Shown here: positions 1-64,000 of the stretch, one piece after another
Layout of the letters: each line of letters begins with the position of its first letter
Position numbering within the stretch: the stretch's first letter is position 1
Source: a virus
UHGV virus genome: UHGV-0171999
Strand: one strand, 5' to 3'
Length of the DNA: 64,000 nt
Made by a program: the position numbers and the translations under genes
Notes under the pieces: model-generated
Told to the model about the DNA's origin: nothing
Database searches by the model: none
Seen by the model: only the letters and a program-made list of their open reading frames with translations

Positions 1-2683
1 GGGTAATTGCTATAAATCCAAATCCTACTGGATGAACAAAACGAATAACGTCAGATTTCCAACGGGAAGAAGGCAAATTGGATTTAATTTTCATTACATA
101 ATATGATCGACTTCTATTAATATAGTCTATATTATTTTGAAGCAAATCCTTTCCTTTAACCCCACGAATAATTTCGCCTTCAAAACTAGGAAGTCTTTCT
201 GCTTTAACTTCTTGACCGGCAATTAATCTTCCCAAAAGATTATGAATAGTTACGGTCCATTGCAATTTACCATTAGAATAGCTTCTTTCTATATAAGTAA
301 CATTGCATCTTCCTGTAGCTGTATAAATCGTTTGTCCTACTAAGTCTTCAGTCAAAGAATCAGATTGAACGATTATATCATATTCAGTACCAGCCCCAGA
401 TTCGATTTCAATTTCAACTTCTTCATTATAAAGAACTTTAAAAAGAAATTTGTATGATGCTTCAATTCCTTTAGTAGAATAAAAATCATAGCTACGTGAT
501 TCGAAAAATCTTGCAACAGCATCGCGTTTGTCAGCATTTAAATAAATGTTTCTTTTATATATCTCTGACCACAAATATTCCCATGCATGCTCTTCTCGCG
601 GATATTTGTTACGAATTAAATTTCGTAAATTGTTATACTGAGTTCCATATCCATCAGAAAGATACTGAATATATGCTTCGCAAAATGCCTCAAAATTCGA
701 ATCCTGTAGCAAGTAAGAATCAGGCATCATTGTGCCAATCAATGGTCTTAAATCAGGGTCAGCTAATCCACGCTCTTCTTCAGGCGACCAAGGGGTTTCA
801 TGCTCTTGGTTTTGTAAAAATGCTTTTAAAAATACTTCAGTTGGCTTCCAAATAATTTCGACAGTGTCTCTAACACGATAATTAAAATCATAGTAAGAAA
901 TTATTTCACCGGAGGCTTTATAGAAAAGCATCCCAGATGCATATTTTTTAAATCCAGTGAATTTAACATTTGGCATTACTATAGTGCAATCGCCATCATC
1001 CCAGTATTCATGAACTAATCTATCTGGTGATGTTTCCGGAATATTTTCTATAACTTTAGTGTATTTTAAATCAGCATAAACTACTACAACCCTATCAGAG
1101 TTGTTTATCCAACAACGCGTGTTAGATTTTTTAGACCAGTTAAAGAATGGTTCAGCGTAGTATTTCATCGGCTGAGGAGTAAAAGTTTCCCAATCAGACT
1201 TTTCATCTGCTATAAATGCCATCATATGATAATGCTTATCAGCTAGCCATTCACGAGGAAATTCATATTTAACGGCACCGATTAACTGATATTTTGCCGC
1301 AGTTTCAGGGTCATCAACAACATTATCACTTAAAAATTTAAAATTACTCGATGATAGAGAAACTAATTTACCATCAGTTGACATATTCGCATACCCTGGT
1401 TGAATACGTCTTCTTTCTTCTTCAGTGTTGCCAAAAACTCTTTTCCATGTTTTTGTGTCATGATTTAAAACATATATTCCTTTATCAACAGAATCAATTA
1501 TTTTTGATGTTCTAGGATTAGCATTTAATGTTTCAACTTCACCAATAATAAGAGCAAAAACTTTATCACCGACAGAATCCATTTTATAGCATACTGCTTT
1601 AGGATTTCCGGTTATAGTCATTGTATCAGGTTCAAAAAGCCTTTCAGAATATGTTGGAGATAATGGGTCAGAATCTATAGGTGCATTACTCGTTTTTATG
1701 TATCTAACTTTGTCTCTGGCAACAACGTAAATGTAATCATCGGTGCAAGTAATAGCTTCTGCAATGCGATATACATTCGCTGGTAAAGTCGCGTAAGTGG
1801 CAAAAATTTCTACATCAAATCCTAAATGTAATTGGTCGCCAAGTTTAGCAAATGTTATATCCTGTGAACTGAATCTGACATCGTCAGCTGACCATCTAAC
1901 ATCAGTCGATTTGCGGCCATAGAAAATCTTGTCGTATCCTAGAACGTATGTTGTGTTCGCAGATTGGTAATATACTGTCTTAGATAAAGGATATCCTACG
2001 CGGTCATTGAAGAGCTTTACAGCTTTCCAGGTTTGTCCTTTATCATTAGATACTTTAACTACAGGTTGATAACGCTCAAAAAGATATAGAATCCCTTCTG
2101 ATTCCATCAAATAAACTCGGTTAATATCCTTACATACTTGTTGAATAGAACCTTGTATTTCATGATACTCATTTTCACCAATAATAAAATTACTTATTGA
2201 TGAAACATCAACATATGATGGACTGAATTGAAAAGATTCATTCATCAATGCAGCCATTATAGTGTCATTATTAAAATTGACATAATCAGAATTATTAAGA
2301 GTAAATTTTTCCTGAATGAATTTATTGGCTAATTGCATTTCAATCATGTTTTGAAATGTATAAGCATTTGTAGCAAAAGTTTCAAACTCTTCGGTATAAA
2401 TCCAATCAGACTGCTCAAAATCTTGCGCAGCTGTAGCTACTCTGATAATGTATGATGTCAATGGGTCAGCATCATCAAAAAAGAAGCTGTTATTTGCAGT
2501 ATATCCTAAGTTAATCCATCTGTATTGATTACTCGGGAGATTTTCCCCCGAGTTTGTTTTTGTCTCAGCGATTTCTACAAAATAGTAGAAATTAGCACCA
2601 ACGTCATCCCAGCGTACTTGCACCTGATTTGCGGATAACTTGGAAATTCTGAGACTAGTGACTGAAGGTGCTTTTACTGTCAT
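1..2683 (-). CDS. 7: baseplate wedge protein gp7, partial (start codon at 2683, 3' end beyond window start)
   Basis: Reverse-complement from 2683 reads MTVKAPSVTSLRISKLSANQVQVRWDDVGANFYYF; open to position 1; ATGA overlap with gene 6 stop; synteny 6-7. Confidence 0.85.
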   Translation of the reverse strand, partial: MTVKAPSVTSLRISKLSANQVQVRWDDVGANFYYFVEIAETKTNSGENLPSNQYRWINLGYTANNSFFFDDADPLTSYIIRVATAAQDFEQSDWIYTEEFETFATNAYTFQNMIEMQLANKFIQEKFTLNNSDYVNFNNDTIMAALMNESFQFSPSYVDVSSISNFIIGENEYHEIQGSIQQVCKDINRVYLMESEGILYLFERYQPVVKVSNDKGQTWKAVKLFNDRVGYPLSKTVYYQSANTTYVLGYDKIFYGRKSTDVRWSADDVRFSSQDITFAKLGDQLHLGFDVEIFATYATLPANVYRIAEAITCTDDYIYVVARDKVRYIKTSNAPIDSDPLSPTYSERLFEPDTMTITGNPKAVCYKMDSVGDKVFALIIGEVETLNANPRTSKIIDSVDKGIYVLNHDTKTWKRVFGNTEEERRRIQPGYANMSTDGKLVSLSSSNFKFLSDNVVDDPETAAKYQLIGAVKYEFPREWLADKHYHMMAFIADEKSDWETFTPQPMKYYAEPFFNWSKKSNTRCWINNSDRVVVVYADLKYTKVIENIPETSPDRLVHEYWDDGDCTIVMPNVKFTGFKKYASGMLFYKASGEIISYYDFNYRVRDTVEIIWKPTEVFLKAFLQNQEHETPWSPEEERGLADPDLRPLIGTMMPDSYLLQDSNFEAFCEAYIQYLSDGYGTQYNNLRNLIRNKYPREEHAWEYLWSEIYKRNIYLNADKRDAVARFFESRSYDFYSTKGIEASYKFLFKVLYNEEVEIEIESGAGTEYDIIVQSDSLTEDLVGQTIYTATGRCNVTYIERSYSNGKLQWTVTIHNLLGRLIAGQEVKAERLPSFEGEIIRGVKGKDLLQNNIDYINRSRSYYVMKIKSNLPSSRWKSDVIRFVHPVGFGFIAIT

Positions 2684-4662
2684 TGTGATATAGGCTCCAA
2701 ATCGATAGTTAAGTATTGTGGACGTAAGTCATTTTCAAATACAATCAGTGAACCGTCGCGAGTAAAGATAACATCATCGGTTGGGTCAGAATATAATTCA
2801 ATGGTCTGAACTTCAAATTTTTCAGATGTTAAATTAATTTTAGCGATATTCCAATAAATCACATCAGCTGGATAATTTATTTCACCGATAACATAGTATT
2901 TGTCACGTCCATCAGAATTTGCTAATTTGTTAAAATCGTTGCCTGTATACGGCTGAATGTTTTCATTTTCTGTAACATCACCAGAAGCAAATGGACCAAT
3001 AATAACTTTACCAATTCCTTTAGAATCTCGGTCTGTTGATACTATGCGAACGTCATATAATACATCTTCTTCTAAACCAGTATCAGGATTTACAACCTTT
3101 CGTCCAGAATTAAATGAAAATGTATTAGATTCCATAGAACGATCTTTTATTTGATTATTGTATTTAATACCTGCTTCAGGCGTTTTATAGAAGTTTTGTA
3201 CTTCACGAACAATTTGAATTGTCGCTGATGAACCAATGATAGAATGATCTACATCATCTACATATGTCAACATCTTAGATTTAGCGAAAGATGAGTTAAA
3301 AATTTCTACATCTTCGGTATAATAACGATCAATTTTATCAATTATTTGACCTTCGAGCCACTGTTCGGATTCTTGCAGCTTATTTAAAGCATATGTGACT
3401 TTTAAATTAGTCTTAATAAAAAGATAATTAGGAGAAATAATTGATGGCGTAATAGGAGCTAAATTATAGTCTTTGAGATAATTTTTAATATCTTCACGCT
3501 GTACGGTAGTTAAATACAGACCTGATTTAGGTTTAGCAGCAATAAATGCATAACCAGGTTTAGTAGAATCAGTGAACGTCTGAACTGCTTGAATAATAGA
3601 ACCAAATCTCTCTGAAACGAATGTATCATAGTCAGTCGCAGTTACGCAGCGTTGCTGAGTTTCGCGTTTAATAGTACCCAATTCGCGAATACGTTCAATA
3701 TCTTCTGGATCACCGCCGCCATCTGCCCCAACAAAATCTGGGTCATCGTTTGGATTTTCATTAATATTGATGACAGTTATATTTGTTAATGTATCTGCGT
3801 ATGAAAATCCGACTGCGCCATTCGCATCTGCACCGTTAGTACTGATGTACTCAATAACAATCGTAGAGTTCTGAGTAGGTTTAAGACCTCCAATGTAATT
3901 AGCGGTTAATGCTCCTTCTGCCGCATTAACGGAAATCTCACCTTCACCAAAATAGAATTCAGTGTTTCCATCAATAGTTTCACGCATATAATAAATCGTT
4001 GATGTTGAACCAGCATGAACCATTGACTTTCTCGTCCAGTTAATCCATTCCGCTCCATCAACATATAATTTAACCTGGTTTCTATCAATATTTTTATCAT
4101 AAATGATAATAGGTGTTAATTTATCATAAATGATTTCGGTTCTTACTATACGCCCTTGAGCAAGTTTTAAACGTGGAAAATATTGGTTATTTTTATCACG
4201 AATAGCAATAACGTCTTCAGTAGAAACGAAGTTATATGGATTAACAGAAGTATCTTTTGCGTATGCTAAAAAGCGAGTACCACGAGGAATAGTAATGTAA
4301 TTTCTATTCAATGCGTCTGTGCACGTTAACATAATTTCAGTCTGTGCAGCGGATTTTGAAGTAGGTAAATATCCGTTATCTTGCGCAGCTTGAACAACTG
4401 AACTTCGTAAGTTAGCAGTACGCATAAAGCTTTCATACACGGCAGCATTACCAAACTGCTGAATGTATAATGTATTATAAGCCAAAAGGTCGCACAGAAC
4501 GTTTAATCTTGAGCCTTCAAAATCATAATCCAAAAATTCATTTTGACCATTAAGCCATTCAATGAGGTTTTGTTTTATTTCAGCAAATGTACCCCCGACG
4601 AATATCTCGGGAATAGCATTTGCTGTTCTTGTTAATTGATAATTTACAGGGGTATTTGCCAT
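2680..4662 (-). CDS. 6: baseplate wedge protein gp6
   Basis: 660-aa ORF; synteny between 5.4 and 7; length as recalled for T4 gp6. Confidence 0.88.
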   Translation of the reverse strand: MANTPVNYQLTRTANAIPEIFVGGTFAEIKQNLIEWLNGQNEFLDYDFEGSRLNVLCDLLAYNTLYIQQFGNAAVYESFMRTANLRSSVVQAAQDNGYLPTSKSAAQTEIMLTCTDALNRNYITIPRGTRFLAYAKDTSVNPYNFVSTEDVIAIRDKNNQYFPRLKLAQGRIVRTEIIYDKLTPIIIYDKNIDRNQVKLYVDGAEWINWTRKSMVHAGSTSTIYYMRETIDGNTEFYFGEGEISVNAAEGALTANYIGGLKPTQNSTIVIEYISTNGADANGAVGFSYADTLTNITVININENPNDDPDFVGADGGGDPEDIERIRELGTIKRETQQRCVTATDYDTFVSERFGSIIQAVQTFTDSTKPGYAFIAAKPKSGLYLTTVQREDIKNYLKDYNLAPITPSIISPNYLFIKTNLKVTYALNKLQESEQWLEGQIIDKIDRYYTEDVEIFNSSFAKSKMLTYVDDVDHSIIGSSATIQIVREVQNFYKTPEAGIKYNNQIKDRSMESNTFSFNSGRKVVNPDTGLEEDVLYDVRIVSTDRDSKGIGKVIIGPFASGDVTENENIQPYTGNDFNKLANSDGRDKYYVIGEINYPADVIYWNIAKINLTSEKFEVQTIELYSDPTDDVIFTRDGSLIVFENDLRPQYLTIDLEPISQ

Positions 4663-4670
4663 TTTAAATC

Positions 4671-4964
4671 CTATTTAATGAATACTTTAGATGATGCCTG
4701 AGCCACAGTATCACCGCATGATATTGGATCAGCCATTTGAACAGCTTTCTTTCCAGTGACATATACCTTAGAAGTTCTAGGTTGTGTCACTCCGCCATGT
4801 GTTTCATATGGCTTTTTAATTTCTGTATGTTCTGTAATTGGATCACCTGCTACGAGAACAGCAATTCCTCCAGTGAATACTTTACTCTGTGTAGCATTCA
4901 CAACTGTTGGAGGCCATGCTTCATGGCCGGCAGTAACGCACTTATCATAACTTAATCCTGACAT
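4671..4964 (-). CDS. 5.4: baseplate spike tip PAAR-repeat protein gp5.4
   Basis: 97-aa ORF immediately downstream of gene 5 region; size and position as recalled for T4 gp5.4. Confidence 0.75.
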
Positions 4965-5522
4965 TTATGACCTCTCATACACGTAGCTTCTCAATTTATT
5001 AGCCCAACGACTCCAATTTCCAACTATAGTTTTTGTATAATTTTTAACAAGAGTTTTTCTTATTGGAGCTGGAGGATTCGTCGGTTCAGTAGTATCAGAA
5101 GATGACCTAGAATTACTGCCAGAACCTCCAGATTCACCTTGTTCTTGGTAGTCATATATTAATGTTACTTCGTAAGTGAATGTCTTCTGGAGGTTTTGAG
5201 GAGCTTTCCATAGATATAACTGAGTATTAGAATCAGTTGGAAGGTCTTCCCATGAAGCAGCAGTTTTAAATTCATTATCTAAACGATATTTCAACGCATC
5301 ATTTCCAAATCCAAATACAGATTCATACGTTCCATATAAACGATTTTCTTCTACTAAAACCCCAGGAGTTTCTTCGTAACTAGTTATATTTATAGATACT
5401 AACGTTTCACCTGTTTCTAATTGAGCGGTAAAGGTGACGTCGATAGAAGAACCTTCCATGGATTCTCCTAAATCAGCGCTCATTGGAAGTATATTAGCCA
5501 ATGTCAATCCTCGATCCATCAA
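4965..5522 (-). CDS. hypothetical protein (gp5.1 position); true start may be an internal Met because the ORF overlaps gene 5 by 29 nt
   Basis: 185-aa ORF between genes 5 and 5.4. Confidence 0.5.
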
Positions 5523-7221
5523 TTGTGTATTGACCAGATGAAATAGAACTCATAGATGCCATTTTTTCTGTCCAATCACCACCAACGTCCCAATCAACTG
5601 TCCCAGCAACTTTCCAAGAAAGATTTCCATTTACTGTATTAGTCTGATTTCCTTCAACTAAAGTGGTAGCATCTCCTTTAACTGTAATGTCAGCATTACC
5701 TTCAACTACAATAGTAACATTACCTTTAACTAGGATAGTTCCATTACCTTCAACTGTCTTAGTTTCATCGCCACGTACAAATATTGTATTACTTCCATCT
5801 ATCTGGTGAAGACGATTATCCATGTTGTAATAAATTTCTGAACCACCGACGTTAGTCTTTTTATCACCGGCTACCAAAAAATTACCATCAGCGTTGGTTA
5901 TATCATACAAATTATCAACAGTTTTTCTTGTTCTTCTTCCTGACGGTGATACTTCTTCATAAGTTCCAGTTGGATGAACTAATCTATATCGTTCTTGCCC
6001 AGGGGTATCATCAAATTCCTGAATATGACCACTTTCAGTTTCCATTGTGTGAACATACGGATATTCACCTTTATATGAAGAAACAGGTTCTTTGAATAAA
6101 ATTCTCGAATCATTCGGAATAGGAGGGTCAGCTGGATCAGAAGACTTCGCCACAGTAGCAGCCATTGCTGATAGAGACCTAGCTGGAGTTTTCACTTCAA
6201 TACCGTATGATTCCAAATTACCCGTAAGAATAATCATGGTAACACGGGATGCACGGCCTTTTGTTTGTTGATACCACAATGAATCACGACCAGCTTTATA
6301 TGCTTTTTCCCAATCTCCGGCTAACATAGCAGTTAACATTGTGTTAAATTTAGCTACACCGCCAACACCCATCTGAAATGCCATATTTTCTAATGCCATT
6401 TGACGAGAACGATTAACTGCTTGCCAAACTGGGCCAACTTTAGAATGTGATTTAATGTCACGTTGCATATCAGCCAAATCACGCTCAAATAAAGCTACCG
6501 CTTCTTCCATTGTAATAGAACCTGGATTTCCGGTAATTTCACGACCAACTTGTTTTGATAAAACTTTATTAATTTGGGTCATATCACGAACTGGCTGCTT
6601 CATGATAAGATGACCAATGCCAATTGTCGGATATCCTTCAGTATCCCAATAAACTTTTAGTCTTAATCCTTCATCACGGCGAAGCATTTCAGCCATTGAC
6701 ATATTTGGATTATCATCAGTTGGAATCTCTGATAACGGTCTATCATCGGGATTTATTGCAGTGTCTAGATTGCTATCTTGGATAATATTAGAAGACGAAT
6801 CATATCCTACTTCTCCGCCTTGGTTTAATACGTTAGTATCATTTCCTAGACGTCTAGGATACTGTCCAGTCGGGTCAGAAAATCCTTCAAGTCTATTAGG
6901 CTTTTCGCGAACTATTCCGCCATACGTGCCAAGGACAATTCCGTTAGTTTTCCATTTGTCTAAAAAATGACCATAAACTCTAGTTCCTTCTACCGGACCA
7001 GTAACGGAGCCTCCAATTCCAGACATTGCTGCAGAAGTTATAGGTTGAATAACTGACATCCATGGTAATTTATCAGTTGGAATACCCATTACGTCGCCTT
7101 GTGCTCTTTGAGGTGGATGCAGACCAACTACACGAACACGAACACGACCTAATTTTAATGGGTCCATTCTATCTTCAACAACACCAACAAACCAATTAAG
7201 GTTATTACTTATCATTTCCAT
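5494..7221 (-). CDS. 5: baseplate central hub and tail lysozyme gp5
   Basis: 575-aa ORF; internal lysozyme motif EMLRRDEGLRLKVYWDTEGYPTIGIGHL similar to gene e; C-terminal VxGxxxxx beta-helix repeats. Confidence 0.92.
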   Translation of the reverse strand: MEMISNNLNWFVGVVEDRMDPLKLGRVRVRVVGLHPPQRAQGDVMGIPTDKLPWMSVIQPITSAAMSGIGGSVTGPVEGTRVYGHFLDKWKTNGIVLGTYGGIVREKPNRLEGFSDPTGQYPRRLGNDTNVLNQGGEVGYDSSSNIIQDSNLDTAINPDDRPLSEIPTDDNPNMSMAEMLRRDEGLRLKVYWDTEGYPTIGIGHLIMKQPVRDMTQINKVLSKQVGREITGNPGSITMEEAVALFERDLADMQRDIKSHSKVGPVWQAVNRSRQMALENMAFQMGVGGVAKFNTMLTAMLAGDWEKAYKAGRDSLWYQQTKGRASRVTMIILTGNLESYGIEVKTPARSLSAMAATVAKSSDPADPPIPNDSRILFKEPVSSYKGEYPYVHTMETESGHIQEFDDTPGQERYRLVHPTGTYEEVSPSGRRTRKTVDNLYDITNADGNFLVAGDKKTNVGGSEIYYNMDNRLHQIDGSNTIFVRGDETKTVEGNGTILVKGNVTIVVEGNADITVKGDATTLVEGNQTNTVNGNLSWKVAGTVDWDVGGDWTEKMASMSSISSGQYTIDGSRIDIG

Positions 7222-7795
7222 AAGATTTCTCCATTATACGTATAAGGTCGTTCATAAATGAATTGATGTCTGATTTTGCTATTATTTTTATTTGACGAAG
7301 TTTTTCATTTTCAAGAACAGCAGCTTCATACGTATCGACTGCAGCAAGTGCTCCTTCATATTGAGGATATTTTCTAGCTTTATCGCCTTTGTCATACCAA
7401 ACATATGGATTATCATCATATGATACTAAATTATAAAATTTTTCACCGTTCTCGTTCACATGATATACTATTTGGTCTCCACCTACGTTTTTGTATTTTT
7501 GTATAGATGCTTGATAAGCAGCTTCTTGCGAAGTAATCCATCCATAATACGGATCATAATTATCATTACACATCAATAAAACCCAATACAACTGCGGATT
7601 TCCATATATAGCATTTGCTAATTCTTCCGGGCGTGGTGAACCTTTAATATAATAAGTACGTAAACGGTATCCCGCAAGAGCACGTTTGAAATAGTCTTTA
7701 TAGTTTCTAAAAATATCTGTCATAGGAATAGTCGGCGCGTTTTTATTCACCGTTTTGGCCGCATATTCAATCGGATCAAAAAATGTAAAGAGCAT
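7205..7795 (-). CDS. 53: baseplate wedge protein gp53
   Basis: 196-aa ORF upstream of gene 5, overlapping its start; synteny. Confidence 0.8.
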   Translation of the reverse strand: MLFTFFDPIEYAAKTVNKNAPTIPMTDIFRNYKDYFKRALAGYRLRTYYIKGSPRPEELANAIYGNPQLYWVLLMCNDNYDPYYGWITSQEAAYQASIQKYKNVGGDQIVYHVNENGEKFYNLVSYDDNPYVWYDKGDKARKYPQYEGALAAVDTYEAAVLENEKLRQIKIIAKSDINSFMNDLIRIMEKSYGNDK

Positions 7796-7808
7796 GGGCC
7801 CTCCTGTT

Positions 7809-7816
7809 TATAAATA
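7809..7816 (+). promoter_or_regulatory. late promoter TATAAATA upstream of gene 4
   Basis: TATAAATA about 27 nt upstream of ATG 7843; divergent from the gene 53 promoter. Confidence 0.55.
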
Positions 7817-7823
7817 TATTATC

Positions 7824-7831
7824 TATTTATA
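7824..7831 (-). promoter_or_regulatory. late promoter TATAAATA (minus strand) upstream of gene 53
   Basis: Plus strand reads ctatttata; about 28 nt upstream of the gene 53 ATG; approx coordinates. Confidence 0.55.
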
Positions 7832-7842
7832 AGGAGAATCCA

Positions 7843-8295
7843 ATGGCATATTCTGGAAAATGGGTTCCTAAAAATATATCAAAATATAGAGGTGACCCTA
7901 AAAAAATTACGTATAGATCAAATTGGGAAAAATTCTTTTTTGAATGGTTAGATAAAAATCCAGAAATTATTGCATGGGGTAGTGAAACAGCAGTAATTCC
8001 TTATTTTTGTAATGCAGAAGGGAAAAAACGTAGATACTTCATGGATATTTGGATGAAAGATTCTTCTGGGCAAGAATTTTTTATTGAAATAAAACCTAAA
8101 AAAGAAACACAACCACCAGTTAAACCAGCACATCTAACAACTGCAGCGAAGAAAAGATTTATGAATGAAATTTATACATATTCCGTTAATACTGACAAAT
8201 GGAAAGCAGCGCAAGCTTTAGCTGAAAAGCGCGGAATAAAATTTAGAATTCTAACAGAAGATGGATTACGAGCTCTTGGCTTTAAGGGGGCATAA
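7843..8295 (+). CDS. 4: head completion protein gp4
   Basis: 150-aa ORF; synteny 53/4/2/3; size as recalled for T4 gp4. Confidence 0.8.
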
Positions 8296-9119
8296 TGGCT
8301 ATTTTTCAAATAATTAATGAAAGCACTCCCCAAGTTCCAAAGGTTAAGCAATCATTAAACGAAAAGAAATGGATTCAGATAGGTCTTGAATACAAAAAGG
8401 CCAAAGCAAAAGGAATGACAGGAAAGCAATTTGCCGAAGAAAGAGGAATCAAATACTCTACGTTTACTTCAGCAATGTCAAAATATGCTTCAGGAATTAA
8501 AACGGCTGAAAAGATTCAAAAGCTTGAATCAAAACCAATGAATAAACTCAATAAGCAAGAAAGACAACTGCTTATGATAAATTCATTCAGGCAAACATTG
8601 CGTGATAAAATTCGTAATGAAGGCGCAGCAATTAATAATAAAACCAGAAAGTGGTTTGCTGAAACTATTAAGCAAGTAAAAGGACATAAAGTTGTTCGCC
8701 CGCAGCCGGGACGAATATATGCTTTTGCTTATGATGCTAAACACAAAGAAACTCTTCCTTACTGGGATAAATTTCCTTTGATAATTTATCTTGGTTTAGG
8801 TAAACATAATTTAATGTACGGATTGAACTTGCACTATATTCCACCTAAAGCTCGTCAGCAATTTTTAGAAGAGCTTTTAAAGCAATATTCAAATACACCT
8901 ACTATTACTAATAAAACGAAATTAAAAATTGATTGGAGTCAAGTGAAAGGATTTAGGGGTGCAGACCAAATGATTAAGGCATATATACCAGGTAATATTA
9001 TGGGTAGCCTTGTTGAAATCGCCCCGAAAGACTGGGCGAACGTTGTGTTAATGCCACTTCAGCAGTTCGTTTCAAAAGGAAAACGTTTCTCTGCAAACAA
9101 AGTCTGGTCAAATATCTAA
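8295..9119 (+). CDS. 2: DNA end protector protein gp2
   Basis: 274-aa basic protein; ATGG overlap with gene 4 stop; synteny. Confidence 0.8.
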
Positions 9120-9225
9120 TTCTATTATCTTCCATTCTTTTCTATTGTTTGTTCTAATTGGAATTGAATGGAAGGGACTTAGATCCATTATACCACCAAC
9201 ATTTATAAAGCATTATGAGGAATAT

Positions 9226-9756
9226 ATGTCGCAAGCACTACAACAAATTTTTAACCAAGCAAATACAACTAACTTTGTAGTATCAATACCACATAGTAAT
9301 ACTACATCTGCTTTTACTTTAAATGCTCAGTCAGTTCCTATTCCAGGAATTAGGATACCTGTTACTGATACCGTGACTGGGCCATTTGGACTGGGTCGAG
9401 CACAGCGTCCAGGAGTTACATTTGAGTACGATCCACTCATCGTGAGATTTATAGTTGATGAAGAGCTTAAGTCGTGGATAGGAATGTATGAATGGATGCT
9501 AGGAACTAGTAACTATCTTACAGGCGAAAATACTGCCCCAAAAACAGGTCCTGAATACATTACGCTTTACATTTTAGATAATAGTAAAACTGAAATCGTG
9601 ATGTCAATAAATTTTTATAAGCCTTGGGTTTCTGACCTGTCTGAAGTAGAATTTAGCTACACGGAAGATTCAGACCCGGCTTTAGTATGTACAGCAACGA
9701 TTCCTTATACGTATTTTCAAGTAGAAAAAGATGGTAAAATTATAGCAGAAGTTTAA
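9226..9756 (+). CDS. 3: tail completion and sheath stabilizer gp3
   Basis: ORF 9145-9756; probable start at internal Met (MSQALQQIF) giving 176 aa; synteny. Confidence 0.72.
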   Translation: MSQALQQIFNQANTTNFVVSIPHSNTTSAFTLNAQSVPIPGIRIPVTDTVTGPFGLGRAQRPGVTFEYDPLIVRFIVDEELKSWIGMYEWMLGTSNYLTGENTAPKTGPEYITLYILDNSKTEIVMSINFYKPWVSDLSEVEFSYTEDSDPALVCTATIPYTYFQVEKDGKIIAEV

Positions 9757-9780
9757 TGCTTCAGTTTCATGTGTTATAAT
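9757..9780 (+). promoter_or_regulatory. putative MotA-dependent middle promoter for gene 1
   Basis: MotA-box-like aaTGCTTCA about 11-12 bp upstream of TATAAT; approx coordinates. Confidence 0.4.
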
Positions 9781-9805
9781 CTTAACTAAATTTGAGGAGA
9801 AACAT

Positions 9806-10518
9806 ATGAAACTAATCTTTTTAAGCGGTGTAAAGCGTAGTGGAAAAGATACCACTGCTGATTTTATTATGAATAATTATTTTGCAGTTAAATATCAACT
9901 TGCTGGTCCGATTAAAGATGCACTAGCCTATGCGTGGGGTGTATTTGCATCAAACACCGTTCATCCTTGCTTAACTCGTAAAGAGTTTGAAGGAATTGAC
10001 TATGATCGTGAAACTAATTTAAATCTGACTAAATTAGAAGTAATTACGATTATGGAACAAGCATTTTGCTATCTTAATAATAAAAGCCCAATTAAAGGTG
10101 TGTTTGTTTTTGATGACGCAGTTAATTTCGTAGCATTTAACAAGATTGCTGACGTTATAAATAATATTGAAGATCAATGGTCAGTCCGTCGTCTGATGCA
10201 AGCCCTAGGTACGGATTTGATTGTTAATAACTTCGACCGCATGTATTGGGTAAAATTATTTGCTTTAGATTATCTTGATAAATTTAACTCAGGTTATGAT
10301 TATTATATCGTTCCTGATACTCGTCAAGATCATGAAATGGATGCGGCTAGGGCGATGGGTGCTACAGTAATTCATGTAGTTCGTCCTGGTCAAAAATCCA
10401 ATGATACTCATATTACAGAAGCTGGATTGCCAATTCGTGATGGCGATTTAGTAATTACAAACGATGGTTCTCTTGAAGAACTTTTTTCTAAAATTAAAAA
10501 TACACTAAAGGTACTATA

Positions 10519-10519
<1 letters not shown>
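9806..10519 (+). CDS. 1: deoxynucleoside monophosphate kinase gp1
   Basis: P-loop GVKRSGKDT; strong match to recalled T4 dNMP kinase. Confidence 0.9.
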
Positions 10520-11216
<697 letters not shown>

Positions 11217-11228
11217 TTTCACAAAGTT

Positions 11229-11258
11229 GTTTACACGTTGATGAGGTAGTGATACTAT
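11229..11258 (+). promoter_or_regulatory. early promoter (GTTTACA -35, extended -10 TGaTACTAT)
   Basis: sigma70-like elements with about 17-18 bp spacer, AT-rich upstream; precedes ipI. Confidence 0.6.
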
Positions 11259-11288
11259 TATCTCATCAAAATTAATTAGGAAAATAAA

Positions 11289-11575
11289 ATGAAAACTTTC
11301 AAAGAATTTACTTCTACAACTACCCCGGTTTCTACTATTACTGAAGCTACTCTTACTTCTGAAGTTATTAAAGCAAATAAAGGACGAGAAGGTAAACCAA
11401 TGATTAGTTTGGTTGATGGTGAAGAAATCAAAGGTACTGTTTACCTAGGCGATGGATGGTCTGCTAAAAGGATGGTGCTACAATCGTTATCTCTCCTGCT
11501 GAAGAAACTGCGTTGTTTAAAGCTAAACACATTTCTGCGGCACATCTCAAGATTATTGCTAAAAATCTTTTGTAA
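11289..11575 (+). pseudogene. ipI: internal protein I gene with apparent -1 frameshift in an A-run at about 11466-11469
   Basis: First 60 codons read MKTFKEF...GDGWSAK; after the A-run the zero frame reads RMVLQSLS... to 11603, while the +1 frame encodes DGATIVISPAEETALFKAKHISAAHLKIIAKNLL and stops near 11575, matching recalled T4 IPI. Confidence 0.6.
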
Positions 11576-11593
11576 TAAATATTTCACAAAGTT

Positions 11594-11623
11594 GTTTACA
11601 TAGGGTTTTAGTTGTGATACTAT
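11594..11623 (+). promoter_or_regulatory. early promoter
   Basis: GTTTACA, 17 bp, TGaTACTAT; overlapped by the frameshifted ipI read-through. Confidence 0.6.
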
Positions 11624-11651
11624 TACCCTATCAACTACCGAGGAGAATAAA

Positions 11652-11837
11652 ATGAAACGTTGTGAATTAATTCGAAATGTTGCTATTGCAATTTCTGCTT
11701 CTGCTTTTAGTTTTTCAATGTTTGTTGGATTTATATGCGGATTATTAACTACAGCAGAAAACGTTTTTTCACTTGTAGTAGCATTTTTAATTGGTTTAAT
11801 TGCTATCGTTATGGATAAAATTTCTAAAGGTGAATAG
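11652..11837 (+). CDS. small hydrophobic membrane protein
   Basis: 61-aa ORF with one long hydrophobic stretch; downstream of an early promoter. Confidence 0.45.
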   Translation: MKRCELIRNVAIAISASAFSFSMFVGFICGLLTTAENVFSLVVAFLIGLIAIVMDKISKGE

Positions 11838-11838
11838 A

Positions 11839-12219
11839 ATGTACAAAGTGTATGCGGATTATCAGGCTAATCCATCTGAAAAGCCAGGTTGTCAAATTGG
11901 ATGGGCTCATGATACTTTGCTTGAAGCAGTAGATGCTGCTCAAAAATTGGGATATAAATATGTAGAGATTGTTCAACCGTCAGGAAAAGTTATTACTCTT
12001 GAAGAGTTCAATAACATTAAACCAAACTTTTTACTTTTTGCAGGTGATAATTATTATCCTCGTGGTGGATATGCTGATTTAATAGCGAAAGCCGCTACCG
12101 AAGATGAACTCCGTGACATTATCAAAGAAAATGAAAACAAACCAGATTATGGTTCTAATCGCTTTGATTGGTGGCAAATTGTAAATGCCAATACGCACAC
12201 TATTGTTGATGAAGGTTGA
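11839..12219 (+). CDS. hypothetical protein
   Basis: ORF 11800-12219 with probable start at Met 11839 (MYKVYADYQ). Confidence 0.5.
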   Translation: MYKVYADYQANPSEKPGCQIGWAHDTLLEAVDAAQKLGYKYVEIVQPSGKVITLEEFNNIKPNFLLFAGDNYYPRGGYADLIAKAATEDELRDIIKENENKPDYGSNRFDWWQIVNANTHTIVDEG

Positions 12220-12509
12220 TAATGATTCTTTATGCGAAAGTATCGTCCGTTGAAAATGGATATAAATATGATCAAGAAGCAGCTAAAGCCTTGATTGATG
12301 ATTATGGCATTTTAACATATTTTGAAGTTGAAAAGGTTTACATTGACCGTTCATCTTCTCAAGTTAAATTAGTGAAGGAAGACCGTAAATTTAACACAGT
12401 AAATTTTGATTTCTTTATTGAAACAGAAAAAGGTCCTCTTGAATATGATATTTTCAAGAATCCTTTGGGTCTTGAATGCATCGTAAATATGTATTATCAT
12501 AAATGGTAA
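12216..12509 (+). CDS. hypothetical protein
   Basis: 97-aa ORF; ATGA overlap with upstream gene. Confidence 0.5.
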   Translation: MIMILYAKVSSVENGYKYDQEAAKALIDDYGILTYFEVEKVYIDRSSSQVKLVKEDRKFNTVNFDFFIETEKGPLEYDIFKNPLGLECIVNMYYHKW

Positions 12510-12606
12510 ATATGCTTTAAGAATTATTTGTTATTATTAACTCATATCGCACTGATTAATACCCTCTATCATCAAGGGTTCTTGCTTGAGAGCCTTTGTT
12601 AATAAT

Positions 12607-12679
12607 TGGGAATTAGCCAAGTTGGTAAGGCACTGGATTTTGATTCCAGGATGCAAAGGTTCGAGTCCTTTATTCCCAG
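12607..12679 (+). tRNA. tRNA-Gln (anticodon UUG)
   Basis: Cloverleaf by eye: acceptor tgggaat/attccca, anticodon loop ttTTGat, T-loop TTCGAGT. Confidence 0.8.
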
Positions 12680-12680
12680 C

Positions 12681-12767
12681 GCGAGAATGGTCAAATTGGT
12701 AAAGGCACAGCACTTAAAATGCTGCGGAATGATTTCCTTGTGGGTTCGAGTCCCACTTCTCGCACCA
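12681..12767 (+). tRNA. tRNA-Leu (anticodon UAA), long variable arm, CCA encoded
   Basis: Acceptor gcgagaa/ttctcgc, anticodon loop ctTAAaa, T-loop TTCGAGT, ends ACCA. Confidence 0.8.
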
Positions 12768-12772
12768 AATTT

Positions 12773-12846
<74 letters not shown>

Positions 12847-12856
12847 ATTTAATTTA

Positions 12857-12931
12857 CTCCGTGTAGCTCAATGGCAGAGCGATCGCCTGTTAAGCGATTG
12901 GTTATAGGTTCGAATCCTATCACGTCCGCCA
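12857..12931 (+). tRNA. tRNA-like element, anticodon GUU (Asn), three mismatches at the acceptor-stem end; possible pseudo-tRNA
   Basis: D-arm GCTC/GAGC, anticodon stem atcgc/gcgat with loop ctGTTaa, T-arm atagg-TTCGAAT-cctat, 3' GCCA; 5' ctccgtg pairs with 3' cacgtcc at only 4 of 7 positions. Confidence 0.4.
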
Positions 12932-12935
12932 AATC

Positions 12936-13011
12936 CGAGGCATAGCTCAGAAGGAAGAGCAAGGACCTTCTAAGTCCTAGGTCGTAGGTTCGATCCCTAC
13001 TGCCTCGACCA
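12936..13011 (+). tRNA. tRNA-Arg (anticodon UCU), CCA encoded
   Basis: Acceptor cgaggca/tgcctcg, anticodon loop ctTCTaa, T-loop TTCGATC, ends ACCA. Confidence 0.8.
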
Positions 13012-13027
13012 ATTAAGTGAGGAAAAT

Positions 13028-13378
13028 ATGAAAGGTAATGTTTATTTAGTAGTTCATGATTTAACGTTCTATTTTAATCACAATGACACTGTTATTTCTG
13101 AACGTGTAATTAATTTGCTTTATCAGCATGCAGATTATGTTTATGTCGAAAACGAATATGGTCATTGGCAATTTCTCAAAAATCGTTCATTTGGTTTAGA
13201 TGGTTACGAATACTTTGAACGTAAAGACCTTTTAGATAAAATTCCGTTATCTACACAATATCAAAATCATAAGTCTTTATATAAATGCCGTCCAATTCGA
13301 AATGCTGAATCCGCGTATGAAGCAATTGATTTATGGCGTAAACGCCGTGAACAGATTGATTCTTTAAAAGAATATTAA
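13028..13378 (+). CDS. hypothetical protein
   Basis: 116-aa ORF with SD gtgagga upstream, immediately after tRNA-Arg. Confidence 0.5.
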   Translation: MKGNVYLVVHDLTFYFNHNDTVISERVINLLYQHADYVYVENEYGHWQFLKNRSFGLDGYEYFERKDLLDKIPLSTQYQNHKSLYKCRPIRNAESAYEAIDLWRKRREQIDSLKEY

Positions 13379-13379
13379 G

Positions 13380-13718
13380 AAACCGGGTCGCTACCGGTAA
13401 GTCGTCGGACTGATGTTCCCTGCGTAAGGACTGGCATTAACAAATCTTTACGATCTGTTAATGTCCCCTTACATCACAGCAGAAACGGCGCACAGAATTA
13501 TCGATTCGAGGAAATATCTTTGCCGTAAGCCGAGTAGCGTTTTTGACGGAACGTTCGGATATGGTCGAGATATGGCCTTTTAAAAATATTGAGTAGCGTC
13601 AACTGCTTAATAACCGGGTTCGAATCCCGGCGTTTCGTACAAACACTTGCCTTAGCAGGTGGAACCCCGACAAGGTTGCCGCAAGGCTTAGCCCCGACCA
13701 AAAGGTTGGGGCTTTTTG
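13380..13718 (+). ncRNA. putative stable small RNA region (species 1/2, rnaC/rnaD-like), ends in an intrinsic terminator
   Basis: About 340 nt with no credible ORF; contains tRNA T-arm-like ccgggTTCGAATcccgg near 13613-13629 and terminator hairpin plus T-run near 13690-13718; T4 has stable RNAs next to its tRNA cluster. Confidence 0.35.
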
Positions 13719-13850
13719 GTATCTAGGCCTTTCTGGACCTCTCTAGGCATCATTTAGTTTCTACCCTTTATAATATATTATCCTATCCTTTAATTGCCCC
13801 TTTCATCCCTAGAATTCCCTAAAACTTTTTAAAAAATTTTTCACAAAACT

Positions 13851-13880
13851 GTTTACACCCCTGTTCTTCCATGGTACTAT
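13851..13880 (+). promoter_or_regulatory. early promoter
   Basis: GTTTACA, 17 bp, TGgTACTAT; AT-rich upstream. Confidence 0.6.
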
Positions 13881-13923
13881 ACAACTATCAACTACTGATA
13901 CAGAAAACAACTTGGAGAATGAA

Positions 13924-14187
13924 ATGGATAATTACGGCGAACTGTTCAACTTCTTTATGAAATGCGTTTCAGAAGATTTCGGTCGTACAGTGAATGATAT
14001 TAAAGTTATCGGTCCTGACCATCCGATGTTTGAAACTTACGCAGTAATGGGTAATGAAGATGGTCAGTGGTATACTGTAAAGGTTGTGATTAACATGTTC
14101 ACTGCTGAAGGTTATGTTAAACTGTCTTCTAAAGTTTACCATGATAACGACGAAATCGCAGAAGAATATTTCAATAATATGAAATAA
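13924..14187 (+). CDS. hypothetical protein
   Basis: ORF 13912-14187; probable start at Met 13924 after SD ggaga. Confidence 0.5.
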   Translation: MDNYGELFNFFMKCVSEDFGRTVNDIKVIGPDHPMFETYAVMGNEDGQWYTVKVVINMFTAEGYVKLSSKVYHDNDEIAEEYFNNMK

Positions 14188-14217
14188 GTTTACATAGGCT
14201 CATGATTGAGATATTAT
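14188..14217 (+). promoter_or_regulatory. early promoter
   Basis: GTTTACA, 17 bp, TATTAT. Confidence 0.5.
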
Positions 14218-14291
14218 GAGCCTATAACTTGATGATAGAGTATAATACTACTTTTACGGATTTTAAATCTTAATCAACCTAAGGAAATACT

Positions 14292-14885
14292 ATGAACACA
14301 CTGAAGAAAATTGTTGAGTTTATTCGCACTAAACTTGGTTCTGCTATGGCTAAAAATTTATCTGTTGAAGAACAGTATACTGCTGCAGCAGCAAAACTAC
14401 TTGATAAAATTAAAGACCTAAAAACTGCTTCTGTTAAATCTATTAATGAAGAAAAACGTATTCGTGAACTTATTGTCGAAAAGAATCGACAGGCCGAATC
14501 AAAAGAGCGTGAAATTCGCAAGCTTCTTTCCGAAGGTCAAGATGTAACAATGCATGCTAAACTCGGCTTGCTATATCGTCGAACAGCTGAGCAGTTGACT
14601 ACTAAAGCTGATGGTTATGCTGAAATGCGAATTGAAATCGCCAAGAAAGTAGTTGAATTGGATGATGCTCGCCAAGAACTTGCAGTTAAATTGGAATATA
14701 TCCGTGAAACTCGTGCAGCAAATGCCCTTGGAATTAGTACTGCTGATGATGTAGTTGAAATTGCAGCGCTGACTAAGGTTGATATTGAAGATACTCTTGC
14801 TCGAGTTGAAACCTTTAATGGCAATATTTCTGGGGTTGAAACTACCTCTGCCGATGTTCAGGAATATATTAATTCTTTGAAATAA
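14292..14885 (+). CDS. hypothetical coiled-coil protein
   Basis: 197-aa ORF, charged helical composition; SD aaggaaa upstream. Confidence 0.5.
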
Positions 14886-14889
14886 TGAT

Positions 14890-14910
14890 AAGGGGCTTCG
14901 GCCCCTATTA
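14890..14910 (+). terminator. UUCG-tetraloop hairpin (terminator or RNA-stability element)
   Basis: aggggc-ttcg-gcccct directly after the stop codon. Confidence 0.5.
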
Positions 14911-14926
14911 CTTGGAGTAAATAGGA

Positions 14927-15532
14927 ATGAAAATGCAAAGTGATTTTAATTCAATGTTTGAAGAGTTCCAAAGACAGGTTGATGTTCCAGACCAATTACT
15001 AAATGCTCTTAAACGCATGGCAGAAGGACGTAATTACTATTGGGGTTCTTCATATGAAACTGATGAAAGTCTTTCTGGAAGATTTTCTAGAGGTAAAAAG
15101 TCTTTAATACGTCCTGGAATACTTATTAACAGTATTGAATCAATTCATTTATTAACATGCGATTTTGATGTTGAATTTACTGATTTCATTTCTCCTGAAT
15201 GGACGGTCTGTTATTTAAATGACGATTATGATTATCTTGGCGTTTATAGTTTAAGTGACGCATGGTTTAAACGTAATTTACAAAAGTCAAATTTATTTTA
15301 TATTGATACTACAGTAAAATTTCAGGGAAAGAAATATTTCTTTACTCTTATAGTTGACTCTGAAACAAAATATGAAAATAAGCGTATTCTTAGTAAAAAG
15401 AATATCTTGACTATTGTTGATGATCTTTTTGATAAATTCGTAGAAAATCCTAATTTTGAAAGCGATTTATTAGAAAAATTTGTTAAGGAATGCAGAGAAT
15501 ATGTCAAAGCCATCACTATACCTTCCAAGTAA
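14927..15532 (+). CDS. hypothetical protein
   Basis: 201-aa ORF. Confidence 0.5.
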   Translation: MKMQSDFNSMFEEFQRQVDVPDQLLNALKRMAEGRNYYWGSSYETDESLSGRFSRGKKSLIRPGILINSIESIHLLTCDFDVEFTDFISPEWTVCYLNDDYDYLGVYSLSDAWFKRNLQKSNLFYIDTTVKFQGKKYFFTLIVDSETKYENKRILSKKNILTIVDDLFDKFVENPNFESDLLEKFVKECREYVKAITIPSK

Positions 15533-15893
15533 ACCTTTGAAGTATGAATTAAAGCGCCAGATAATTTCTACCGATGTATTAATGGGTCCTGTGGTAGCTG
15601 TATCATTTGTGATTCTGCTGATTGCTGGAATGGTTATAGACGTTATGACTGATATTGAATCTGGTGTAATATTTGGAGCAACGCTAATTCTTCCATTAAT
15701 AATTCCGCTTTTATTAGTACCTGTAAATTTGGTAGGATACTGGTATCAAGGAAGACATTATCGTAAACGCGTACGTGATTGGAAAGCACAGTGTAAAAAG
15801 ATTAAAAAGGAACACCAGCTTAAACTAGATATGTATGAATTTAATGAAATTATGAAATTTGTTAAGGAATCACGATGCAAAAGCCAAAACTAA
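15501..15893 (+). CDS. small membrane protein
   Basis: ORF 15480-15893, probable start at Met 15501; two hydrophobic segments. Confidence 0.45.
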   Translation: MSKPSLYLPSKPLKYELKRQIISTDVLMGPVVAVSFVILLIAGMVIDVMTDIESGVIFGATLILPLIIPLLLVPVNLVGYWYQGRHYRKRVRDWKAQCKKIKKEHQLKLDMYEFNEIMKFVKESRCKSQN

Positions 15894-16237
15894 ATAAAGT
15901 CAAATATTCGTTTCCTGAGGCACTATTAATTCTTGCTGTGTCAGTATTTGCAGCTCTTGCAGGTAGTTTTATTGGATTAATGATTGACTGTATTATTTTA
16001 AACATCGATGGTTCAGCGATTATAACAGAGGTTTGGAGTGAACTTCGTTTTACTATAGCGATTACATTATTTTCATTCTTTGGCACCATGTTATATTTTC
16101 ATTATGATAATTTTAAAATAAATTGGCAAAGAAAAAAGGATTACAAAATACAATTAAAAGAATATAATAGCTATATGTCTTATATTGAAAATGAATCAAT
16201 GAAAGAGTTTGTGAGTGATTGTAGGAAAATCGGATGA
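15875..16237 (+). CDS. small membrane protein
   Basis: 120-aa ORF with two or three hydrophobic segments. Confidence 0.5.
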   Translation: MQKPKLNKVKYSFPEALLILAVSVFAALAGSFIGLMIDCIILNIDGSAIITEVWSELRFTIAITLFSFFGTMLYFHYDNFKINWQRKKDYKIQLKEYNSYMSYIENESMKEFVSDCRKIG

Positions 16238-16722
16238 TTTTAAAAACTCGCTGGTATGATTTAGATGATGGGGATGATGGCATTCCAGTTGATAGAGTTG
16301 ACTGGAATGGCTGTTCCGAAGATATGAAAAATTTGTTGATTAGGGAGTTTAGAATGGGATATCAACCAGTTAAGCCATCTACTATAACAGATGATAAATT
16401 CGTGTGTATTCAAAATGGCCGCGCTAAGTTAACGAATGCTGATTGGTTTACAAATAAGATTATGATTCTGTGGTATATCATTAGTCTTCCTGTGACATCA
16501 TTTGTATTTTGCTTCTTTGGAGAAAGTCCAGTAGGCAGAATGGGAGATTGGATTCTTTTAATCATACTTGTTAATATTTTGACAGCAGCAATACTATCAG
16601 GAATATGGTGTGTGTTCATCGAAATGCCATGGCGGTTACGTAAGCAGCAAAAGATTTTTGATGAAAAGAAATATACTCAAAATTTAAATAACTTTATCAC
16701 TGAATGCAGGAAATTAAAATGA
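16234..16722 (+). CDS. membrane protein
   Basis: 162-aa ORF; hydrophobic central segments; ATGA overlap. Confidence 0.5.
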   Translation: MILKTRWYDLDDGDDGIPVDRVDWNGCSEDMKNLLIREFRMGYQPVKPSTITDDKFVCIQNGRAKLTNADWFTNKIMILWYIISLPVTSFVFCFFGESPVGRMGDWILLIILVNILTAAILSGIWCVFIEMPWRLRKQQKIFDEKKYTQNLNNFITECRKLK

Positions 16723-17159
16723 AAACACTATCAGCTGGTATTATCTTTATGACAGAAGATAAAGATTTATTTATGGGACGAGTTACTGGTTCTCGTAAAC
16801 ATGGAATGATGGCACATCGCTGGGATATTCCAAAGGGCCGCGTAGAAAATTCTGATTTAAACGCGCTAGATGCAGCACGAAGAGAATGCTTAGAAGAGAC
16901 CGGTTTTAGCAATTATAATCCAGACCTTCTAGAAGACCTAGGTGTATTTAAATATTCTAGTAATAAAGACTTACAGTTATTTTATTATACGATTCCAGTA
17001 GAGCATGAGATGTTTAGAAATTGCCATTGCGAGTCTTATTTTGAAAATAAAGATGGAGTTATGATTCCAGAGATGGATGCTTTTGCTCTTATTCCTCGTA
17101 CTCAGTGGCAATATGTGATGGGTCCTTCACTTTACCGAATAATGAACAGCCTCTTTTAA
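16719..17159 (+). CDS. nudE: Nudix hydrolase (e.1 position)
   Basis: Nudix box RVENSDLNALDAARRECLEETGF; immediately upstream of lysozyme e as in T4. Confidence 0.7.
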   Translation: MKTLSAGIIFMTEDKDLFMGRVTGSRKHGMMAHRWDIPKGRVENSDLNALDAARRECLEETGFSNYNPDLLEDLGVFKYSSNKDLQLFYYTIPVEHEMFRNCHCESYFENKDGVMIPEMDAFALIPRTQWQYVMGPSLYRIMNSLF

Positions 17160-17962
<803 letters not shown>

Positions 17963-17963
17963 T

Positions 17964-17993
17964 GTTTACTTCCTCCAAGGACTTTGATACTAT
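17964..17993 (+). promoter_or_regulatory. early promoter upstream of denV
   Basis: GTTTACT, 17 bp, TGaTACTAT. Confidence 0.55.
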
Positions 17994-18020
17994 ACATTCA
18001 TCAACTACTTGGAGGAAATT

Positions 18021-18434
18021 ATGACTCGTATCAATTTAACACTTGTTTCTGAATTGACCGACCAACATCTTATGGCTGAGTATCGTGAATTACCACGCGT
18101 ATTTGGTGTAGTTCGTAAACATGTTCAAAACGGTAAACGTGTAAAGGATTTTAAAATCTCTCCAACATTTATCTTAGGCACAGGTCACGTAACATTCTTT
18201 TACGACAAACTCGAATTTTTACGTTTACGTCAAATCGAGCTAATCACTGAATGCTTGAAACGTGGTTTCAAAATCAAGGACACGACTGTCCAGGATATTT
18301 CCGACATCCCTGCCGAATTTCGTAATAATTATGTCCCGTCCGAAGCGTCCATTGCGATAAGTCAAGCACGCTTAGATGAAAAAATTGCTCAACGTCCTAC
18401 TTGGTACAAATACTATGGTAAATCAATCTACTAA
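18021..18434 (+). CDS. denV: endonuclease V, pyrimidine-dimer DNA glycosylase
   Basis: [12 protein letters not shown]...PTWYKYYGK; strong match to recalled T4 endo V; 138 aa from Met 18021. Confidence 0.9.
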
Positions 18435-18440
18435 GGAAAA

Positions 18441-18701
18441 ATGAAAATGTATCAAGAATTTATCATTGAAGCAGATGCCAAAGGTCCTAAATTTAAAGTT
18501 AAAGCTTTCATTGGTGATGCGGAAGACTTTGGCTCATTAAAACGTAATGGGTATTTTTTCTTAGGTGGCGATGGTAAAGAAATCAACACCTATGCAAAAC
18601 GTAGTGAAATTGCTTATGTTGTAGCAAGCCCTAAAGTAGATGTTGACGATATTGGATATGATTTTAACAACTTCGGAATTATTTCTGGCGGTAAAGCTTA
18701 A
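18441..18701 (+). CDS. internal protein (IPII-like) with capsid targeting sequence
   Basis: N-terminus MKMYQEFIIEA; 86 aa. Confidence 0.55.
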   Translation: MKMYQEFIIEADAKGPKFKVKAFIGDAEDFGSLKRNGYFFLGGDGKEINTYAKRSEIAYVVASPKVDVDDIGYDFNNFGIISGGKA

Positions 18702-18704
18702 ATT

Positions 18705-18734
18705 GTTTACGCTTAAGTATTAATATGGTATAAT
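18705..18734 (+). promoter_or_regulatory. early promoter
   Basis: GTTTACG, 17 bp, TGgTATAAT. Confidence 0.6.
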
Positions 18735-18764
18735 TACTCTATCAAAACAAACAAGGAAACAAAA

Positions 18765-19343
18765 ATGAAAACGTATAAAGAATTTATCGCCGAGGCCTTT
18801 GCAGGAAAAGCTCAAGGTATTAATAAGGACGAGTGGACTTATCGTGGTGGAAACGGCTTTGACCCTAAAACTGCTCCACTTGAACGATATCTAGCCACAA
18901 AAGCTTCTGATTTTAAAGCCTTCGCTTGGGAAGGACTTCGCTGGCGTAACGATCTAAATATTGAAGTTGACGGACTTAAATTTGCTCATATTGAAGATGT
19001 TGTTGCTAGTAACTTAGACGCAGCTTTTGTTAAAGCCGACAGTGACCTTCGTCGCTGGAATTTAAAACTGTTCTCTAAACAAAAAGGCCCGAAGTTTGTG
19101 CCTAAAGCAGGTAAATGGGTTATTGATAATAAATTAGCTAAGGCTGTCAACTACGCCGGTCTTGAATTTGCCAAGCATAAATCATCATGGAAAGGTCTTG
19201 ATGCAATGGCTTTCCGTAAAGAATTTGCCGATGTTATGGCTAAAGGCGGCTTTAAGGCAGAAATAGATACCTCTAAAGGTACGTTTAAAGACGCTAATGT
19301 TCAGTACGCTTACGCCGTTGCTAATGCGGCCCGTGGTAATTAA
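18765..19343 (+). CDS. internal protein (IPIII-like) with capsid targeting sequence
   Basis: N-terminus MKTYKEFIAEA; 192 aa, lysine/alanine rich. Confidence 0.6.
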   Translation: MKTYKEFIAEAFAGKAQGINKDEWTYRGGNGFDPKTAPLERYLATKASDFKAFAWEGLRWRNDLNIEVDGLKFAHIEDVVASNLDAAFVKADSDLRRWNLKLFSKQKGPKFVPKAGKWVIDNKLAKAVNYAGLEFAKHKSSWKGLDAMAFRKEFADVMAKGGFKAEIDTSKGTFKDANVQYAYAVANAARGN

Positions 19344-19345
19344 TA

Positions 19346-19366
19346 AGGCCTATACTTAGGCCTATT
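19346..19366 (+). terminator. hairpin terminator after the IP gene
   Basis: aggccta-tact-taggcct followed by attt. Confidence 0.45.
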
Positions 19367-19520
19367 TACATTCAAATAACATGGGAACAAGCTGGACTTC
19401 ATGATTCTGTGAGGGATTCCCGCCAACCTATAATAAGGTCGAGCCCAAGTGCGGTAATGGGTAAATACAGAAATGGACAATTCATGCGCCATGGAATGGC
19501 CCAAATTTAGAGAGAATAAA

Positions 19521-20060
19521 ATGAGAACATTTTTAACTGGTCCTTATCTATCCCTGATGAATGCTTTTACACACCATTCTGATGCTAGAGTAGAAGAAAT
19601 TTGTAAAAACGATTATATCCCACCATTTGAAGACTTACTTAAGCAGTATTGCACACTTCGACTAGATGGTGGACGTCAATCTGGTAAATCAACTGCAGTA
19701 ACTAATTTTGCCGCTAATTGGTTGTATGACGGTGGAACAGTTATTGTTCTTTCTAATACTTCAGCTTACGCTAAAATTTCTGCGGGCCACATTAAAAAAG
19801 AATTTTCTCGTTATTCTAGCGATGATATTCGATTCCGTTTATTTACTGATTCTGTCCGTAGTTTTGTTGGTAATAGAGGTAGCAAGTTCAGAGGTTTATC
19901 GCTTTCTCGAATTTTGTATATAATCGATGAGCCTGTTAAAGCTCCTGATATGGATAAAATTTACGATATTCATATTGAAACTGTGCAACACTGTTGCAAT
20001 AGTAAATGCTGCATTGGTGGTATTACTCGTCCACAGTTTTTCGTAATTGGGATGCAATGA
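19521..20060 (+). CDS. hypothetical P-loop protein
   Basis: Walker A-like GGRQSGKST; ORF 19473-20060 with alternative Met at 19521. Confidence 0.45.
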   Translation: MRTFLTGPYLSLMNAFTHHSDARVEEICKNDYIPPFEDLLKQYCTLRLDGGRQSGKSTAVTNFAANWLYDGGTVIVLSNTSAYAKISAGHIKKEFSRYSSDDIRFRLFTDSVRSFVGNRGSKFRGLSLSRILYIIDEPVKAPDMDKIYDIHIETVQHCCNSKCCIGGITRPQFFVIGMQ

Positions 20061-20386
20061 TGACAGATACGCAACTTTTCGAATATCTTTATTTTTCGCC
20101 AAAAACTATTAAAAATAAATTGGTGAATCATTTTGAAATTTTGGCAAATAACAACGTCTTGAGCGAATTTTATCCTAAGCAATACAAATTACAAAAAGGT
20201 GTATTCAAAGGATGCAGAGTGTTGTGCACCGCTCCTAATGCAAAGTTAATGAATAAAATTCCATATTTTACCATGGAATTTATTGATGGGCCTTTTAAAG
20301 GACTAATTACCCAAAGTTTAATGGCATATGATTCTGAGCCATTTTTAATTAAAGAACAATCTTGGATAAATTTATTTTCTAATTGA
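20057..20386 (+). CDS. hypothetical protein
   Basis: ORF 20006-20386, start at Met-Met 20057; ATGA overlap. Confidence 0.4.
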
Positions 20387-20394
20387 GAGGTTAT

Positions 20395-20757
20395 ATGAAA
20401 GCATATCAAATTCTTGAAGGCACGCATAAAGGTACTATTTATTTTGAAGACGGTATTCAAGCACGAATTATTGTATCTAAAACCTTTAAAGAGGACTCTT
20501 TTGTAGACCCAGAAATTTTCTACGGTTTGCATGCCCGTGAAATTGAAATTGAAACACAACCTACAGTTAAAATTGAGGGTGGTCAACACCTGAACGTTAA
20601 CGTTCTGCGTCGCGAAACTCTGGAAGATGCAGTTAAGCATCCGGAAAAATATCCGCAGCTGACCATCCGTGTATCCGGTTATGCAGTTCGCTTTAACTCT
20701 CTGACTCCGGAACAGCAGCGCGACGTTATTGCTCGTACCTTTACCGAGAGTTTGTAA
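20395..20757 (+). CDS. autonomous glycyl radical cofactor (GrcA/YfiD-like)
   Basis: C-terminal [59 protein letters not shown] with glycyl-radical motif RVSGY, as recalled for E. coli GrcA. Confidence 0.8.
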
Positions 20758-20978
20758 TGGCAAAGATAATTATTGAAGGTTCTGAAGATGTGTTAAATGC
20801 TTTCGCCGAATGGTTTAGTAATTCAGGCGAACAACAATTTAACGAAGCGTGGAACATGGGTGATATTAATGGAATTTATCCTACGACAGAAATTTCTGTT
20901 CAAGGATATGGCATTCATGAGCCTATTCGTTTAGTTGAATATGATTTGGGAACAGGTGAGGAAGTAAAATATGATTGA
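20757..20978 (+). CDS. hypothetical protein
   Basis: 73-aa ORF, overlap-coupled. Confidence 0.4.
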   Translation: MAKIIIEGSEDVLNAFAEWFSNSGEQQFNEAWNMGDINGIYPTTEISVQGYGIHEPIRLVEYDLGTGEEVKYD

Positions 20979-21237
20979 AGATATTAAAGGCTATAAGCCA
21001 CATACTGACGATAAAATCAGTAAAGTGAATGCAATCAAAGACGCTGAAGTTCGTTTAGGACTTATCTTTGATGCTTTATATGATGAATTCTGGGAAGCGC
21101 TAGATAATTGTGAAGACTGTGAATTTGCGAAGAATTATGCTGAAAGTCTTGATCAGTTAACTATTGCTAAAACGAAACTCAAAGAAGCTAGTATGTGGGC
21201 TTGTCGCGCAGTGTTCCAACCAGAGGAAAAATATTAA
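20971..21237 (+). CDS. hypothetical protein
   Basis: 88-aa ORF. Confidence 0.4.
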
Positions 21238-21515
21238 TGGCTCAATTAAGCGCAGGGTTTGGTTATGAGTATTATACCGCCCCTCGTCGTGTATCTGTTG
21301 CTCCTAAGAAAATTCAAAGTCTTGATGACTTCCAGGAAGTAGTCCGTAAAGCTTTCCAGGACTATGCACGTTATCTTAAAGAAGATTCACAGGACTGTCT
21401 CGAAGAAGATGAAATTGCTTACTATGAGCAACGTCTTGAACAGCTCAAAAACCTACATGAGGTTCGTGCAGAAGTTACAAAGTCTATGAATAAATTGATT
21501 AGATTTAAAGAATAA
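21237..21515 (+). CDS. hypothetical protein
   Basis: ORF 21195-21515 with start at Met 21237 (taATGg overlap). Confidence 0.4.
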
Positions 21516-21517
21516 CT

Positions 21518-21547
21518 GTTTACTTTTCCTCTTGACTGTGGTATAAT
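21518..21547 (+). promoter_or_regulatory. early promoter upstream of regB
   Basis: GTTTACT, 17 bp, TGgTATAAT. Confidence 0.6.
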
Positions 21548-21574
21548 TTTTCTATCAGTTAAGAGGAGAATAAC

Positions 21575-22036
21575 ATGACTATCAACACAGAAGTTTTTAT
21601 CCGTCGAAATAAGCTCCGTCGTCACTTTGAGTCGGAGTTTCGTCAAATTAACAATGAGATTCGTGAGGCATCAAAAGCAGCAGGGGTCTCATCGTTTCAT
21701 CTAAAATATTCTCAACATCTTCTTGATCGTGCAATTCAACGGGAGATTGATGAGACATATGTTTTTGAATTATTCCATAAAATAAAAGACCATGTTTTAG
21801 AAGTTAATGAATTCCTGAGTATGCCTCCGCGTCCTGACATTGACGAGGATTTTATCGATGGGGTTGAATATCGTCCTGGGCGTTTAGAAATCACAGATGG
21901 AAATCTTTGGCTTGGATTTACAGTTTGTAAACCTAACGCGAAGTTCAAAGACCCGTCACTTCAATGTAGGATGGCCATTATCAACAGCCGTCGTTTACCA
22001 GGAAAGGCTTCTAAAGCAGTAATTAAAACTCAATGA
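21575..22036 (+). CDS. regB: site-specific endoribonuclease RegB
   Basis: 153-aa ORF MTINTEVFIRRNKLRRHFESEF...; matches recalled T4 RegB; synteny next to vs. Confidence 0.75.
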   Translation: MTINTEVFIRRNKLRRHFESEFRQINNEIREASKAAGVSSFHLKYSQHLLDRAIQREIDETYVFELFHKIKDHVLEVNEFLSMPPRPDIDEDFIDGVEYRPGRLEITDGNLWLGFTVCKPNAKFKDPSLQCRMAIINSRRLPGKASKAVIKTQ

Positions 22037-22043
22037 GGTAAGC

Positions 22044-22589
22044 ATGAGAAAAGCACTACTCGCTGGTCTATTGGCCATTTCAATGATGGCACATAGCTCC
22101 GAGCATACTTTCAGTAATGTCCAACTCGATAACATGCGTTACGCGTATCAATTCGGGGAACAATTTTCTAAGGATGGAAAATATAAAACACACAAAAATA
22201 TCCATAAAAGCGGATTAGGTCATATAATGGCTGCTATTTTATGGCAAGAAAGCTCTGCCGGAGTTAATTTAAAATCTAAACCGAAGCATCATGCCTACGG
22301 AATGTTCCAAAACTATTTGCCGACCATGCGTGCAAGAGTTAAGGAACTTGGTTATAATATGACCGATGCCGAAATAAAAAGAATGTTGAATAAACGGTCC
22401 AATTCAGCTTCCTGGGCGTACATTGAACTTTCTTATTGGTTAAATATACATAAGGGTGATATAAGAAAGGCAATATCCTCTTATAATTCGGGATGGAATG
22501 TTAAAGCAGGTTCTAAATATGCTTCTGAAGTCCTAGAAAAGGCTAACTACTTTAAAAATAATAAACTACTGGAAATAGTAAATGACTAA
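22044..22589 (+). CDS. secreted lytic-transglycosylase-like protein (vs.1 position)
   Basis: Signal peptide MRKALLAGLLAISMMAHS; SLT-like motifs WQESSAG and YGMFQ. Confidence 0.5.
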   Translation: MRKALLAGLLAISMMAHSSEHTFSNVQLDNMRYAYQFGEQFSKDGKYKTHKNIHKSGLGHIMAAILWQESSAGVNLKSKPKHHAYGMFQNYLPTMRARVKELGYNMTDAEIKRMLNKRSNSASWAYIELSYWLNIHKGDIRKAISSYNSGWNVKAGSKYASEVLEKANYFKNNKLLEIVND

Positions 22590-22929
22590 AATTTTGGTTT
22601 TATGTATAGGATTAATTTCATTTTCTGCTTATGCGTCAGCAGATATATCATATTCTGAAGTTAGAGAGTATGTAAACCGTACTGCCGCGGATTATTGTGG
22701 GAAAAATAAAGCATGCCAAGCTGAATTTGCACAGAAATTAATATATGCATATAAAGACGGAGAAAGAGATAAATCAAGCAGATACAAAAACGATACATTA
22801 TTAAAACGATATGCTAAAAAGTGGAATACCTTAGAATGTTCAGTTGCGGAGGAGAAAGATAAAGCCGCTTGTCATTCAATGGTTGACCGTTTGGTAGATT
22901 CTTATAATCGAGGATTGAGTACTAGATGA
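22582..22929 (+). CDS. vs: valyl-tRNA synthetase modifier (Vs)-like secreted protein
   Basis: 115-aa ORF with signal peptide; size and position as recalled for T4 vs. Confidence 0.55.
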   Translation: MTKILVLCIGLISFSAYASADISYSEVREYVNRTAADYCGKNKACQAEFAQKLIYAYKDGERDKSSRYKNDTLLKRYAKKWNTLECSVAEEKDKAACHSMVDRLVDSYNRGLSTR

Positions 22930-23405
22930 TTGTAAAATATATCAAGGGCGATATTGTCGCCCTATTTCTTCAAGGTAATATTATTGCGCACGGGTGCAAT
23001 TGCTTCCACACAATGGGCTCTGGTGTAGCTGGTCAATTAGCAAGAGCCTATCCCAAAATTTTAGAAATAGATAAGACCACAACTGAATATGGTTCGCGTG
23101 AAAAACTCGGTGATATGTCTATTGTTTTTAGACATAAACCTAATGGTTTTGGTATATGCTATAACCTGTATACACAATACGAACCAGGTCCTAATCTTGA
23201 TTATGGTGCTTTAGTAAACTGCATGATAGAATTAAATCTACAGGCAGAAACCCTTTTGTTTAAACCAGTAATTTACATTCCACGCATAGGTTGTGGTATT
23301 GCTGGCGGTGATTGGGATAAGGTTTCTAAATTAATCGACATGTTTACTCCTGATATTGATTTAATAGTGGTGGATTATGAAAGTACATTACCCACATCCG
23401 TTTGA
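22926..23405 (+). CDS. macro-domain (ADP-ribose binding/processing) protein
   Basis: Motifs KGDIVA...IIAHGCNC...GSGVAG...RIGCGIAGGDW resemble the macro-domain fold. Confidence 0.55.
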   Translation: MIVKYIKGDIVALFLQGNIIAHGCNCFHTMGSGVAGQLARAYPKILEIDKTTTEYGSREKLGDMSIVFRHKPNGFGICYNLYTQYEPGPNLDYGALVNCMIELNLQAETLLFKPVIYIPRIGCGIAGGDWDKVSKLIDMFTPDIDLIVVDYESTLPTSV

Positions 23406-23589
23406 TCCTAAAAACAAAGCAGAAATTATTCGTCAATGGGAACGCATTTGCCGTACTAAATGCCCAATTAATAGTCCTCATGATGTAGATAAAGACTATA
23501 TTGGAACATTCGTTGAATATACCTTCATTGATAGGAAAGGTCGTAAACAACATGTAGAAGAATATTGCTTAAAGGTTACATGGTTATGA
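23377..23589 (+). CDS. hypothetical small protein
   Basis: 70-aa ORF. Confidence 0.3.
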   Translation: MKVHYPHPFDPKNKAEIIRQWERICRTKCPINSPHDVDKDYIGTFVEYTFIDRKGRKQHVEEYCLKVTWL

Positions 23590-23792
23590 GCCAAACTAGT
23601 ATTCTTAAAAATGCCCATTGTGAAAAGTGTAAATGGCCTGTTGTTTTTGCTTTATGTAATGATGAAATGGCCTGTGATTTCGACTATTGGTGCTATTGTT
23701 CTAATAAAGGATGCATCAATCATAAAGGTGAAGGATTTTATTCAGGATTTTATCCTTATCCTGATTTCGTTAAAGAAGGTAAACCAAAATGA
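23565..23792 (+). CDS. hypothetical Cys-rich small protein
   Basis: 75-aa ORF with CEKCKW...CNDEMACDFDYWCYCSNKGC. Confidence 0.35.
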   Translation: MLKGYMVMSQTSILKNAHCEKCKWPVVFALCNDEMACDFDYWCYCSNKGCINHKGEGFYSGFYPYPDFVKEGKPK

Positions 23793-23958
23793 ATAATTTT
23801 GAGTTACAATATGAAGTGTTACGTGAGCTTGATAATTTAATTGAACTCGCTGTTAATAAAGGTTTTGCCATTGGAATCGGTCAAAAAGATACTGACCATT
23901 TAACTACGGAAATATTTAAGCAAAAGCGAATTATTTTAAAACTCCTGGAAATTAATAT

Positions 23959-24144
23959 ATGAGTCTAAGTAAAGAACAAAAAGATAAATTGTTTGAGCTT
24001 ATCCATGAACTTCTAGATGAGCATGCAGAAGCAAACACCTTTTATGATGAATACGGCCCGCTATCTCCCGAACAACAAGAAGAATTTGCTGACCGGTTTG
24101 ATAAGAAAGAAAACGAATTAATAGCTTATGTGAATACGCTTTAA
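23959..24144 (+). CDS. hypothetical small acidic protein
   Basis: 61-aa ORF. Confidence 0.4.
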   Translation: MSLSKEQKDKLFELIHELLDEHAEANTFYDEYGPLSPEQQEEFADRFDKKENELIAYVNTL

Positions 24145-24153
24145 GAAGGTGAT

Positions 24154-24735
24154 ATGGCGAGTTTAATTTTTACTTATGCAGCAATGAATGCTGGAAAATC
24201 TGCTTCTCTTTTGACTGCCGCACATAATTATAAAGAACGTGGGATGAGTGTATTAGTTCTTAAGCCTGCTATTGATACTCGCGATTCTGTCTGTGAAGTC
24301 GTTTCTCGCATTGGAATTAAGCAGGAAGCGAATATTATTACGGATGATATGGATATTTTTGAGTTCTATAAATGGGCTGAAGCACAAAAAGATATTCATT
24401 GCGTATTTGTAGATGAAGCTCAATTTTTAAAAACTGAACAGGTGCATCAATTAAGCCGAATTGTTGATACATATAATGTTCCTGTTATGGCTTATGGTCT
24501 AAGGACTGATTTCGCTGGAAAATTATTTGAAGGTTCTAAAGAACTTTTGGCGATTGCAGATAAACTTATTGAACTGAAGGCAGTTTGTCATTGCGGCAAA
24601 AAAGCGATTATGACAGCTCGATTAATGGAAGATGGAACACCAGTTAAAGAAGGTAATCAAATCTGTATTGGTGATGAAATTTATGTTTCTTTGTGTAGAA
24701 AACATTGGAACGAATTAACTAAAAAGCTCGGTTAG
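24154..24735 (+). CDS. tk: thymidine kinase
   Basis: 193-aa ORF with P-loop AAMNAGKSASLL and C-terminal zinc motif; matches recalled T4 Tk. Confidence 0.9.
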   Translation: MASLIFTYAAMNAGKSASLLTAAHNYKERGMSVLVLKPAIDTRDSVCEVVSRIGIKQEANIITDDMDIFEFYKWAEAQKDIHCVFVDEAQFLKTEQVHQLSRIVDTYNVPVMAYGLRTDFAGKLFEGSKELLAIADKLIELKAVCHCGKKAIMTARLMEDGTPVKEGNQICIGDEIYVSLCRKHWNELTKKLG

Positions 24736-24744
24736 TGCAAAAGT

Positions 24745-24752
24745 TATAAATA
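24745..24752 (+). promoter_or_regulatory. late promoter TATAAATA
   Basis: TATAAATA about 26 nt upstream of ATG 24778. Confidence 0.45.
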
Positions 24753-24777
24753 GGTTTATCTAACTAAAGGGGTATAT

Positions 24778-24990
24778 ATGCTACAATTAACTGAAAAGCA
24801 ACTTCGCAATCTTACTGTTCTTCAATTAGATGAAATTCGTAGGGAAGTTGGAAATATCATTTCAGCTTTGCGTCGAGAAGTATCACTCAACCAATCTCCA
24901 GCAGACTATACTAGATTGCGAAATTTTGAAAAATACCTTGATAAAGTTAAGGCCGTGCACCGGCACAAAGTAAATACAGGACAAAAATGA
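24778..24990 (+). CDS. hypothetical protein (rI.1 position)
   Basis: 70-aa ORF. Confidence 0.45.
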
Positions 24991-25002
24991 TAGGAGGCCT
25001 TT

Positions 25003-25296
25003 ATGGCCTTAAAAGCAGCGGCACTATTCGCCATGCTAGGATTAGCGTTTGTTTTATCTCCACCGATTGAAGCGAACGTCGATCCTCATTTTGATAAATT
25101 TATGGAATCTGGTATTAGACATGTTTATATGCTTTTTGAAAATAAAAGCGTAGAATCATCTGAACAGTTCTATAGTTTTATGCGAACGACTTATAAAAAT
25201 GACCCGTGCTCTTCCGATTTTGAATGTATAGAGCGAGGCGCGGAGATGGCACAATCATACGCTAGAATTATGAACATTAAATTGGAGACTGAATGA
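25003..25296 (+). CDS. rI: lysis inhibition regulator rI
   Basis: 97-aa ORF MALKAAALFAMLGLAFVLSPPIEANVDPHFDKF...; matches recalled T4 RI. Confidence 0.8.
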   Translation: MALKAAALFAMLGLAFVLSPPIEANVDPHFDKFMESGIRHVYMLFENKSVESSEQFYSFMRTTYKNDPCSSDFECIERGAEMAQSYARIMNIKLETE

Positions 25297-25679
25297 AATT
25301 CAGCGACTTTTCACAAAGTGGAAAACCTTCAAAGGCAGATGAATACTTAGGTTTATTAATGGCTGCACAAGCTTATTTTCATTCTGCGCATTTTGAAACT
25401 AAAAGTTATGCTAGACACAAAGCATACGATTTTATTTTCTCTGAGTTGCCAGATTTGATTGATAAATTTGGTGAGCAATATTTGGGGTATTCTGGTAGAA
25501 AATACACACCTTCAATTCCAGATGCCAGTAAACTTCCTACCGACACAATTAAAATGATTGATCGTATACTAGACCAATCTAACAGCATTTATAAAGAAAT
25601 GCCTCCAGCCATTCAAAGCACGATAGATGATATTACTGGAATGTTTTACCAGAGTAAGTATCTTCTTTCCCTCGAATAA
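25293..25679 (+). CDS. hypothetical protein
   Basis: 128-aa ORF, ATGA-coupled to rI. Confidence 0.5.
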
Positions 25680-25684
25680 CATTA

Positions 25685-25706
25685 GTCTCCTTCGGGAGAC
25701 TTTTTT
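25685..25706 (+). terminator. intrinsic terminator (UUCG hairpin plus T-run)
   Basis: gtctcc-ttcg-ggagac followed by tttttt. Confidence 0.6.
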
Positions 25707-25716
25707 CATTTTACCG

Positions 25717-25746
25717 GTTTACTTTCCATTTGAGCTGTGATACTAT
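25717..25746 (+). promoter_or_regulatory. early promoter
   Basis: GTTTACT, 17 bp, TGaTACTAT. Confidence 0.55.
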
Positions 25747-25774
25747 ACAACCATCGGATAAAGAGGAGAACATC

Positions 25775-25963
25775 ATGAAAATTGAAGCACTTAATCAAGA
25801 AGGAAATATCTACGTCATCATTAATGGTGATTTTTTCGTCGACATGGATGAAGTTACTAGTGAAGAACTTGTAGAACTTCTTAAGAAACGTTATGATATG
25901 TGTGATGAAGCTGCAACTCACATGGCGTGTGCAATATTCTCTCTTTCATATGTGGTGGAATAA
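25775..25963 (+). CDS. hypothetical small acidic protein
   Basis: ORF 25730-25963 with start at Met 25775 after SD agaggag. Confidence 0.4.
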
Positions 25964-26166
25964 TGATTAGTATCGAACAAGCAGATAAAATTAAAGAATT
26001 GGTAGCTTTAATTCGCAAAGCAGATGAGGAACTTAGTGACTTTGCTTGGTTTTCGGCAGGCATTGCAAATAAAGGCGCTGAAGAACTTGAAGCTAAAGTT
26101 GATAATGCTGTAGAAGCTTTAGATATGTTTCTTGATGAAATTATCGATCATAATACGAGAGTTTAA
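25963..26166 (+). CDS. hypothetical small acidic protein
   Basis: ORF 25927-26166, start at Met 25963 (taATGa overlap). Confidence 0.4.
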   Translation: MISIEQADKIKELVALIRKADEELSDFAWFSAGIANKGAEELEAKVDNAVEALDMFLDEIIDHNTRV

Positions 26167-26168
26167 GT

Positions 26169-26516
26169 ATGCTGACACGCGAACAGTTTGAAAAAATCAT
26201 TAAATTAGTACGTGATGTTGAAATAGATTCATATCAATTAGCAGTTGAGCATTGTGAAGGATACTCATACGATGGTATAGAAGCAGCTAAAAAGGATTTG
26301 GATAAATCCAAAGCTAAGTTAGTTCAATATCTTGAAATGATTAGGTGGACTGAAAAGCAGATGTTTTTAATGAAGCTAATTGAAGAATATGCTAATGCAG
26401 TTTCTGACTATGAGTATTCTGCTCGAGAAAGAGGTACAGCTTTCGCAAAGGAAGAAATGAAAATCATGGTTGATGCTCACACAAAGCTTCAGAATTTTAT
26501 TGAAAACGTCATTTAA
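26169..26516 (+). CDS. hypothetical protein
   Basis: 115-aa ORF. Confidence 0.45.
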   Translation: MLTREQFEKIIKLVRDVEIDSYQLAVEHCEGYSYDGIEAAKKDLDKSKAKLVQYLEMIRWTEKQMFLMKLIEEYANAVSDYEYSARERGTAFAKEEMKIMVDAHTKLQNFIENVI

Positions 26517-26518
26517 TG

Positions 26519-26548
26519 GTTTACAAGTTGGCAAGGTTATGGTATAGT
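26519..26548 (+). promoter_or_regulatory. early promoter
   Basis: GTTTACA, 17 bp, TGgTATAGT. Confidence 0.5.
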
Positions 26549-26729
26549 AATCTTGTCAACTGCCAAGGAGAAGAGAATGAAAGTTTTGTTTGTTGTGTAT
26601 GTGATGATTCAATATTATCACCCGATGTTTACTTATAATCTGGTGAACAACATTATTGATATTATTCAAAGGAGTATGTAATGACAAATGAACAAGCTTT
26701 TAAGTTAAGAGAATTAATTGAAACTTTAA

Positions 26730-27008
26730 TTGGTGAATAATGTGAGCTTTCCGAAATTAGAAGTAGGTGATTTAGTCTTAACAAAATTGTGGAATGATAC
26801 TCAATCAGTAGAAATCTGCCAATATCGTGGAGCAACAGGTAATTTGATGTACACGATTTATAATCCAGAAATTTTGTTAGAGTGTCATTTGGAACGCTTT
26901 ATAAAAGATACTGATAGTATGCCTTATAGTGTATCGATTGTACGTAAATCTAATACGAAGGAATACTCTAAAATTTTAGAACAAATTCATGCCAATAAAA
27001 AGGATTAA
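26730..27008 (+). CDS. hypothetical protein (non-ATG start)
   Basis: 92-aa ORF from the track, apparently TTG-initiated. Confidence 0.35.
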   Translation: MVNNVSFPKLEVGDLVLTKLWNDTQSVEICQYRGATGNLMYTIYNPEILLECHLERFIKDTDSMPYSVSIVRKSNTKEYSKILEQIHANKKD

Positions 27009-27009
27009 T

Positions 27010-27540
27010 ATGAAACGATTAGTATTAGAAGTTAGTCCGCTTTTTGGTGAATTGGCTATAGAAAAAGTAAATAACATGTATCGTTTGACGCAAGAAGACG
27101 ATATGCTATATTTTACGCCTAGTGAAATCATTCATTTAACCCAAATTGAATATCCTTATACCGATAAAATAGTAAGCATTAATGATGAGCATAAAATTCA
27201 TTTTTATTCTTCATGTCCAGGATTTAATATTAAAAGTGAGTCGATGTGTTTATCAGTTATCCATTGGGATAGTTTTATAGATAAGATTAAATATTTTTAT
27301 TATTCTAATGAAAGAAAACATAATTTAAAATGGTTTAAAAATTGCAATGCTATTATTACTAACGCTTGTAATCAAAATTATGAAACTGTTTTAGATGTAT
27401 CAAAATGCTATGAAGAGGGAGATGTCATAACTATTCGTCAATCGGTAAATGATGTTAATGTTGTTGTATTAAACAAAGAAGAAGCTGTTTTATTAAAGAC
27501 TTATCTTGATTCTGTCATTCCAACTATGGTTTCAAAGTGA
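27010..27540 (+). CDS. hypothetical protein, paralog A
   Basis: ORF 26989-27540, start at Met 27010; C-terminus AVLLKTYLDSVIPTMVSK. Confidence 0.5.
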   Translation: MKRLVLEVSPLFGELAIEKVNNMYRLTQEDDMLYFTPSEIIHLTQIEYPYTDKIVSINDEHKIHFYSSCPGFNIKSESMCLSVIHWDSFIDKIKYFYYSNERKHNLKWFKNCNAIITNACNQNYETVLDVSKCYEEGDVITIRQSVNDVNVVVLNKEEAVLLKTYLDSVIPTMVSK

Positions 27541-27546
27541 GGAAAT

Positions 27547-28068
27547 ATGTTTATTTCAAGTGGAAGCGGTTTAATTCGTGTTGAATTTAAAAATGACATC
27601 TTCCTTATTCAAGGAGATGATATTATTAAAATGAGCTATGATGAAATCAAGAAAATTTGTCATGCTCTTGAAAGTCATGGAAAGGAAAATGCTACTATCG
27701 ATATAGGTGATTTATGGGTGACACTCTATGAAGTATCCGAAGGATTTAACATTGAAGATGAAAACAACATCTTAGCTATTGATAAAAGAAGCGATTTGTT
27801 TGACGTGTTAAAAGTTTATGAACAGTCAAACGATGGAAGAAAAGCTGCATTGATTTATCAAAAACCACATTCATGTGGAACTGCTTCAATCATTTCAGAT
27901 ATTGAAGATGAAACTGATACTTATATGTGTGTTTTAAAAGCTGGTGGTGACCGTCATCCGGATTTTATTTCTATTCGTCAAAACAATGGAGAAATTTCAT
28001 TATCAAAATCAGAAGCTGAAGCTATGATTAAGTATTTAACAACTGTTACACCTTCAATGAAAGGATAA
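27547..28068 (+). CDS. hypothetical protein, paralog B
   Basis: 173-aa ORF; C-terminus AEAMIKYLTTVTPSMKG similar to the upstream ORF. Confidence 0.5.
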   Translation: MFISSGSGLIRVEFKNDIFLIQGDDIIKMSYDEIKKICHALESHGKENATIDIGDLWVTLYEVSEGFNIEDENNILAIDKRSDLFDVLKVYEQSNDGRKAALIYQKPHSCGTASIISDIEDETDTYMCVLKAGGDRHPDFISIRQNNGEISLSKSEAEAMIKYLTTVTPSMKG

Positions 28069-28070
28069 TT

Positions 28071-28532
28071 ATGATTATTAATGAAAGCTCTTGGCACTAT
28101 AAATTATTCAAAATGTTTAACGACGAATGGAAACGACCTAAGACACTGTGCGCGTATTTTTGGTCTATTGTTATCCCTACATTTTTCGTTTCTTTTTTCG
28201 GATGTACTATACTCGCAGGTCTAACTATCATCTGTGCAGAAATCATGCAGAAATGGCTTATTTTTGGTAGTTTATGGACTCTTATTCCAGCAGCATTTAT
28301 ACTTGCCATTTTGCTTGTTTTACTTATTATTGGTTCATTTGTTATTCCTGCACAACTACATGAAAAATATAAAGATTATAAATGGAAAAAGGATTATGCT
28401 TTACATGTAGAAAATATTGATAGGGCGTATAAAGGTTTACCTCCTATTCAACCCAAGAAATCTATTATCATCGAATTTTTAAAAGCGTGTAAAGCTAAAG
28501 TATGTCCTGTTATTGAATATAAGGCTGAATAA
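28071..28532 (+). CDS. membrane protein
   Basis: 153-aa ORF with two or three hydrophobic helices. Confidence 0.5.
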   Translation: MIINESSWHYKLFKMFNDEWKRPKTLCAYFWSIVIPTFFVSFFGCTILAGLTIICAEIMQKWLIFGSLWTLIPAAFILAILLVLLIIGSFVIPAQLHEKYKDYKWKKDYALHVENIDRAYKGLPPIQPKKSIIIEFLKACKAKVCPVIEYKAE

Positions 28533-29542
28533 TGAAAACAGTAATGAAAAGTTATTTTGGTAGTCATCTTTATGGAACTTCTACCCCAGAATCTGATGTA
28601 GATTTTAAAGAAATTTTTGTTCCTCCTGCTCGTGATATTCTTATCGGAAATGTTAAAGAGCATATGAGTAAAAACACTAACAACACATCATCTAAAAACA
28701 CTAAAGATGATATTGACCATGAACTATATAGTCTTAAGTATTTCTTTAAATTAGCAGCAGATGGTGAAACTGTAGCATTAGATATGCTCCACACTCCACC
28801 TGCACTAGTGGTTAAATCTGATTTGCCTGATGTGTGGAAGTTTATTCAAGACAACCGTTCTCGTTTTTATACAACTAACATGAAATCCTATTTAGGATAT
28901 GTCCGTAAGCAAGCTTCTAAATATGGCGTTAAGGGTTCTCGTTTGGCTGCATTACGTGATGTATTGAAAGTAGTTAATCAAATCCCTGAGCAATGGGTTG
29001 ATTACCAAGAAGATGGTTCTATTAAACAGCGTCGCACTAAAGTTGAAGATATTAAGCATCGTCTTCCAGAGAACGAGTTCTGCGAATGGGTGTTCCATAA
29101 TCATGAGAAAACAGGTCCGCAAACGTTCTATACAGTGTTGGGTCGTAAATATCAGACAACGCTTTCTCTTATTGAGCTTAAGCAGTCACTGAACAAATTA
29201 GATGCTGAATACGGCGAACGTGCTCGTAAGGCCGAAGCTAATGAAGGTATTGACTGGAAAGCTCTGAGCCATGCTTGCCGTGGTGGACTCCAACTATTGG
29301 AAATTTACAAAACTGGTGACTTGGTTTATCCACTCCAAGATGCTCCATTTATTCTCGATGTGAAGTTGGGTAAACACCCATTTAAAACGGTCCAAGAGTT
29401 TTTGGAAGATGTGGTCGATCAAGTAGAAGCAGCATCTACTGAAGCTTCTAAGAACGGTATGCAGCAAAAAGTGGACATGGGTTTCTGGGATGACTTCCTT
29501 GAGAGGGTGTATCTCGAAAACCATCGAAGTTATTATAAATGA
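28532..29542 (+). CDS. putative nucleotidyltransferase (Pol-beta-like NTase fold)
   Basis: N-terminal motif GSHLYGTSTPESDVD (GS-x9-DxD). Confidence 0.5.
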   Translation: MKTVMKSYFGSHLYGTSTPESDVDFKEIFVPPARDILIGNVKEHMSKNTNNTSSKNTKDDIDHELYSLKYFFKLAADGETVALDMLHTPPALVVKSDLPDVWKFIQDNRSRFYTTNMKSYLGYVRKQASKYGVKGSRLAALRDVLKVVNQIPEQWVDYQEDGSIKQRRTKVEDIKHRLPENEFCEWVFHNHEKTGPQTFYTVLGRKYQTTLSLIELKQSLNKLDAEYGERARKAEANEGIDWKALSHACRGGLQLLEIYKTGDLVYPLQDAPFILDVKLGKHPFKTVQEFLEDVVDQVEAASTEASKNGMQQKVDMGFWDDFLERVYLENHRSYYK

Positions 29543-29544
29543 TA

Positions 29545-29568
29545 GGGAGCCTTCGGGCTCCCTTTTTT
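29545..29568 (+). terminator. intrinsic terminator (UUCG hairpin plus T-run)
   Basis: gggagcc-ttcg-ggctccc followed by tttttt. Confidence 0.65.
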
Positions 29569-29593
29569 ATTTCAAAATTTTTTTCACAAAACA

Positions 29594-29623
29594 GTTTACA
29601 AGCATAAAGCTTTATGGTACTAT
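29594..29623 (+). promoter_or_regulatory. early promoter
   Basis: GTTTACA, 17 bp, TGgTACTAT followed by acaactatcaact. Confidence 0.6.
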
Positions 29624-29657
29624 ACAACTATCAACTGATACGGATTTGGAGAATAAA

Positions 29658-30626
29658 ATGAAAACTGTAACTATCAATAAGGGTATCTACTTCGGTAAAG
29701 AAATCTCTGGAACTTTTGAGCTCTTAGGCGAATGGTTCCCAGATAATGCTCCGGTAGATGCACAAGGAGATGGTAAAGTTTTTGTTGAAATTGACGGTAA
29801 ACGTCGCGGTGTTTGGGTTTACAAATCAGATATTTCATATGATGGTGTAAAAGTTGAAGAAGTTAAAGAATCATATGAAGATATGAAAACCCGCATTAAT
29901 AAAAGATTTAATGTTATGGGAATGATGACGAATGGTATTATTAACGGAAACATTCGTTCATTAATTATCTCTGGCGCAGCAGGTATTGGTAAAACGTATT
30001 CTTTAGATAAAGCTTTAAATAAAGCAAATGATATTGGATACATTGAATATAAAAGCATTAATGGTAAAATCTCTGGTATTGGTCTTTATGAGCAGCTTTG
30101 GAATAATCGTGAAGAGAATTCTGTCCTTTTGATTGATGATGTGGATGTTTTTTCTGATATGGACATTCTTAATCTTCTAAAAGCCGCTCTGGACACCGGA
30201 GAGACCCGTAAAGTATGCTGGAGCACTGCATCTTCCTACTTAGAAGAAAAAGGTATTGACCGTGAGTTTGAATTTAAAGGAACGATTGTTTTTATCACAA
30301 ACGTTGACATTGACCGCGAATTAGACCGTGGTACTAAACTTGCTCCACACTTACAAGCATTAGTGTCCCGCTCAGTTTATTTGGATTTGGGTGTTCATAC
30401 TAATGAAGAAATTATGGTCAGGGTTGAAGATGTTATTCTTTCAACTGACATGATGCAAAAGCGCGGTCTTTCTGATGAAGAAACTTATAAAGCATTATCA
30501 TGGATGAAAGTTAATGTAAACCGTTTACGCAATGTTTCACTGCGTACTGCTCTTTATCTTGCTGACTTTATTATGACCGACAAAAACGGTTGGGAAGAAA
30601 TTGCTGAGGTTACTCTTCTGAAATAA
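29658..30626 (+). CDS. putative P-loop ATPase
   Basis: ORF 29490-30626 with start at Met 29658; Walker A GAAGIGKT, Walker B-like VLLIDDVD. Confidence 0.55.
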   Translation: MKTVTINKGIYFGKEISGTFELLGEWFPDNAPVDAQGDGKVFVEIDGKRRGVWVYKSDISYDGVKVEEVKESYEDMKTRINKRFNVMGMMTNGIINGNIRSLIISGAAGIGKTYSLDKALNKANDIGYIEYKSINGKISGIGLYEQLWNNREENSVLLIDDVDVFSDMDILNLLKAALDTGETRKVCWSTASSYLEEKGIDREFEFKGTIVFITNVDIDRELDRGTKLAPHLQALVSRSVYLDLGVHTNEEIMVRVEDVILSTDMMQKRGLSDEETYKALSWMKVNVNRLRNVSLRTALYLADFIMTDKNGWEEIAEVTLLK

Positions 30627-30727
30627 TTCATAAGAGGACTTCTATGACAAAAAGGCAGTTCAGAAATAGATTATATGGACTGCCATTAAAAAGATGACTA
30701 GAATTAAACTGGTGAATGGAGGTAGTG

Positions 30728-31030
30728 ATGTTATACTCAAAGGCTCGTGAAATTTACGAAACTAAAATTAAAGAAGCAGTATTTCAGTTCGCAACGACAA
30801 TGCGATGGACAAATGATTGGGAGTATTCAAAAAATCATAAGAAGCCCATGGTGACAAGAAAGGCTCATATGTTAGTGTTAATAGACCGTGAGCAGATTAA
30901 AGCCCGAGAAGCCCTCCAGAATCATAAAAAGGCTGCCTTTGAATGGTTTATGGACCACACTGCTCCTGAGACTAAGAAAGCAGTGAGCGCCTGGTTCAGT
31001 GGAAAAAATTGTGAAAGAAGTTTCTTTTAG
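30728..31030 (+). CDS. hypothetical protein
   Basis: ORF 30716-31030 with Met at 30728. Confidence 0.4.
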   Translation: MLYSKAREIYETKIKEAVFQFATTMRWTNDWEYSKNHKKPMVTRKAHMLVLIDREQIKAREALQNHKKAAFEWFMDHTAPETKKAVSAWFSGKNCERSFF

Positions 31031-31032
31031 TG

Positions 31033-31062
31033 GTTTACAAGACTGTTCCTCTGTGGTACTAT
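31033..31062 (+). promoter_or_regulatory. early promoter
   Basis: GTTTACA, 17 bp, TGgTACTAT followed by acaactatcaactac. Confidence 0.6.
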
Positions 31063-31090
31063 ACAACTATCAACTACGGAGGAACAGAAA

Positions 31091-31618
31091 ATGAACGCTA
31101 AAGATATTTTCAACTTGGTAAATTACAACGATGGTAAATTTAAATCTGAAGCACAAAGCAAGTTCTTTAATGACATCTCAATCGGAGGTGAAATCACTGT
31201 TGATGGAGGACAAATTTACAAATCACGTTGGAATTGGATCGTTATTATCGATGAGATTGGTATTGTAGAAATTTACAAGAATACGAATAAAAATCGTACA
31301 TTACACTGGTCTCGTGATACTAACGAACAGTATAAAAAGGATAAAGCATCTAAATTATCTCGTGTAACTCAAGAAGATATTGAGTTCATCAAGAAAGATA
31401 TTTTAATGTATGATAACTTAATTGCTGAAGAGCAAGCTGTTATTGATAAATTTGATGAGATTAAAGCTTCTCGTGAAATTCCTGATTTTATGAAAGAATC
31501 AGTAAATGAACGATACACTCTCATTTCAGAGCGTATTGAAACTTACAAAAAGCAAAGAGCTGAACGCCAAAATACTCTTCGGAAGTTTGAAGAACGGTTA
31601 AAGACGGTACTCGCATAA
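31091..31618 (+). CDS. hypothetical protein
   Basis: 175-aa ORF. Confidence 0.5.
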   Translation: MNAKDIFNLVNYNDGKFKSEAQSKFFNDISIGGEITVDGGQIYKSRWNWIVIIDEIGIVEIYKNTNKNRTLHWSRDTNEQYKKDKASKLSRVTQEDIEFIKKDILMYDNLIAEEQAVIDKFDEIKASREIPDFMKESVNERYTLISERIETYKKQRAERQNTLRKFEERLKTVLA

Positions 31619-31673
31619 CCGCTTTATACCAAGGATGGTATAATGGTTCTAAGCCCTTTTAATTGAGATTATT

Positions 31674-32081
31674 ATGAAACAGTTGATAATTAAAAGATTG
31701 AATTTATTGATATGTTGTTTATGTGTAGTAGTTGCATATGGTTATTACGCAATTAATGATTATATGCACTATAAAGATTATGATGTTACTGTAGTTAATA
31801 CTATTACAGGAACACAAGGAAAGGGGTCTAGTTTATCGTTTATTGCCGTATATGAACTTAAAGACGATTATAGATTTAGTGAATATATTTCCCCAGAGAT
31901 GTATTCTTCAATAGAAAAAGGTGATAATATTACTGTAAGTTTACGTCCTTTCGACGTAAAACAGACACTGTTTGATAATATTGTTTGGTTCTTTGGAATG
32001 GTATTAGTTCAATCCGTATGTGGCGCTTATGTAGTCTGTTCCATCTTGTTCTGTATATTTAGTAAAATTGAAATTGAGTGA
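31674..32081 (+). CDS. membrane protein
   Basis: 135-aa ORF with N- and C-terminal hydrophobic helices. Confidence 0.45.
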   Translation: MKQLIIKRLNLLICCLCVVVAYGYYAINDYMHYKDYDVTVVNTITGTQGKGSSLSFIAVYELKDDYRFSEYISPEMYSSIEKGDNITVSLRPFDVKQTLFDNIVWFFGMVLVQSVCGAYVVCSILFCIFSKIEIE

Positions 32082-32144
32082 GGAAAATATGTCAGTAGTA
32101 ATTAATAATGTCAATGCAGTAATTAAATCTTTAGTTAATAAAAA

Positions 32145-32978
32145 ATGATGAATGAATGGACTGTATTTCGTCGTGGAGAGCCAGATAAATTTTTTCATAG
32201 ATTTAACTCAACTTTGGATTTGAATGTTATCGACAGAGATGTTCATGCAGAAATTTTAGATAAGTTTAAAGTTGATATTGGATTTGGATTAGAAAAACAT
32301 TTGCAGCGAACAAATGGGTCTGGAATGAGTTTATCTAATCGCATTATGAAAGCCCTTAATAAAATTGGAGCGTTGTCTCGTATTAACGCGAGTGAAATCC
32401 TTCGTAATTATAATAAAGGATATGACCTTTATGGTCGACTAATGCCGAAGTTATCATTTGACCAAATGATTGCAGATTTGTGGGAAAATCAACGACGATT
32501 ATTAGCATTAGGTGCTCGATTAGCTAAAGGTCTAGATAAACAAATGATTTTTAAGACCAATAATACAGAAGACCTTAAATGCTTTAAATTTAGTATTCGT
32601 GGCGATGATTATTACATCAGAGCTCGCTCTACAGATTATGTTAATATGGGTCATCATCTCTGTTTAGCCTTTGAAGTTTTAAAAGAAGCTGGAACACTAG
32701 AATATTCATCTGGTGCAAAATGCCCTATTGGCTCAAGTTGTATTTTAATTTATCGCCCGAATGAATCCAGTTCAACTACATTGCCTACGAAACCTGTACC
32801 AGTTCGTAGTAACGAAAAACATTCTGAACAAATTGATTATTTTAATAAGCAAATTGAAGAGCTGAATATTTCTATTCAACAATATGATGATGAAATTTTC
32901 AGACTATCTGGACTGAGTAGTAAAGCTAAATCTGAGCGTGAAAAGTTAATTAAAATTGTTGATTTACTTAAATCTTAA
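32145..32978 (+). CDS. hypothetical protein
   Basis: 277-aa ORF; C-terminal coiled coil. Confidence 0.5.
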   Translation: MMNEWTVFRRGEPDKFFHRFNSTLDLNVIDRDVHAEILDKFKVDIGFGLEKHLQRTNGSGMSLSNRIMKALNKIGALSRINASEILRNYNKGYDLYGRLMPKLSFDQMIADLWENQRRLLALGARLAKGLDKQMIFKTNNTEDLKCFKFSIRGDDYYIRARSTDYVNMGHHLCLAFEVLKEAGTLEYSSGAKCPIGSSCILIYRPNESSSTTLPTKPVPVRSNEKHSEQIDYFNKQIEELNISIQQYDDEIFRLSGLSSKAKSEREKLIKIVDLLKS

Positions 32979-32986
32979 GGAACACC

Positions 32987-33334
32987 ATGAAAACTCGTTC
33001 TCAAATTGAAGATATGGTTCGTAATGCCAGCTATACTCGTGATGTTATGACATTTTTGTGTCAAAATAATTTAGACCCTGATAAAGTTAATCGTGATATT
33101 CACTTTAAATATATGAATAGCAGTGAATGGTTACGTCATTTTAGTAAAGCGGGGTATATTACACAAATGACTGCTCGTGAGCAGCTCACCGATTTCTGTA
33201 AAACTATTGATTATAAAAATCCTCTATTTGTTCAGGCGTTGGTCAGAGTAAGGTTGATTTATCATCTGGATTTTTTAATCCAAATCATTATCGTATTGAA
33301 TGGAGATTTATTGCTCTATTCCGTAAACAATTAA
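32987..33334 (+). CDS. hypothetical protein
   Basis: 115-aa ORF. Confidence 0.4.
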   Translation: MKTRSQIEDMVRNASYTRDVMTFLCQNNLDPDKVNRDIHFKYMNSSEWLRHFSKAGYITQMTAREQLTDFCKTIDYKNPLFVQALVRVRLIYHLDFLIQIIIVLNGDLLLYSVNN

Positions 33335-33417
33335 AGCAAATTTTATCAACTGCGAGTCGATTAAAAGGTTCTGATATTAACTTAAAGAACCTGAAATTTG
33401 ATGGTTATACTCTTCAG

Positions 33418-34317
33418 ATGGAAGTAAGACCATTAAAAGAAAATAATAGAACTGCACGAATTAGCTTTAAACCTAATACAAAAAATTCTCTTTCAATTTG
33501 CGAATGCCTTAAATCGCAGTTGACAGAAGCATTTAAGTATATGGATGTTGTTGCCGCTGTTCAGTCTAAGATTTTACCTCGTTTTGAGCGATTTAAATTA
33601 GACACAACAACATATGAACTTGATATGATCGTTTCATTTAAATACGATTTTTTGAGAAAGGATGAAGTCCCGCAAGAGAAAAAGCAGGAAGTGCAAGATA
33701 ACTTAAATTTAAATTTATCTAATTACTCATCAAACGATCCTAAATTTTGGATGTATAGTTCAGGTAATGAGGATGCATGGAAATTCAATAAAGTGAATAT
33801 GCTTTTTAAGCATGCTCGCAAATTATTTACCGCGGGTGATGACCGTACAAATACAGTTCATGTTAAGGACTGGGTTATTGCTGATGAAGTAACACATAAG
33901 CCAGGTGGTTCATCAGTGTTAATTAATATCCAGGTTCCTTATTATTACTCACGTAATCTCGGCACCATGAACTCTAGAGAAATTAATAAGCACAACAAAA
34001 CTATTCGTTCGTTGTCTTATAAACTCCGCATGATGTTAAAAATCATGGACGTAGTGGAAATGTATGACGAAACCGAAGATAATGGTTCAATGTTATACAG
34101 CTCACGCATTCTAATTAAACTGAAGAACCCTAATACATACAAGCCAGTTGTAAAAGAACCTAAAGTAGAAAAGGTTGATAACCTGAGCGAAGAACGCGAA
34201 TATCTTAATGCTCGCTTAATTGAAGTTGAAAAACAGATTGAAGAGCATACTAAAGTTCTTAAAGATTTAACTGCCAAAGCAAATGGTTTACGTAATGCTA
34301 TTGAGGTATTAAAATGA
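33418..34317 (+). CDS. hypothetical protein
   Basis: 299-aa ORF; C-terminal coiled coil. Confidence 0.5.
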   Translation: MEVRPLKENNRTARISFKPNTKNSLSICECLKSQLTEAFKYMDVVAAVQSKILPRFERFKLDTTTYELDMIVSFKYDFLRKDEVPQEKKQEVQDNLNLNLSNYSSNDPKFWMYSSGNEDAWKFNKVNMLFKHARKLFTAGDDRTNTVHVKDWVIADEVTHKPGGSSVLINIQVPYYYSRNLGTMNSREINKHNKTIRSLSYKLRMMLKIMDVVEMYDETEDNGSMLYSSRILIKLKNPNTYKPVVKEPKVEKVDNLSEEREYLNARLIEVEKQIEEHTKVLKDLTAKANGLRNAIEVLK

Positions 34318-34631
34318 AAAAGCGTCTATTAGAAGATATTGCAGCTTCAAGTAATTCCAGTCTAATTAAAATTATTATGGCTGGTGAAGAAGACGATCTA
34401 GAAATGCGTGGAAAGATTCATGGTTGTGACGATCTAGACTTTAAACCTCCTGCTTGGGATGCCATTATGGTTATGGTTGAACGCCGCGAAAGGGCTTCTA
34501 AGAATGTTCCAAACTGTCCAAAGTGTGGTACTGAACAGGTACAATTAGTTCATTGGCAGACTAGTAATCTTCGTTATAAATGTCGTTATTGCAAACACCG
34601 ATTTAACCGAGAAGAAAATGACCAAGCGTAA
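34314..34631 (+). CDS. zinc-ribbon protein
   Basis: CPKCG-x17-CRYCKH motif; ATGA overlap. Confidence 0.45.
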
Positions 34632-34869
34632 AGAATATATGAAGACTGCTGAAATGGCAGTCCGCGAATTAGCAATAGCTTATTATTATGAACATGGTAA
34701 ATTTCCTGATAGATACAGCGTGCTTAAATCTGCTTTAACTCGTTCATATAAAAATATGCTATCAGAAGTAAGTGATATTATATACAAACATAAAGAACAA
34801 ACGGGCCAAAGTCTTGATTATGACGAGACTTTTAAACAAGTACTAGGAATTAAGGAATATTATGTTTAA
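34618..34869 (+). CDS. hypothetical protein
   Basis: 83-aa ORF. Confidence 0.45.
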
Positions 34870-35125
34870 GGTATATGGTTATGATAGCAGCATCCATAAA
34901 TGTGTGTATTGCGATAATGCAAAACGTCTTTTGACTGTAAAGAAACAGCCGTTTGAATTTATCAACATTATGCCGGAAAAAGGTGTTTTTGATGATGAGA
35001 AAATCGCTGAGCTTCTGACGAAACTAGGTCGTGATACTCAAATTGGTTTGACGATGCCACAAGTATTTGCTCCTGATGGAAGTCATATTGGTGGATTTGA
35101 CCAATTGCGGGAATACTTTAAATGA
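34862..35125 (+). CDS. nrdC: glutaredoxin (thioredoxin) NrdC
   Basis: [24 protein letters not shown]...; CxxC motif; matches recalled T4 NrdC, 87 aa. Confidence 0.9.
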
Positions 35126-35337
35126 TGCTCGAAGGAACTGATTATATCCATGACTACCGCGGAAGCGCGGTATATGTAGGTGATGAGGTTGCAGTTTATT
35201 ATGGATATGGAACTTTGATGACAGCAAAGGTTATTCAAATTAAAAATAATCGTGCTAAACTCGAAGTTTATTATTCTAACGGTGAAAAGTCTATTTCTAA
35301 ATGGAAATATGGCGATTGCATGGTCAAACTGGGGTAA
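35122..35337 (+). CDS. hypothetical protein
   Basis: 71-aa ORF. Confidence 0.45.
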   Translation: MMLEGTDYIHDYRGSAVYVGDEVAVYYGYGTLMTAKVIQIKNNRAKLEVYYSNGEKSISKWKYGDCMVKLG

Positions 35338-35339
35338 AT

Positions 35340-35510
35340 ATGATTTACGATATTAGTGCATCAAGAACTCCGTCAATGGTTACTATTCCTGCTGAAGAAT
35401 TAGATCGTCTTCAGAAAATTGAAGAACTTCTTTGGGAAATTGAATCTGATTTGCCATCAGGATTAGAATCCTGGATTGATTATGAAGAACTTAATAAATT
35501 GCGAAATTAA
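35340..35510 (+). CDS. hypothetical small protein
   Basis: ORF 35301-35510 with Met at 35340. Confidence 0.4.
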   Translation: MIYDISASRTPSMVTIPAEELDRLQKIEELLWEIESDLPSGLESWIDYEELNKLRN

Positions 35511-35520
35511 TTGGTGAAAA

Positions 35521-35841
35521 ATGAATATTGAAAATAAATTAGATATTGATGCAGTTCTGAGTGAAATCATCGAAGACCATGATGCATTTTCAGAAAATTA
35601 TGATTTCGATTTTTCGGATTATCTTAAACCTATCGAAATAGAAGACTGGGTACAAGATGGCAAATGCCAATATCGCCAGTGTGTTTATTTTAGTCCAAAA
35701 CACAATGTACATGTTTCCGTAAATGAATGCCGTTCAGGTTCTTACCATTCTGACTGGTATTATGCAGTTCCGACTGTTGAACTAGTCGAGCCCCGTGAAC
35801 GTGTAGTAACTCAGACAGTACGAGAATGGATTACGCTATAA
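35521..35841 (+). CDS. hypothetical protein
   Basis: 106-aa acidic ORF. Confidence 0.45.
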   Translation: MNIENKLDIDAVLSEIIEDHDAFSENYDFDFSDYLKPIEIEDWVQDGKCQYRQCVYFSPKHNVHVSVNECRSGSYHSDWYYAVPTVELVEPRERVVTQTVREWITL

Positions 35842-35964
35842 AACCTTGGTGGGCGGCTAGATGGGAAACAGTAGAGCCAGAGCCGGAAGAACCGGTTTAC
35901 ACTGATGAAGAAACAGTATATAATGAACCAACGATAAATGACTTAATTGATATGGAGATGGGAC

Positions 35965-36411
35965 ATGATTACAGTAGATAAGTGGTTTAGAATTAATCGT
36001 GCTGATACAGGGCTGTGTAATTACTGGCCGGAACTTAGTGCAGGTACTGTCTTTAAAGTTCGTGAACTTGTAAAAGAATGTGAAGATGATATAGAACCTG
36101 ATACTGGAATTATTGAAATTGAACTTTCTGATGGAAAGATTATTAACATCTACGATAAGCCAATTACGTATTGGTGCTTATGGAATACTGAATCAGTAGA
36201 AAATGGCGAAATTGAAGAAGTTGTAGAACGAACTAGTCAAGATGTTCAAATACCTAAAGCCGCTTTTCAAGGTGAACGTATTTCATATGCATTAGCTAAA
36301 GTGTCATTAAAAAAGGATATTGATGATTATGAAGGAAATTTAATGCAAGCCGCGGCAGAATATATTGAATGGCTTGAAACTCAAATTTCTTTTTCTGACC
36401 GAGCGTTTTAA
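35965..36411 (+). CDS. hypothetical protein
   Basis: ORF 35947-36411 (TTG in track), first ATG at 35965. Confidence 0.45.
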   Translation: MITVDKWFRINRADTGLCNYWPELSAGTVFKVRELVKECEDDIEPDTGIIEIELSDGKIINIYDKPITYWCLWNTESVENGEIEEVVERTSQDVQIPKAAFQGERISYALAKVSLKKDIDDYEGNLMQAAAEYIEWLETQISFSDRAF

Positions 36412-36425
36412 TACTTGAAATAATA

Positions 36426-36456
36426 AATACCCTTATCTATTCAAGGTAAGGGTTTT
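36426..36456 (+). promoter_or_regulatory. RNA hairpin immediately upstream of gene 49
   Basis: 9-bp stem acccttatc/ggtaagggt with 7-nt loop, followed by a U-rich tract and the gene 49 start. Confidence 0.4.
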
Positions 36457-36459
36457 ATT

Positions 36460-36933
36460 ATGTTATTGACTGGCAAATTATACAAAGAAGAAAAACAAAA
36501 ATTTTATGATGCACAAAACGGTAAATGCTTAATTTGCCAACGGGAACTAAATCCTGATGTTCAAGCTAATCACCTTGACCATGACCATGAATTAAATGGA
36601 CCGAAAGCTGGAAAGGTGCGTGGATTGCTTTGTAATCTGTGTAATGCTGCGGAAGGTCAAATGAAGCATAAATTTAATCGTTCTGGCTTAAAGGGACAAG
36701 GTGTTGATTATCTTGAATGGCTAGAAAATTTACTTGCTTATTTAAAATCCGATTACACCCAAAATAATATTCACCCTAACTTTGTTGGAGATAAATCAAA
36801 GGAATTTTCTCGTTTAGGAAAAGAGGAAATGATGGCTGAGATGCTTCAAAGAGGATTTGAATATAATGAATCTGACACTAAAACACAATTAATAGCTTCA
36901 TTTAAGAAGCAGCTTAGAAAGAGTTTAAAATGA
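36460..36933 (+). CDS. 49: endonuclease VII (Holliday junction resolvase)
   Basis: 157-aa ORF MLLTGKLYKEEKQKFYDAQNGKCLICQREL...; zinc motif; matches recalled T4 gp49. Confidence 0.9.
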   Translation: MLLTGKLYKEEKQKFYDAQNGKCLICQRELNPDVQANHLDHDHELNGPKAGKVRGLLCNLCNAAEGQMKHKFNRSGLKGQGVDYLEWLENLLAYLKSDYTQNNIHPNFVGDKSKEFSRLGKEEMMAEMLQRGFEYNESDTKTQLIASFKKQLRKSLK

Positions 36934-38747
36934 CAATTGAAAAAGAAATTGAAGGATTGATTCATAAAACTAATAAAGACCTTTTAAACGAGAATGCTAA
37001 TAAAGATTCTCGTGTTTTTCCAACTCAACGGGACCTTATGGCTGGTATTGTGTCTAAACACATTGCCAAAAATATGGTCCCGTCTTTTATTATGAAAGCG
37101 CATGAAAGCGGAATTATCCATTTCCATGATATTGATTATTCCCCTGCTCTTCCATTTACTAATTGCTGTTTAGTAGATTTAAAAGGAATGCTTGAGAACG
37201 GGTTTAAGCTCGGTAATGCACAGATTGAAACTCCTAAATCAATCGGCGTTGCTACTGCAATTATGGCACAAATTACTGCACAGGTTGCTTCCCATCAATA
37301 CGGTGGAACGACTTTTGCGAATGTAGATAAAGTACTTTCTCCTTATGTTAAACGCACCTATGCAAAACATATTGAGGATGCAGAAAAATGGCAAATCGCT
37401 GATGCGTTGAATTATGCCCAATCTAAAACAGAAAAAGACGTATACGATGCATTCCAAGCTTATGAATATGAAGTAAATACTCTCTTTAGTTCAAACGGAC
37501 AGACTCCTTTTGTAACAATTACATTTGGTACGGGAACTGACTGGACTGAACGAATGATTCAGAAAGCAATTCTGAAAAATCGCATTAAAGGTCTCGGTCG
37601 TGATGGGATAACTCCTATTTTTCCTAAGCTCGTTATGTTCGTTGAAGAAGGTGTTAATCTTTATAAAGACGATCCGAACTATGATATTAAGCAGCTTGCT
37701 CTAGAGTGTGCAAGCAAAAGAATGTATCCTGATATTATTTCAGCTAAGAACAATAAAGCTATCACCGGCTCATCTATTCCTGTTTCTCCAATGGGTTGTC
37801 GTAGTTTCTTGAGCGTATGGAAAGATTCGACTGGTAATGAAATTCTTGATGGACGTAATAATCTTGGTGTTGTAACACTGAATCTTCCTCGTATTGCGTT
37901 AGATTCTTATATTGGAACACAATTCAATGAACAGAAATTTGTTGAGCTATTTAATGAACGAATGGATCTGTGTTTTGAAGCATTGATGTGCAGAATTAGT
38001 TCCTTAAAAGGAGTTAAAGCGACTGTTGCTCCTATTCTTTACCAAGAAGGTGCATTCGGGGTTCGTCTTAAACCTGATGACGACATAATTGAGTTATTTA
38101 AAAACGGTAGAAGTTCAGTGTCCCTAGGATACATTGGTATTCACGAATTGAATATTCTTGTCGGTCGTGATATTGGACAGGAAATTTTAACTAAAATGAA
38201 TGCTCGTCTTAAGCAGTGGACTGAAAGAACCGGTTTTGCTTTTAGCTTGTATTCTACTCCTGCTGAAAACCTTTGTTATCGCTTCTGTAAACTTGATACT
38301 GAAAAATATGGAAGCGTAAAAGATGTTACTGATAAAGGTTGGTACACTAATAGTTTCCATGTTTCAGTAGAAGAAAATATTACTCCGTTTGAAAAGATTT
38401 CTCGCGAAGCCCCATATCATTTCATTGCAACAGGTGGTCACATTTCTTATGTTGAACTTCCTGATATGAAAAATAACTTAAAAGGTCTTGAGGCTGTATG
38501 GGATTATGCTGCACAACATTTAGATTATTTTGGCGTTAACATGCCAGTAGATAAATGTTTTACATGCGGAAGCACCCATGAAATGACTCCAACCGAGAAC
38601 GGATTTGTTTGTTCTATTTGTGGAGAAACTGATCCTAAAAAGATGAATACCATAAGAAGAACATGCGGATATCTTGGAACTCCTAGCGTTGTTCCATGGA
38701 ATTTAGGTAAAATGAAAGAAATGGTAAAACGAGTAAAACATGCATAG
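36930..38747 (+). CDS. nrdD: anaerobic ribonucleotide reductase large subunit NrdD
   Basis: 605-aa uninterrupted ORF; C-terminal glycyl-radical and zinc region CFTCGSTHE...RRTCGYLG. Confidence 0.92.
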   Translation: MTIEKEIEGLIHKTNKDLLNENANKDSRVFPTQRDLMAGIVSKHIAKNMVPSFIMKAHESGIIHFHDIDYSPALPFTNCCLVDLKGMLENGFKLGNAQIETPKSIGVATAIMAQITAQVASHQYGGTTFANVDKVLSPYVKRTYAKHIEDAEKWQIADALNYAQSKTEKDVYDAFQAYEYEVNTLFSSNGQTPFVTITFGTGTDWTERMIQKAILKNRIKGLGRDGITPIFPKLVMFVEEGVNLYKDDPNYDIKQLALECASKRMYPDIISAKNNKAITGSSIPVSPMGCRSFLSVWKDSTGNEILDGRNNLGVVTLNLPRIALDSYIGTQFNEQKFVELFNERMDLCFEALMCRISSLKGVKATVAPILYQEGAFGVRLKPDDDIIELFKNGRSSVSLGYIGIHELNILVGRDIGQEILTKMNARLKQWTERTGFAFSLYSTPAENLCYRFCKLDTEKYGSVKDVTDKGWYTNSFHVSVEENITPFEKISREAPYHFIATGGHISYVELPDMKNNLKGLEAVWDYAAQHLDYFGVNMPVDKCFTCGSTHEMTPTENGFVCSICGETDPKKMNTIRRTCGYLGTPSVVPWNLGKMKEMVKRVKHA

Positions 38748-39570
38748 GTATTATATAATTTATAAAATAACAAATATAATTAATTCAAAGGAATATATCG
38801 GTGCGCATAGCACCGATAACATAAATGATGGTTATATGGGGTCAGGAACATTGATTCGTGCCGCTTTATTAAAATATGGTAGAAAAAATTTTAATAAAGA
38901 AATTTTACATGTTTTTGATAATGAAAAACAAATGTATGATAAAGAAGCTGAACTTGTAACCGAAGAGTATTGTCTAAAAGAAAATACATATAATATTAAA
39001 CCCGGTGGAAAAGGTGGAACTGCGTATGAACAGACACTTGAACATCGCCGCAAAAATAGTTTAGCAAATAAAGGTAAAAAGAGAACAGAAGAAACTAAAA
39101 TAGCTATTTCACGTGCTTTAAAGAAATATAAACGTACGCCAGAGCATCAAGCAAATTTAAATAAAGCCGTAAGCATAGCTATGAAGCGAAAAGATGTTAG
39201 AAGTAAATTAGCTGGAGAGCGGTCTGAGAAAGATAAATTATCTATATCAAACGGTGTTAAAAAATATTACAATTCTTTGAGTGAAGAAGAACGCGAACTT
39301 CATCGCAAGCGAATTATTGAAGGTAAAAAGAATTCTCCCATGTCATTGGAATCTAGACAAAAGCTTTCAAAAGCTTTAAAAGGACTTCAAGTTGGTTCAA
39401 AAAATCCAATGTATGGAAAAATTTCTCCAACTAGCAAAACCGTTTCAGTTGACGGTATTAAATATGATTCAATTAAAAAGTGCTCAAATGCAATAAAAGT
39501 TTCTAGACATCTTATACTAAAACGCTGTAATTCTACTGATGAAGCTTGGAAAAATTGGATATTATTATGA
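38740..39570 (+). CDS. free-standing GIY-YIG homing endonuclease (Seg-like)
   Basis: N-terminal YIIYKITN...EYIGAHS GIY-YIG module; C-terminal basic repeats resembling NUMOD3-type DNA-binding motifs; overlaps nrdD stop and nrdG start. Confidence 0.8.
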   Translation: MHRYYIIYKITNIINSKEYIGAHSTDNINDGYMGSGTLIRAALLKYGRKNFNKEILHVFDNEKQMYDKEAELVTEEYCLKENTYNIKPGGKGGTAYEQTLEHRRKNSLANKGKKRTEETKIAISRALKKYKRTPEHQANLNKAVSIAMKRKDVRSKLAGERSEKDKLSISNGVKKYYNSLSEEERELHRKRIIEGKKNSPMSLESRQKLSKALKGLQVGSKNPMYGKISPTSKTVSVDGIKYDSIKKCSNAIKVSRHLILKRCNSTDEAWKNWILL

Positions 39571-40037
39571 ATTATGATAGATTTTATCCCTGCGATTTTG
39601 TGAATGGCCCTGGATGCAGGGTTGTTCTTTTCGTTACGGGGTGTTTGCATAAATGCGAAGGGTGTTATAATAAATCAACGTGGAATGCTAGAAATGGCGT
39701 TCCATTCACTGGTGAAACACTAGAACAATTAATTGAATGTTTGAATAATGATTATATAGAAGGATTAACTATAACCGGAGGTGACCCTCTTTATCCTGAT
39801 AACAGAGACGTGATTCACTCTGTGGTTCAAACTATTAAAAATCTTTATCCAAATAAAAGCATTTGGTTGTGGACAGGATATAAGTTTGAAGATATTAAAC
39901 AACTAGAAATGCTTAAATATGTTGATGTTATTATTGATGGGAAGTATGAGAAAAATCTTCCGACCAAAAAGCTGTGGCGAGGATCAGATAATCAGCGACT
40001 TTGGTCAAATACCGATGGGGTGTGGAAACATGATTAA
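39567..40037 (+). CDS. nrdG: anaerobic ribonucleotide reductase activating enzyme NrdG
   Basis: MNYDRFYPCDFVNGPGCRVVLFVTGCLHKCEGC radical-SAM cysteine motif; start at Met 39567 within ORF 39546-40037. Confidence 0.85.
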   Translation: MNYDRFYPCDFVNGPGCRVVLFVTGCLHKCEGCYNKSTWNARNGVPFTGETLEQLIECLNNDYIEGLTITGGDPLYPDNRDVIHSVVQTIKNLYPNKSIWLWTGYKFEDIKQLEMLKYVDVIIDGKYEKNLPTKKLWRGSDNQRLWSNTDGVWKHD

Positions 40038-40127
40038 ATTGAATTATATTATGGACACTATAAATGATATGATTTTTCATTTTGGTCCAGAATTTTATTC
40101 GCAATATAGTTTAGTGCTTATCAATGC

Positions 40128-40364
40128 TTGGTTAATCAATTAAGGGTAAATATGTATAAATTTCGTAAAGGTTTAGCTGATTTTCTTACAACCGTAACAT
40201 TCTTTTTGTTTATGGCAGTTGGAGCTATTTTCCTTATTCCTTTTATTGCTATATTTTTCGTGATTAGTTTGATTTCTCCAGAAAAAGGACTATCTTCTAG
40301 TGAGTTCAATGAGCGTCTGGATAAAATTACTAACAAGCTGAATGCTGCTCTTAGTAAGGAATAG
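40128..40364 (+). CDS. small membrane protein
   Basis: 78-aa ORF with a hydrophobic helix. Confidence 0.4.
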   Translation: MVNQLRVNMYKFRKGLADFLTTVTFFLFMAVGAIFLIPFIAIFFVISLISPEKGLSSSEFNERLDKITNKLNAALSKE

Positions 40365-40366
40365 TT

Positions 40367-40675
40367 GTGAAACAAAACAAGATTGAAGTCTATGGAATTC
40401 CAGATGAAGTAGGTCGTTGTCCTGGATGTCAATCAGTTACAAAACTTCTAAAGGAGCTCAATGCTCCTTTTACTTTCTATAAAGTTCTTACAAATAATGG
40501 TAAGATTGAGTATGATCGTCCACTGATTGTATCTCTTGCTAAACGAGCTGGATTCACATCTCTTAACATTCGTTATCCAGTCATTTTCATTAATGATTCT
40601 AGACAAAAGAACATTAAACACTTCAAAGAAACTCTCATTTCACTTGGATATGATAGAGATATCATAGAAGACTAA
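40367..40675 (+). CDS. nrdH: glutaredoxin-like protein NrdH (apparent GTG start)
   Basis: CPGC redox motif; position after nrdG. Confidence 0.65.
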   Translation: MKQNKIEVYGIPDEVGRCPGCQSVTKLLKELNAPFTFYKVLTNNGKIEYDRPLIVSLAKRAGFTSLNIRYPVIFINDSRQKNIKHFKETLISLGYDRDIIED

Positions 40676-40678
40676 GAC

Positions 40679-40700
40679 GGGCCCTCTGGGCCTTTCTTTC
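40679..40700 (+). terminator. GC-rich hairpin plus T-rich tract
   Basis: ggccc-tct-gggcc followed by tttcttt; approx coordinates. Confidence 0.45.
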
Positions 40701-40771
40701 TAACATTCTGTATATTACCATTCTAACTATCGTTCCCTTCTTATCATTCCCTAAAATAATTTCACAAAGTT

Positions 40772-40801
40772 GTTTACAAGAAGTTCAAACTGTGGTATTA
40801 T
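40772..40801 (+). promoter_or_regulatory. early promoter
   Basis: GTTTACA, 17 bp, TGgTATTAT. Confidence 0.55.
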
Positions 40802-41000
40802 TAACATATGAATTGCCTTTGAGGATTTGATATGGTTGATAAAGAGATTAAAAAGGATCAGTATTATCGTGTTAACGGACATATTGTTATTGTTACAACA
40901 GTAGATGATTTAGATGTTCATTATACTGTACTTAAATGGAATAAACATATGATTTGTGATCGTGCTGTATTTAGTTCAGTTGCTAAGGAAATTAAACTTC

Positions 41001-41294
41001 ATGGGTAAAACGTATCGTCGTAAAGACTTAAAAGTGCGTGATTATGACTATTTCGGAAAGCGTAAAGCTCCTGATGGTGTAAGTCATAAAGATATGGTTG
41101 AAAACATTTTTCGCTCTGATAAATGGCGTAGAATGAAAGGCATTGATTCAGAAGTTAAAGATGAGTTAAATCGTCAATTACGTGGTGAAGTAAGAAAGTT
41201 GAAAAAATCAGTTTACATTGACGATGATTTTGATTACAATACTTCTCAACGAGTTGCTAAGCGTAAATCAAACGAGTGCTATCGTTACAGCTGA
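41001..41294 (+). CDS. hypothetical basic protein
   Basis: ORF 40956-41294, probable start at Met 41001 (MGKTYRRKDLK). Confidence 0.4.
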   Translation: MGKTYRRKDLKVRDYDYFGKRKAPDGVSHKDMVENIFRSDKWRRMKGIDSEVKDELNRQLRGEVRKLKKSVYIDDDFDYNTSQRVAKRKSNECYRYS

Positions 41295-41433
41295 GGAAAA
41301 TATGAATATCAAACGCATGCTTTTTAAACAAGGATTATACACTTTAAATGTTGCTCCAAAGGGCGATACGACCAAGTGGTCAGTAAATGACTGGATTAAA
41401 TTTATTGATGAAAACGGTAACTGGAAAATTTAA

Positions 41434-41634
41434 ATGAATCCTGAATCTAAATTATCGCAACGAATTGCTGAAGCTCGTCGTCAGTTCTTTGAAAATATGA
41501 TAGCCCAAGGTATTGATGACGAAGTTTTTCTAAACTGGTTTTGGAATCACAAATATTCAAGTTGCTCAGGAGCAATATTAATATCAGCCGCAATGATGTA
41601 CGAAGGCTGGAAGGGTGCCAAACAGTTTAGCTAA
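41434..41634 (+). CDS. hypothetical small protein
   Basis: 66-aa ORF followed by a terminator. Confidence 0.4.
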   Translation: MNPESKLSQRIAEARRQFFENMIAQGIDDEVFLNWFWNHKYSSCSGAILISAAMMYEGWKGAKQFS

Positions 41635-41652
41635 GGGCTTCGGCCCTTTTTT
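41635..41652 (+). terminator. intrinsic terminator (UUCG hairpin plus T-run)
   Basis: gggc-ttcg-gccc followed by tttttt. Confidence 0.6.
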
Positions 41653-41687
41653 GGATAATAAAATTTTAATGCAATTGAGGATAATGT

Positions 41688-42014
41688 ATGACTATTCAAA
41701 TTAAAAACGCCATCAATTCTTACGCATATGATAAAGTAGTTTCTTTGCTAGAAAAAGGCGATATTGTAACTCCTCAAATTTTGGATAAATGGGAAAAAGA
41801 GCTTCATCAGACGATGAAACAGAATGATCAGAAAATTGGACGCAATACTGTCCGCGAATTGTTGGTTCAATATATCTTGTCAGAATTTGATGTTAAAGCT
41901 TTTGGTGTAGAATCTAAAGCTTATCAAAAGCATGAAATTTCCGATAAGACTATTCGTCGCATGAAAAATCAACGTAAGAAAAAATTTGCAGACCTGAAAA
42001 TTACTAAGGTATGA
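41688..42014 (+). CDS. hypothetical protein
   Basis: 108-aa ORF. Confidence 0.45.
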   Translation: MTIQIKNAINSYAYDKVVSLLEKGDIVTPQILDKWEKELHQTMKQNDQKIGRNTVRELLVQYILSEFDVKAFGVESKAYQKHEISDKTIRRMKNQRKKKFADLKITKV

Positions 42015-42232
42015 ATATGAACGAAGCTCTTATTAACGATTTGCGTCTTGCTGGATATGAAGTAAATACAAATGACATTGGTTTAACTCAAATTGAAGGA
42101 AACGGATTCATCCTTGAGTATGAATTTAGCCAATGGTGGTTATATGCCAATTACGGCGAATTGATTGAATACGTTGACCAATTTGATTCACTAGATGCAG
42201 CTCTTGGAGCGGCTAAGTTGATGAATGTATGA
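42011..42232 (+). CDS. hypothetical protein
   Basis: 73-aa ORF, ATGA-coupled. Confidence 0.45.
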   Translation: MNMNEALINDLRLAGYEVNTNDIGLTQIEGNGFILEYEFSQWWLYANYGELIEYVDQFDSLDAALGAAKLMNV

Positions 42233-42498
42233 AATTTATTAATATTTCTATTACTATTGAAAATTATGGAATTTTCTATGTTGACCAATATATGAAAATT
42301 TCATTTTTCCCAAATAAGACTGGTGTTGGATATTGGGAAAGCCATGTTTCTGAATTAAATGAAAGTGAATATGTTAGTACACATGAAAAGTTTTTAGACT
42401 TTTTATATCATGCTGATTTAACTAGTCATTACATAGATATTCATGAATTTAAAAAGATGATGGAGAAAGTGTTCCAAGCATACTGCTTACTTAGATAA
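42229..42498 (+). CDS. hypothetical protein
   Basis: 89-aa ORF, ATGA-coupled. Confidence 0.45.
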   Translation: MKFINISITIENYGIFYVDQYMKISFFPNKTGVGYWESHVSELNESEYVSTHEKFLDFLYHADLTSHYIDIHEFKKMMEKVFQAYCLLR

Positions 42499-42576
42499 CT
42501 GATATCCTCTATGCTTTAAGATAGATCTTCAAATATTATGATATAATAGATCTATGAATTGAGCTAAGAGGTGAAA

Positions 42577-43134
42577 ATGTCAGAAACTAAGCCTAAATAT
42601 AATTACGTAAACAATAAAGAGCTTTTACAAGCTATTATTGATTGGAAAACAGAATTAGCAAATAATAAAGACCCAAATAAAGTAGTTCGTCAGAATGATA
42701 CTATCGGATTAGCCATTATGCTTATTGCAGAAGGCTTATCTAAACGTTTCAACTTTTCAGGATACACCCAATCCTGGAAACAAGAAATGATTGCAGATGG
42801 CATAGAAGCTTCTATTAAGGGGCTTCATAATTTTGATGAAACGAAATATAAAAACCCACATGCATATATAACTCAAGCTTGTTTTAATGCATTCGTCCAA
42901 CGTATTAAAAAAGAACGTAAGGAAGTTGCAAAGAAATATAGTTACTTCGTTCACAATGTCTATGACAGTCGTGACGACGATATGGTTGCGTTAGTAGATG
43001 AAACTTTTATTCAAGACATTTACGATAAAATGACGCATTACGAAGAATCAACCTATAGAACACCAGGGGCTGAAAAGAAAAGTGTTGTAGACGATTCTCC
43101 TAGTTTGGATTTTTTATATGAGGCTAACGATTAA
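42577..43134 (+). CDS. 55: late-transcription sigma factor gp55
   Basis: [28 protein letters not shown]...; 185 aa from Met 42577; matches recalled T4 gp55. Confidence 0.88.
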
Positions 43135-43336
43135 CCTCTCCGGATTCTTGGAAGAAATACCTGAAGTTGAAGCTATTCCCTATTTACTTAAAATGTATCT
43201 CAGGGAAGTTTTAGCTCTTGACATTGATATTGATCCAGAAAATCCGTATGATACCGCTTTTAAATCTAATGGTGTAGAATTAAACTATCGGTATCATTTA
43301 ACAGATGATGATTTTTATTTTATATTAGAGAAATAA
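43118..43336 (+). CDS. hypothetical protein
   Basis: 72-aa ORF. Confidence 0.4.
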
Positions 43337-43337
43337 T

Positions 43338-43655
43338 ATGACTGATAAACCCGAAATTAATGATGAAGTGGAAAAGCTTATTTCTTCTATTGAAGAAAAG
43401 AACCGTCTTGAAGCAGAAAGAAAAGCAAATAAGTTATTGTCTAAAAATAAACGTGAACTGAACCGTCTTTATAAGCACGCTCAGATTGCAGCTGAAAACA
43501 ATAATTTTGCTCAATACGAATATGCTATCAAGAAAAGTCGGGATATTCTAAAACAGCCATATAACGATGAACTTATTAGTATTCTTTGGAAGACTACTAG
43601 ATCGCAGATTGAGGATATGATTGATGCTTACACACGTAAAATTCAAGCGTCTTAA
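43338..43655 (+). CDS. hypothetical protein
   Basis: 105-aa ORF. Confidence 0.4.
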   Translation: MTDKPEINDEVEKLISSIEEKNRLEAERKANKLLSKNKRELNRLYKHAQIAAENNNFAQYEYAIKKSRDILKQPYNDELISILWKTTRSQIEDMIDAYTRKIQAS

Positions 43656-43827
43656 AATTAATGCAGGATTTACTGAATCTTTGAATGGTCATCTTTGCGT
43701 GAAAATTTCTGAAAAAGAATACCATGATAGTTCAATCAAAGAAGTTAATCCTCCTATTGTAAGAGCAGACCCTAATATGAAAGTGTGGGTTGATTCTTAT
43801 CAAGTCAAAAAATGGTGGCAGTTATGA
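43621..43827 (+). CDS. hypothetical protein
   Basis: 68-aa ORF overlapping the previous ORF. Confidence 0.35.
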   Translation: MMLTHVKFKRLKINAGFTESLNGHLCVKISEKEYHDSSIKEVNPPIVRADPNMKVWVDSYQVKKWWQL

Positions 43828-44002
43828 AAGATGAACACCCAGACTTCTGAAATAGATTATAACAAAATTCGTTCCTCTAAAGTAGAAATGATGAGACGCT
43901 TTAAAGAGGCTCACGATAAAGCTAAAGCAGAAGGAACTATAACATATAAGCGTATAAAATTTAGAAGCTCTAATGAGCCTCTGTATGGTGTATTATGTGG
44001 AT

Positions 44003-44018
44003 AGGAGCTTCGGCTCCT
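44003..44018 (+). terminator. UUCG-tetraloop RNA hairpin (no T-run)
   Basis: aggagc-ttcg-gctcct upstream of a-gt. Confidence 0.35.
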
Positions 44019-44070
44019 ATATTGCTTTATAAATTTTTGGTAAAATAAACCAAAACAATGAGGATATTAA

Positions 44071-45285
44071 ATGAAAGTATGTATTTTTATGGCTCGAGGT
44101 CTTGAAGGTTGCGGTGTAACTAAATTTTCTCTTGAGCAGCGTGATTGGTTTATTAAAAATGGTCATGAAGTAACTTTGGTTTATGCTAAAGATAAATCAT
44201 TTACCCGTAATTGCGCGCATGATTATAAATCATTTTCAATTCCGGTTTTATTGGCAAAAGAATACGATAAAACGCTTAAGTTGGTAAATGATTGTGATAT
44301 TCTAATTATCAATTCAGTTCCTGCTACTTCAGTCGAAGAAGACACAATTAATAACTATAAAAAAATTATTGATAACATTAAACCTTCGGTTCGTGTTGTA
44401 GTTTATCAACATGACCATTCTTCTCTTTCTTTGCGCCGAAATTTGGGATTAGAAGAAACTGTTCGTCGAGCTGATGTTATTTTTAGTCATTCTGACAATG
44501 GTGACTTTAATAAAGTTTTAATGAAAGAATGGTATCCGGAAACTGTTTCTCTGTTTGATGATATTGAAGAAGCACCGACTGTATATAACTTCCAGCCTCC
44601 TATGGATATTGCGAAGGTTCGATCAACCTACTGGAAAGATGTTTCTGAAATTAACATGAATATCAACCGTTGGATTGGTCGTACGACTACATGGAAAGGT
44701 TTTTATCAGATGTTTGATTTTCACGAAAAACATCTTAAACCTGCAGGACTAAGTACTATTATGGAAGGTTTGGAACGTTCTCCAGCGTTCATTCCTATTA
44801 AAGAAAAAGGAATTCCAAAAGGAATTCCATACGAGTATTATCGTCTTCATCAAGTAGACCAAATTAAAATTGCTCCTAATTTGCCGACGCAAATTCTCGA
44901 CCGTTATGTAAATAGCGAAATGCTTGAACGCATGAGTAAATCCGGATTTGGTTATCAGCTGAGTAAGTTGGACAAAAAATATCTACAGCGTTCTTTAGAA
45001 TACACTCATCTCGAGCTTGGTGCATGCGGAACAATTCCAGTATTTTGGAAATCTACTGGTGAAAATTTAAAATTCCGTGTTGATAATACTCCATTAATTT
45101 CTCATGATAGCGGTATCGTTTGGTTTGATGAAAATGACATGGAATCAACATTTGAGCGTATTAAAGAACTGTCATCTGACCGAGCTCTTTATGACCGTGA
45201 ACGTGAAAAAGCTTATGAATTTTTGTATCAGCATCAAGATTCAAGCTTCTGTTTTAAAGAACAGTTTGACATTATTACAAAATAA
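44071..45285 (+). CDS. a-gt: DNA alpha-glucosyltransferase
   Basis: 404-aa ORF MKVCIFMARGLEGCGVTKFSLEQRDWFIKNGHEVTLVYAKDK...; strong match to recalled T4 alpha-gt. Confidence 0.9.
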   Translation: MKVCIFMARGLEGCGVTKFSLEQRDWFIKNGHEVTLVYAKDKSFTRNCAHDYKSFSIPVLLAKEYDKTLKLVNDCDILIINSVPATSVEEDTINNYKKIIDNIKPSVRVVVYQHDHSSLSLRRNLGLEETVRRADVIFSHSDNGDFNKVLMKEWYPETVSLFDDIEEAPTVYNFQPPMDIAKVRSTYWKDVSEINMNINRWIGRTTTWKGFYQMFDFHEKHLKPAGLSTIMEGLERSPAFIPIKEKGIPKGIPYEYYRLHQVDQIKIAPNLPTQILDRYVNSEMLERMSKSGFGYQLSKLDKKYLQRSLEYTHLELGACGTIPVFWKSTGENLKFRVDNTPLISHDSGIVWFDENDMESTFERIKELSSDRALYDREREKAYEFLYQHQDSSFCFKEQFDIITK

Positions 45286-45300
45286 AGGGCTTCGGCCCTT
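45285..45300 (+). terminator. UUCG-tetraloop hairpin after a-gt
   Basis: aagggc-ttcg-gccctt directly after the stop codon. Confidence 0.5.
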
Positions 45301-45461
45301 TAGCTTTATACGGAGTTTGATATAATGATATTTCTTGGATATGTGATACTTTTTCTGGCGTTTTATTTGTTCACCAGAGCATGTTGGATTGGGTTCTTTA
45401 GTACTCCAGATGGATTTATTTCAATAATTTTATTTTGCATTTCAATGACGGTTCTTGATAT

Positions 45462-46481
45462 ATGAAAATTTTAAATTTAGGTGATTGGCATTTAGGCGTT
45501 AAAGCCGATGATGAGTGGATTCGCGGTATTCAAATTGATGGAATTAAACAAGCAATAGAATATTCTAAGAAAAATGGAATTACTACCTGGATTCAATACG
45601 GTGATATTTTTGATGTGCGAAAAGCGATCACACATAAAACTATGGAGTTTGCCCGTGAAATAGTTCAAATGCTTGATGATGCTGGAATTACATTACACAC
45701 TATTGTAGGAAATCACGATCTCCACTATAAAAATGTAATGCATCCAAATGCCTCTACCGAGCTTTTGGCTAAATATCCTAATGTTAAAGTATATGATAAG
45801 CCTACTACAGTAGATTTTGACGGATGTTTGATTGATTTAATTCCTTGGATGTGTGAAGAAAATACTGGTGAAATTCTTGAACACATCAAAACTTCATCTG
45901 CTTCTTTTTGTGTTGGTCACTGGGAACTGAATGGATTTTATTTTTATAAAGGAATGAAATCTCACGGTCTTGAACCTGATTTCCTTAAGACTTATAAAGA
46001 GGTATGGTCTGGTCACTTCCATACTATCTCTGAGGCTGCTAACGTCAGATATATTGGGACACCATGGACACTAACTGCAGGTGACGAGAATGACCCTCGT
46101 GGGTTCTGGATGTTTGATACAGAAACAGAACGAATGGAATTTATTCCAAACAACACTACCTGGCATCGTCGAATTCAATATCCATTTAAGGGAAAAATTG
46201 ACTATAAAGATTTTACAAATCTATCAGTACGTGTTATAGTAACTGAGGTAGACAAAAATCTGACGAAGTTCGAATCTGAACTAGAAAAAGTTGTGCATTC
46301 ATTACGAGTTGTGTCAAAGATTGATAACTCTGTCGAGTCAGATGATAGTGAAGAAGTTGAAGTTCAATCTCTTCAGACGTTGATGGAAGAATACATTAAT
46401 GCAATTCCAGACATCACTGATTCTGACCGCGAAGCACTTATTCAATATGCAAATCAGTTATATGTAGAGGCAACACAATGA
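45462..46481 (+). CDS. 47: recombination exonuclease subunit gp47 (Mre11/SbcD-like)
   Basis: 339-aa ORF with phosphoesterase motifs GDWHLG, GNHD, GHFH; synteny with gene 46. Confidence 0.9.
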   Translation: MKILNLGDWHLGVKADDEWIRGIQIDGIKQAIEYSKKNGITTWIQYGDIFDVRKAITHKTMEFAREIVQMLDDAGITLHTIVGNHDLHYKNVMHPNASTELLAKYPNVKVYDKPTTVDFDGCLIDLIPWMCEENTGEILEHIKTSSASFCVGHWELNGFYFYKGMKSHGLEPDFLKTYKEVWSGHFHTISEAANVRYIGTPWTLTAGDENDPRGFWMFDTETERMEFIPNNTTWHRRIQYPFKGKIDYKDFTNLSVRVIVTEVDKNLTKFESELEKVVHSLRVVSKIDNSVESDDSEEVEVQSLQTLMEEYINAIPDITDSDREALIQYANQLYVEATQ

Positions 46482-46741
46482 CTTTTGATGAATTTAAAAA
46501 TGTTATGATGAGTCAGCATTTTGAATGCGAAGTAAAAGATGATATTGGGCATAAAGAAATTATTGAATATTGGTTTGAACCACTAGAGGTTGAAGATAAT
46601 TGTATTAAAAAGGTCACGGTCTGCACTGACTGGGCTGTATCTTTTAACTTCAACATTTTAGATAATGACACACCTAAATCATTACAAGATATGGCTGTAT
46701 CTTGTATTAAGGATGCATACTGTGAAGTTTTCGACATTTGA
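46478..46741 (+). CDS. hypothetical protein (46.2 position)
   Basis: 87-aa ORF, ATGA-coupled to gene 47. Confidence 0.45.
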   Translation: MTFDEFKNVMMSQHFECEVKDDIGHKEIIEYWFEPLEVEDNCIKKVTVCTDWAVSFNFNILDNDTPKSLQDMAVSCIKDAYCEVFDI

Positions 46742-46928
46742 CATTAATGATGAATTCATAGCAAACATTGATTATACCGAAGAAGATTCTAGATATGTTG
46801 GAATAATTTATATCACATCAAAAGCAGCGCAAGGTGTTGTTTGCATGGCTGAATTTGATGAATACTTTTTAGATTATGATGATATGATAGAATGGTCTAA
46901 AAGATACATTAAAAGGAATCTTTTGTGA
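46665..46928 (+). CDS. hypothetical protein (46.1 position); overlaps the upstream ORF in another frame
   Basis: 87-aa ORF; overlap of 29 to 77 nt depending on start. Confidence 0.4.
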   Translation: MTHLNHYKIWLYLVLRMHTVKFSTFDINDEFIANIDYTEEDSRYVGIIYITSKAAQGVVCMAEFDEYFLDYDDMIEWSKRYIKRNLL

Positions 46929-48613
46929 AGAATTTTAAACTTAATAGAGTAAAATATAAAAATATAATGTCAGTTGGTCAAAATGGGATTGACATTCAAT
47001 TAGATAAGGTTCAAAAAACTCTTATTACTGGACGAAATGGCGGTGGTAAGTCTACTATGTTAGAAGCCATCACATTCGGGCTTTTTGGCAAGCCATTCCG
47101 TGATGTAAAGAAAGGTCAATTAATAAACAGCACAAATAAGAAAGAACTTTTAGTTGAACTGTGGATGGAATATGATGAGAAAAAGTACTATATCAAAAGA
47201 GGACAAAAACCAAATGTTTTCGAAATCACCGTTAACGGTACACGTCTTAATGAATCTGCCAGCAGTAAAGATTTCCAAGCAGAATTTGAACAGCTTATCG
47301 GAATGTCATATGCCAGTTTCAAACAGATCGTCGTACTCGGCACGGCTGGATATACCCCTTTTATGGGCCTATCCACTCCTGCAAGAAGAAAGCTTGTCGA
47401 AGACCTGCTCGAGGTAGGAACATTAGCTGAAATGGATAAGCTTAATAAAGCACTAATACGTGAATTAAATTCACAGAACCAAGTGCTTGATGTTAAAAAA
47501 GATAGTATTATCCAACAAATTAAAATATATAATGATAACGTTGAACGCCAGAAAAAATTAACTGGTGATAACCTTACTCGTCTACAGAATATGTATGATG
47601 ATTTGGCAAAAGAAGCCAGAACGTTAAAATCGGAAATAGAAGAAGCTAATGAAAGATTAGTTAATATTGTTTTGGATGAAGACCCGACTGATGCATTTAA
47701 TAAAATCGGTCAAGAAGCATTTTTAATTAAATCAAAAATTGACTCGTATAATAAAGTCATTAATATGTATCACGAAGGTGGATTATGTCCAACCTGTTTG
47801 TCACAATTAAGTTCCGGCGATAAAGTTGTTTCTAAAATTAAAGATAAAGTTTCTGAATGCACGCATTCGTTTGAACAGCTTTCAACACATCGTGATAATT
47901 TAAAAGTTCTTGTTGATGAATACCGAGATAATATTAAAACCCAGCAGACGTTGGCGAATGATATTCGCAATAAAAAGCAATCTCTAATCACGACGGTAGA
48001 TAAAGCTAAAAAAGTTAAAGCAGCTATAGAAAAGGCATCATCTGAGTTTATTGACCATGCTGATGAAATAGCACTGCTTCAAGAAGAACTTGATAAAATT
48101 GTTAAGACAAAAACTAATTTAGTAATGGAAAAATACCACAGAGGAATTTTGACTGACATGCTCAAAGATTCTGGTATTAAAGGTGCTATTATTAAAAAGT
48201 ACATTCCATTATTTAATAAGCAGATTAACCATTATCTTAAAATAATGGAAGCGGATTATGTGTTTACATTAGATGAAGAATTTAATGAGACAATTAAATC
48301 CCGTGGTCGTGAAGATTTTAGTTATGCTTCATTTAGTCAAGGTGAAAAAGCACGAATTGATATTGCTCTTTTATTTACTTGGCGTGATATTGCTGAAAAA
48401 GTTTCAGGTGTTAAAATAAGTTGTTTATTTCTTGATGAAGTGTATGACGGTGCATTTGATGCTGAAGGTATTAAAAATGTGGCTAAAATTTTAGATGGTT
48501 TGAAGAATACCAACTTCTTCATAATTTCGCATAAAGACCATGACCCACAGGAATATGGTCAGCACATTCAAATGGAAAAAGTTGGTAGATTTAGTTTAGC
48601 TAAGATTAGTTAG
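46925..48613 (+). CDS. 46: recombination exonuclease subunit gp46 (Rad50/SbcC-like ATPase), apparent GTG start
   Basis: 562-aa ORF; Walker A GRNGGGKST, central coiled coil with CPTC zinc hook, C-terminal Walker B LFLDEVYDG. Confidence 0.92.
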   Translation: MKNFKLNRVKYKNIMSVGQNGIDIQLDKVQKTLITGRNGGGKSTMLEAITFGLFGKPFRDVKKGQLINSTNKKELLVELWMEYDEKKYYIKRGQKPNVFEITVNGTRLNESASSKDFQAEFEQLIGMSYASFKQIVVLGTAGYTPFMGLSTPARRKLVEDLLEVGTLAEMDKLNKALIRELNSQNQVLDVKKDSIIQQIKIYNDNVERQKKLTGDNLTRLQNMYDDLAKEARTLKSEIEEANERLVNIVLDEDPTDAFNKIGQEAFLIKSKIDSYNKVINMYHEGGLCPTCLSQLSSGDKVVSKIKDKVSECTHSFEQLSTHRDNLKVLVDEYRDNIKTQQTLANDIRNKKQSLITTVDKAKKVKAAIEKASSEFIDHADEIALLQEELDKIVKTKTNLVMEKYHRGILTDMLKDSGIKGAIIKKYIPLFNKQINHYLKIMEADYVFTLDEEFNETIKSRGREDFSYASFSQGEKARIDIALLFTWRDIAEKVSGVKISCLFLDEVYDGAFDAEGIKNVAKILDGLKNTNFFIISHKDHDPQEYGQHIQMEKVGRFSLAKIS

Positions 48614-49322
48614 GTTTATATTTACAATTATCATTATGCCATCTTGATAAATTTCCGAAAGTGGTAACTTTACCACAATGGACGCAAGTACCAGTCTTTT
48701 CAGTTTTCTTGCGTCCATTTGGATTTTTCTTGCAGAAATTTCTATGCGCTGCGATAACGCATTTCTTGCCTATCATTCCGCAGAATTCGCAGGATGTTTC
48801 TTCAAGAACGATTGCTTTAAGCCCGTTTGAGATATTATTTCTGTGTTCTTTAGACATTGGCGGTCTAACTTTAGGATTGGGGTGATTTGGGCAGTTATCA
48901 AAATGCCATCGATTCATATTCCCGCTTAATCCAGACTTACCGCAATGTGGACAAGTTAGTCTTGCTTTATTAGCTACTGCATCGGACATTTTCTTTCGTG
49001 TCTCTTGGGAGAACTCTTTATTCTTTTCTATTTCCCAGAGTTTACGACGAATCCAGCCGAAAGTTTTATTGTTGCGTTTAGCGTATTTCGTAGAAACTGT
49101 CATCATGTTAGCAGCATAGACTAATTTTGGTTCAGAAGGATAAATTTTTACTAAAAGTTGATGAGCTACATAGTGCTCTTCTGGTGTTAAATCTACTAAG
49201 TTTGAAGCATCATCGCTACCATTTAAACAGCGTGGTATAATGTGATGAGATTCAGTATAGCAATCAAGTTTTCGAGATTTAGCATTAGAGATTAACTTTT
49301 CGTAAATTAGTTTATAATTCAT
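48606..49322 (-). CDS. HNH homing endonuclease (Mob-like), antisense to neighbouring genes
   Basis: HNH motif ESHHIIPRCLNGSDDASNLVDLTPEEHYVAH; three C-terminal CxxCG...RWHxDNC zinc-finger-like repeats; overlaps gene 46 stop by 8 nt. Confidence 0.8.
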   Translation of the reverse strand: MNYKLIYEKLISNAKSRKLDCYTESHHIIPRCLNGSDDASNLVDLTPEEHYVAHQLLVKIYPSEPKLVYAANMMTVSTKYAKRNNKTFGWIRRKLWEIEKNKEFSQETRKKMSDAVANKARLTCPHCGKSGLSGNMNRWHFDNCPNHPNPKVRPPMSKEHRNNISNGLKAIVLEETSCEFCGMIGKKCVIAAHRNFCKKNPNGRKKTEKTGTCVHCGKVTTFGNLSRWHNDNCKYKPN

Positions 49323-49355
49323 AACATATCCTTTTGATACAGCGAGTGATAAACA

Positions 49356-49363
49356 TATTTATA
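49356..49363 (-). promoter_or_regulatory. late promoter TATAAATA (minus strand) upstream of the HNH gene
   Basis: Plus strand reads tatttata about 34 nt upstream of the HNH ATG at 49322. Confidence 0.45.
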
Positions 49364-49373
49364 CGGAGGAACT

Positions 49374-49565
49374 GTGGCAGAATATTCAACTGGACAGCAT
49401 CTATTAACTATTCCTGAAATAAAACGATATATTCTGAGAAATAATTTTTCTAATGAAGAGCATATAGTTACTGAATCTATGCTTAAGAATGCATTTAAAG
49501 CAGAATATACGAAAATAATGTCCAACAGAAATGAAGCTTGGACTGTTACTGATTATTATGACTAA
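49374..49565 (+). CDS. hypothetical small protein (apparent GTG start)
   Basis: 63-aa ORF after SD ggagga. Confidence 0.4.
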   Translation: MAEYSTGQHLLTIPEIKRYILRNNFSNEEHIVTESMLKNAFKAEYTKIMSNRNEAWTVTDYYD

Positions 49566-49574
49566 AGGTGTATT

Positions 49575-49964
49575 ATGACTAAAATTACCGTGAATTATAC
49601 TGTTGATGTAAAAGATATTCAGCCAAAACACGTGCGTTCTGAATCAAATCCGCAAAACCAAAATAAAATTCGTCGAGCATGGGTTTTGTCTCTTTCTGAT
49701 AACGCAATGGAAGTTATTCAGAATAAAATTAAATCTGCACCTGCTCGTCATGCGTATTATGAAGCTATCGATCGTGAAGTGAGTGATAAATGGATTGAAC
49801 TGATGCGCAAACATACGGCAGAATCTCTAAACGCTGGTGCCAAATTTATTATGACTTCATGTGGTGAACGCCTTGAAGATGATTATTGCGGTAATGCAGA
49901 TGAACGTCTAATTGTTGCTGCTCAAATTGTTGCTGAAACAATTGCTGCTGATTTTAATCGTTAA
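49575..49964 (+). CDS. rpbA: RNA polymerase binding protein RpbA-position protein
   Basis: 129-aa ORF immediately upstream of gene 45 as in T4. Confidence 0.5.
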
Positions 49965-49965
49965 T

Positions 49966-49990
49966 TGCTTTATTAAATTAGTTATAAAAT
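49966..49990 (+). promoter_or_regulatory. putative middle promoter for gene 45
   Basis: MotA-box-like aTTGCTTTA about 10-12 bp upstream of TATAAAAT; approx coordinates. Confidence 0.35.
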
Positions 49991-50019
49991 TAAATCTCAT
50001 TTGAATTGAAGGAAATTAC

Positions 50020-50706
50020 ATGAAACTGTCTAAAGATACTACTGCTCTGCTTAAAAATTTCGCTACTATTAACTCCGGTATTATGCTTAAATCTGGTCAA
50101 TTTATTATGACTCGCGCGGTTAATGGTACAACTTATGCGGAAGCAAATATTTCTGACACTATTGATTTTGATGTAGCGATTTACGATTTGAACGGTTTTC
50201 TCGGTATTCTGTCCCTAGTTAATGACGATGCAGAAATTTCCCAGTCAGAAGATGGAAATATTAAAATTGCTGATGCTCGTTCAACAATTTTTTGGCCAGC
50301 AGCCGATCCGAGTACAGTAGTTGCTCCTAATAAACCAATTCCATTCCCAGTAGCATCTGTTGTTACCGAAATTAAAGCTGAAGACCTTCAACAGCTGTTG
50401 CGTGTATCTCGTGGTCTGCAGATTGATACAATTGCTATCACAGTAAAAGAAGGTAAAATCGTAATTAACGGTTTTAATAAAGTAGAAGATTCTGCTTTGA
50501 CCCGTGTTAAATATTCTTTGACTCTTGGTGATTATGATGGTGAAAATACATTTAATTTCATTATCAATATGGCAAATATGAAAATGCAACCAGGAAATTA
50601 TAAACTTCTGCTCTGGGCAAAAGGTAAACAAGGCGCTGCTAAATTTGAAGGTGAACACGCGAATTATGTAGTAGCTCTTGAAGCTGATTCTACTCACGAT
50701 TTTTAA
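50020..50706 (+). CDS. 45: sliding clamp gp45
   Basis: 228-aa ORF MKLSKDTTALLKNFATINSGIMLKSGQFIMTRAVNGTTYAEANISD...; matches recalled T4 gp45. Confidence 0.95.
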   Translation: MKLSKDTTALLKNFATINSGIMLKSGQFIMTRAVNGTTYAEANISDTIDFDVAIYDLNGFLGILSLVNDDAEISQSEDGNIKIADARSTIFWPAADPSTVVAPNKPIPFPVASVVTEIKAEDLQQLLRVSRGLQIDTIAITVKEGKIVINGFNKVEDSALTRVKYSLTLGDYDGENTFNFIINMANMKMQPGNYKLLLWAKGKQGAAKFEGEHANYVVALEADSTHDF

Positions 50707-50708
50707 TA

Positions 50709-50724
50709 GAGGGCTTCGGCCCTT
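50709..50724 (+). terminator. UUCG-tetraloop hairpin after gene 45
   Basis: gagggc-ttcg-gccctt. Confidence 0.5.
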
Positions 50725-50757
50725 TATAATTTACACTAAAACTTGAATGAGGAAATT

Positions 50758-51717
50758 ATGATTACTGTAAATGAAAAAGAACACATTCTTGAACAGAAAT
50801 ATCGTCCATCTACTATCGATGAATGTATTCTTCCCGCCTTTGATAAAGAAACCTTTAAATCTATTACAAGTAAAGGTAAGATTCCGCATATTATTCTTCA
50901 TTCTCCTTCTCCAGGAACAGGTAAAACAACTGTAGCAAAAGCATTGTGTCATGATGTAAATGCTGATATGATGTTTGTGAATGGGTCAGATTGTAAAATT
51001 GATTTCGTTCGTGGTCCTTTGACTAATTTTGCTAGTGCAGCTTCATTTGATGGTCGTCAAAAAGTAATCGTTATTGATGAATTTGACCGCTCAGGGTTAG
51101 CAGAGTCTCAGCGACATCTTCGTTCCTTTATGGAAGCTTATAGTTCAAACTGTAGTATTATTATTACTGCTAACAATATTGATGGTATTATTAAACCACT
51201 TCAGTCACGCTGTCGCGTTATTACATTCGGTCAACCGACCGATGAAGATAAAATTGAAATGATGAAGCAGATGATTCGTCGATTGACTGAAATCTGTAAG
51301 CATGAAGGAATTGCTATAGCTGATATGAAAGTTGTAGCAGCTTTGGTTAAAAAGAATTTTCCTGATTTTCGTAAAACTATTGGTGAGCTCGATAGTTATT
51401 CATCTAAAGGTGTTTTGGATGCTGGTATTTTATCACTGGTTACTAACGATCGTGGTGCTATTGATGATGTTCTTGAATCTCTCAAAAATAAAGATGTTAA
51501 ACAGCTCAGAGCTTTAGCACCAAAATATGCGGCTGATTATTCGTGGTTCGTTGGTAAACTTGCCGAAGAAATCTATACACGCGTAACTCCGCAAAGTATT
51601 ATTCGTATGTATGAAATTGTTGGTGAAAATAACCAGTATCATGGAATTGCGGCTAATACGGAATTACATTTAGCATATCTTTTCATTCAATTAGCATGCG
51701 AAATGCAGTGGAAGTGA
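50758..51717 (+). CDS. 44: clamp loader large subunit gp44
   Basis: 319 aa from Met 50758; Walker [15 protein letters not shown] box, SRC motif. Confidence 0.92.
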
Positions 51718-51718
51718 T

Positions 51719-52282
51719 ATGAGCTTATTTGAAGATGATATTCAATTAAACGAGCATCAAGTTGCTTGGTATTCAAAAGATTGGACAGCTGTCCAATCTG
51801 CTGCTGATTCTTTTAAGGAAAAAGCTGAAAATGAATTTTTTGAAATAATTGGAGCTATTAATAATAAAACTAAATGCTCTATTGCTCAAAAAGATTATTC
51901 AAAATACATGGTTGAGAATGCATTATCACAATTTCCTGAATGCATGCCAGCTGTATATGCAATGAATTTAATCGGTTCTGGATTAAGTGATGAAGCCCAT
52001 TTTAATTATCTGATGGCTGCTGTTCCTCGTGGTAAAAGATATGGTAAATGGGCAAAATTGGTCGAAGATTCTACTGAAGTATTGATTATTAAGTTACTTG
52101 CTAAGCGGTATCAAGTTAATACAAATGATGCAATTAACTATAAATCAATTCTTACTAAAAATGGAAAACTTCCTTTAGTATTAAAAGAACTAAAAGGTTT
52201 AGTCACGGATGATTTTTTGAAAGAAGTGACTAAGAATGTAAAAGAACAGAAACAACTCAAAAAACTAGCATTGGAATGGTAA
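51719..52282 (+). CDS. 62: clamp loader small subunit gp62
   Basis: 187-aa ORF directly after gene 44; synteny. Confidence 0.88.
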
Positions 52283-52283
52283 A

Positions 52284-52652
52284 ATGATTGAAATTACTCT
52301 TAAAAAACCTGAAGATTTTCTGAAAGTAAAAGAAACTTTGACTCGTATGGGAATTGCTAATAATAAAGATAAAGTTCTGTATCAATCCTGTCATATTCTC
52401 CAGAAAAAAGGACTATACTATATCGTTCATTTTAAAGAAATGCTTCGTATGGATGGCCGTCAGGTTGAAATGACAGAAGAAGATGAAGTTCGTCGTGATT
52501 CGATTGCATGGCTGTTAGAAGATTGGGGACTGATTGAAATCGTTCCTGGTCAAAGAACTTTTATGAAAGATTTAACCAATAACTTCCGAGTTATTTCTTT
52601 TAAACAAAAACATGAATGGAAACTCGTTCCTAAATATACGATTGGTAATTAA
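52284..52652 (+). CDS. regA: translational repressor RegA
   Basis: 122-aa ORF MIEITLKKPEDFLKVKETLTRMGIANNKDKVLYQSCHILQKKG...; matches recalled T4 RegA. Confidence 0.9.
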   Translation: MIEITLKKPEDFLKVKETLTRMGIANNKDKVLYQSCHILQKKGLYYIVHFKEMLRMDGRQVEMTEEDEVRRDSIAWLLEDWGLIEIVPGQRTFMKDLTNNFRVISFKQKHEWKLVPKYTIGN

Positions 52653-52654
52653 GC

Positions 52655-52672
52655 AAGGGGCTTCGGCCCCTT
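52655..52672 (+). terminator. UUCG-tetraloop hairpin after regA
   Basis: aaggggc-ttcg-gcccctt. Confidence 0.5.
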
Positions 52673-52693
52673 ATTTGGAGTATAATATATCAA

Positions 52694-52713
52694 GAGCCTA
52701 ATAACTCGGGCTA
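52694..52713 (+). promoter_or_regulatory. gene 43 translational operator hairpin
   Basis: 5-bp stem agcc(u)/(g)ggcu with 8-nt loop just 5' of the gene 43 SD aagga; matches the recalled T4 gp43 autoregulatory operator. Confidence 0.5.
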
Positions 52714-52730
52714 TAAACTAAGGAATATCT

Positions 52731-55427
52731 ATGAAAGAATTTTATATCTCTATCGAAACAGTCGGAAATAATATTGTTGAGCGTTATATTGATGAAAACG
52801 GAAAGGAACGTACTCGTGAAGTAGAATATCTTCCGACTATGTTTAGGCACTGTAAGGAAGAGTCAAAATACAAAGACATTTATGGTAAAAATTGCGCTCC
52901 TCAAAAATTTCCATCTATGAAAGATGCACGAGACTGGATGAAACGAATGGAAGACATCGGTCTCGAAGCTCTCGGTATGAACGATTTTAAACTCGCTTAC
53001 ATCAGTGATACATATGGTTCAGAAATTGTTTATGACCGAAAATTTGTTCGTGTAGCTAACTGTGACATTGAGGTTACTGGTGATAAATTTCCTGACCCAA
53101 TGAAAGCAGAATATGAAATTGATGCTATCACTCATTATGATTCAATTGACGACCGTTTTTACGTCTTTGATTTGTTGAATTCAATGTACGGTTCAGTATC
53201 AAAATGGGATGCAAAGTTAGCTGCTAAGCTTGACTGTGAAGGTGGTGATGAAGTTCCTCAAGAAATTCTTGACCGAGTAATTTATATGCCATTCGATAAT
53301 GAGCGTGATATGCTCATGGAATATATTAATCTCTGGGAACAGAAACGACCTGCTATTTTTACCGGTTGGAATATTGAGGGATTTGACGTTCCGTATATCA
53401 TGAACCGTGTTAAAATGGTTCTCGGTGAACGCAGTATGAAACGCTTCTCTCCAATCGGTCGAGTAAAATCTAAACTAATTCAAAATATGTACGGTAGCAA
53501 AGAAATTTATTCTATTGATGGCGTATCTATTCTTGATTATTTAGATTTGTACAAGAAATTCGCATTTACTAATTTGCCGTCATTCTCTTTGGAATCAGTT
53601 GCTCAGCACGAAACCAAAAAAGGTAAATTACCATATGATGGTCCTATTAATAAACTTCGCGAGACTAATCATCAACGATACATTAGTTATAACATCATTG
53701 ACGTAGAATCAGTTCAAGCAATTGATAAAATTCGTGGGTTTATCGATCTAGTTTTAAGTATGTCTTATTACGCTAAAATGCCTTTTTCTGGTGTAATGAG
53801 TCCTATTAAAACTTGGGATGCTATTATTTTTAACTCACTGAAAGGTGAACATAAGGTTATTCCTCAACAAGGTTCGCACGTTAAACAGAGTTTTCCAGGT
53901 GCATTTGTGTTTGAACCTAAACCGATTGCTCGTCGATACATTATGAGTTTTGACTTGACGTCTCTGTATCCTAGCATTATTCGTCAGGTTAACATTAGTC
54001 CTGAGACTATTCGCGGGCAGTTTAAAGTTCATCCAATTCATGAATATATCGCAGGAACAGCTCCTAAGCCAAGTGATGAATATTCTTGCTCTCCGAATGG
54101 ATGGATGTATGATAAGCACCAAGAAGGTATCATTCCAAAGGAAATCGCTAAAGTATTTTTCCAGCGTAAAGACTGGAAAAAGAAAATGTTCGCTGAAGAA
54201 ATGAATGCCGAAGCTATTAAAAAGATTATTATGAAAGGTGCAGGGTCTTGTTCAACTAAACCAGAAGTTGAACGATATGTTAAGTTCAATGATGATTTCT
54301 TAAATGAACTATCGAATTACACCGAATCTATTCTCAATAGTCTGATTGAAGAATGTGAAAAAGCAGCTACACTTGCTAATACAAATCAGCTGAACCGTAA
54401 AATTCTTATTAACAGTCTTTATGGTGCTCTTGGTAATATTCATTTCCGCTACTATGATTTGCGAAATGCTACTGCTATCACAATTTTCGGTCAAGTTGGT
54501 ATTCAGTGGATTGCTCGCAAAATTAATGAATATCTGAATAAAGTATGTGGAACTAATGGTGAAGATTTCATCGCAGCAGGTGATACTGATTCTGTATATG
54601 TTTGTGTAGATAAAGTAATTGAAAAAGTAGGTCTTGACCGCTTTAAAGAACAAAATGATTTAGTTGAATTCATGAATCAGTTTGGTAAGAAAAAGATGGA
54701 ACCTATGATTGATGTTGCATATCGTGAGTTATGTGATTATATGAATAACCGCGAGCATCTGATGCATATGGACCGTGAAGCTATTTCTTGCCCTCCACTT
54801 GGTTCAAAGGGTGTTGGTGGATTTTGGAAAGCGAAAAAACGTTATGCTCTGAACGTTTATGATATGGAAGATAAGCGATTTGCTGAACCGCATCTAAAAA
54901 TCATGGGTATGGAAACTCAGCAGAGTTCAACACCAAAAGCAGTACAAGAAGCTCTCGAAGAAAGTATTCGTCGTATTCTTCAGGAAGGTGAAGAGTCTGT
55001 CCAAGAATACTACAAGAACTTTGAGAAAGAATATCGTCAACTTGACTATAAAGTTATTGCTGAAGTAAAAACTGCGAACGATATAGCGAAATATGATGAT
55101 AAAGGTTGGCCAGGATTTAAATGTCCGTTCCATATTCGTGGTGTGCTAACTTATCGTCGAGCTGTTAGTGGTTTAGGTGTAGCTCCAATTTTGGATGGAA
55201 ATAAGGTAATGGTTCTTCCATTACGTGAAGGAAATCCATTTGGTGACAAGTGCATTGCTTGGCCGTCGGGTACGGAACTTCCAAAAGAAATTCGTTCTGA
55301 CGTACTGTCTTGGATTGACTACTCAACTTTGTTCCAAAAATCGTTTGTTAAACCGCTTGCGGGCATGTGTGAATCGGCGGGTATGGACTATGAAGAAAAA
55401 GCTTCGTTAGACTTCCTGTTTGGCTGA
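52731..55427 (+). CDS. 43: DNA polymerase gp43 (family B, with 3'-5' exonuclease)
   Basis: 898-aa ORF; exo motif CDIEV, polymerase motifs SLYPS and YGDTDS. Confidence 0.95.
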   Translation: MKEFYISIETVGNNIVERYIDENGKERTREVEYLPTMFRHCKEESKYKDIYGKNCAPQKFPSMKDARDWMKRMEDIGLEALGMNDFKLAYISDTYGSEIVYDRKFVRVANCDIEVTGDKFPDPMKAEYEIDAITHYDSIDDRFYVFDLLNSMYGSVSKWDAKLAAKLDCEGGDEVPQEILDRVIYMPFDNERDMLMEYINLWEQKRPAIFTGWNIEGFDVPYIMNRVKMVLGERSMKRFSPIGRVKSKLIQNMYGSKEIYSIDGVSILDYLDLYKKFAFTNLPSFSLESVAQHETKKGKLPYDGPINKLRETNHQRYISYNIIDVESVQAIDKIRGFIDLVLSMSYYAKMPFSGVMSPIKTWDAIIFNSLKGEHKVIPQQGSHVKQSFPGAFVFEPKPIARRYIMSFDLTSLYPSIIRQVNISPETIRGQFKVHPIHEYIAGTAPKPSDEYSCSPNGWMYDKHQEGIIPKEIAKVFFQRKDWKKKMFAEEMNAEAIKKIIMKGAGSCSTKPEVERYVKFNDDFLNELSNYTESILNSLIEECEKAATLANTNQLNRKILINSLYGALGNIHFRYYDLRNATAITIFGQVGIQWIARKINEYLNKVCGTNGEDFIAAGDTDSVYVCVDKVIEKVGLDRFKEQNDLVEFMNQFGKKKMEPMIDVAYRELCDYMNNREHLMHMDREAISCPPLGSKGVGGFWKAKKRYALNVYDMEDKRFAEPHLKIMGMETQQSSTPKAVQEALEESIRRILQEGEESVQEYYKNFEKEYRQLDYKVIAEVKTANDIAKYDDKGWPGFKCPFHIRGVLTYRRAVSGLGVAPILDGNKVMVLPLREGNPFGDKCIAWPSGTELPKEIRSDVLSWIDYSTLFQKSFVKPLAGMCESAGMDYEEKASLDFLFG

Positions 55428-55440
55428 TAGAATAAATCTA

Positions 55441-55461
55441 GGGACCTCCGGGTCCCTTTTT
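55441..55461 (+). terminator. intrinsic terminator after gene 43
   Basis: gggacc-tccg-ggtccc followed by ttttt. Confidence 0.65.
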
Positions 55462-55544
55462 CATACAAGTAATATAAATCTATACTTAGGAAAAATAGAT
55501 GATTCTAGGTCCTGTAAATTCATTAAAATTTTTTTCACAAAACT

Positions 55545-55574
55545 GTTTACATCCCTGTTCTTCCATGGTACTAT
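55545..55574 (+). promoter_or_regulatory. early promoter
   Basis: GTTTACA, 17 bp, TGgTACTAT followed by acaactatcaactac; near-identical to the cassette at 13851. Confidence 0.6.
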
Positions 55575-55602
55575 ACAACTATCAACTACGGAGGAACACA
55601 AA

Positions 55603-55854
55603 ATGAAAAATATTCAAACTAATTTTATTCAAAATTTAAAAGTTGTTAATGCAGAAAAAGCTAATAAACTCTTTAAAGTTAAAGAATTCGAAAATGAAGG
55701 TAATACTTATGGTATTATAGAACAAAATGGAATGGTGACTGGATTAGAAATTTATATTGGCAAAGGAAAATTTCAGTCACAGCCAATTTCTGTTATGGGT
55801 GTAAGAAAAGGAATTAAAATTGAAGATGCTTTAAAATTATTTGCTAAGTTTTAA
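55603..55854 (+). CDS. hypothetical protein
   Basis: 83 aa from Met 55603; ORF 55420-55854 upstream part is promoter read-through. Confidence 0.5.
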   Translation: MKNIQTNFIQNLKVVNAEKANKLFKVKEFENEGNTYGIIEQNGMVTGLEIYIGKGKFQSQPISVMGVRKGIKIEDALKLFAKF

Positions 55855-55866
55855 GAGGAAATTGTT

Positions 55867-56247
55867 ATGAAAATCGCTATTTTGGTTATTGCATTAGGTC
55901 TTACTGGTTGTGTAGCTCAAGGACCGGTAGTGAATCAGTCTGATGTAGGAAAAATTGTAAACTGTTCAAGCAAATTTTATAATCCTAATGTCAAGTGTTA
56001 TAAAGAAGCTCCAAAGCAGACAGTAGAACAAATGCAGGCGAATTTTGACGAAGCTATTCGTCCAGATGAATCTGCTCAAGCATATCGTAATTCAGATGTG
56101 ATTACACGTGAAGAAAAAATTGAAAACTACTGCGCCGAACTTTGGGTTAATTGGGCTAATAATTACCAATGGCGTACTGGTAAAAATGCTCCAATGGAGT
56201 ATGTAGTGAATTCTTATAATTCATGCGTAAAAAATTTGACTAAGTGA
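55867..56247 (+). CDS. predicted lipoprotein
   Basis: Signal peptide with lipobox MKIAILVIALGLTGC. Confidence 0.5.
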   Translation: MKIAILVIALGLTGCVAQGPVVNQSDVGKIVNCSSKFYNPNVKCYKEAPKQTVEQMQANFDEAIRPDESAQAYRNSDVITREEKIENYCAELWVNWANNYQWRTGKNAPMEYVVNSYNSCVKNLTK

Positions 56248-56254
56248 GGAAAAA

Positions 56255-56506
56255 ATGGAAACTTTAGTAGCAGGTTCAATTTTTATGGTTTTAGTTTCAG
56301 GCGTGTTGGCTATTATTATATACATGCTTCCGTGGTTCATCGCCTTGATGCGTGGGTCAAAATCGACAGTAGGAATCTTTTTCACATCTTTACTGTTTAA
56401 CTGGTCAATTATTGGTTGGTTTATTACATTTATTTGGTCAATTGCGGGTGAAACTAAAAAATCTGTGCAGCAAAATCAAGTAATTATCATCAGAGAGAAG
56501 GAATGA
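56255..56506 (+). CDS. imm: superinfection immunity membrane protein Imm
   Basis: 83-aa ORF with two hydrophobic helices, located between 43 and 42 as in T4. Confidence 0.6.
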   Translation: METLVAGSIFMVLVSGVLAIIIYMLPWFIALMRGSKSTVGIFFTSLLFNWSIIGWFITFIWSIAGETKKSVQQNQVIIIREKE

Positions 56507-56659
56507 AAAGCAAATTTTTAGCAGTATTGCTTTTAATCTTGATGATTATAATAAGTATATACTATAGCGTAACGGTTCCTTGTATGATTCCGACACTTAT
56601 TATAGGTTGGGGTTTATTACTGTTACAAGTTAAATATGAATGTATCAATTGAGGTTTAA

Positions 56660-57400
56660 ATGATTAATGACTCTTTGACAGTTGAAGAAATCCGTCTTCA
56701 TTTGGGAATTGCGTTAAAGGAAAAAGATTTCGTAATTGATAAAACTGGCGTTAAAACTATTGAAATTATTGGTGCATCATTTGTAGCAGATGAACCTTTT
56801 ATTTTTGGCGCTCTTAATGATGAATACATTCAACGTGAACTTGAATGGTACAAGTCTCAAAGTCTGTTTGTTAAAGATATTCCAGGTGAAACACCAAAGA
56901 TTTGGCAACAGGTAGCATCTTCTAAAGGCGAAATTAACTCGAATTATGGTTGGGCCATCTGGTCAGAAGATAACTATGCCCAGTATGATATGTGTTTAGC
57001 TGAACTTGGTCAAAATCCTGATTCTCGACGTGGTATCATGATTTATACTCGTCCATCCATGCAGTTTGACTACAACAAAGATGGTATGTCAGATTTCATG
57101 TGTACTAATACAGTACAGTACCTGATTCGTGATAAGAAAGTCAATGCAGTAGTAAGCATGCGCTCAAATGACGTGGTCTTCGGATTCCGTAATGATTATG
57201 CATGGCAAAAATACGTATTAGATAAATTAGTATCTGATTTGAATGCAGGCGATTCAACTCGTCAGTATAAAGCAGGTTCTATTATATGGAATGTTGGAAG
57301 TCTTCATGTATATTCTCGTCATTTTTACTTGGTTGATCATTGGTGGAATACTGGCGAAACTCATATTGTGAAAAAAGACTATAAAGGTGAGTGGAAATGA
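56660..57400 (+). CDS. 42: dCMP hydroxymethylase gp42
   Basis: 246-aa ORF MINDSLTVEEIRLHLGIALKEKDF...; matches recalled T4 gp42. Confidence 0.92.
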   Translation: MINDSLTVEEIRLHLGIALKEKDFVIDKTGVKTIEIIGASFVADEPFIFGALNDEYIQRELEWYKSQSLFVKDIPGETPKIWQQVASSKGEINSNYGWAIWSEDNYAQYDMCLAELGQNPDSRRGIMIYTRPSMQFDYNKDGMSDFMCTNTVQYLIRDKKVNAVVSMRSNDVVFGFRNDYAWQKYVLDKLVSDLNAGDSTRQYKAGSIIWNVGSLHVYSRHFYLVDHWWNTGETHIVKKDYKGEWK

Positions 57401-58239
57401 TTCAATTCGTAATTCCAAGTTATCAGCGTGTCGGGGCAGTTTCTGCCCTTGATATGTTTCCGACTGATTATGAACCCCATATTGTAGTGCGTGAACATGA
57501 AGAAAAAGCTTATTATGACGCTTACGGGTCTAGAGCTAAAATTGTAGTTATTCCCGATGATGTAAATGGAATTGCTGGAACTCGTAAAGCAATTACTGAT
57601 ATGTATGCAGGCCAACGAATTTGGATGATTGATGATGATACTACTATTCGTATGAGTTCAATGCGAAAGAAAGATGATCGTCGCTGCGTAGATAAAATTA
57701 ATCAATTAACTCGTGAACAGTTCTATGAATTGATTCAATACGTGGAAGATGCAATGGATTGCGGGTATTATCATGGTCATGCTCGTCTACCTATTTTTAA
57801 AATTACTTCATCTTGGGGTAATTATCGTGAAAATTCATATGGATTCACGAATACCTGGTATGACCTCGGAAAACTTACAACAGAACAAATTGGGTATGGA
57901 AAAATTGATTTATGCGAAGATATGTATGCATTTCTCAATTTAATTAATCAAGGTTATCCGCATTTGGCCTTGTTCAAATATCTGGTTGTATCTGGAAAAG
58001 CACAGGCTCCTGGCGGATGTAGTTCAATTCGTAGTAATTCAAAACATAATAGAGCGCTCGAGCAAATCAATAGAGAATTTCCAGAGCAAGCTCGTTGGAA
58101 AACATCGAATATTGAAAATAGAAAATCGTTGGGTGAAGAAGACGAGCCATTAAAAGTTCTTCGCATGTGTGTTTCACGTAAAGAAAAATCAGAAGCATTT
58201 CATAAGTTTAATGCTATTCATCCAATAGCAGTTGATTAA
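57397..58239 (+). CDS. GT2-family (GT-A fold) glycosyltransferase at the beta-gt locus; not T4 beta-gt-like
   Basis: N-terminal FVIPSYQR (GT2-type IPxYN motif) and DxD motif WMIDDDT; ATGA overlap with gene 42; lies between 42 and uvsX. Confidence 0.6.
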   Translation: MIQFVIPSYQRVGAVSALDMFPTDYEPHIVVREHEEKAYYDAYGSRAKIVVIPDDVNGIAGTRKAITDMYAGQRIWMIDDDTTIRMSSMRKKDDRRCVDKINQLTREQFYELIQYVEDAMDCGYYHGHARLPIFKITSSWGNYRENSYGFTNTWYDLGKLTTEQIGYGKIDLCEDMYAFLNLINQGYPHLALFKYLVVSGKAQAPGGCSSIRSNSKHNRALEQINREFPEQARWKTSNIENRKSLGEEDEPLKVLRMCVSRKEKSEAFHKFNAIHPIAVD

Positions 58240-58316
58240 TGCCTAAATTTATTGTGTTATAATTACTCTATCTTTAACCAGTGAGGAAAATATAATGATG
58301 CCTATGGAAAAAATGA

Positions 58317-59498
58317 ATGTCTATTGCAGATTTAAAATCCCGTTTGATTAAAGCTTCCACTTCTAAAATGACTGCTGAACTGACTACATCTAAATTCTTT
58401 AATGAAAAGGATGTAATCCGTACAAAAATTCCAATGCTTAATATCGCTATTTCTGGTGCGATTGATGGCGGCATGCAGTCTGGTTTAACTATTTTCGCAG
58501 GGCCTTCTAAACACTTTAAATCAAATATGTCTTTGACTATGGTTGCGGCATATTTGAACAAATATCCTGACGCGGTTTGTCTATTCTATGATAGCGAATT
58601 TGGTATTACTCCAGCTTATTTGCGATCCATGGGAGTTGACCCGGAACGAGTAATTCATACGCCGATTCAGTCAGTTGAACAGCTGAAAATTGATATGGTG
58701 AATCAGCTTGAAGCTATTGAGCGCGGTGAAAAGGTTATTGTATTCATCGACTCAATCGGTAATATGGCTTCTAAGAAAGAAACGGAAGATGCCTTGAATG
58801 AAAAATCTGTGGCAGATATGACTCGTGCTAAATCACTGAAGTCATTATTCCGTATTGTTACTCCTTATTTTAGTATTAAAAACATTCCATGTGTTGCGGT
58901 TAACCATACAATTGAAACAATTGAAATGTTTAGTAAAACCGTGATGACAGGTGGTACAGGCGTAATGTATTCGGCTGATACTGTATTCATTATCGGTAAG
59001 CGCCAGATTAAAGATGGATCTGATCTTCAGGGGTATCAATTTGTTCTAAATGTAGAAAAATCTCGTACCGTCAAAGAAAAAAGTAAATTCTTTATTGATG
59101 TTAAATTTGACGGTGGTATCGATCCTTATTCTGGATTGTTAGATATGGCTCTTGAATTAGGATTTGTGGTAAAACCTAAAAATGGCTGGTATGCTCGTGA
59201 ATTTCTTGACGAAGAAACCGGCGAGATGATTCGCGAAGAAAAATCTTGGCGTGCAAAAGATACCAATTGCACTACATTCTGGGGTCCTTTATTTAAGCAT
59301 CAACCATTCCGAGATGCTATTAAACGTGCTTATCAGTTAGGTGCTATTGATAGTAATGAAATTGTTGAAGCTGAAGTTGATGAATTGATTAACTCAAAGG
59401 TTGAAAAATTTAAATCTCCAGAAAGTAAAAGTAAATCAGCAGCTGATTTAGAAACTGACCTAGATCAGTTAAGTGATATGGAAGAATTTAATGAATAA
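58317..59498 (+). CDS. uvsX: RecA-like recombinase UvsX
   Basis: 393-aa ORF; Walker A GPSKHFKS; strong match to recalled T4 UvsX. Confidence 0.95.
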   Translation: MSIADLKSRLIKASTSKMTAELTTSKFFNEKDVIRTKIPMLNIAISGAIDGGMQSGLTIFAGPSKHFKSNMSLTMVAAYLNKYPDAVCLFYDSEFGITPAYLRSMGVDPERVIHTPIQSVEQLKIDMVNQLEAIERGEKVIVFIDSIGNMASKKETEDALNEKSVADMTRAKSLKSLFRIVTPYFSIKNIPCVAVNHTIETIEMFSKTVMTGGTGVMYSADTVFIIGKRQIKDGSDLQGYQFVLNVEKSRTVKEKSKFFIDVKFDGGIDPYSGLLDMALELGFVVKPKNGWYAREFLDEETGEMIREEKSWRAKDTNCTTFWGPLFKHQPFRDAIKRAYQLGAIDSNEIVEAEVDELINSKVEKFKSPESKSKSAADLETDLDQLSDMEEFNE

Positions 59499-59841
59499 AG
59501 ATGATTTAGATTTAGATTTAGATCTAGAAATTATCGACGAATCCCCCTCTTCGGAGGGGGAAGAAGAAAGAAAAGAACGTCTTTTTAATGAATCTCTTAA
59601 GATAATTAAATCTGCCATGGAAAATGTTATCCAGGAGATTGTCATTAAACTAGAAGATGGTTCTACACACATTGTGTATGTGACAAAATTAGATTGGGTT
59701 GATGGAAAAGTCGTAATGGACTTTGCTGTTCTTGACCAAGAAAGAAAAGCTGAGTTAGCTCCTCATGTAGAAAAATGTATTACAATGCAACTACAAGATG
59801 CATTTAATAAAAGGTCAAAGAAAAAATTTAAATTCTTTTAA
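59491..59841 (+). CDS. 40: gp40-position protein (head vertex assembly chaperone in T4)
   Basis: ORF 59473-59841 with Met at 59491 (MNKDDLDLDLDLE); synteny uvsX-40-41. Confidence 0.55.
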   Translation: MNKDDLDLDLDLEIIDESPSSEGEEERKERLFNESLKIIKSAMENVIQEIVIKLEDGSTHIVYVTKLDWVDGKVVMDFAVLDQERKAELAPHVEKCITMQLQDAFNKRSKKKFKFF

Positions 59842-59850
59842 GGAGTAAGT

Positions 59851-61278
59851 GTGGTAGAAATTATTCTTTCTCATCTCATATTTGATCAAGCTTATTTTTC
59901 AAAAGTTTGGCCATATATGGATTCAGAATATTTTGAAAGTGGTCCAGCTAAAAATACATTCAAATTAATTAAATCTCATGTTAATGAGTACCATAGCGTT
60001 CCATCTATTAATGCGTTAAATGTTGCATTAGAAAATAGTTCATTTACTGAAACAGAATATTCTGGTGTAAAAACACTTATTTCGAAACTAACCGATTCTC
60101 CAGAAGACCACAGCTGGTTAGTAAAAGAAACAGAAAAATATGTTCAGCAAAGGGCGATGTTTAATGCTACGTCTAAAATAATTGAAATTCAAACTAATGC
60201 TGAGCTTCCTCCAGAAAAACGAAATAAGAAAATGCCAGATGTAGGTGCTATTCCTGACATCATGCGCCAAGCATTATCAATTTCATTTGATAGTTACGTT
60301 GGTCATGATTGGATGGATGACTACGAAGCACGTTGGCTATCTTATATGAATAAAGCTCGTAAGGTTCCATTTAAACTCAAAATTCTAAATAAAATTACTA
60401 AAGGCGGAGCTGAAACTGGAACACTGAACGTTTTAATGGCCGGTGTTAACGTTGGTAAGTCATTAGGTCTGTGTTCATTGGCAGCAGATTATTTACAGCT
60501 CGGTCATAATGTTCTTTACATTTCAATGGAAATGGCAGAAGAAGTCTGTGCTAAGCGTATTGACGCTAACATGCTCGATGTTTCTCTTGATGACATTGAT
60601 GATGGGCATATTTCTTACGCTGAATATAAAGGAAAAATGGAAAAATGGCGTGAGAAATCTACTCTCGGTCGTTTAATTGTTAAACAATATCCTACTGGTG
60701 GAGCAGACGCTAATACATTTAGATCGCTTTTAAACGAATTAAAACTCAAGAAGAATTTTGTTCCAACAATCATTATTGTTGACTATCTAGGTATTTGTAA
60801 ATCTTGTCGCATCAGAGTTTACTCAGAAAATAGTTACACAACTGTTAAAGCTATCGCAGAGGAATTGCGTGCTCTGGCTGTTGAAACCGAAACCGTTCTT
60901 TGGACTGCAGCACAGGTTGGTAAGCAAGCTTGGGATTCTTCTGATGTTAACATGAGCGATATTGCAGAATCTGCCGGTCTTCCAGCAACAGCCGATTTTA
61001 TGCTTGCGGTCATTGAAACCGAGGAGTTAGCAGCTGCTGAACAACAACTCATTAAGCAAATCAAATCACGATATGGTGATAAGAATAAATGGAATAAGTT
61101 TTTGATGGGTGTTCAAAAAGGAAATCAGAAATGGGTAGAAATTGAACAAGATTCTACTCCAACCGAAGTGAACGAAGTAGCAGGTTCGCAGCAGATTCAG
61201 GCTGAGCAGAATCGCTATCAAAGAAACGAATCCGCTCGAGCTCAGTTAGATGCTTTGGCAAATGAATTAAAATTTTAG
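59851..61278 (+). CDS. 41: replicative DNA helicase gp41 (DnaB-like), apparent GTG start
   Basis: 475-aa ORF; Walker A GVNVGKS; strong match to recalled T4 gp41. Confidence 0.95.
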   Translation: MVEIILSHLIFDQAYFSKVWPYMDSEYFESGPAKNTFKLIKSHVNEYHSVPSINALNVALENSSFTETEYSGVKTLISKLTDSPEDHSWLVKETEKYVQQRAMFNATSKIIEIQTNAELPPEKRNKKMPDVGAIPDIMRQALSISFDSYVGHDWMDDYEARWLSYMNKARKVPFKLKILNKITKGGAETGTLNVLMAGVNVGKSLGLCSLAADYLQLGHNVLYISMEMAEEVCAKRIDANMLDVSLDDIDDGHISYAEYKGKMEKWREKSTLGRLIVKQYPTGGADANTFRSLLNELKLKKNFVPTIIIVDYLGICKSCRIRVYSENSYTTVKAIAEELRALAVETETVLWTAAQVGKQAWDSSDVNMSDIAESAGLPATADFMLAVIETEELAAAEQQLIKQIKSRYGDKNKWNKFLMGVQKGNQKWVEIEQDSTPTEVNEVAGSQQIQAEQNRYQRNESARAQLDALANELKF

Positions 61279-61307
61279 TTTACAAGCCGACAAGACTATG
61301 GTAAGTA
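61278..61307 (+). promoter_or_regulatory. early promoter upstream of dmd
   Basis: GTTTACA, 17 bp, TGgTAAGTA. Confidence 0.5.
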
Positions 61308-61334
61308 GTCTTGTTGGTTAAATGAGGAGATGTT

Positions 61335-61517
61335 ATGGAATTAGTAAAGGTAGTTTTTATGGGGTGGTTTAAGAATGAAAGCATGTTTACTAAAGAAATC
61401 ACAATGATGAAAGATGACGTTCAATGGGCTACTACTCAATATGCTGAAGTTAATAAAGCGCTAGTTAAAGCTTTCATTGATGACAAGAAAGTATGCGAAG
61501 TTGATTGCCGAGGATAA
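61335..61517 (+). CDS. dmd: Dmd, antitoxin against host RnlA/LsoA RNases (gene 61.5)
   Basis: 60-aa ORF MELVKVVFMGWFKNESMFTKEITMMKDDVQW...; matches recalled T4 Dmd. Confidence 0.8.
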   Translation: MELVKVVFMGWFKNESMFTKEITMMKDDVQWATTQYAEVNKALVKAFIDDKKVCEVDCRG

Positions 61518-61518
61518 T

Positions 61519-61761
61519 ATGCATATTGTTTTATTTAAACCTACTCCGTATAACGTCAGGAAAAATACGCAATTCAAAGCACTTGTTGCAGATACGTGGG
61601 AATTGGTGTTAGATATTCCAGCAGAAGAAAGTCCTCCATTTGGTCGAGTGGAATTTATTAAGTTTGCTGTTCGCCCTACGAAGCGACAGATTCGTCAATG
61701 CAAAAGATACTTTCGTAAAATCGTCAAGTTAGAGAAACGGTTATTGATGCTAGTAAAATAG
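61519..61761 (+). CDS. hypothetical basic protein
   Basis: ORF 61477-61761 with probable start at Met 61519. Confidence 0.45.
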   Translation: MHIVLFKPTPYNVRKNTQFKALVADTWELVLDIPAEESPPFGRVEFIKFAVRPTKRQIRQCKRYFRKIVKLEKRLLMLVK

Positions 61762-61763
61762 TA

Positions 61764-61793
61764 GTTTACAAGCTGATAGAGTTGTGTTATAGT
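61764..61793 (+). promoter_or_regulatory. early promoter
   Basis: GTTTACA, 17 bp, TGtTATAGT. Confidence 0.55.
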
Positions 61794-61824
61794 AATTCTA
61801 TCAGCTAATCGCGGAGAAAAGAAA

Positions 61825-62079
61825 ATGATGCTAGTTAATAGAGAATATCAGTTTAAATCAGAAGAAGATTTGGAAAAATTCGCAAGTGGTTGTGAACTGA
61901 ATAGACGCACAGCTAAAGTCATAGGATTAAAACCCTTTACAGTTCTAGATTGTGAAGTTTCTAAATTCCGCAGAGGGTGTTCTATTAGCGGTCATGCTCT
62001 GGTTGATGGGAATACATTTTTCTTTGTTTTTAGCGTCAGAGAACTTTTATTGATTAACGAACTTGAGGAAATAAAATAG
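61825..62079 (+). CDS. hypothetical protein
   Basis: 84-aa ORF. Confidence 0.45.
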   Translation: MMLVNREYQFKSEEDLEKFASGCELNRRTAKVIGLKPFTVLDCEVSKFRRGCSISGHALVDGNTFFFVFSVRELLLINELEEIK

Positions 62080-62107
62080 TTTACTTTTGTTTTAAACATG
62101 TTATTAT
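62079..62107 (+). promoter_or_regulatory. early promoter
   Basis: GTTTACT, about 16-17 bp, TGtTATTAT. Confidence 0.5.
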
Positions 62108-62143
62108 AGACCTATCAAAACAAACGAGTAAATGGAGAACAAA

Positions 62144-62326
62144 ATGTCTAAAGTATCAGGTTATCAATTATTAACACAAGAACAACGTTCAGAGATGGAT
62201 TCTTTACAAGAACGGTGTCAGCATAGAAATAACGCACTTGATTCATTTTTATTAGTTGAATATGAAAACTTGTGCTCTAGACTTGAAAAAGAATATGTTC
62301 ATCAACATGAAGGAGGAGAAGAATGA
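62144..62326 (+). CDS. hypothetical small protein
   Basis: ORF 62132-62326 with Met at 62144. Confidence 0.4.
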   Translation: MSKVSGYQLLTQEQRSEMDSLQERCQHRNNALDSFLLVEYENLCSRLEKEYVHQHEGGEE

Positions 62327-62429
62327 AACTGAAATCACCAATTATTGCAATTTGTCTGTTTGCTTCTACTGGTGTTTACTTTTGTTGAAAATTGAGATAT
62401 TATAAACATAAACTACTGAGGAGATTATC

Positions 62430-62723
62430 ATGAAAAAATTTATCTTTGCTGCAATTTTTGCTTTATCTTCTTGCGCTGCCCAGCCTGCCATGGCAGGTTA
62501 TGACAAAGATTTATGTGAATGGTCTATGACTGCAGATCAGACTGAGGTTGAAACTCAAATTGAAGCAGATATTATGAATATCGTTGAGCGTGATCGCCCT
62601 GAAATGAAAGCTGAAGTGCAAAAACAGCTTAAATCTGGCGGGGTAATGCAGTATAATTACGTTCTGTATTGCGATAAAAACTTCAATAATAAAAATATCA
62701 TCGCTGAAGTGGTAGGTGAATAA
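62430..62723 (+). CDS. sp: Spackle-like periplasmic protein (superinfection exclusion, gene 61.3 position)
   Basis: 97-aa ORF with 22-aa signal peptide MKKFIFAAIFALSSCAAQPAMA; size and location as recalled for T4 Spackle. Confidence 0.6.
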   Translation: MKKFIFAAIFALSSCAAQPAMAGYDKDLCEWSMTADQTEVETQIEADIMNIVERDRPEMKAEVQKQLKSGGVMQYNYVLYCDKNFNNKNIIAEVVGE

Positions 62724-63349
62724 TGCTTTATCAAATGCACAAGTGCAAAGATACATACAAATATAAAGGTGCCCAGTGTTATATCATTAATCGTGAAAAC
62801 GCGGGTCCAGGTCATTCGCATCAATCACGGTTTGTATTCGTTAAAAACAATGAAATTATAGCAGTTGCTAATTACATGCTTGTGACTAATGATGTTAATC
62901 CGGTGCCTTTTACATATTATAATCTAATGGATTTGGCGTACGATTATAATTGGTTTAATCATGACACTTTGGCTCATATTGAAGGCGTAGGATTTGACAT
63001 CTCTTATTCTAGTTACTCGTTGTGTCCTATGAGCCGAGCTCATAGAGAGCCTGAATATTTTTCATTTCGTCGGCGTGTAGACTTTAAACGCAGTACAGAG
63101 TATGTCGGTGGAATCTTTGTTAAAGATAATCGAATTACTCGCATTATTTATCCTTTGGGTTGTGGTCAAAAAGATATTGATGTTGATTTAGACTTTACTG
63201 AAAACGTCATTAATCATATTGCTTCTGTGTATTTTGATATTGATCACAAAATTGTAATATGTGGATATGAATTACCATCAGAAAAACAGTCTAAAATAGA
63301 TGTTTCTATTGATGACCAAATTTTTAATGCTTTTATGAATAGAGGTTAA
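62723..63349 (+). CDS. hypothetical protein (61.1 position)
   Basis: 208-aa ORF, ATGC-coupled. Confidence 0.5.
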   Translation: MLYQMHKCKDTYKYKGAQCYIINRENAGPGHSHQSRFVFVKNNEIIAVANYMLVTNDVNPVPFTYYNLMDLAYDYNWFNHDTLAHIEGVGFDISYSSYSLCPMSRAHREPEYFSFRRRVDFKRSTEYVGGIFVKDNRITRIIYPLGCGQKDIDVDLDFTENVINHIASVYFDIDHKIVICGYELPSEKQSKIDVSIDDQIFNAFMNRG

Positions 63350-63350
63350 T

Positions 63351-63515
63351 ATGAAAACATATAAAGAATTTATTAAAGAAGATATGGTTGCTGGAGATTC
63401 AGGTGGTAATCCTGAAAATATCTCTACTGGAACAACATCAGGTGCTGTAGTAAATAAAGGTCCTGAACAGATTCCTAAAAAGAAAAAAGAGGAATCTAAA
63501 GAAAAAGAAGAGTAA
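63351..63515 (+). CDS. small lysine/glutamate-rich protein with IP-type capsid targeting sequence
   Basis: 54-aa ORF (below the 60-aa track cutoff) MKTYKEFIKEDMVAG...; SD aggaggt upstream; abuts gene 61. Confidence 0.45.
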   Translation: MKTYKEFIKEDMVAGDSGGNPENISTGTTSGAVVNKGPEQIPKKKKEESKEKEE

Positions 63516-63517
63516 AA

Positions 63518-64000
63518 ATGTCATCAATACCTTGGATTGATAATGAGTTTGCATACCGTGCATTAGCTCATTTACCTAAATTCGCACAAGTAAATAATAG
63601 TTCAACTTTTAAATTACGGTTTAGATGCCCTGTTTGTGGAGATTCAAAAACCGACCAAAATAAAGCCCGTGGATGGTATTATGGTGATAATAATGAAGGA
63701 AATATTCATTGTTATAACTGTAACTATCATGCACCAATCGAAATATATTTAAAGGAGTTTGAACCTGATTTATATCGTGAGTATATCTTTGAAATAAGAA
63801 AAGAAAAAGGTAAAAGTCGTCCAGTAGAAAAACCTAAAGAACTTCCTAAACAGCCTGAGAAGAAAATAATTAAATCTCTTCCGTCATGCGTTAGATTAGA
63901 TAAATTGGCGGAAGACCACCCAATTATAAAATATGTAAAAGCTCGTTGTATTCCAAAGGATAAATGGAAATATCTTTGGTTTACAACTGAATGGCCTAAA
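63518..64000 (+). CDS. 61: DNA primase gp61, partial (3' end beyond window end)
   Basis: MSSIPWIDNEFAYRALAHLPKF...CPVCGDS...CYNCNYH zinc-ribbon N-terminus; open to window end. Confidence 0.9.
   Translation, partial: MSSIPWIDNEFAYRALAHLPKFAQVNNSSTFKLRFRCPVCGDSKTDQNKARGWYYGDNNEGNIHCYNCNYHAPIEIYLKEFEPDLYREYIFEIRKEKGKSRPVEKPKELPKQPEKKIIKSLPSCVRLDKLAEDHPIIKYVKARCIPKDKWKYLWFTTEWPK

Follow-up and report, generated by a model that had tools for sequence, protein, structure and literature searches.

Internal proteins of T4 carry an N-terminal leader that targets them to the prohead, and they are injected together with the DNA (PMC12373910, PMC3012670). Ip1 specifically inhibits GmrSD of E. coli CT596, an enzyme that cleaves glucosyl-hmC DNA; Ip1, Ip2 and Ip3 each block their own GmrSD variant alone, and Ip1 is non-essential and specific to one such variant (PMC12373910). 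The mature protein, IPI*, has a compact fold in which an N-terminal and a C-terminal helix flank two beta sheets, and inhibition requires this fold (PMC3012670). According to the account of Black and Abremski 1974 given in PMC12373910, ipI-minus T4 mutants were isolated in the laboratory. T2 and T6 are reported to be without Ip2 and inferred to be without Ip3 (Repoila 1994; PMC12373910).

Here we describe the ipI locus of UHGV virus genome UHGV-0171999, a metagenome-assembled Tequatrovirus, analysed as a stretch of 64,000 nucleotides that we refer to as the window. The DNA is an ipI gene and the protein that it encodes is not a complete IPI. The most probable explanation is that ipI has lost one base (A5 to A4) through a real deletion that is recent in evolutionary terms, giving a null allele of a dispensable anti-restriction gene.

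The ipI gene and its reading frame

Direct reading of positions 11100-11800 placed the start of ipI at an ATG at 11289, with AGGA 5' of it. The coordinates proposed by an earlier, sequence-only reading (gene at 11289-11603, A-run at 11466-11469 and a stop near 11575) were all correct. An early-type promoter is found upstream on the + strand (11230..11258), made of TTTACA, a 17 nt spacer and TACTAT with TG, and alignment revealed the same promoter sequence upstream of ipI in T4 and EPIMRB01. Codons 1-19 (11289..11345, + strand) encode an intact capsid-targeting leader (MKTFKEF...) ending in the ITE/A motif. The leader reads MKTFKEFTSTTTPVSTITE/A, where the slash marks the cleavage point, and it contains the prohead-protease site (L/I-x-E); the mature chain of PDB 2JUB begins at A20 of the ipI product (ATLTSE). 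Codons 20-60 (11346..11468, + strand) follow in frame and correspond to residues 1-41 of mature IPI*, which has 76. Altogether, the first 60 codons read MKTFKEFTSTTTPVSTITEATLTSEVIKANKGREGKPMISLVDGEEIKGTVYLGDGWSAK (MKTF...GDGWSAK), and the capsid-targeting N-terminus that had been recognised in them retains both its leader and its cleavage site.

The reading frame is altered at a run of four A residues (11466..11469, + strand). The context of this run is GCT AAA AGG ATG in the window, and relatives have A5 at the same place (GCT AAA AAG GAT). After codon 60, the ATG frame gives RMVLQSLSLLLKKLRCLKLNTFLRHISRLLLKIFCNKYFTKLFT, a new tail of 44 codons (RMVLQSL...TKLFT; 11469..11603, + strand) that is Leu-rich, has a net charge of +10 and ends at TAG 11601-11603, resulting in an ORF of 104 codons. 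The frame read from 11291 gives K-DGATIVISPAEETALFKAKHISAAHLKIIAKNLL and terminates at a double stop (TAA 11573-11575 and TAA 11576-11578); the out-of-frame remnant (11468..11575, + strand) holds IPI residues 61-95 (KDGATIVIS...IAKNLL) and the first of these stops. As anticipated, the tail encoded in the zero frame is unrelated: its 44 residues are unlike IPI and reach the next early promoter. The extended ORF runs past the double stop and overlaps the -35 hexamer of the early-type promoter of the trna.4 homologue (11595..11623, + strand; TTTACA-17-TACTAT), the homologue itself lying at 11652-11837. Further along, at 12607-13011, the tRNA cluster contains only four genes (Gln-ttg, Leu-taa, Gly-tcc and Arg-tct), compared with eight in T4.

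The proposal that the frame changes at the A-run was therefore confirmed by direct reading, but the frame that continues the protein had been wrongly named +1. The wild-type continuation is in the -1 (equivalently +2) frame relative to the ATG, whereas many stops close the true +1 frame. The proposed loss of a single A (AAAAAG to AAAAG) was also borne out, multiple alignments with T4 and relatives showing one gap in the A-run.

Several lines of evidence identify the gene. A 521-base query around the site matched 709 phage records, mostly Tequatrovirus, and in the best matches the region, with 57B and trna.4 on either side, is annotated 'internal protein I', 'internal head protein' or 'nuclease inhibitor'. 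In the window, too, ipI has 57B and trna.4 as its neighbours and an early promoter in front of it, which is the position of the gene in T4. With the missing A restored in silico, the protein has 95 residues, and PDB 2JUB ('Internal protein I'), a chain of 76 residues, matched its residues 20-95 with 100% identity (E = 1e-44). The repaired ORF matched Pfam PF11634 IPI_T4 over positions 1-76 with 180 bits, whereas the unrepaired ORF matched positions 1-42 of 76 alone, with 94 bits. The IPI C-terminus given in the sequence-only reading was thus right, the repaired ORF being identical to T4 IPI* (2JUB) and matching IPI_T4 from end to end. The window's ipI itself lacks an uninterrupted ORF of about 95 codons, its frame changing after codon 60.

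The A4 allele among relatives

Alignment with T4 ipI and its relatives, which had been suggested as a check, showed that all of them have either one extra base at the run or AAG AAA. The sequence AAAAA is present at the site in T4 (NC_000866), EPIMRB01, Aplg8, G50 and RB27, and three divergent ipI alleles have AAG AAA instead of the A-run, still encoding Lys-Lys. In every one of these aligned relatives, the three divergent alleles included, the ipI ORF is intact and comprises 94-96 codons. The top matches of the 521-base query aligned 522 record bases to its 521 bases. A shorter, 126-base query centred on the site matched 135 records with a best identity of 96.8%, corresponding to the gap and three SNPs; among the matches listed of these 135, all align 127 bases to the 126 query bases. 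The A4 allele was found in none of the 135 phage records with a T4-type ipI matched by this query, and no exact match to it was found in IMG/VR, JGI metagenomes or GTDB genomes (one per species). A polymorphism shared with relatives, one of the explanations initially offered, did not hold, the allele being absent from every collection searched (the 135 phage records, IMG/VR, JGI and GTDB). Nor did any relative checked have the zero-frame C-terminus of the window, a finding that would have cast doubt on the IPI sequence used in the sequence-only reading.

At the protein level, an IPI homologue was found in 292 phage records, and in 282 of these one frame covered 80% or more of it. Two candidates were discarded. 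IME339, the only close homologue below that threshold (78% coverage) and a possible second disrupted allele, has an intact ORF with a divergent leader, and a 68-aa cluster representative labelled 'Enterococcus faecalis' partial (P0002), a possible second carrier, is a truncated wild-type sequence. The 104-aa frameshift product (P0001) is already stored as a protein in ENA- and Logan-derived collections, where it shares a cluster with a truncated wild-type IPI that bears the label 'Enterococcus faecalis' (WP_411429804.1), probably a phage contamination of an Enterococcus faecalis assembly.

Three synonymous SNPs, at 11420, 11450 and 11456, precede the deletion by no more than 47 bases. Compared with the 135 records the window alone has them, and the 521-base stretch around them is otherwise near-identical. 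All three fall at the third position of Gly codons, and two of the three states are present in divergent ipI alleles. We considered this cluster as a recombination patch or a trace of defence escape and rejected both, as it represents ordinary four-fold-site variation in a window that is about 4% diverged overall from its nearest relatives. An intact ancestor with the two private SNPs nearest to the deletion was searched for in IMG/VR and JGI metagenomes, and none was found there.

The length and conservation of the run bear on the idea that it is a phase-variable on/off switch of ipI. A homopolymer within the coding region of a host-range gene is what such a contingency locus would look like, but in T4-type alleles the run has no more than 5 bases, and divergent alleles, which write Lys-Lys as AAG AAA, do not conserve it. 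All other records are in the ON state, and no other length variant occurs among the 135. As neither a long conserved run nor length variants between strains were found, we rejected a homopolymer contingency locus, an explanation that we hold to be exceedingly improbable.

Leaky recoding, by a -1 ribosomal slip on GCU AAA AGG or by transcriptional slippage on the A-run, would restore some full-length IPI. If the Lys tRNA slipped by -1 on AAA and reading went on with AAG GAU, the exact wild-type sequence (...AKKDG...) would result, and AGG is a rare codon in E. coli. The X XXY YYZ heptamer is nonetheless absent (zero frame, GCU AAA AGG; -1 frame, C UAA AAG G), and a -1 slip would bring UAA under the P-site tRNA, with a mismatch at the first position. 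We looked for a stimulatory structure in the 100 nt downstream; the predicted minimum free energy was -16 kcal/mol against a mean of -18.3 for shuffled sequences (z = +0.74), a fold no better than that of shuffles and a further argument against recoding. The A4 run is also too short for transcriptional slippage, the phage-encoded tRNA-Arg(UCU) makes ribosome stalling at AGG less likely, and the two-frame arrangement is present in no relative. A programmed -1 ribosomal frameshift site was rejected, there being no slippery heptamer, no stable structure and no conservation in relatives, and the chance that any leaky recoding operates at this site is very remote.

Comparison of divergent alleles indicated which of the two frames is maintained. 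Over codons 61-95, the Mosigvirus alleles of O157 typing phage 3 and PhAPEC2 differ from T4 by 16-17 synonymous and 3 non-synonymous codons. The small number of non-synonymous changes indicates that the C-terminal 35 residues of IPI are under purifying selection. The frame of the window's new tail has a stop in O157tp3, UFV05 and PhAPEC2, indicating that this tail is not a conserved alternative.

These results also bear on whether the inactivation was adaptive, either because loss of IPI* allowed escape from a host system that senses it, or because the basic-tailed chimera became useful in itself. Host guard-type systems can sense anti-defence proteins, a general consideration in favour of the former, and the intact leader and cleavage site mean that the chimeric protein could still be packaged. 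Against either version, the new tail frame is unconserved and interrupted by stops in divergent alleles, and the null allele is a single occurrence with no parallel, 282 of the 292 IPI-bearing records being full-length in a single frame. The literature searched yielded no sensing system for Ip1, which is a further point against escape. Adaptive inactivation therefore appears very unlikely. It is highly improbable, more specifically, that the knock-out was selected in a gut host population, for example by evading guard-type immunity set off by injected IPI*, or that the leader-bearing, basic-tailed chimera now serves as a new internal protein that is packaged and injected.

Real mutation or sequencing error

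The sequence-only reading had left open a real mutation, a strain polymorphism and a homopolymer sequencing error. The first is the best reading, and the last is unlikely, the same base string being found in three differently named assemblies of one sample. The exact 104-residue product was detected on four contigs of 50-200 kb, three of which are described here: ENA ERZ28629209 'PASO19-1_SAMN09781698_METAG-scaffold_6' (167,058 bp), ENA ERZ1035044 'NODE_3_length_167000_cov_45.62' (about 45x by its own label) and Logan SRR7658682_312 (51 kb). Stretches of 6.3, 20.3 and 12.6 kb from the three assemblies showed zero differences from the window. That at least three assemblies with different names agree on this call speaks against an artefact of the assembler. 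They very probably come from the same reads of one sample and do not represent independent sampling.

The main rival of a real deletion is a sequencing artefact, in which the ipI of the phage is intact, with AAAAA and 95 codons, and base calling or assembly dropped one A; we consider it unlikely. The change falls within a homopolymer, the A4 allele is private to one sample, and all the assemblies probably share the same reads, as an artefact would predict. On the other side stands the agreement just described, one of the three assemblies being labelled about 45x. The sequencing platform is also relevant. Illumina consensus sequences seldom miscount runs of 4-5 bases, so that a miscount of this run is unlikely if the data are Illumina. 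The PASO19-1 label suggests, by name alone, an origin in the Pasolli 2019 Madagascar stool cohort, for which NexteraXT libraries were sequenced on an Illumina HiSeq2500 (PMC6349461). By the same name link the platform is probably Illumina, on which runs of this length are not error-prone, a further point against an artefact.

The sequence 3' of the deletion can be read both ways. The remnant at 11468-11575 shows no further decay and is identical to T4 IPI at the protein level, as would be the case if the deletion were an artefact; because it is still exactly the T4 sequence, the lesion, if real, is recent. Judged by its sequence, the undecayed remnant would fit a very recent mutation and an error equally well.

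To place the deletion in context, the window was compared with T4 and EcNP1 by blastn and tblastn, using reference ORFs of 100 aa or more. Its nearest relatives, EcNP1 among them, share about 96% identity with the window, indicating that the window represents a distinct lineage. At least 90% of the length was recovered in one frame for 105 of the 113 reference ORFs. Among the unrecovered ORFs, no essential gene was broken by a frameshift, and gp7 was short only because it is cut by the end of the window. Genes 6, 5, 2, 3, 1, 55, 47, 46, 45, 44, 62, 43, 42, uvsX and 41 are intact in the window.

Three frame breaks are private to the window when compared with both T4 and EcNP1: those in ipI and in the homologues of nrdC.5 and nrdC.6. 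In the nrdC.5 homologue, a change from TTCAAGG to TTCAGG at 33234 splits the gene into ORFs at 32987-33334 (115 aa) and 33418-34317 (299 aa). One extra base is present at this site in all matches listed, of 492 phage records, and the break is found on all four contigs with the fragment, those with a stated origin belonging to this one sample. In the nrdC.6 homologue (32089-32978), A7 is reduced to A6 at 32140-32145, cutting off the first 19 codons, which end at a TGA overlapping an ATG at 32145; the main nrdC.6 ORF would start 19 residues late. Here too, one extra base is found in all matches listed, of 502 records.

The presence of two more private single-A deletions in ORFs of the same 64 kb could hint at a systematic undercall and is a point in favour of an artefact. 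One of the two, AA to A, is not of the homopolymer type, which speaks against it. Most private one-base indels fall in the small non-coding, intergenic fraction of the window, a pattern expected for natural indels filtered by selection. The T4 reference has private frame changes of its own, in vs.5, vs.8 and the C-terminus of nrdC.6, when compared with the window and EcNP1, indicating that frame polymorphism in accessory ORFs is ordinary in the genus. The absence of any frameshift in the large essential genes also counts against an artefact, although three random events would leave them untouched about 27% of the time, essential genes making up about 35% of the window by our estimate. We therefore set aside as weak the argument that unbroken essential genes by themselves exclude errors. 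A separate length change was seen at 26169-26516, where the window lacks 10 bases, at 26349, that T4 and EcNP1 have. Without them mobD.3 loses its stop and mobD.2a its start, and the two are fused into a single 115-aa ORF (DUF7438).

Predicted consequences and comparison with known systems

A real deletion of one A would most likely have arisen by replication slippage at the codons for Lys60-Lys61. The frame change follows residue 41 of mature IPI*, and the last 35 of its 76 residues are replaced by 44 unrelated basic ones. The chimeric product could still be made from the early promoter, packaged and cleaved, but would lose the C-terminal helix and part of the sheets of IPI*. It would probably be unable to adopt the compact fold reported as necessary for inhibitor activity. 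Considering the extent of the truncation, the chimera would be inactive, exposing glucosylated hmC DNA to GmrSD of the CT596 type. Because of the published work on Ip1 (PMC12373910, PMC3012670), the chimera should be inactive and the phage should be sensitive to CT596-type GmrSD. The phage would remain viable, ipI being dispensable on hosts without this enzyme, and it also carries other leader-bearing internal proteins, including ipIII.

Four more ORFs of the window open with an internal-protein leader (MKTYSEF, MKMYQEF or MKTYKEF). They are found at 17681-17962 (93 aa, phrog_3499), at 18441-18701 in place of ipII (86 aa, phrog_2667), at 18765-19343 (an intact ipIII) and, far from the usual ip loci, at 63351-63515 (54 aa, phrog_1823), the last encoding an acidic and Lys-rich product.

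The genes for glucosylated hmC present in the window are gene 42, an a-gt homologue and a gene for a 282-aa beta-glucosyl-HMC-alpha-glucosyltransferase, from which the phage DNA is predicted to be glucosylated hmC of the T2/T6 type. The last of these genes, at 57391-58239 (phrog_842, E = 2e-89; Pfam TAGT), replaces b-gt and segA of T4. The window thereby pairs a T2/T6-type sugar chemistry with a T4-type ipI.

If the deletion is real, the window represents a natural Ip1-null T4-like phage from a metagenome, probably of the human gut. It would be a small data point indicating that wild phages can do without individual injected GmrSD inhibitors and that simple slippage is enough to lose one. Loss of ipI fits the published picture of a fast-turnover repertoire of internal proteins matched to specific GmrSD variants. 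For annotation purposes, the locus should be recorded as a disrupted ipI or pseudogene, and databases should not carry the 104-aa ORF forward as a new variant of IPI. The lesion amounts to an ordinary knock-out in a gene that is both known and dispensable; it reveals no new kind of system and opens no new question.

The closest described system is ipI/IPI* of T4 itself (NP_049749; PDB 2JUB; PF11634), which occupies the same locus between 57B and trna.4 behind the same early promoter. The leader region of T4 ipI is identical to that of the window except at synonymous sites, and amino acid identity is 100% over mature residues 1-76 once the window's gene is repaired. What sets the window's gene apart from T4 ipI is the absence of one A at codons 60/61: 41 of the 76 mature residues are common to both, and the 44-residue tail is unrelated. 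Ip2 and Ip3 of T4, which inhibit other GmrSD variants, share with Ip1 the N-terminal packaging leader and the logic of an injected anti-restriction protein; beyond the leader they have no sequence similarity to it. Since each of them inhibits its own GmrSD variant alone, they would not replace Ip1.

The window's allele resembles the laboratory ipI-minus mutants of T4, in which Ip1 function is likewise lost and the phage is otherwise viable, both of which would hold for the window phage as judged from its genes. The phenotype of those mutants, restriction by E. coli CT596, is the one that would be expected by analogy for the window phage. Unlike them, the window's allele stems from a metagenome assembly. 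T2 and T6 have a beta-glucosyl-HMC-alpha-glucosyltransferase of the type found in the window, and these phages show that a phage can do without one or another internal-protein gene and that such genes have a patchy distribution; flank matches were found in 709 phage records, against only 135 with matches to the T4-type ipI core. In T2 and T6 the internal-protein gene is absent or a different cassette takes its place, whereas in the window ipI is present and broken by a point frameshift.

Follow-up and report, generated by a model that had tools for sequence, protein, structure and literature searches.

The region that follows the tRNA cluster in a 64,000-nucleotide stretch of viral DNA (UHGV virus genome UHGV-0171999; the whole stretch is referred to below as the window) is identified by alignment as the rnaD (species 2), rnaC (species 1) and terminator locus of a T4-like phage, at positions 13375-13718. 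This known locus forms the distal end of the T-even tRNA operon and comprises rnaD, rnaC, a structured trailer and an intrinsic terminator. The finding as such is ordinary, since this is the T-even site of two long-known stable RNAs. Comparative analysis adds a tRNA-like frame for rnaC, in which complementary loops co-vary and one arm keeps its length, a possible elbow-like contact of a GG dinucleotide with the T-loop, a covariation-supported fold of rnaD, and a wider spread of both RNAs as separate modules of tRNA arrays. Taken as a whole, the account given below, which combines the identity of the locus, the two folds, the inferred processing, rnaC as a tRNA mimic and a host-linked rnaD, is in our judgement very likely.

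Identity and organization of the locus

The region matched 806 phage records in a blastn search. The match to T4 has 100% query coverage and 94.4% identity, with rnaC and rnaD annotated beneath it. Positions 13380-13718 align end to end with positions 70809-71145 of T4 MT984581, a segment that carries the annotations rnaD (small stable RNA, species 2) and rnaC (species 1); the sequence-only reading had proposed this equivalence, and the alignment bears it out. Phage ime09 is 99.5% identical to the locus, and the GiZh record has rnaC and a terminator annotated at the corresponding place. The order of elements in the window is tRNAs (12607-13011), an ORF, rnaD, rnaC and the terminator (13690-13717), and likewise in T4 and GiZh; rnaC thus lies at the distal end of the tRNA cluster, 3' of rnaD and 5' of the operon terminator. 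The ORF between tRNA-Arg and rnaD (116 aa, phrog_3355) is present here and in T2, ime09 and BW-1, and is missing from T4, where tRNA-Arg and rnaD are 1 nt apart.

The elements of the locus and the open reading frames that overlap them are as follows.

13375..13494, plus strand: rnaD (species 2 stable RNA) homologue, 120 nt, predicted 5' hairpin and long irregular hairpin (T4 annotation mapped by alignment)
13495..13500, plus strand: spacer between rnaD and rnaC, GAAUUA, 6 nt (T4 counterpart AAAUUA)
13501..13639, plus strand: rnaC (species 1 stable RNA) homologue, 139 nt, predicted tRNA-like four-way junction (98.6% identity to T4 rnaC)
13640..13689, plus strand: 3' trailer with an invariant 7-bp hairpin (13644-13661) and two small hairpins (RNAalifold, 8 homologues)
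13690..13717, plus strand: intrinsic terminator of the tRNA/rnaD/rnaC transcription unit (terminator scan)
13461-13583, plus strand: mechanical ORF, 40 aa (ORF list)
13589-13726, plus strand: mechanical ORF, 45 aa (ORF list)
13498-13701, minus strand: mechanical ORF, 67 aa (ORF list)

The sequence-only reading described about 340 nt of structured RNA without a credible ORF, beginning at 13380. Its structured character stands, and only the three mechanical ORFs listed above occur between the stop codon of the ORF at 13028-13378 and the T-run at 13713-13717. The start does not: by homology to T4, rnaD begins at 13375, 5 nt farther upstream, and overlaps that stop codon. No standard tRNA, Rfam family or conserved ORF was found in 13375-13718. 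The next promoter downstream, placed there by the same reading, corresponds to a promoter-like site, TTTACA-17-TACTAT with an extended TG, at 13852-13880. The AAUUA of the spacer also precedes rnaC in loci where a tRNA sits upstream, for example in Karamvirus.

The hairpin and T-run noted earlier at the end of the region consist of a G+C-rich stem of 10 bp, seven of them G-C pairs (13690-13713), and a following TTTTT, as in intrinsic terminators. One pair of the stem is changed from C-G to G-C in Dhakavirus. This element is the operon terminator, located 3' of rnaC and outside the mature RNAs. The trailer between rnaC and the terminator is also kept in the Dhakavirus phages JS10 and C6, both of which lack rnaC.

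Predicted structure of rnaC

The rnaC homologue equals T4 rnaC (L001:1620-1758) at 137 of 139 positions. Its fold is more stable than that of every one of 200 shuffled sequences (z = -4.55), and the same helices are obtained by RNAalifold, by the single-sequence minimum-energy fold and by a hand-built model. In the comparative model, which was built on 26 distinct sequences, 91.5% of cells are paired, compared with 35-45% when the partners are slid; double changes occur at 26 pairs, a value reached by none of 500 shuffles. The folding and covariance analysis recommended with the sequence-only reading favours structured RNA for rnaC and, as described below, for rnaD: both beat their shuffles and both have helices with compensatory changes. 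On this comparative evidence, rnaC is predicted to fold as a tRNA-like cloverleaf with an acceptor stem, a canonical T arm, an analogue of the D-stem and two long arms. The predicted structure has a helical insertion of about 60 nt in place of the D-loop and a 10-bp arm in place of the anticodon arm. The elements of the model are listed below.

13502..13508, plus strand: 5' strand of the acceptor stem, CGAUUCG, paired with CGUUUCG at 13631-13637 (covariation)
13509..13578, plus strand: arm 1, an invariant 3-bp D-stem-like helix AGG/CCU followed by the inserted helices P2b, P3 and P4 (covariation)
13543..13548, plus strand: loop 1, UUGACG, 6-nt apical loop of arm 1 (complement of loop 2)
13587..13612, plus strand: arm 2, a 10-bp hairpin at the position of the anticodon arm, with the 6-nt loop 2, CGUCAA, at 13597-13602 (covariation)
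13614..13630, plus strand: T arm, CCGGG-UUCGAAU-CCCGG (all cells paired in the comparative model)

The acceptor stem contains a conserved tandem U.U mismatch, and its pair 4-135 alternates between GC (16 sequences) and AU (10). In TG1 and L037 the stem is a perfect 7-bp helix, CGGUCCG/CGGACUG. In four sequences the nucleotide at position 1 (13501) is A and pairs with the invariant U138; the stem is predicted to have 7 bp, perhaps 8. No CCA is encoded 3' of rnaC. The tRNA-type T-arm recognized in the sequence-only reading, ccgggTTCGAATcccgg at 13614-13630, belongs to rnaC; its pair 116-128 occurs as UA (13 sequences), GC (12) and AU (one), and the 3' strands of the T stem and the acceptor stem abut as in tRNA. 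Helices P2b, P3 and P4 of arm 1 all covary, and the arm has about 24 bp (counted by eye) in three unrelated sequence versions, namely the T4 type, KaAlpha, and the PEi20/L029 types. Double changes are found in eight of the ten pairs of arm 2.

Complementary loops and a possible elbow contact

Loops 1 and 2 are exact complements at all six positions in each of the 26 sequences; for two random 6-nt loops the chance of complementarity is about 2e-4. Besides the common form, the variants UUGAUG/CAUCAA (TG1, L037) and UUGGCG/CGCCAA (L029-L031) are compensatory, and they came from a scan that placed no constraint on the loops. At two loop pairs both partners have changed, AU to GC three times and CG to UA twice, and most sequences are invariant. 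The pair that closes loop 1 (42-49) covaries. In the KaAlpha and PEi20 types the rest of arm 1 is replaced, with the loop and the arm length of about 24 bp retained. By complementarity and co-variation, the latter on two independent compensatory events, the loops have the features of candidate kissing loops, and we predict a kissing contact between 13543-13548 and 13597-13602, which could be intra- or intermolecular. No description of this complementarity was returned by a literature search outside which Mazzara et al. 1981 and Miller et al. 2003 fell.

A second candidate contact involves G74 and G75 (13574-13575), which may act like G18 and G19 of tRNA by making an elbow contact with the T-loop. 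Twenty-three rnaC sequences combine G74 with U120, and the other three, which have a UGCAU T-loop, combine C74 with G120. This putative covariation represents one or two events, in lineages where the whole T-loop has changed.

Predicted structure of rnaD

The rnaD homologue is 86.7% identical to T4 rnaD (annotated gene of about 118-120 nt), and its core segments AAGTCGTCGGACTGATGTTCCCTG and ...CACAGCAGAAACGGCGCAC are identical to those of T4. The covariance model R1 assigns it 133 bits, and none of 200 shuffles is as stable (z = -3.71). Two elements make up the model.

13382..13398, plus strand: hairpin H1, ACCGG-GUCGCUA-CCGGU, 5-bp stem and 7-nt loop (covariation)
13403..13490, plus strand: long hairpin with basal stem S1, an invariant purine-rich internal loop, S2 and a variable apical stem (covariation)

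Compensatory changes occur in four of the five H1 pairs among 24 homologues, including that of the Vequintavirinae phage W70. In S1, CGUCG (13403-13407) pairs with CGGCG (13486-13490), and the last pair is either GC (21 sequences) or CG (three). Double changes are seen at three S2 pairs and five S3 pairs. In total, 97% of cells are paired, compared with 30-54% when the partners are slid, in an alignment that was fitted to the model. The basal part is invariant, and the apex occurs in four different sequence types, of which the window has the GiZh/ime09 variant. Comparative analysis thus predicts rnaD to be a 5' hairpin followed by a rod-like hairpin with invariant basal internal loops and a variable apex. 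No CCA is encoded after rnaD in the window, where the sequence is CACAGAA, compared with CACCAAA in T4.

Two further candidates were rejected. The invariant internal loop of rnaD, compared by eye, does not fit the k-turn consensus. Pairing between rnaD and rnaC would involve only 5 complementary nucleotides (H1 loop and UAGCG of rnaC), and the two RNAs occur independently.

Distribution of rnaC and rnaD

The rnaC gene lies between tRNAs in Karamvirus, Tegunavirus and Winklervirus. rnaD is found without rnaC in the Dhakavirus phages JS10 and C6, and directly after a tRNA in the Vequintavirinae phage W70; divergent rnaD copies are present in loci of Karamvirus and Kanagawavirus and within the L080 contig's tRNA array. 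By these sequence matches, rnaC and rnaD appear as independent modules, each located in or next to the tRNA arrays of phages that lack the other. Among 5,426 complete E. coli genomes there was no host or prophage copy. A search of 185,579 species genomes, made with the rnaD-core pattern only, gave a single match, a G+C-rich chance hit without the structure. A metagenome scan for rnaC variants yielded 29 loci, about 13 of them true rnaC, none with a new loop variant, and the rest G+C-rich chance matches.

Relation to tRNA, tmRNA and coding sequences

Standard tRNAs encoded in the region after all had been named as one outcome that would refute the stable-RNA reading. ARAGORN finds no tRNA or tmRNA in 13375-13718, and the Rfam tRNA model (RF00005) has no match there; only the acceptor stem and T arm of rnaC are tRNA-like. 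The Rfam search proposed earlier gives no match at gathering score, and at E <= 10 only chance-level matches appear (tRNA-Sec, isrK, RT-6 and similar). Neither rnaC nor rnaD is represented by an Rfam family.

A special form of the tRNA alternative is an unusual real tRNA of 94-95 nt over the 3' two thirds of rnaC, a class-II-like tRNA-Lys(UUU), or tRNA-Met in a relative, with a 9-bp acceptor stem formed by ACGGAACGU (13546-13554) and GCGUUUCGU (13630-13638). Records in GenBank annotate tRNA-Lys(ttt) here in G4507 and tRNA-Met in id4496, with G2133 and G4500 also cited; CUUUUAA at 13577-13583 resembles the anticodon loop of tRNA-Lys; and the best Rfam match of the region is a weak alignment of the tRNA-Sec model (RF01852) to 13546-13638, at 16.6 bits and E = 3.1. 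That score is far under the gathering score of 47, however, and the tRNA models and ARAGORN do not call a tRNA. The 9-bp stem has no compensatory pairs, its pair 49-135 is non-standard (A.C) in nine of 16 sequences, its pairs 4-6 are all non-standard in TG1, and its 5' strand is missing in KaAlpha. The U to C change at position 135 has its covarying partner instead at position 4, in the true acceptor stem (AU 10, GC 16). The would-be anticodon falls in a freely varying unpaired linker (UUUUA, UUUGA, UUCUA, UUACA, UUCAU) with no flanking anticodon stem. We rejected the tRNA-Sec-like stem with its tRNA-Lys(ttt) reading as contradicted by covariation, and give an unusual real tRNA almost no chance; the tRNA-Lys(ttt) and tRNA-Met annotations placed on rnaC in some GenBank records are not supported. 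That the region encodes one or more small proteins is just as improbable. The three ORFs exist mechanically, and 'hypothetical protein' features overlap the match in many GenBank records, but every frame through rnaC is interrupted in at least one of the 26 homologues, the 67-aa minus-strand frame contains a stop in T4 and T2, and substitutions compensate RNA helices with no codon-position pattern; furthermore, the T4 products are RNAs seen by northern blot (PMC9697503). Together, the tRNA-Lys, tRNA-Met and hypothetical protein features represent a recurrent misannotation of the locus in GenBank.

A tmRNA-like rnaC with a mini-ORF was also considered and rejected. KaAlpha and PEi20 do not keep the putative GAGGA followed by UUG CCG UAA, and its GAGG forms part of helix P2a. 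Neither an ARAGORN tmRNA nor an Rfam tmRNA match at E <= 10 was obtained for the region, and the rnaC equivalent of the tRNA pair 3-70 is G-C or A-U, so there is no G3.U70.

Possible functions

The function of rnaC and rnaD is stated to be unknown (PMC3014915), and a literature search on the structure or function of the species 1 and 2 RNAs, including papers from 2010-2025, found only statements of this kind. T4 RNAC accumulates late in infection as a discrete stable RNA of about 140 nt, as seen on northern blots (PMC9697503). The two RNAs have been without an assigned function since their sequencing in the 1970s, and the comparative models make the question directly testable.

We propose that rnaC and rnaD would share a transcript with the tRNAs, from which the host enzymes of tRNA processing would release them. 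The acceptor/T minihelix of rnaC would be the site of RNase P action, with end trimming by RNase E and 3' exonucleases; the parts given to RNase P and RNase E follow the T4 literature of the 1970s-80s. Both RNAs would persist because they are compact. The predicted rnaC would be a tRNA mimic without an anticodon that binds or titrates a factor recognizing the acceptor, T-arm or elbow of tRNA, its loop-loop contact would either fix the two arms to each other or link molecules head to tail, and rnaD would aid growth on particular hosts. A function as decoy or titrator is a tentative suggestion, which we think less likely than not. A more elaborate scheme is rather unlikely: the loop-loop pairing would be real, rnaC would form a ring or head-to-tail multimers that display acceptor arms and serve as a decoy or sponge for tRNA-recognizing host factors or immune nucleases, and rnaD would be a host-range determinant. 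If the two rnaC arms were stacked end to end, as the D and anticodon arms of tRNA are, the loop contact would link molecules head to tail. T4 mutants deleted for the tRNA region are viable on laboratory strains; a function of rnaC or rnaD, if any, would therefore be conditional.

A pointer to the host comes from phage BW-1. All three BW-1 lines evolved on ECOR34 had one common SNP, located in rnaD, and with this convergent change virulence on ECOR34 rose from 0.17 to 0.98 (PMC12685909). We mapped the SNP, at position 164264, to an A>G change at CACAG-UUUUA-CU[A]UG in the apical hairpin of rnaD, where it restores a C-G pair of the T2-type rnaD; the published adaptive SNP is now readable as repair of an rnaD helix. 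It hints that rnaD is a host-range determinant.

The locus might have no function in trans and act only in cis as the 3' end of the operon, through processing punctuation, exonuclease barriers and the terminator, with rnaC and rnaD as stable by-products or perhaps decayed tRNA genes. This would fit the location at the end of, or inside, tRNA arrays, the tRNA-like frame of rnaC, which a degenerate tRNA would also have, and the clean absence of rnaC from Dhakavirus phages; we also know of no rnaC or rnaD phenotype on laboratory hosts. It does not fit the sequence invariance of unpaired and loop nucleotides across five genera, nor the retention of the kissing loops and arm 1 length in sequences with a replaced arm 1. 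The two modules have reached different tRNA arrays independently of each other, among them one in a Vequintavirinae phage, and the convergent adaptive SNP that restores an rnaD base pair raises ECOR34 virulence from 0.17 to 0.98 (PMC12685909), so that we regard mere by-products as improbable. Base-pairing regulation of host or phage mRNAs by one or both RNAs, through conserved single-stranded loops, has a low probability. Loops that are invariant in sequence, UUGACG and CGUCAA in rnaC and GUUCCCUG and the CAGAAAC region in rnaD, would suit such sRNAs, and the two RNAs have been called small regulatory RNAs, though with no evidence given (PMC9697503). Against this, each of the two conserved rnaC loops is the complement of the other, and their joint changes speak for pairing between them and not for an external target. 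With the terminator 50 nt past the rnaC 3' end, the mature RNAs also carry neither the terminator hairpin nor the U-tail that Hfq-dependent sRNAs typically have.

Comparison with known systems

The closest relatives are rnaC and rnaD of T4, which share with the window the gene order (tRNA-Arg, then rnaD, a 6-nt spacer, rnaC, trailer and terminator) and the 139-nt length of rnaC. The window differs by its phrog_3355 ORF, by the GiZh/ime09-type apex of rnaD and by the CACAGAA after rnaD.

Like canonical tRNA (RF00005), rnaC is predicted to have an acceptor stem of 7 bp abutting, with no spacer, a 5-bp T stem whose loop is UUCGAAU, a four-way junction, and a GG dinucleotide that co-varies with T-loop position 2 in the manner of G18/G19 with Psi55/C56; it also sits inside tRNA arrays. 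In contrast to tRNA, it has no 5-bp/7-nt anticodon arm, about 60 nt of inserted helix stand in for its D-loop, the D-stem analogue is followed by a linker of 8 nt, and the variable loop is reduced to 1 nt. The tandem U.U mismatch in the acceptor stem, the lack of an encoded CCA and the lack of a tRNA-model score set it further apart.

The tRNA-like domain of tmRNA and the YrlA Y-RNA-like modules are parts of stable non-coding RNAs in which an acceptor/T-arm minihelix is processed like tRNA and the other part has a different job. The predicted rnaC keeps such a minihelix, but it has no G3.U70 or tag frame, is far smaller than tmRNA, and gives no Rfam tmRNA or Y RNA match at E <= 10.

Phage tRNAs can also counteract tRNA-targeting defence, as with T5 tRNA-Lys, which neutralizes PARIS (PMC11464382). 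rnaC resembles these anti-defence tRNAs in being phage-encoded, tRNA-shaped and located in tRNA arrays, and a host-dependent benefit is suggested by the BW-1 rnaD SNP (PMC12685909). Anti-defence tRNAs are competent in decoding and replace the cleaved host tRNA, whereas rnaC has no anticodon and rnaD is not tRNA-shaped.

The TAR-TAR* and ColE1 RNA I/RNA II pairs form kissing complexes through fully complementary 6-nt loops. Both rnaC loops lie within one 139-nt RNA, unlike those of the two systems, and their pairing is predicted from sequence; as in TAR-TAR* and RNA I/RNA II, the 6-nt loops are complementary at all six positions and have covarying closing pairs.

Identification of the rnaD-rnaC locus

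The source phage is T4-like (Tequatrovirus). The region 13380-13718 matched 806 phage records by blastn, 680 of them with a query coverage of 80% or more; identity is 99.5% to ime09 and 94.4% to T4, the latter over the full length. The annotated T4 features under this match are rnaD ("small, stable RNA; species 2 RNA") and rnaC ("species 1 RNA"), and the GiZh record carries rnaC and a terminator at the matching place. Identity to T4 is 86.7% for rnaD, 98.6% for rnaC and 97.5% for the trailer.

Features of the locus (rnaD, spacer, rnaC and trailer mapped through alignment to the T4 annotation)
12607-12846, + strand: tRNA-Gln, tRNA-Leu, tRNA-Gly (ARAGORN/Rfam)
12860-12924, + strand: damaged tRNA-Asn
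12936-13011, + strand: tRNA-Arg
13028-13378, + strand: 116-aa ORF, phrog_3355, function unknown
13375-13494, + strand: rnaD
13382-13398: 5' hairpin of rnaD
13403-13407 with 13486-13490: basal stem of rnaD, CGUCG with CGGCG
between rnaD and rnaC: 6-nt spacer
13501-13639, + strand: rnaC
3' of rnaC: 79-nt trailer including the terminator
13644-13661: invariant 7-bp trailer hairpin

The sequence-only reading, which had proposed an equivalent of the T4 species 1/2 RNA locus, is supported by this homology and annotation, by the absence of standard tRNAs (ARAGORN, Rfam) and tmRNA (ARAGORN), and by the lack of an Rfam family for the region, the sole weak match being tRNA-Sec (16.6 bits; gathering score 47). 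The ORF listing bears out that 13380-13718 holds no credible ORF. The T arm of tRNA type noticed there, ccgggTTCGAATcccgg, lies at 13614-13630, the closing hairpin and T-run are a G+C-rich hairpin (13690-13713) followed by TTTTT, and a promoter-like site is present downstream, at 13852-13880, as had been suggested. Folding and covariance analysis backs helices in both RNAs by compensatory changes. The finding is a correct identification of an already known locus. T4 RNAC accumulates late in infection, and the function of the locus was still called unknown in papers of 2010, 2022 and 2025 (PMC3014915, PMC9697503, PMC12685909).

The tRNA-Asn(GUU) gene has lost its first three acceptor base pairs: the 5' strand is CTCCGTG, compared with GGATGTG in GiZh, T2 and ime09, opposite the 3' strand CACGTCC. 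It is missed by ARAGORN, and its Rfam match covers model positions 4-67 only. It is probably a pseudo-tRNA, a remnant of the deletion that took out the tRNAs for Pro, Ser, Thr, Ile/Met and Tyr from between those for Gly and Asn. The phrog_3355 ORF is found between tRNA-Arg and rnaD in T2, ime09, IME537, KNP5 and BW-1, and is missing from T4 and GiZh, in which tRNA-Arg lies immediately next to rnaD. The stop codon of the ORF overlaps the 5' end annotated for rnaD, so in this phage that end cannot arise from 3' processing of tRNA-Arg.

The terminator has one compensatory pair. The motif CCCCGAC occurs twice in the trailer (13665-13671 and 13692-13698), and pairing of the first copy with the terminator 3' strand GGTTGGGG could take the place of pairing by the second. 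phiE142 and JS10 have a weakened second copy (CTTCC), so the alternative pairing would be relatively stronger. An extra 474-bp ORF immediately 3' of the terminator is present in ime09 (locus L007, 1889-2362), KNP5 (L020) and IME537 (L015); the window and T4 are without it.

Fold and distribution of rnaD

A covariance model of rnaD was built from 14 sequences. In a 24-sequence alignment fitted to the model, and hence leaning towards it, 97% of cells pair, compared with 30-54% for slid partners, and 13 pairs have double changes. The internal loops are invariant; the apical stem occurs in at least four sequence versions.

The model detects divergent copies in Karamvirus and Kanagawavirus loci. 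Blastn places a copy directly 3' of a tRNA in Escherichia phage W70 (Vequintavirinae; L018, 2497-2592), and a pattern scan of viral contigs found another in a 153-kb contig, within its tRNA array (L080, ~10644-10732). Homologues of rnaD are present outside Straboviridae, or at least outside Tevenvirinae-sized genomes. As both copies directly adjoin tRNAs, their positions suggest that the module has moved horizontally from one tRNA array to another. No host copies were found in 5,426 complete E. coli genomes, and scanning 185,579 species genomes for the rnaD core (rnaD only) gave a single chance hit.

In the Dhakavirus phages JS10 (L003, 1496-1700), C6 (L016) and IME540 (L017), rnaD and the trailer with its terminator are kept and rnaC is precisely absent, rnaD ...GCGCACAG running directly into AACACTTGCC.... 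In most Karamvirus loci rnaC lies between tRNAs. By these arrangements rnaC and rnaD are independent modules.

A convergent host-adaptation SNP in rnaD of phage BW-1 was reported with a rise in virulence from 0.17 to 0.98 (PMC12685909). The SNP (L044; OR125554.1 position 164264) is A>G on the rnaD strand, in CACAG-UUUUA-CU[A]UG, and corresponds to window ~13440-13460. T2, IME537, IME540 and KNP5 have G at this position; the mutation restores a C-G pair of the apical hairpin, giving CACAG-UUUUA-CUGUG as in T2-type rnaD, and PMC12685909 does not mention the restored pair. An adaptive SNP of this kind supports a putative structure-dependent, host-dependent role of rnaD.

Fold of rnaC

The comparison covers 26 distinct rnaC sequences, drawn from Tequatrovirus, Karamvirus, Kanagawavirus, Winklervirus, Tegunavirus and uncultured contigs. 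The same helices emerge from RNAalifold, from minimum-energy folding of the single sequence (z = -4.55) and from a model built by hand.

Helices of rnaC (rnaC numbering; nucleotide 1 is window 13501)
2-8 with 131-137: acceptor stem
9-11 with 76-78: P2a, invariant AGG/CCU
14-18 with 69-73: P2b
22-27 with 60-65: P3
30-33 with 55-58, GUA bulge, then 37-42 with 49-54: P4
87-96 with 103-112: arm 2
114-118 with 126-130: T arm

Standard pairs make up 91.5% of cells, compared with 35-45% after shifting the partners by 1-3 columns; 26 pairs changed on both sides, and none of 500 shuffles reached the observed values. A tandem U.U mismatch is conserved in the acceptor stem; in TG1 the stem forms a perfect 7-bp helix. 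At its third pair, 16 sequences have G-C and 10 have A-U. Position 1, U in most sequences, is A in four and then pairs with invariant U138, which hints at an eighth acceptor pair (1-138). No reading frame is conserved across rnaC among its homologues.

In some GenBank records the last 94 nt of rnaC are annotated as tRNA-Lys(ttt) or tRNA-Met (G4507, L027 373-466; id4496, L025 447-541; also G2133 and G4500), and the weak Rfam tRNA-Sec alignment relies on the identical 9-bp acceptor stem, 46-54 with 130-138. This stem, however, has zero compensatory changes and an A.C mismatch in 9 of 16 sequences; TG1 has lost three of its pairs and KaAlpha its whole 5' strand. The putative anticodon sits in the freely variable unpaired linker 79-86. 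We reject the tRNA assignment. Many further records have 'hypothetical protein' CDSs annotated across rnaC and rnaD; like the tRNA calls, these are unsupported by covariation.

The rnaC fold also presents two complementary loops. The P4 apical loop, UUGACG (13543-13548), and the loop of arm 2, CGUCAA (13597-13602), are exact reverse complements of each other, and all six positions pair in 26/26 sequences. The variants UUGAUG/CAUCAA (TG1, L037) and UUGGCG/CGCCAA (contigs L029-L031, from an IMG/VR scan whose pattern did not constrain the loops) represent two independent double substitutions. Each loop has exactly 6 nt and a covarying closing pair; the probability of chance complementarity between two random 6-nt loops is ~2e-4. 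KaAlpha and the PEi20/L029 group have the arm 1 interior replaced by unrelated sequence and retain the loop and ~24 bp in total (counted by eye), which points to a geometric constraint. The predicted contact may form within one molecule, as a closed ring that would have to bend sharply at the bulge and internal loops, or between molecules, as head-to-tail dimers or multimers. The 9-mer GAGTAGCGT is present in both 5' strands (P4, 13532-13540; arm 2, 13591-13599), which suggests that the two kissing hairpins derive from an internal duplication.

Possible function and similarity to tRNA

We regard the locus identity, folds, loop complementarity and modularity as established. Beyond them, rnaC and rnaD would be co-transcribed with the tRNAs, cut out by RNase P and RNase E together with 3' exonucleases, and stabilized by compact folding, as proposed from the tRNA-like frame, the position in tRNA arrays and the T4 literature. 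More speculatively, and with considerable doubt, rnaC could be an anticodon-less tRNA mimic titrating a factor that recognizes the acceptor, T arm or elbow, with rnaD aiding growth on particular hosts. The structural features described above make the fifty-year-old question of function testable.

The dinucleotide GG at rnaC 74-75, just 5' of the 3' strand of the 3-bp helix P2a, occupies the position of G18 and G19 in tRNA. The T-loop is UGCAUCC or UGCAUGC, not UUCGAAU, in Serratia phage LC53 (L022) and the CIP9-like loci L026, L041 and L043. GG stands at 74-75 in each of the 23 sequences whose T-loop begins NUC, and CG in all three with UGCAU (LC53, CIP9, L043). G74 with U120 thus becomes C74 with G120, and G75 with C121 is invariant. 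With one or two events, this co-variation at 74/120 is only suggestive of tertiary contacts. If the elbow is real, rnaC would be best described as a tRNA that differs from the canonical form in a ~60-nt helical insertion in the D-loop and a 10-bp hairpin as the anticodon arm.

Follow-up and report, generated by a model that had tools for sequence, protein, structure and literature searches.

Composites of a promoter, a stem-loop, an SD and an ATG, dispersed in plastic genome regions, were defined as promoter early stem-loop elements (PeSLs) in phages RB49 and phi1, in a study that also presented evidence for mini-circles (PMC2839356). The RB49/phi1 elements span about 100 bp, adjoin ORFs that differ between relatives and often carry the stem-loop in the interval that separates -35 from -10 or overlapping the -10, and recombination between copies has been proposed. 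In the PST/T4 group, PeSLs follow the promoter consensus TTTACW-N17-TAYWAT and have their stem-loops just upstream of the promoter (PMC4122927). The early promoters of T4 are themselves UP/-35/TGn/-10 promoters with extra conserved regions (PMC2988021), and for shuffling at the T-even internal-protein locus both PMC2839356 and PMC4122927 cite Repoila et al. (1994).

The cassettes described here come from the 64,000 nt of UHGV-0171999 that were analysed (the window), a Tequatrovirus (T4/T2-like) sequence collinear with the 85.7-18.5 kb part of T4. They share with the PST/T4 elements the phage group, the promoter consensus, the AT-rich upstream tract and the SD plus ATG on the 3' side, and likewise adjoin ORFs in which close relatives differ; that paper's example at ndd.4/ndd.5 carries the sub-family found in the window, and in most Tequatrovirus records the best match to a query made from the fourth copy lies at the ndd.4/ndd.5 locus. 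In contrast to the PST/T4 elements, the stems of the window mostly bracket the -10 box, an arrangement closer to that of RB49 and phi1, with which the general composition, the dispersal and the variable neighboring ORFs are also shared. The RB49 elements are nevertheless not sequence homologs of those in the window, having near-perfect TTGACA/TATAAT boxes and stems of G-runs and C-runs, and their mini-circles and terminator activity are experimental results whereas the cassettes of the window are known from sequence alone. Conserved copies dispersed in plastic early regions are what characterizes PeSLs, and this is what the window holds. The phenomenon is already published under that name (Arbiol 2010; Comeau 2014), and we consider it probable that the same mechanism operates here, namely that strong early promoter cassettes are kept alike by selection and by recombination and are used as crossover points. 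The present genome would add one more T-even case, with junction-level detail, of cassettes acting both as expression signals and as recombination handles.

An exact 22-mer, TGGTACTATACAACTATCAACT, occurs four times in the window, always on the plus strand and against an expectation of 0 by chance (100 shuffles), and in all four copies it is preceded by GTTTACA and followed by GGAG and an ATG. The four copies listed in the preliminary description are therefore real; they are named here by the start of their -35 region (13851, 29594, 31033 and 55545, copies 1 to 4) and precede e.8, nrdC.10, nrdC.8 and an 83-aa ORF missing in T4, respectively. The features are as follows.

11229..11654, plus strand: related promoters 11229 and 11594, TGATACTATTA(T/C)C...ATCAA, on either side of an ipI-type gene.
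13690..13713, plus strand: terminator-like hairpin AGCCCCGACC-AAAA-GGTTGGGGCT followed by T5 (dG -19.5, z -4.2), 138 nt upstream of copy 1.
13822..13926, plus strand: cassette copy 1, the e.8 promoter, at a site conserved in T4, T2, Nami and RB51; A/T-rich UP tract 13822-13850, -35 TTTACA 13852-13857, TGn plus -10 TACTAT 13872-13880, 22-mer 13872-13893, SD GGAG 13914-13917, ATG 13924.
17964..18024, plus strand: diverged copy TGATACTATACATTCATCAACT at the internal-protein/denV locus.
25684..25787, plus strand: diverged copy TGATACTATACAACCATCGGAT (25717), with a UUCG hairpin at 25684-25701 directly 5'.
29544..29660, plus strand: cassette copy 2, the nrdC.10 promoter; UUCG-tetraloop terminator 29544-29563 (dG -16.4, z -4.0) plus T-run, then UP tract, -35 TTTACA 29595-29600, palindromic spacer CATAAAGCTTTATG, -10 TACTAT 29618-29623, 22-mer 29615-29636, SD GGAG 29648-29651, ATG 29658.
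31033..31093, plus strand: cassette copy 3, the nrdC.8 promoter, its -35 element beginning 2 nt past the nrdC.9 stop codon; -35 TTTACA 31034-31039, -10 TACTAT 31057-31062, 22-mer 31054-31075, SD GGAGG 31078-31082, ATG 31091; 15-bp stem of spacer 31043-31057 with 5'UTR/SD 31073-31087 (dG -25.5, z -6.6, 0/200 shuffles).
55440..55457, plus strand: hairpin GGGACC(U)-UCCG-GGGUCCC followed by T5 (dG -13.9, z -3.6), just past gene 43 and 87 nt upstream of copy 4.
55516..55605, plus strand: cassette copy 4, its 5' half like copy 1 and its 3' half like copy 3; -35 TTTACA 55546-55551, -10 TACTAT 55569-55574, 22-mer 55566-55587, SD GGAGG 55590-55594, ATG 55603; stem of 55556-55569 with 55585-55598 including one G-U pair (dG -13.9, z -2.8).
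55603..55854, plus strand: 83-aa ORF without a Pfam family, predicted to be expressed from copy 4 and located between that cassette and imm.1 (55867-56247).
61764..62440, plus strand: three more early promoters, 61764, 62079 and 62374, bounding two small ORFs missing in T4 and T2.

The four cassettes are near-identical over some 60-80 bp and contain stretches of 22-37 nt of exact identity. A repeat search of the window recovered the same family over 77 nt, 13822-13898 and 55516-55592 being 91% identical, and the four are the core-identical members among about 17 early promoters of the window. Two sites given earlier as diverged copies, 17964 and 25717, proved to be true relatives, and additional relatives absent from that list lie at 11229, 11594 and 40772. 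On the other hand, the 17-bp gap claimed to follow GTTTACA needs correction, as the distance from GTTTACA to TGG is 14 nt and the literal pattern (GTTTACA, 17 bp, TGGTAC...) has 0 matches in the window, even with 3 mismatches; a spacing of 17 applies instead to the two hexamers, TTTACA and TACTAT.

The reading of the cassettes as early promoters fits their composition. All four present TTTACA-17-TACTAT with TGG before the -10 hexamer, and an A/T-rich tract, AAAATTTTTTTCACAAAAC, lies upstream in three of them, while 31033 overlaps the end of nrdC.9 instead. All are on the early strand, upstream of an SD-bearing ORF and at positions orthologous to early promoters of T4, and in the related genome OL960581 the sites are annotated as 'similar to phage T4 early promoter GTTTAC(N14)gtggTAttaT'. 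A generic sigma-70 scan returned 80 sites against 77 expected in the AT-rich window and gave no discrimination, so that the assignment as promoters relies on orthology and on the extended architecture known from T4; a limited literature search found no usable published T4 transcription start map for the orthologous promoters and no 5'-end data for this phage. Accordingly to this architecture, the cassettes are likely to act in this phage as strong T4-type early promoters for the host sigma-70 RNA polymerase, each comprising an UP tract, the -35 (G)TTTACA, a 17-nt spacer, TGgTACTAT, a putative conserved start-site block and a GGAG SD. Such a set would therefore be complete and portable, bringing together a promoter, a 5'UTR and a ribosome site.

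The same 22-mer is found in T4 at the orthologous sites, and orthologous copies exist as well in T2, Nami and RB51. Within the examined parts of T4 there are 6 exact copies and 1 near copy, the extra ones being located at frd.3 and upstream of both motA and ndd.6, and in 561 records the cassette has 8-9 matches per Tequatrovirus genome. When compared with the T4 early promoters, the four copies correspond to those of e.8, nrdC.10, nrdC.8 and imm.1; the difference resides in the fourth, which in the window would drive the 83-aa ORF that T4 lacks and which has a 5'UTR of the nrdC.8 type and not of the imm.1 type, the sequence that follows the 22-mer at this locus in T4 and Nami being different from that of the window. 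The four copies probably form one paralogous sub-family, also carried by T4, and are placed before unrelated early genes. They could also be remnants of segmental duplications of a whole gene together with its promoter, for which nothing speaks beyond the repeat itself; this origin is scarcely credible and was rejected, as the four downstream proteins are unrelated (blastp E>2) and without Pfam family, and the similarity ends at the ATG.

The similarity might also be due to function alone, every strong T4 early promoter converging on one extended optimum to which the four copies happen to be nearest, with no recombination and with an association with indels that is incidental to their intergenic position. 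In fact, T4 early promoters are conserved well past the -35 and -10 boxes (PMC2988021), and the near-invariance of the 22-mer over loci and genomes (1 difference among 20 orthologous copies), with spacers and UTRs that vary, points to selection acting on the core. However, a position matrix derived from the window's remaining 13 early promoters gives the 22-mer a probability of 10^-5.8, and four identical copies one of P<1e-13. Moreover, identity extends into the spacer, where 13851 and 55545 agree at 13/14 positions and other pairs at about 4/14, and through the 5'UTR, where 31033 and 55545 agree at 31/31 positions from TGG to ATG and other pairs at 15-20/31. The 22-mer, the spacer and the 5'UTR thus all exceed the promoter consensus, and as far as the spacer and the UTR are concerned an explanation by function alone already stands contradicted; as an account of the whole family we give it little credence.

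What the excess similarity reveals is mosaicism. Copy 4 has a 37-nt exact match to copy 1 upstream and a 33-nt exact match to copy 3 downstream, i.e. 55545 joins a spacer like that of 13851 to a 5'UTR like that of 31033, so that each copy is a mosaic of others. Among 11 genomes, all four pairings of spacer half and 5'UTR type are represented at the 43|imm.1 locus, and such multi-nucleotide haplotypes at one locus argue against function alone. Likewise, an identical module from -35 to ATG stands before three unrelated ORFs, with the starts MNAKDIF, MKNIQTNF and MKKIIKAIWNVV. We hypothesize that two forces are combined: purifying selection on the 22-nt core, which would reach from the extended -10 through the discriminator and the start site into the bases transcribed first, and exchange between copies, by recombination or gene conversion that occurs repeatedly and would generate the mosaic spacers and 5'UTRs.

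In order to locate the junctions of gene-content differences, the window was compared with four relatives, T4, T2, Nami and RB51. The proposal that breakpoints map to the cassettes, where microhomology would allow genes to be shuffled, held for 29594 and 55545, at which insertion junctions lie in the cassette or have duplicated parts of it on their flanks; at 13851 and 31033 no junction was seen in these relatives. Copy 2 is an insertion hot spot, occupied in T2, Nami and many other records, the latter giving two-piece matches that span 260-1300 bp beyond the query. Between nrdC.11 and nrdC.10, T2 carries an insert of promoter, ORF and hairpin between repeats of about 38 bp made of T-run, UP element and -35, and Nami an insert of two ORFs and one more promoter, bounded by an SD-ATG repeat of 21 bp. 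At copy 4, the 83-aa ORF is present in 31 of the 561 cassette-holding phage records, always at the same locus, and is missing in T4 and Nami; its left junction (55587-55592) is at the 3' end of the 22-mer, and its right junction has no cassette, only the start-codon microhomology ATGAAAA. Inserts flanked by duplicated cassette parts again argue against function alone.

Junctions adjoin variable ORFs at 29594, at 55545 and at six other promoters. Nami lacks 282 bp between the promoters at 62079 and 62374, the junction being a shared 13-mer, GTTTACTTTTGTT, and in Nami and RB51 an insert of 1.2-1.6 kb at the 13690-13713 hairpin is flanked by hairpin repeats of 30-34 bp, annotated in RB51 as 'flanked by 34 bp imperfect direct repeat'. 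Other internal-protein genes are found in T2 and RB51 between the equivalents of the promoters at 11229 and 11594, and the gene order around those at 17964 and 18705 differs among T4, T2 and RB51, the 17964 copy lying at a gene-order breakpoint relative to these three phages. The replacement of ipI-type genes between conserved early-promoter elements is the situation known from internal-protein loci; there, however, the homology includes N-terminal targeting codons (MKTY...), and the four focal copies are elsewhere.

Promoter elements, which make up 3.7% of the sequence, contain 22 of 134 breakpoints, and 11 of 15 promoter-bearing junctions are polymorphic compared with 36 of 90 others, a modest enrichment (p=0.017) that is not significant when the comparison is confined to intergenic gaps of 40 nt or longer (p=0.10), as function alone would have it. 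Indels fall in intergenic gaps anyway. About three quarters of the polymorphic junctions are without an early promoter, and genes for homing endonucleases are involved in many of them. If copies 2 and 3 crossed over, relatives without nrdC.10-nrdC.9 would be expected, and none was present in 60 sampled records. The junction sequences at 29594 and 55545 and the haplotype combinations support the notion that the cassettes mark gene-swapping sites. The stretches of 22-37 nt of exact identity may allow the very active T4 recombination machinery, the putative pathway, to cross over at the copies, with flanking terminator hairpins and SD-ATG motifs also serving as crossover points, and small early ORFs would in this way be gained, lost and replaced at cassettes, arriving expression-ready. 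Many of the small accessory early genes so exchanged are candidates for host takeover or anti-defence, and for annotation the cassettes should give reliable early-gene starts and flag variable genome slots.

The junctions also bear on whether the cassettes are att-like sites, or targets, of a dedicated recombinase or homing-type nuclease that moves small ORFs, a possibility raised by Arbiol et al. for PeSL stem-loops (PMC2839356). The window holds several homing-endonuclease-like ORFs missing in relatives (38740-39570, 48606-49322), although these insertions are not at cassettes and no recombinase gene is linked to the inserts. Furthermore, the junction position varies from one event to another (T-run/UP/-35, the end of the 22-mer, SD-ATG, or -35 plus spacer), which fits homology-guided exchange and not a fixed cleavage site; a dedicated enzyme is very improbable. 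The T2 insert, a small ORF with its own expression signals at a permissive intergenic site, resembles lambdoid morons and integron cassettes. Regulatory sequences are not believed to be what moves morons, and integrons rely on an integrase and attC sites; in contrast to the latter, no integrase-type enzyme is evident in the system of the window.

The stem-loops differ from what had been anticipated, as a preceding UUCG hairpin terminator, described as usual, is present at only two of the six named copies, 29594 and 25717. The nearest hairpins of 55545 and 13851 have UCCG and AAAA loops, respectively, and lie at the distances listed above, and no hairpin is found upstream of 31033, which abuts the nrdC.9 stop codon. 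A stem bracketing the -10 is found at 31033 and, less stable, at 55545; it is absent at 13851, whose read-through RNA has no significant fold (z=+0.2), and at 29594, which has the upstream UUCG hairpin instead. In most early promoters of the window, the stem is formed by the spacer paired with the 5'UTR or SD of the gene itself. A search for compensatory changes among the T4, T2, Nami and RB51 orthologs was uninformative owing to their high similarity, and covariation was therefore tested across paralogous promoters: spacer/downstream duplexes reach -11.4 kcal/mol for cognate and -7.2 kcal/mol for non-cognate pairs (permutation p<5e-5), the pairing of copy 3 being ranked 1/16 for its cognate partner, and the result was replicated on independent T4 loci. 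The sense RNA also folds better than the antisense (p=0.025). The covariation between spacer and 5'UTR is solid and may go beyond the literature, suggesting promoter-specific translational gating of early genes.

These stems raise the question of whether the repetition reflects shared post-transcriptional regulation rather than shuffling, the cassette being a leader with a GGAG RegB site and an SD-hiding hairpin. The covarying stems of the window and T4 and the coverage of GGAGG by the stem of 31033 agree with such a role, as do two properties of T4: longer transcripts of genes e, soc, 49 and I-TevI sequester the ribosome site, and the GGAG of early mRNAs is cut by RegB except where it lies in a structure (PMC3014915). 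Nevertheless, the bracketing stem exists in only two of the four focal copies, the invariant 22-mer corresponds to the loop and the -10 region and not to the stem, and most of it lies upstream of the probable transcription start and would consequently be missing from the gene's own mRNA. RNA-level control also leaves the insert junctions unexplained; it is compatible with promoter cassettes that recombine, not exclusive of them, and as the cause of the repetition it appears unlikely.

With recombining promoter cassettes as the preferred reading, the stems may have a function of their own. In the T4 e, soc, 49 and I-TevI hairpins the 5' arm lies upstream of the proximal start and the 3' arm over the SD, so that only transcripts from the proximal promoter are open for translation (PMC3014915). 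The cassettes have the same layout, except that the proximal promoter is late in those genes and early, as judged from its sequence, in the window. Since the spacer arm would not be transcribed from the cassette, the stem should form only in RNA reading through from upstream, and the pairing of spacer with 5'UTR/SD may silence or punctuate this RNA, leaving the cassette-started RNA open. Extending this to nearly every T-even early promoter, each would be a split hairpin with a stem sequence of its own, whose spacer is complementary to its own start-site region or SD, with read-through RNA folded locally (and closed to translation where the SD forms the 3' arm) and promoter-own RNA open, a generalization that we advance tentatively and regard as somewhat doubtful. 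If true, the translation of each early gene would depend on its own promoter, and the whole hairpin (spacer, core and 5'UTR) would be a unit travelling together, which would account for the identical -35-to-ATG module before unrelated ORFs; likewise, separation of the arms by a crossover in the core would account for the loss of the stem in 13851 and in T4 imm.1. The diverged copy at 17964 also presents a stem, its spacer TTCCTCCAAG pairing with the SD region CTTGGAGGAA (dG -17.8, z -3.9), and the T2 ortholog of the 25717 copy reads TGGTACTATACAACTATCGGAT.

The exact 22-mer TGGTACTATACAACTATCAACT occurs at 13872, 29615, 31054 and 55566, in every case on the + strand, and was found in none of 100 shuffles. 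Each occurrence is the core of a promoter cassette, here named by the start of its -35 element:

13851, +, cassette in front of e.8 (87 aa)
29594, +, cassette in front of nrdC.10 (322 aa, with weak AAA/STAND-like matches)
31033, +, cassette in front of nrdC.8 (175 aa)
55545, +, cassette in front of an 83-aa ORF

A repeat search recovered the same family across 77 nt, with 91% identity between 13822-13898 and 55516-55592. The preliminary description gave the pattern as GTTTACA, 17 bp and TGG, which matches nowhere: the real gap is 14 nt, the hexamers TTTACA and TACTAT being 17 nt apart. The diverged copies that it placed at 17964 and 25717 are genuine relatives, and further ones are found at 11229, 11594 and 40772. 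In order to separate likeness between copies from the promoter consensus, the 17 T4-type early promoters of the + strand (GTTTAC, a 16-17 nt spacer, TGn, TAnnnT, then cTATCA) were aligned. Ordinary pairs have 30-45 of 80 positions in common, pairs with 29594 and 31033 have 50-57, and 13851 and 55545 have 69. Of the 14 spacer positions under least constraint, about 4 agree in ordinary pairs and 13 in 13851/55545, the spacer of 31033 agreeing with each of these two at 8/14. From TGG on, 31033 and 55545 are identical at 31/31 positions, a block belonging to an exact match of 33 nt, which stops 6 nt short of the ATG. When the other 13 promoters are used to build a position matrix, the 22-mer has a probability of 10^-5.8 under it, and four identical 22-mers among 17 promoters have P<1e-13; together with the spacer and 5'UTR identity, this shows a likeness between the copies far beyond what the consensus demands. 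Gene duplication as their source is ruled out, since the four downstream proteins are mutually unrelated.

The window is collinear over positions 1-64000 with T4 85,742-18,481 by local BLAST, its + strand being the T4 early (counter-clockwise) strand, and it therefore represents the T4 early region, in the order genes 4/2/3/1/57, the tRNA, e, ip, vs, tk, mobD and nrdC clusters, 45/44/62/regA/43, imm, 42, uvsX, 41 and sp. Tequatrovirus genomes (KFS-EC3, T2, RB27, T4-like) match it at 96-98% in gene 43 and its flank, and EcNP1/Nami-type phages at about 96% in the 11-32 kb portion. The four copies are orthologs of the T4 promoters upstream of e.8, nrdC.10, nrdC.8 and imm.1. The exact 22-mer is present at these sites in T4, T2, Nami and RB51, with a single G-to-A change in RB51 as the sole exception. 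In T4 it also occurs, exactly, ahead of motA and ndd.6, and frd.3 has a near copy. The T4 frd.3 (146854) and nrdC.10 (55363) promoters, 90 kb apart, have about 70 nt in common, including the palindromic spacer AGCATAAAGCTTTA with a HindIII site. The 561 phage records with cassette matches, by name mostly Tequatrovirus-type coliphages and relatives, have 8-9 of them per genome, and the depositors of a related genome label the orthologous sites 'similar to phage T4 early promoter GTTTAC(N14)gtggTAttaT'. A generic sigma-70 scan of the window was uninformative (80 sites versus 77 expected) and no 5'-end data were found; we therefore infer promoter activity in this phage from architecture and orthology. 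Another genus has a counterpart: in the Salmonella phage STML-198 (Gelderlandvirus), 47 nt at the equivalent locus show 95.7% identity to the nrdC.10 cassette core, 5'UTR and SD, and they follow an ADP-ribosylase-like gene, as happens in T2; this copy has neither the GTTTACA -35 nor the UP tract and is thus a truncated cassette.

Copy 55545 matches 13851 exactly over 37 nt of spacer plus core, and its 33-nt match to 31033 covers core plus 5'UTR/SD. Comparison of the gene 43/imm.1 locus in five GenBank and six IMG/VR genomes revealed e.8-type (tccctgttcttcca), nrdC.8-type (agactgttcctctg) and hybrid (agactgttcttcca) spacers and two types of 5'UTR, ACGGAGGAAC... or (ACT)GATACGGATTTGGAG...; spacer 5' halves and UTR types are combined in all four possible ways. 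Here T2 carries, from -35 through ATG, exactly the Nami nrdC.8 cassette but retains the local upstream tract, and the same -35-to-ATG module heads three unrelated ORFs (starts MNAKDIF, MKNIQTNF and MKKIIKAIWNVV). Because the variants are multi-nucleotide haplotypes, exchange between copies with crossovers in the invariant core is the economical explanation.

The preliminary description also held that the cassettes fuel gene shuffling and proposed mapping breakpoints to them. The window was aligned by BLAST with T4, T2, Nami and RB51, the alignments were chained and the junctions read, and gene-content junctions were indeed located at 29594, 55545 and other promoters. Between nrdC.11 and nrdC.10, at copy 29594, neither the window nor T4 has any insert. 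In T2, a direct repeat of about 38 bp, made up of terminator T-run, UP tract and GTTTAC, encloses an insert of promoter, 162-aa ADP-ribosylase-like ORF and hairpin. Between cassette and nrdC.10, Nami has two ORFs and a second early promoter, with a 21-bp flanking repeat (TTGGAGAATAAAATGAAAACT), and across the nrdC.11/nrdC.10 junction many other records give two-piece matches 260-1300 bp longer than the query. The window, T2 and RB51 share the 83-aa ORF (31 records altogether, always at the same locus), which T4 and Nami lack; on its left the junction lies at 55587-55592, the 3' end of the 22-mer, and on its right at the imm.1 ATG. Among other early promoters (P plus position), P11229 and P11594 enclose ipI-type genes that are exchanged, the e.7 slot is variable directly past P14188, the ip/denV gene order changes at P17964 and P18705, and P61764 and P62374 bound two ORFs without T4 or T2 counterpart. 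Nami lacks the 282 bp from P62079 to P62374, with the junction in a 13-mer common to both (GTTTACTTTTGTT). Promoter elements make up 3.7% of the sequence and contain 22 of 134 breakpoints. Polymorphic junctions are more frequent where a promoter is present (11/15 versus 36/90, Fisher p=0.017), an excess that loses significance when the comparison is limited to other gaps no shorter than 40 nt (11/15 versus 16/33, p=0.10). Most polymorphic junctions are without an early promoter, several being homing-endonuclease insertions. At 13851 and 31033 no junction was found in the four relatives; the event closest to 13851 is an insert at the hairpin 13690-13713, flanked by hairpin repeats (1.2-1.6 kb in Nami and RB51, with 30-34 bp repeats, the RB51 record itself noting a '34 bp imperfect direct repeat').

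Several side observations were made. The tRNA cluster at 12607-13011 is another variable slot, with only four genes (Gln, Leu, Gly, Arg); T4 has eight, and T2, Nami and RB51 have nine to ten. At 33787-33804 the four relatives are longer by about 1717 bp (T4 51180 to 49460), with an 18-bp overlap of the alignments; the ORF 33418-34317 looks like an nrdC.5/nrdC.3 fusion with loss of nrdC.4, presumably through unequal exchange between paralogs. Small ORFs at 11289, 17681, 18441, 18765 and 63351 repeat the start ATGAAAAC-TA--AAGAAT (MKTYxEF), which resembles the N-terminal targeting sequence conserved in T-even internal proteins and adds homology at IP loci. Two ORFs absent from T4 and T2, 38740-39570 (+, 276 aa, weak DNA similarity to segB) and 48606-49322 (-, 238 aa, RB51 counterpart annotated as mobB-like homing endonuclease), are homing-endonuclease-type insertions unrelated to the cassettes.

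Recombination at promoter cassettes is the best-supported account. The cassettes would be strong early promoters carrying a 5'UTR and ribosome site, and selection would hold the 22-nt core, which shows one change in 20 orthologous copies, with variable flanks. Copies would swap segments by homologous recombination or gene conversion. With exact identity over 22-37 nt inside 60-80 nt that are nearly identical, they would serve as crossover points at which small early ORFs are inserted, deleted or replaced; nearby terminator hairpins and SD-ATG motifs would play the same role. Small homology patches reportedly suffice for T4 recombination (Singer et al. 1982, cited in PMC2839356). As every copy has the direct orientation, the products of exchange would be deletions, circles and insertions, not inversions. 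This is the PeSL (promoter-early stem-loop) model of Arbiol et al. (2010), taken to T4/PST by Comeau et al. (2014); for this phage we infer the recombination pathway, mini-circles and a terminator or gating function of the stems. The cassette feature is real and statistically robust, and its initial interpretation is correct in outline; it is also already known, as these are orthologs of T4's own early promoters and the class has been published in this phage group.

The cassettes had further been described as usually preceded by a UUCG hairpin, which holds directly upstream of 29594 and 25717 and not at the other copies (31033 begins 2 nt past the nrdC.9 stop codon):

29544-29563, UUCG hairpin and T-run, directly upstream of 29594
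25684-25701, UUCG hairpin and T-run, directly upstream of 25717
87 nt upstream of 55545, UCCG-loop hairpin at the end of gene 43
13690-13713, terminator-like AAAA-loop hairpin, 138 nt upstream of 13851, after the small-RNA/tRNA region

A separate family of intergenic UUCG-tetraloop hairpins, GGGGCTTCGGCCCC (after e.6, 45, regA and others), does not adjoin early promoters:

14888-14913, 41626-41652, 45282-45307, 50706-50731 and 52653-52678, GGGGCTTCGGCCCC hairpins

At most early promoters the -35/-10 spacer is complementary to its own downstream sequence (start-site region or Shine-Dalgarno), placing the -10 box in the loop of a stem whose sequence differs from promoter to promoter. Between 11229 and 62440 the mean duplex energy is -11.4 kcal/mol for cognate pairs versus -7.2 for 240 non-cognate combinations, the cognate mean being reached by 0/20,000 permutations (p<5e-5), and the own partner ranked first in 8/16 promoters. 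Likewise, 11 T4 early promoters from 120-169 kb, outside the region homologous to the window, gave -11.9 versus -7.0 with the same p. Read-through RNA folds are strongest at 31033 (-25.5 kcal/mol, z -6.6), followed by 21518 (z -4.4), 17964 (z -3.9) and 55545 (z -2.8), in all of which the Shine-Dalgarno sequence is the 3' arm. The sense strand folds better than the antisense (-13.2 versus -10.7, p=0.025), as expected if G-U pairs are tolerated, which points to RNA and not DNA. The helix would form only in transcripts from upstream, because its 5' arm precedes the inferred start site, the same read-through-only logic described for hairpins at the late promoters of T4 genes e, soc, 49 and I-TevI (PMC3014915). 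These stems resemble the RB49 PeSL classes, located between -35 and -10 or overlapping -10 (PMC2839356), whereas Comeau et al. place the PST/T4 stems upstream of the promoter (PMC4122927). The only possible addition to the literature is a general, covarying spacer-5'UTR/SD complementarity at early promoters, which implies promoter-specific translation. No such stem is found at 13851 and 29594 (z>0, read-through RNA fold); at 13851, as at T4 imm.1, a crossover has parted the spacer from its matching UTR and the stem is lost.

Follow-up and report, generated by a model that had tools for sequence, protein, structure and literature searches.

A short tract of Escherichia coli grcA inside the vs.6 gene of a T4-like phage

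Introduction

How does a gene in an AT-rich phage genome come to end in codons that look like those of its host? The question is raised by an open reading frame at positions 20395-20757 (+ strand) of a 64,000-nucleotide stretch of viral DNA (UHGV virus genome UHGV-0171999; the whole stretch is referred to here as the window). An initial annotation, made from the sequence alone, took this frame for a GrcA-like glycyl radical cofactor gene with a host-like 3′ half and read it as a recent patch of host grcA, acquired by recombination. Neither the gene, which corresponds to vs.6 of phage T4, nor its biochemistry is new. The T4 protein Y06I and E. coli YfiD/GrcA have been described as two experimentally validated “spare part” proteins, Y06I being activated by the activase of pyruvate formate-lyase (PFL) and then rescuing PFL that has been cleaved by O2 (Wagner et al. 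2001, as cited in PMC8683613), and vs.6 has a Pfam-level note in PMC1524935. The identity between vs.6 and E. coli grcA is likewise visible to anyone who runs BLAST with T4 against E. coli. In the full-text literature that we searched, a body whose reach stops short of the key older reviews, we found no published description of vs.6/grcA as a mosaic at the DNA level. In this study, we used sequence comparisons to delimit the host-like segment, to ask whether it reflects an exchange of DNA, and to place it in the evolution of the T4-like phages.

Results

The gene begins with an ATG at 20395 and ends with a TAA at 20755-20757, comprising 120 codons and the stop, and is preceded by a Shine-Dalgarno-like GAGG (20387-20390, + strand) that lies 4 nt 5′ of the ATG. 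Its stop codon overlaps the start of vs.5 in the sequence TAATG, so that the last A of the stop is also the A of the vs.5 ATG (20757-20759). It is flanked by vs.7 and vs.5, with vs.4, vs.3, regB (21575-22036), and vs.1 following downstream. The window is a segment of a Tequatrovirus (T4-like) genome; the 2.2 kb around vs.6 are 97% identical to Escherichia phage SP1, and identity ranges from 92.7 to 96.4% among the other T4-type matches of full length that were listed. The encoded protein agrees with that of T4 vs.6 at 119 of 120 residues (T54 here, P54 in T4), and this near-identity, together with the kept place in the vs.8-vs.7-vs.6-vs.5-vs.4-vs.3-regB cluster, identifies the gene as the orthologue of T4 vs.6; the T4 homologue named in the initial annotation, Y06I, was thus the right one. 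A scan for promoters and terminators around vs.6 gave no signal above the shuffled expectation. Farther upstream, a perfect 7-bp GC-containing hairpin (AGGCCTA...TAGGCCT, 19346-19363) directly follows an open reading frame ending at 19343 and is terminator-like on both strands. Between this hairpin and vs.7 lies an open reading frame of 195 amino acids (19473-20060) with a P-loop-like GGRQSGKST motif; it has homologues of 44% identity in Klebsiella T4-like phages, and its label in phage SP1, “large terminase subunit,” looks like a misannotation.

The assignment of the product to the GrcA family, supported by the open reading frame itself and by the match to T4, is also borne out by profile and structure searches. 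Pfam PF01228 (Gly_radical) matches residues 60 to 101 with 67.2 bits (cutoff, 22.2), the closest solved structure is that of E. coli GrcA (PDB 6owr, E = 4.6e-42), and residues 58 to 120 align to residues 697 to 759 of PFL, that is, to its C-terminal radical domain (PDB 1h16, E = 4.8e-26). The glycyl-radical motif RVSGYAV occupies residues 92 to 98 (20668-20688, + strand), and the radical glycine, G95, is encoded at 20677-20679 and corresponds to residue 102 of E. coli GrcA, in keeping with an alignment offset of +7. With 120 amino acids, the protein is small, stands alone, and consists essentially of a glycyl-radical domain, as do members of the GrcA/YfiD type, which are small stand-alone proteins of about 14 kDa. 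The NCBIfam equivalog profile for GrcA (TIGR04365) gives 154.6 bits, below its cutoff of 170, and aligns only with residues 20 to 120, because the N-terminal half has diverged; by this strict criterion, the protein would be classed as a GrcA-like homologue rather than as an equivalog.

At the protein level, codons 61 to 120 encode exactly residues 68 to 127 of E. coli GrcA, its last 60 residues with RVSGYAV included, as the initial annotation had indicated. At the DNA level, the gene falls into three parts. The first, 20395-20572 (+ strand; codons 1 to 59 and the first base of codon 60), is AT-rich, phage-type sequence that resembles GrcA only distantly. The second, 20573-20744 (+ strand; codons 61 to 116 and adjoining bases), is E. 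coli grcA sequence with 2 mismatches to MG1655 in 172 positions (170/172 identical to K-12 grcA). The third, 20745-20757 (+ strand; the third base of codon 117, codons 118 to 120, and the stop), is again of phage type and carries four synonymous differences: the last four sense codons read ACC GAG AGT TTG in the phage versus ACT GAA AGC CTG in the host, both encoding T E S L. The host-like stretch had originally been placed at about 20570-20757; it is real, and its left break is at 20572/20573, but it ends at about 20744.

A blastn search of 5,426 complete E. coli genomes, the check that had been proposed for this locus, aligned 20573-20757 with the 3′ end of grcA in every genome, the best match reaching 96.8% (179/185), and returned no match for 20395-20572. 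Relative to MG1655, the mismatches fall at 20577, 20730, 20745, 20748, 20751, and 20752, leaving a perfect run of 152 nt (20578-20729). T4 itself is even closer to a living host allele, agreeing at every one of 178 nt (20573-20750 in window coordinates) with grcA of E. coli SK1144 and many other strains, and matching this allele type at 183 of 185 positions, with both mismatches within the last 7 nt. The two phages differ at codon 73, which is CGC in the window phage and K-12 and CGT in T4 and SK1144, and the changes at 20577 (A>G) and 20730 (C>T) are private to the window phage. When the whole 64-kb window was compared with the same 5,426 genomes by megablast, the vs.6 tract was the sole matching part: positions 1-25000 returned exactly the grcA and pflB places given by the tract alone (79.6% identity for pflB), and positions 25001-64000 returned no match.

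Composition changes at the same boundaries. The GC content is 0.50 in the tract (20573-20744) compared to 0.337 in 20395-20572, and among all 172-nt windows of the 64 kb, which average 0.350 ± 0.043, a value of 0.50 is reached by only 0.085%, the others lying at a tRNA cluster and at 13.5 to 13.8 kb. Third-position GC (GC3) is 0.446 in the tract compared to 0.200 in the 5′ part and a mean of 0.254 across the long open reading frames of the window. All six leucine codons of the tract are CTG, all arginines are CGT or CGC, and all prolines are CCG. Both the E. coli-preferred codons against an AT-rich background and the sharp break inside the gene, as initially described, are therefore present, the latter being statistically unusual for this genome, and the compositional patch coincides with the tract, as in mosaics of the cyanophage psbA type. 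As for the few other GC-rich spots, the tRNA cluster (12607-13011) encodes Gln, Leu, Gly, and Arg tRNAs according to ARAGORN, and a fifth tRNA (12860-12924) is recognized by Rfam but not by ARAGORN. The second spot, 13382-13788 (GC content, 0.48 to 0.52), contains no open reading frame of at least 50 amino acids on the + strand and matches neither an Rfam family nor the E. coli genomes; its lone open reading frame, of 67 amino acids, is on the − strand (13498-13701), and we presume that the region may be the stable RNA C/D region of T4.

Can such similarity arise without any transfer of DNA? The radical domain is extremely conserved across homologues and grcA uses mostly preferred codons, so purifying selection on the protein combined with selection for E. 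coli-preferred codons might in principle drive phage and host sequences together. The phages themselves provide the yardstick. GrcA homologues are found in many virulent enterobacterial phages, including T4-like genera, T5-like phages, and jumbo phages, and across the corresponding 165 nt, those outside Tequatrovirus and Mosigvirus have 63 to 87% identity with grcA of E. coli, compared to 98.8 to 99.4% for the tract. Among them are the RB43-like phages, which share the same 60-residue C terminus with E. coli GrcA and yet are only 82 to 85% identical in DNA; protein constraint thus yields about 84% identity, not 99%, and at 84% per site, a perfect run of 152 nt has a probability of about 3e-12. 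The tract also shares nonpreferred codons with the host site by site (AAG81, CAT82, TAT86/96, TTT100/116, and CAA64), and neither the 5′ half nor the last four codons of vs.6 are optimized, which rules out convergent codon selection. Finally, in the Klebsiella phages of the genus Jiaodavirus, the corresponding tract follows Klebsiella codon choices instead. We therefore regard convergence without exchange as extremely improbable. The identity to host grcA, well above that of other phage homologues, and the significant compositional break were the two observations on which the initial annotation had let its reading depend, and both went in its favor.

As to the source, the phage tract is 99.4% identical to K-12 grcA, compared to 98.6% for grcA of another Escherichia species, 90.5% for Citrobacter, and 83.8% for Salmonella. 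The tract falls inside the diversity of E. coli, and on these comparisons, E. coli itself is the donor. The direction is from host to phage, as the tract has the composition of the host and the divergence of E. coli grcA from its relatives mirrors that between the species. The same two facts speak against a transfer from phage to host, and an assembly or contamination artifact is refuted by the distribution of the tract, which all 5,426 E. coli genomes contain and which recurs in about 650 phages sequenced independently of one another, T4 and T2 among them; we give either explanation next to no credence.

The host DNA could have entered in two ways: by joining a grcA 3′ fragment to an unrelated phage open reading frame through illegitimate recombination, or by overwriting part of a grcA homologue that the phage already had. 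The former would account for the observations that the 5′ half alone matches no NCBIfam family and has no DNA similarity to grcA. However, residues 22 to 60 of the vs.6 protein align, weakly and at low identity, with residues 28 to 67 of GrcA (BLASTP), and the alignment to the NCBIfam profile for GrcA begins at residue 20. Moreover, T4-like relatives from several other genera, which lack the patch, have a full-length AT-rich homologue with the same N terminus (MKAYQIL..G..KGTIY) at the same locus, in a shared vs.8-vs.7-vs.6-vs.4-regB neighborhood (as on contigs L088 and L090 and in Morganella phage MP1). The last four codons are also synonymous with those of the host but not host-like. These three lines of evidence, that is, the 5′ alignment to GrcA, the unpatched full-length relatives, and the synonymous but different last codons, indicate a preexisting homologue and make de novo capture very unlikely. 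The arrangement resembles that of psbA-type mosaics in that a near-host tract lies inside a diverged homologous open reading frame, with the qualification that the homology of the 5′ part is at the protein level and the right flank is 13 nt long.

Our preferred explanation, which we hold with considerable confidence, is therefore homologous replacement (gene conversion) of a segment of a preexisting phage grcA homologue by host grcA, a reading limited on its right side by just 13 nt of retained phage sequence. The host origin that had been proposed for the patch thus stands, whereas “acquired” is better replaced by an exchange within a gene that the phage already carried. A full-length AT-rich vs.6 would long have been part of the vs-regB cluster in T4-like phages. 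A fragment of host chromosome bearing grcA may then, in an ancestor of the T-even phages of E. coli, have paired with vs.6 at the conserved region coding for the radical domain, and about 170 to 180 nt of vs.6 would have been replaced by homologous recombination or gene conversion, presumably by the UvsX-type recombination machinery of the phage acting on host DNA fragments. The left end would be the point at which phage and host sequences cease to align (E61-G62). The right end, just 5′ of the stop, would be set where homology runs out and where the overlapping start of vs.5 must be kept: E. coli reads TAAGGC at the stop, so a tract extending beyond it would destroy the vs.5 ATG. Codon 73 of the donor allele was probably CGT, the state seen in E. 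coli SK1144, and each lineage would have collected 0 to 3 private substitutions since entry. Among the phage records compared, we found no T-even relative with the same 5′ half and an unconverted 3′ half, and the state of the T-even lineage before conversion is inferred.

The tract is present in essentially all phages with a 5′ half of the T4/Mosigvirus type, which amounts to about 650 Tequatrovirus and Mosigvirus records, including T4 and T2. To gauge its age, we compared Tequatrovirus (T4, T2) with Mosigvirus (JS09, LF82-5, JM10). Nucleotide identity between the two genera is 66 to 73% in the flanking genes, 88 to 89% in the 5′ part of vs.6, 98.8 to 99.4% in the tract, and 77% in the last 13 nt. 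As a measure of age, we took the codons whose amino acid is the same in T2/T4 and Mosigvirus and determined what share of them is spelled differently; this is 41 to 50% in the flanks and 21 to 23% in codons 1 to 60 of vs.6, compared to 1 to 2 of 56 codons in the tract (binomial P, about 1e-11 to 1e-14 with the flanks as reference and 3e-5 to 9e-5 with the 5′ part as reference). Judged by these differences, the tract is much younger than the split between the two genera and, as in psbA-type mosaics, younger than its surroundings, and it therefore either entered more than once or moved between the genera by phage-phage recombination. “Recent” is thus apt in a relative sense only, as the tract is common to about 650 genomes.

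One way to keep a tract young is to renew it. Repeated reconversion of the phage copy by host grcA in many lineages would explain why genera with flanks of about 70% identity have almost the same tract, why CGC and CGT, the two common forms of codon 73 in E. coli, are both found among the phages, and why the states at the right boundary (20745-20754) differ between phages; a separate conversion did, moreover, happen in Jiaodavirus. Within the T-even group, the sequences are compatible with one event plus spread as well as with several events: codon 73 is the single polymorphism shared between phages and hosts, and back-mutation could explain it. The boundary positions that vary among T4-like phages are 20745, 20748, 20751, 20752, and 20754. 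Against continual renewal, Tequatroviruses isolated on Salmonella, Yersinia, and Citrobacter retain the E. coli allele, and the E. coli-infecting relatives G5211 and MIZ5 are unconverted, at 75.7% and 70.1% identity. None of the 5,426 E. coli genomes has the private tract variants of JS09, a pattern in line with one event and later decay, and the identical boundaries and scattered private changes in Jiaodavirus fit one ancestral event. We consider ongoing homogenization unlikely and favor a small number of events, perhaps just one, after which the tract spread and slowly decayed.

A second, separate case comes from Klebsiella phages. The vs.6 homologues of KPV15, W15-2, Roth78, TU02, and KP1079, which belong to the genus Jiaodavirus in the four cases where a taxonomy line is given (W15-2, TU02, and KP1079 among them), contain a tract of about 160 nt that is 94 to 98% identical to a full-length bacterial grcA. 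In KPV15 (L107, 1501-1859), the 3′ region is GC-rich, encodes the variant LLDAVEH, and is 76% identical there to the Klebsiella T4-like contig L088. A scan of species-representative genomes (the 80 grcA loci closest to E. coli) revealed no close donor for the Klebsiella phages, the best reaching 91%, whereas a metagenome scan with a 32-mer from KPV15 recovered 24 loci (L169-L192), 22 of which are full-length bacterial grcA genes of 127 amino acids on contigs of up to 620 kb; where their names show a source, it is the human gut. The two donor loci examined have a GC content of 57.1% and ung adjoining grcA, and their closest named relative is a Klebsiella sp. metagenome-assembled genome (91%). 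KPV15 matches the donor grcA in a perfect run of 140 nt and with one mismatch over about 158 nt. Its tract starts at the E-G-G-Q codons and stops a few codons before the TAATG overlap, and W15-2, Roth78, TU02, and KP1079 (L193-L196, 323-685) have the same tract and boundaries at 94 to 96% identity; the related Klebsiella T4-like contigs L088-L092 are without the patch, at 73 to 76%. The donor grcA differs from the E. coli allele by 12 to 13%, and the phage tracts carry 1 to 8 private changes. The Jiaodavirus patch is an independent event at the same position with a Klebsiella-type grcA. Phage genera with different hosts thus show two independent exchanges, one of E. coli type and one of Klebsiella type, and this segment of the gene has undergone replacement on at least two occasions, in each case by DNA of the genus that the phage infects. 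In the 5′ part of KPV15 (about 1620-1640 of L107), a run of T is 1 nt shorter and causes a frameshift, reflecting either a sequencing error or a pseudogene.

Other phages hint at further cases. In the RB43-like phages (L093-L097, 1501-1860), the C-terminal 55 to 60 residues are identical or nearly so to those of E. coli GrcA, and GC3 is 0.44 to 0.47 in the 3′ part compared to 0.23 to 0.32 in the 5′ part; this 3′ part may be an older, ameliorated host patch. The 3′ segment of the grcA homologue is 91% identical to Yersinia grcA on a 19-kb IMG/VR contig (L110, 1501-1794) and 86% identical to Haemophilus grcA on contig L102 (1501-1890), and both may be additional host-derived tracts. It is conceivable, although we hold this only tentatively, that overwriting by host grcA is recurrent and selectively favored, with the host chromosome serving as a template that keeps the phage protein matched to PflA and PflB. 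Were this so, phage grcA tracts would track the host genus, and the RB43-like phages would be its older, ameliorated instances.

Discussion

The gene analyzed here shares with T4 vs.6 (Y06I) its identity, its place between vs.7 and vs.5 upstream of regB, and its host-like tract, and it differs in the K-12-type CGC at codon 73, in the two private changes at 20577 and 20730, and in its last codons, where ACC GAG is less host-like than the ACT GAA of T4. With E. coli GrcA (YfiD), it has in common the last 60 residues, 170 of 172 nucleotides, the RVSGYAV site, and, by inference, the biochemical role. On the other hand, the phage protein is 7 residues shorter, its first 60 residues show just weak similarity and are encoded by AT-rich DNA, and the gene sits in a cluster of early phage genes, whereas grcA of E. 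coli is at its own locus adjoining ung. The vs.6 of Jiaodavirus is the same gene at the same type of locus, with a GC-rich host tract from the E-G-G-Q codons to near TAATG, but its donor was a Klebsiella-type grcA (LLDAVEH, from a chromosome of 57% GC) and it shows more decay since the event.

The nearest precedent is found in the photosynthesis genes of cyanophages. In psbA and psbD, patchy GC content has been attributed to intragenic recombination between host and phage (Zeidner 2005; Sullivan 2006; both as summarized in PMC3900582). There, too, a host-derived metabolic gene of T4-like myoviruses bears the signature of this type of process. Unlike cyanophage psbA, the present case concerns an enteric host and the group of the type species T4, consists of one tract of about 170 nt with sharp boundaries, reaches up to 100% identity with a named host allele, and is accompanied by a second event in another phage genus with another host.

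The value of the locus is that of an evolutionary trace: within an older homologue lies a sharply bounded segment of about 170 nt whose identity to an extant E. coli allele reaches 100%, it comes from the best-studied group of virulent phages, and it is the sole such stretch in 64 kb. It documents that a strictly lytic phage with hydroxymethylcytosine (hmC) DNA does take up sequence of the host chromosome by homologous exchange and that such an exchange can become fixed, and the Jiaodavirus patch at the same position shows that the event is repeatable. T4 and E. coli form a tractable system in which to measure host-to-phage gene conversion and its homology requirements, and in which to ask whether a match to host partner proteins or to host codon usage is selected. 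On the practical side, the tract will give rise to spurious calls of “host contamination” or “host gene” when phage genomes are screened.

Given its near-identity to T4 Y06I, the window protein is probably a phage-encoded counterpart of GrcA/YfiD, the autonomous glycyl-radical cofactor. A radical would be put on Gly95 within RVSGYAV by PflA, the activase of the host, and the radical-bearing phage protein would dock on PFL molecules that have lost their C-terminal radical domain to cleavage by oxygen, restoring the conversion of pyruvate to acetyl-CoA and formate. Expressed as an early phage gene, it could sustain fermentative energy metabolism in micro-oxic infections at a time when host expression is off.

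Annotations of vs.6 among phages are inconsistent and include pyruvate formate-lyase, glycerol dehydratase radical, ribonucleotide reductase subunit, acetyltransferase-related, and hypothetical protein; the labels as pyruvate formate-lyase, ribonucleotide reductase subunit, and acetyltransferase stem from the host-like tract. In phage RB55 (L167, about 620-972), a 13-nt deletion removes the GYAV of the radical motif and shifts the reading frame of vs.6, no coding sequence is annotated at the site, and the deletion fits dispensability of the gene in laboratory culture.
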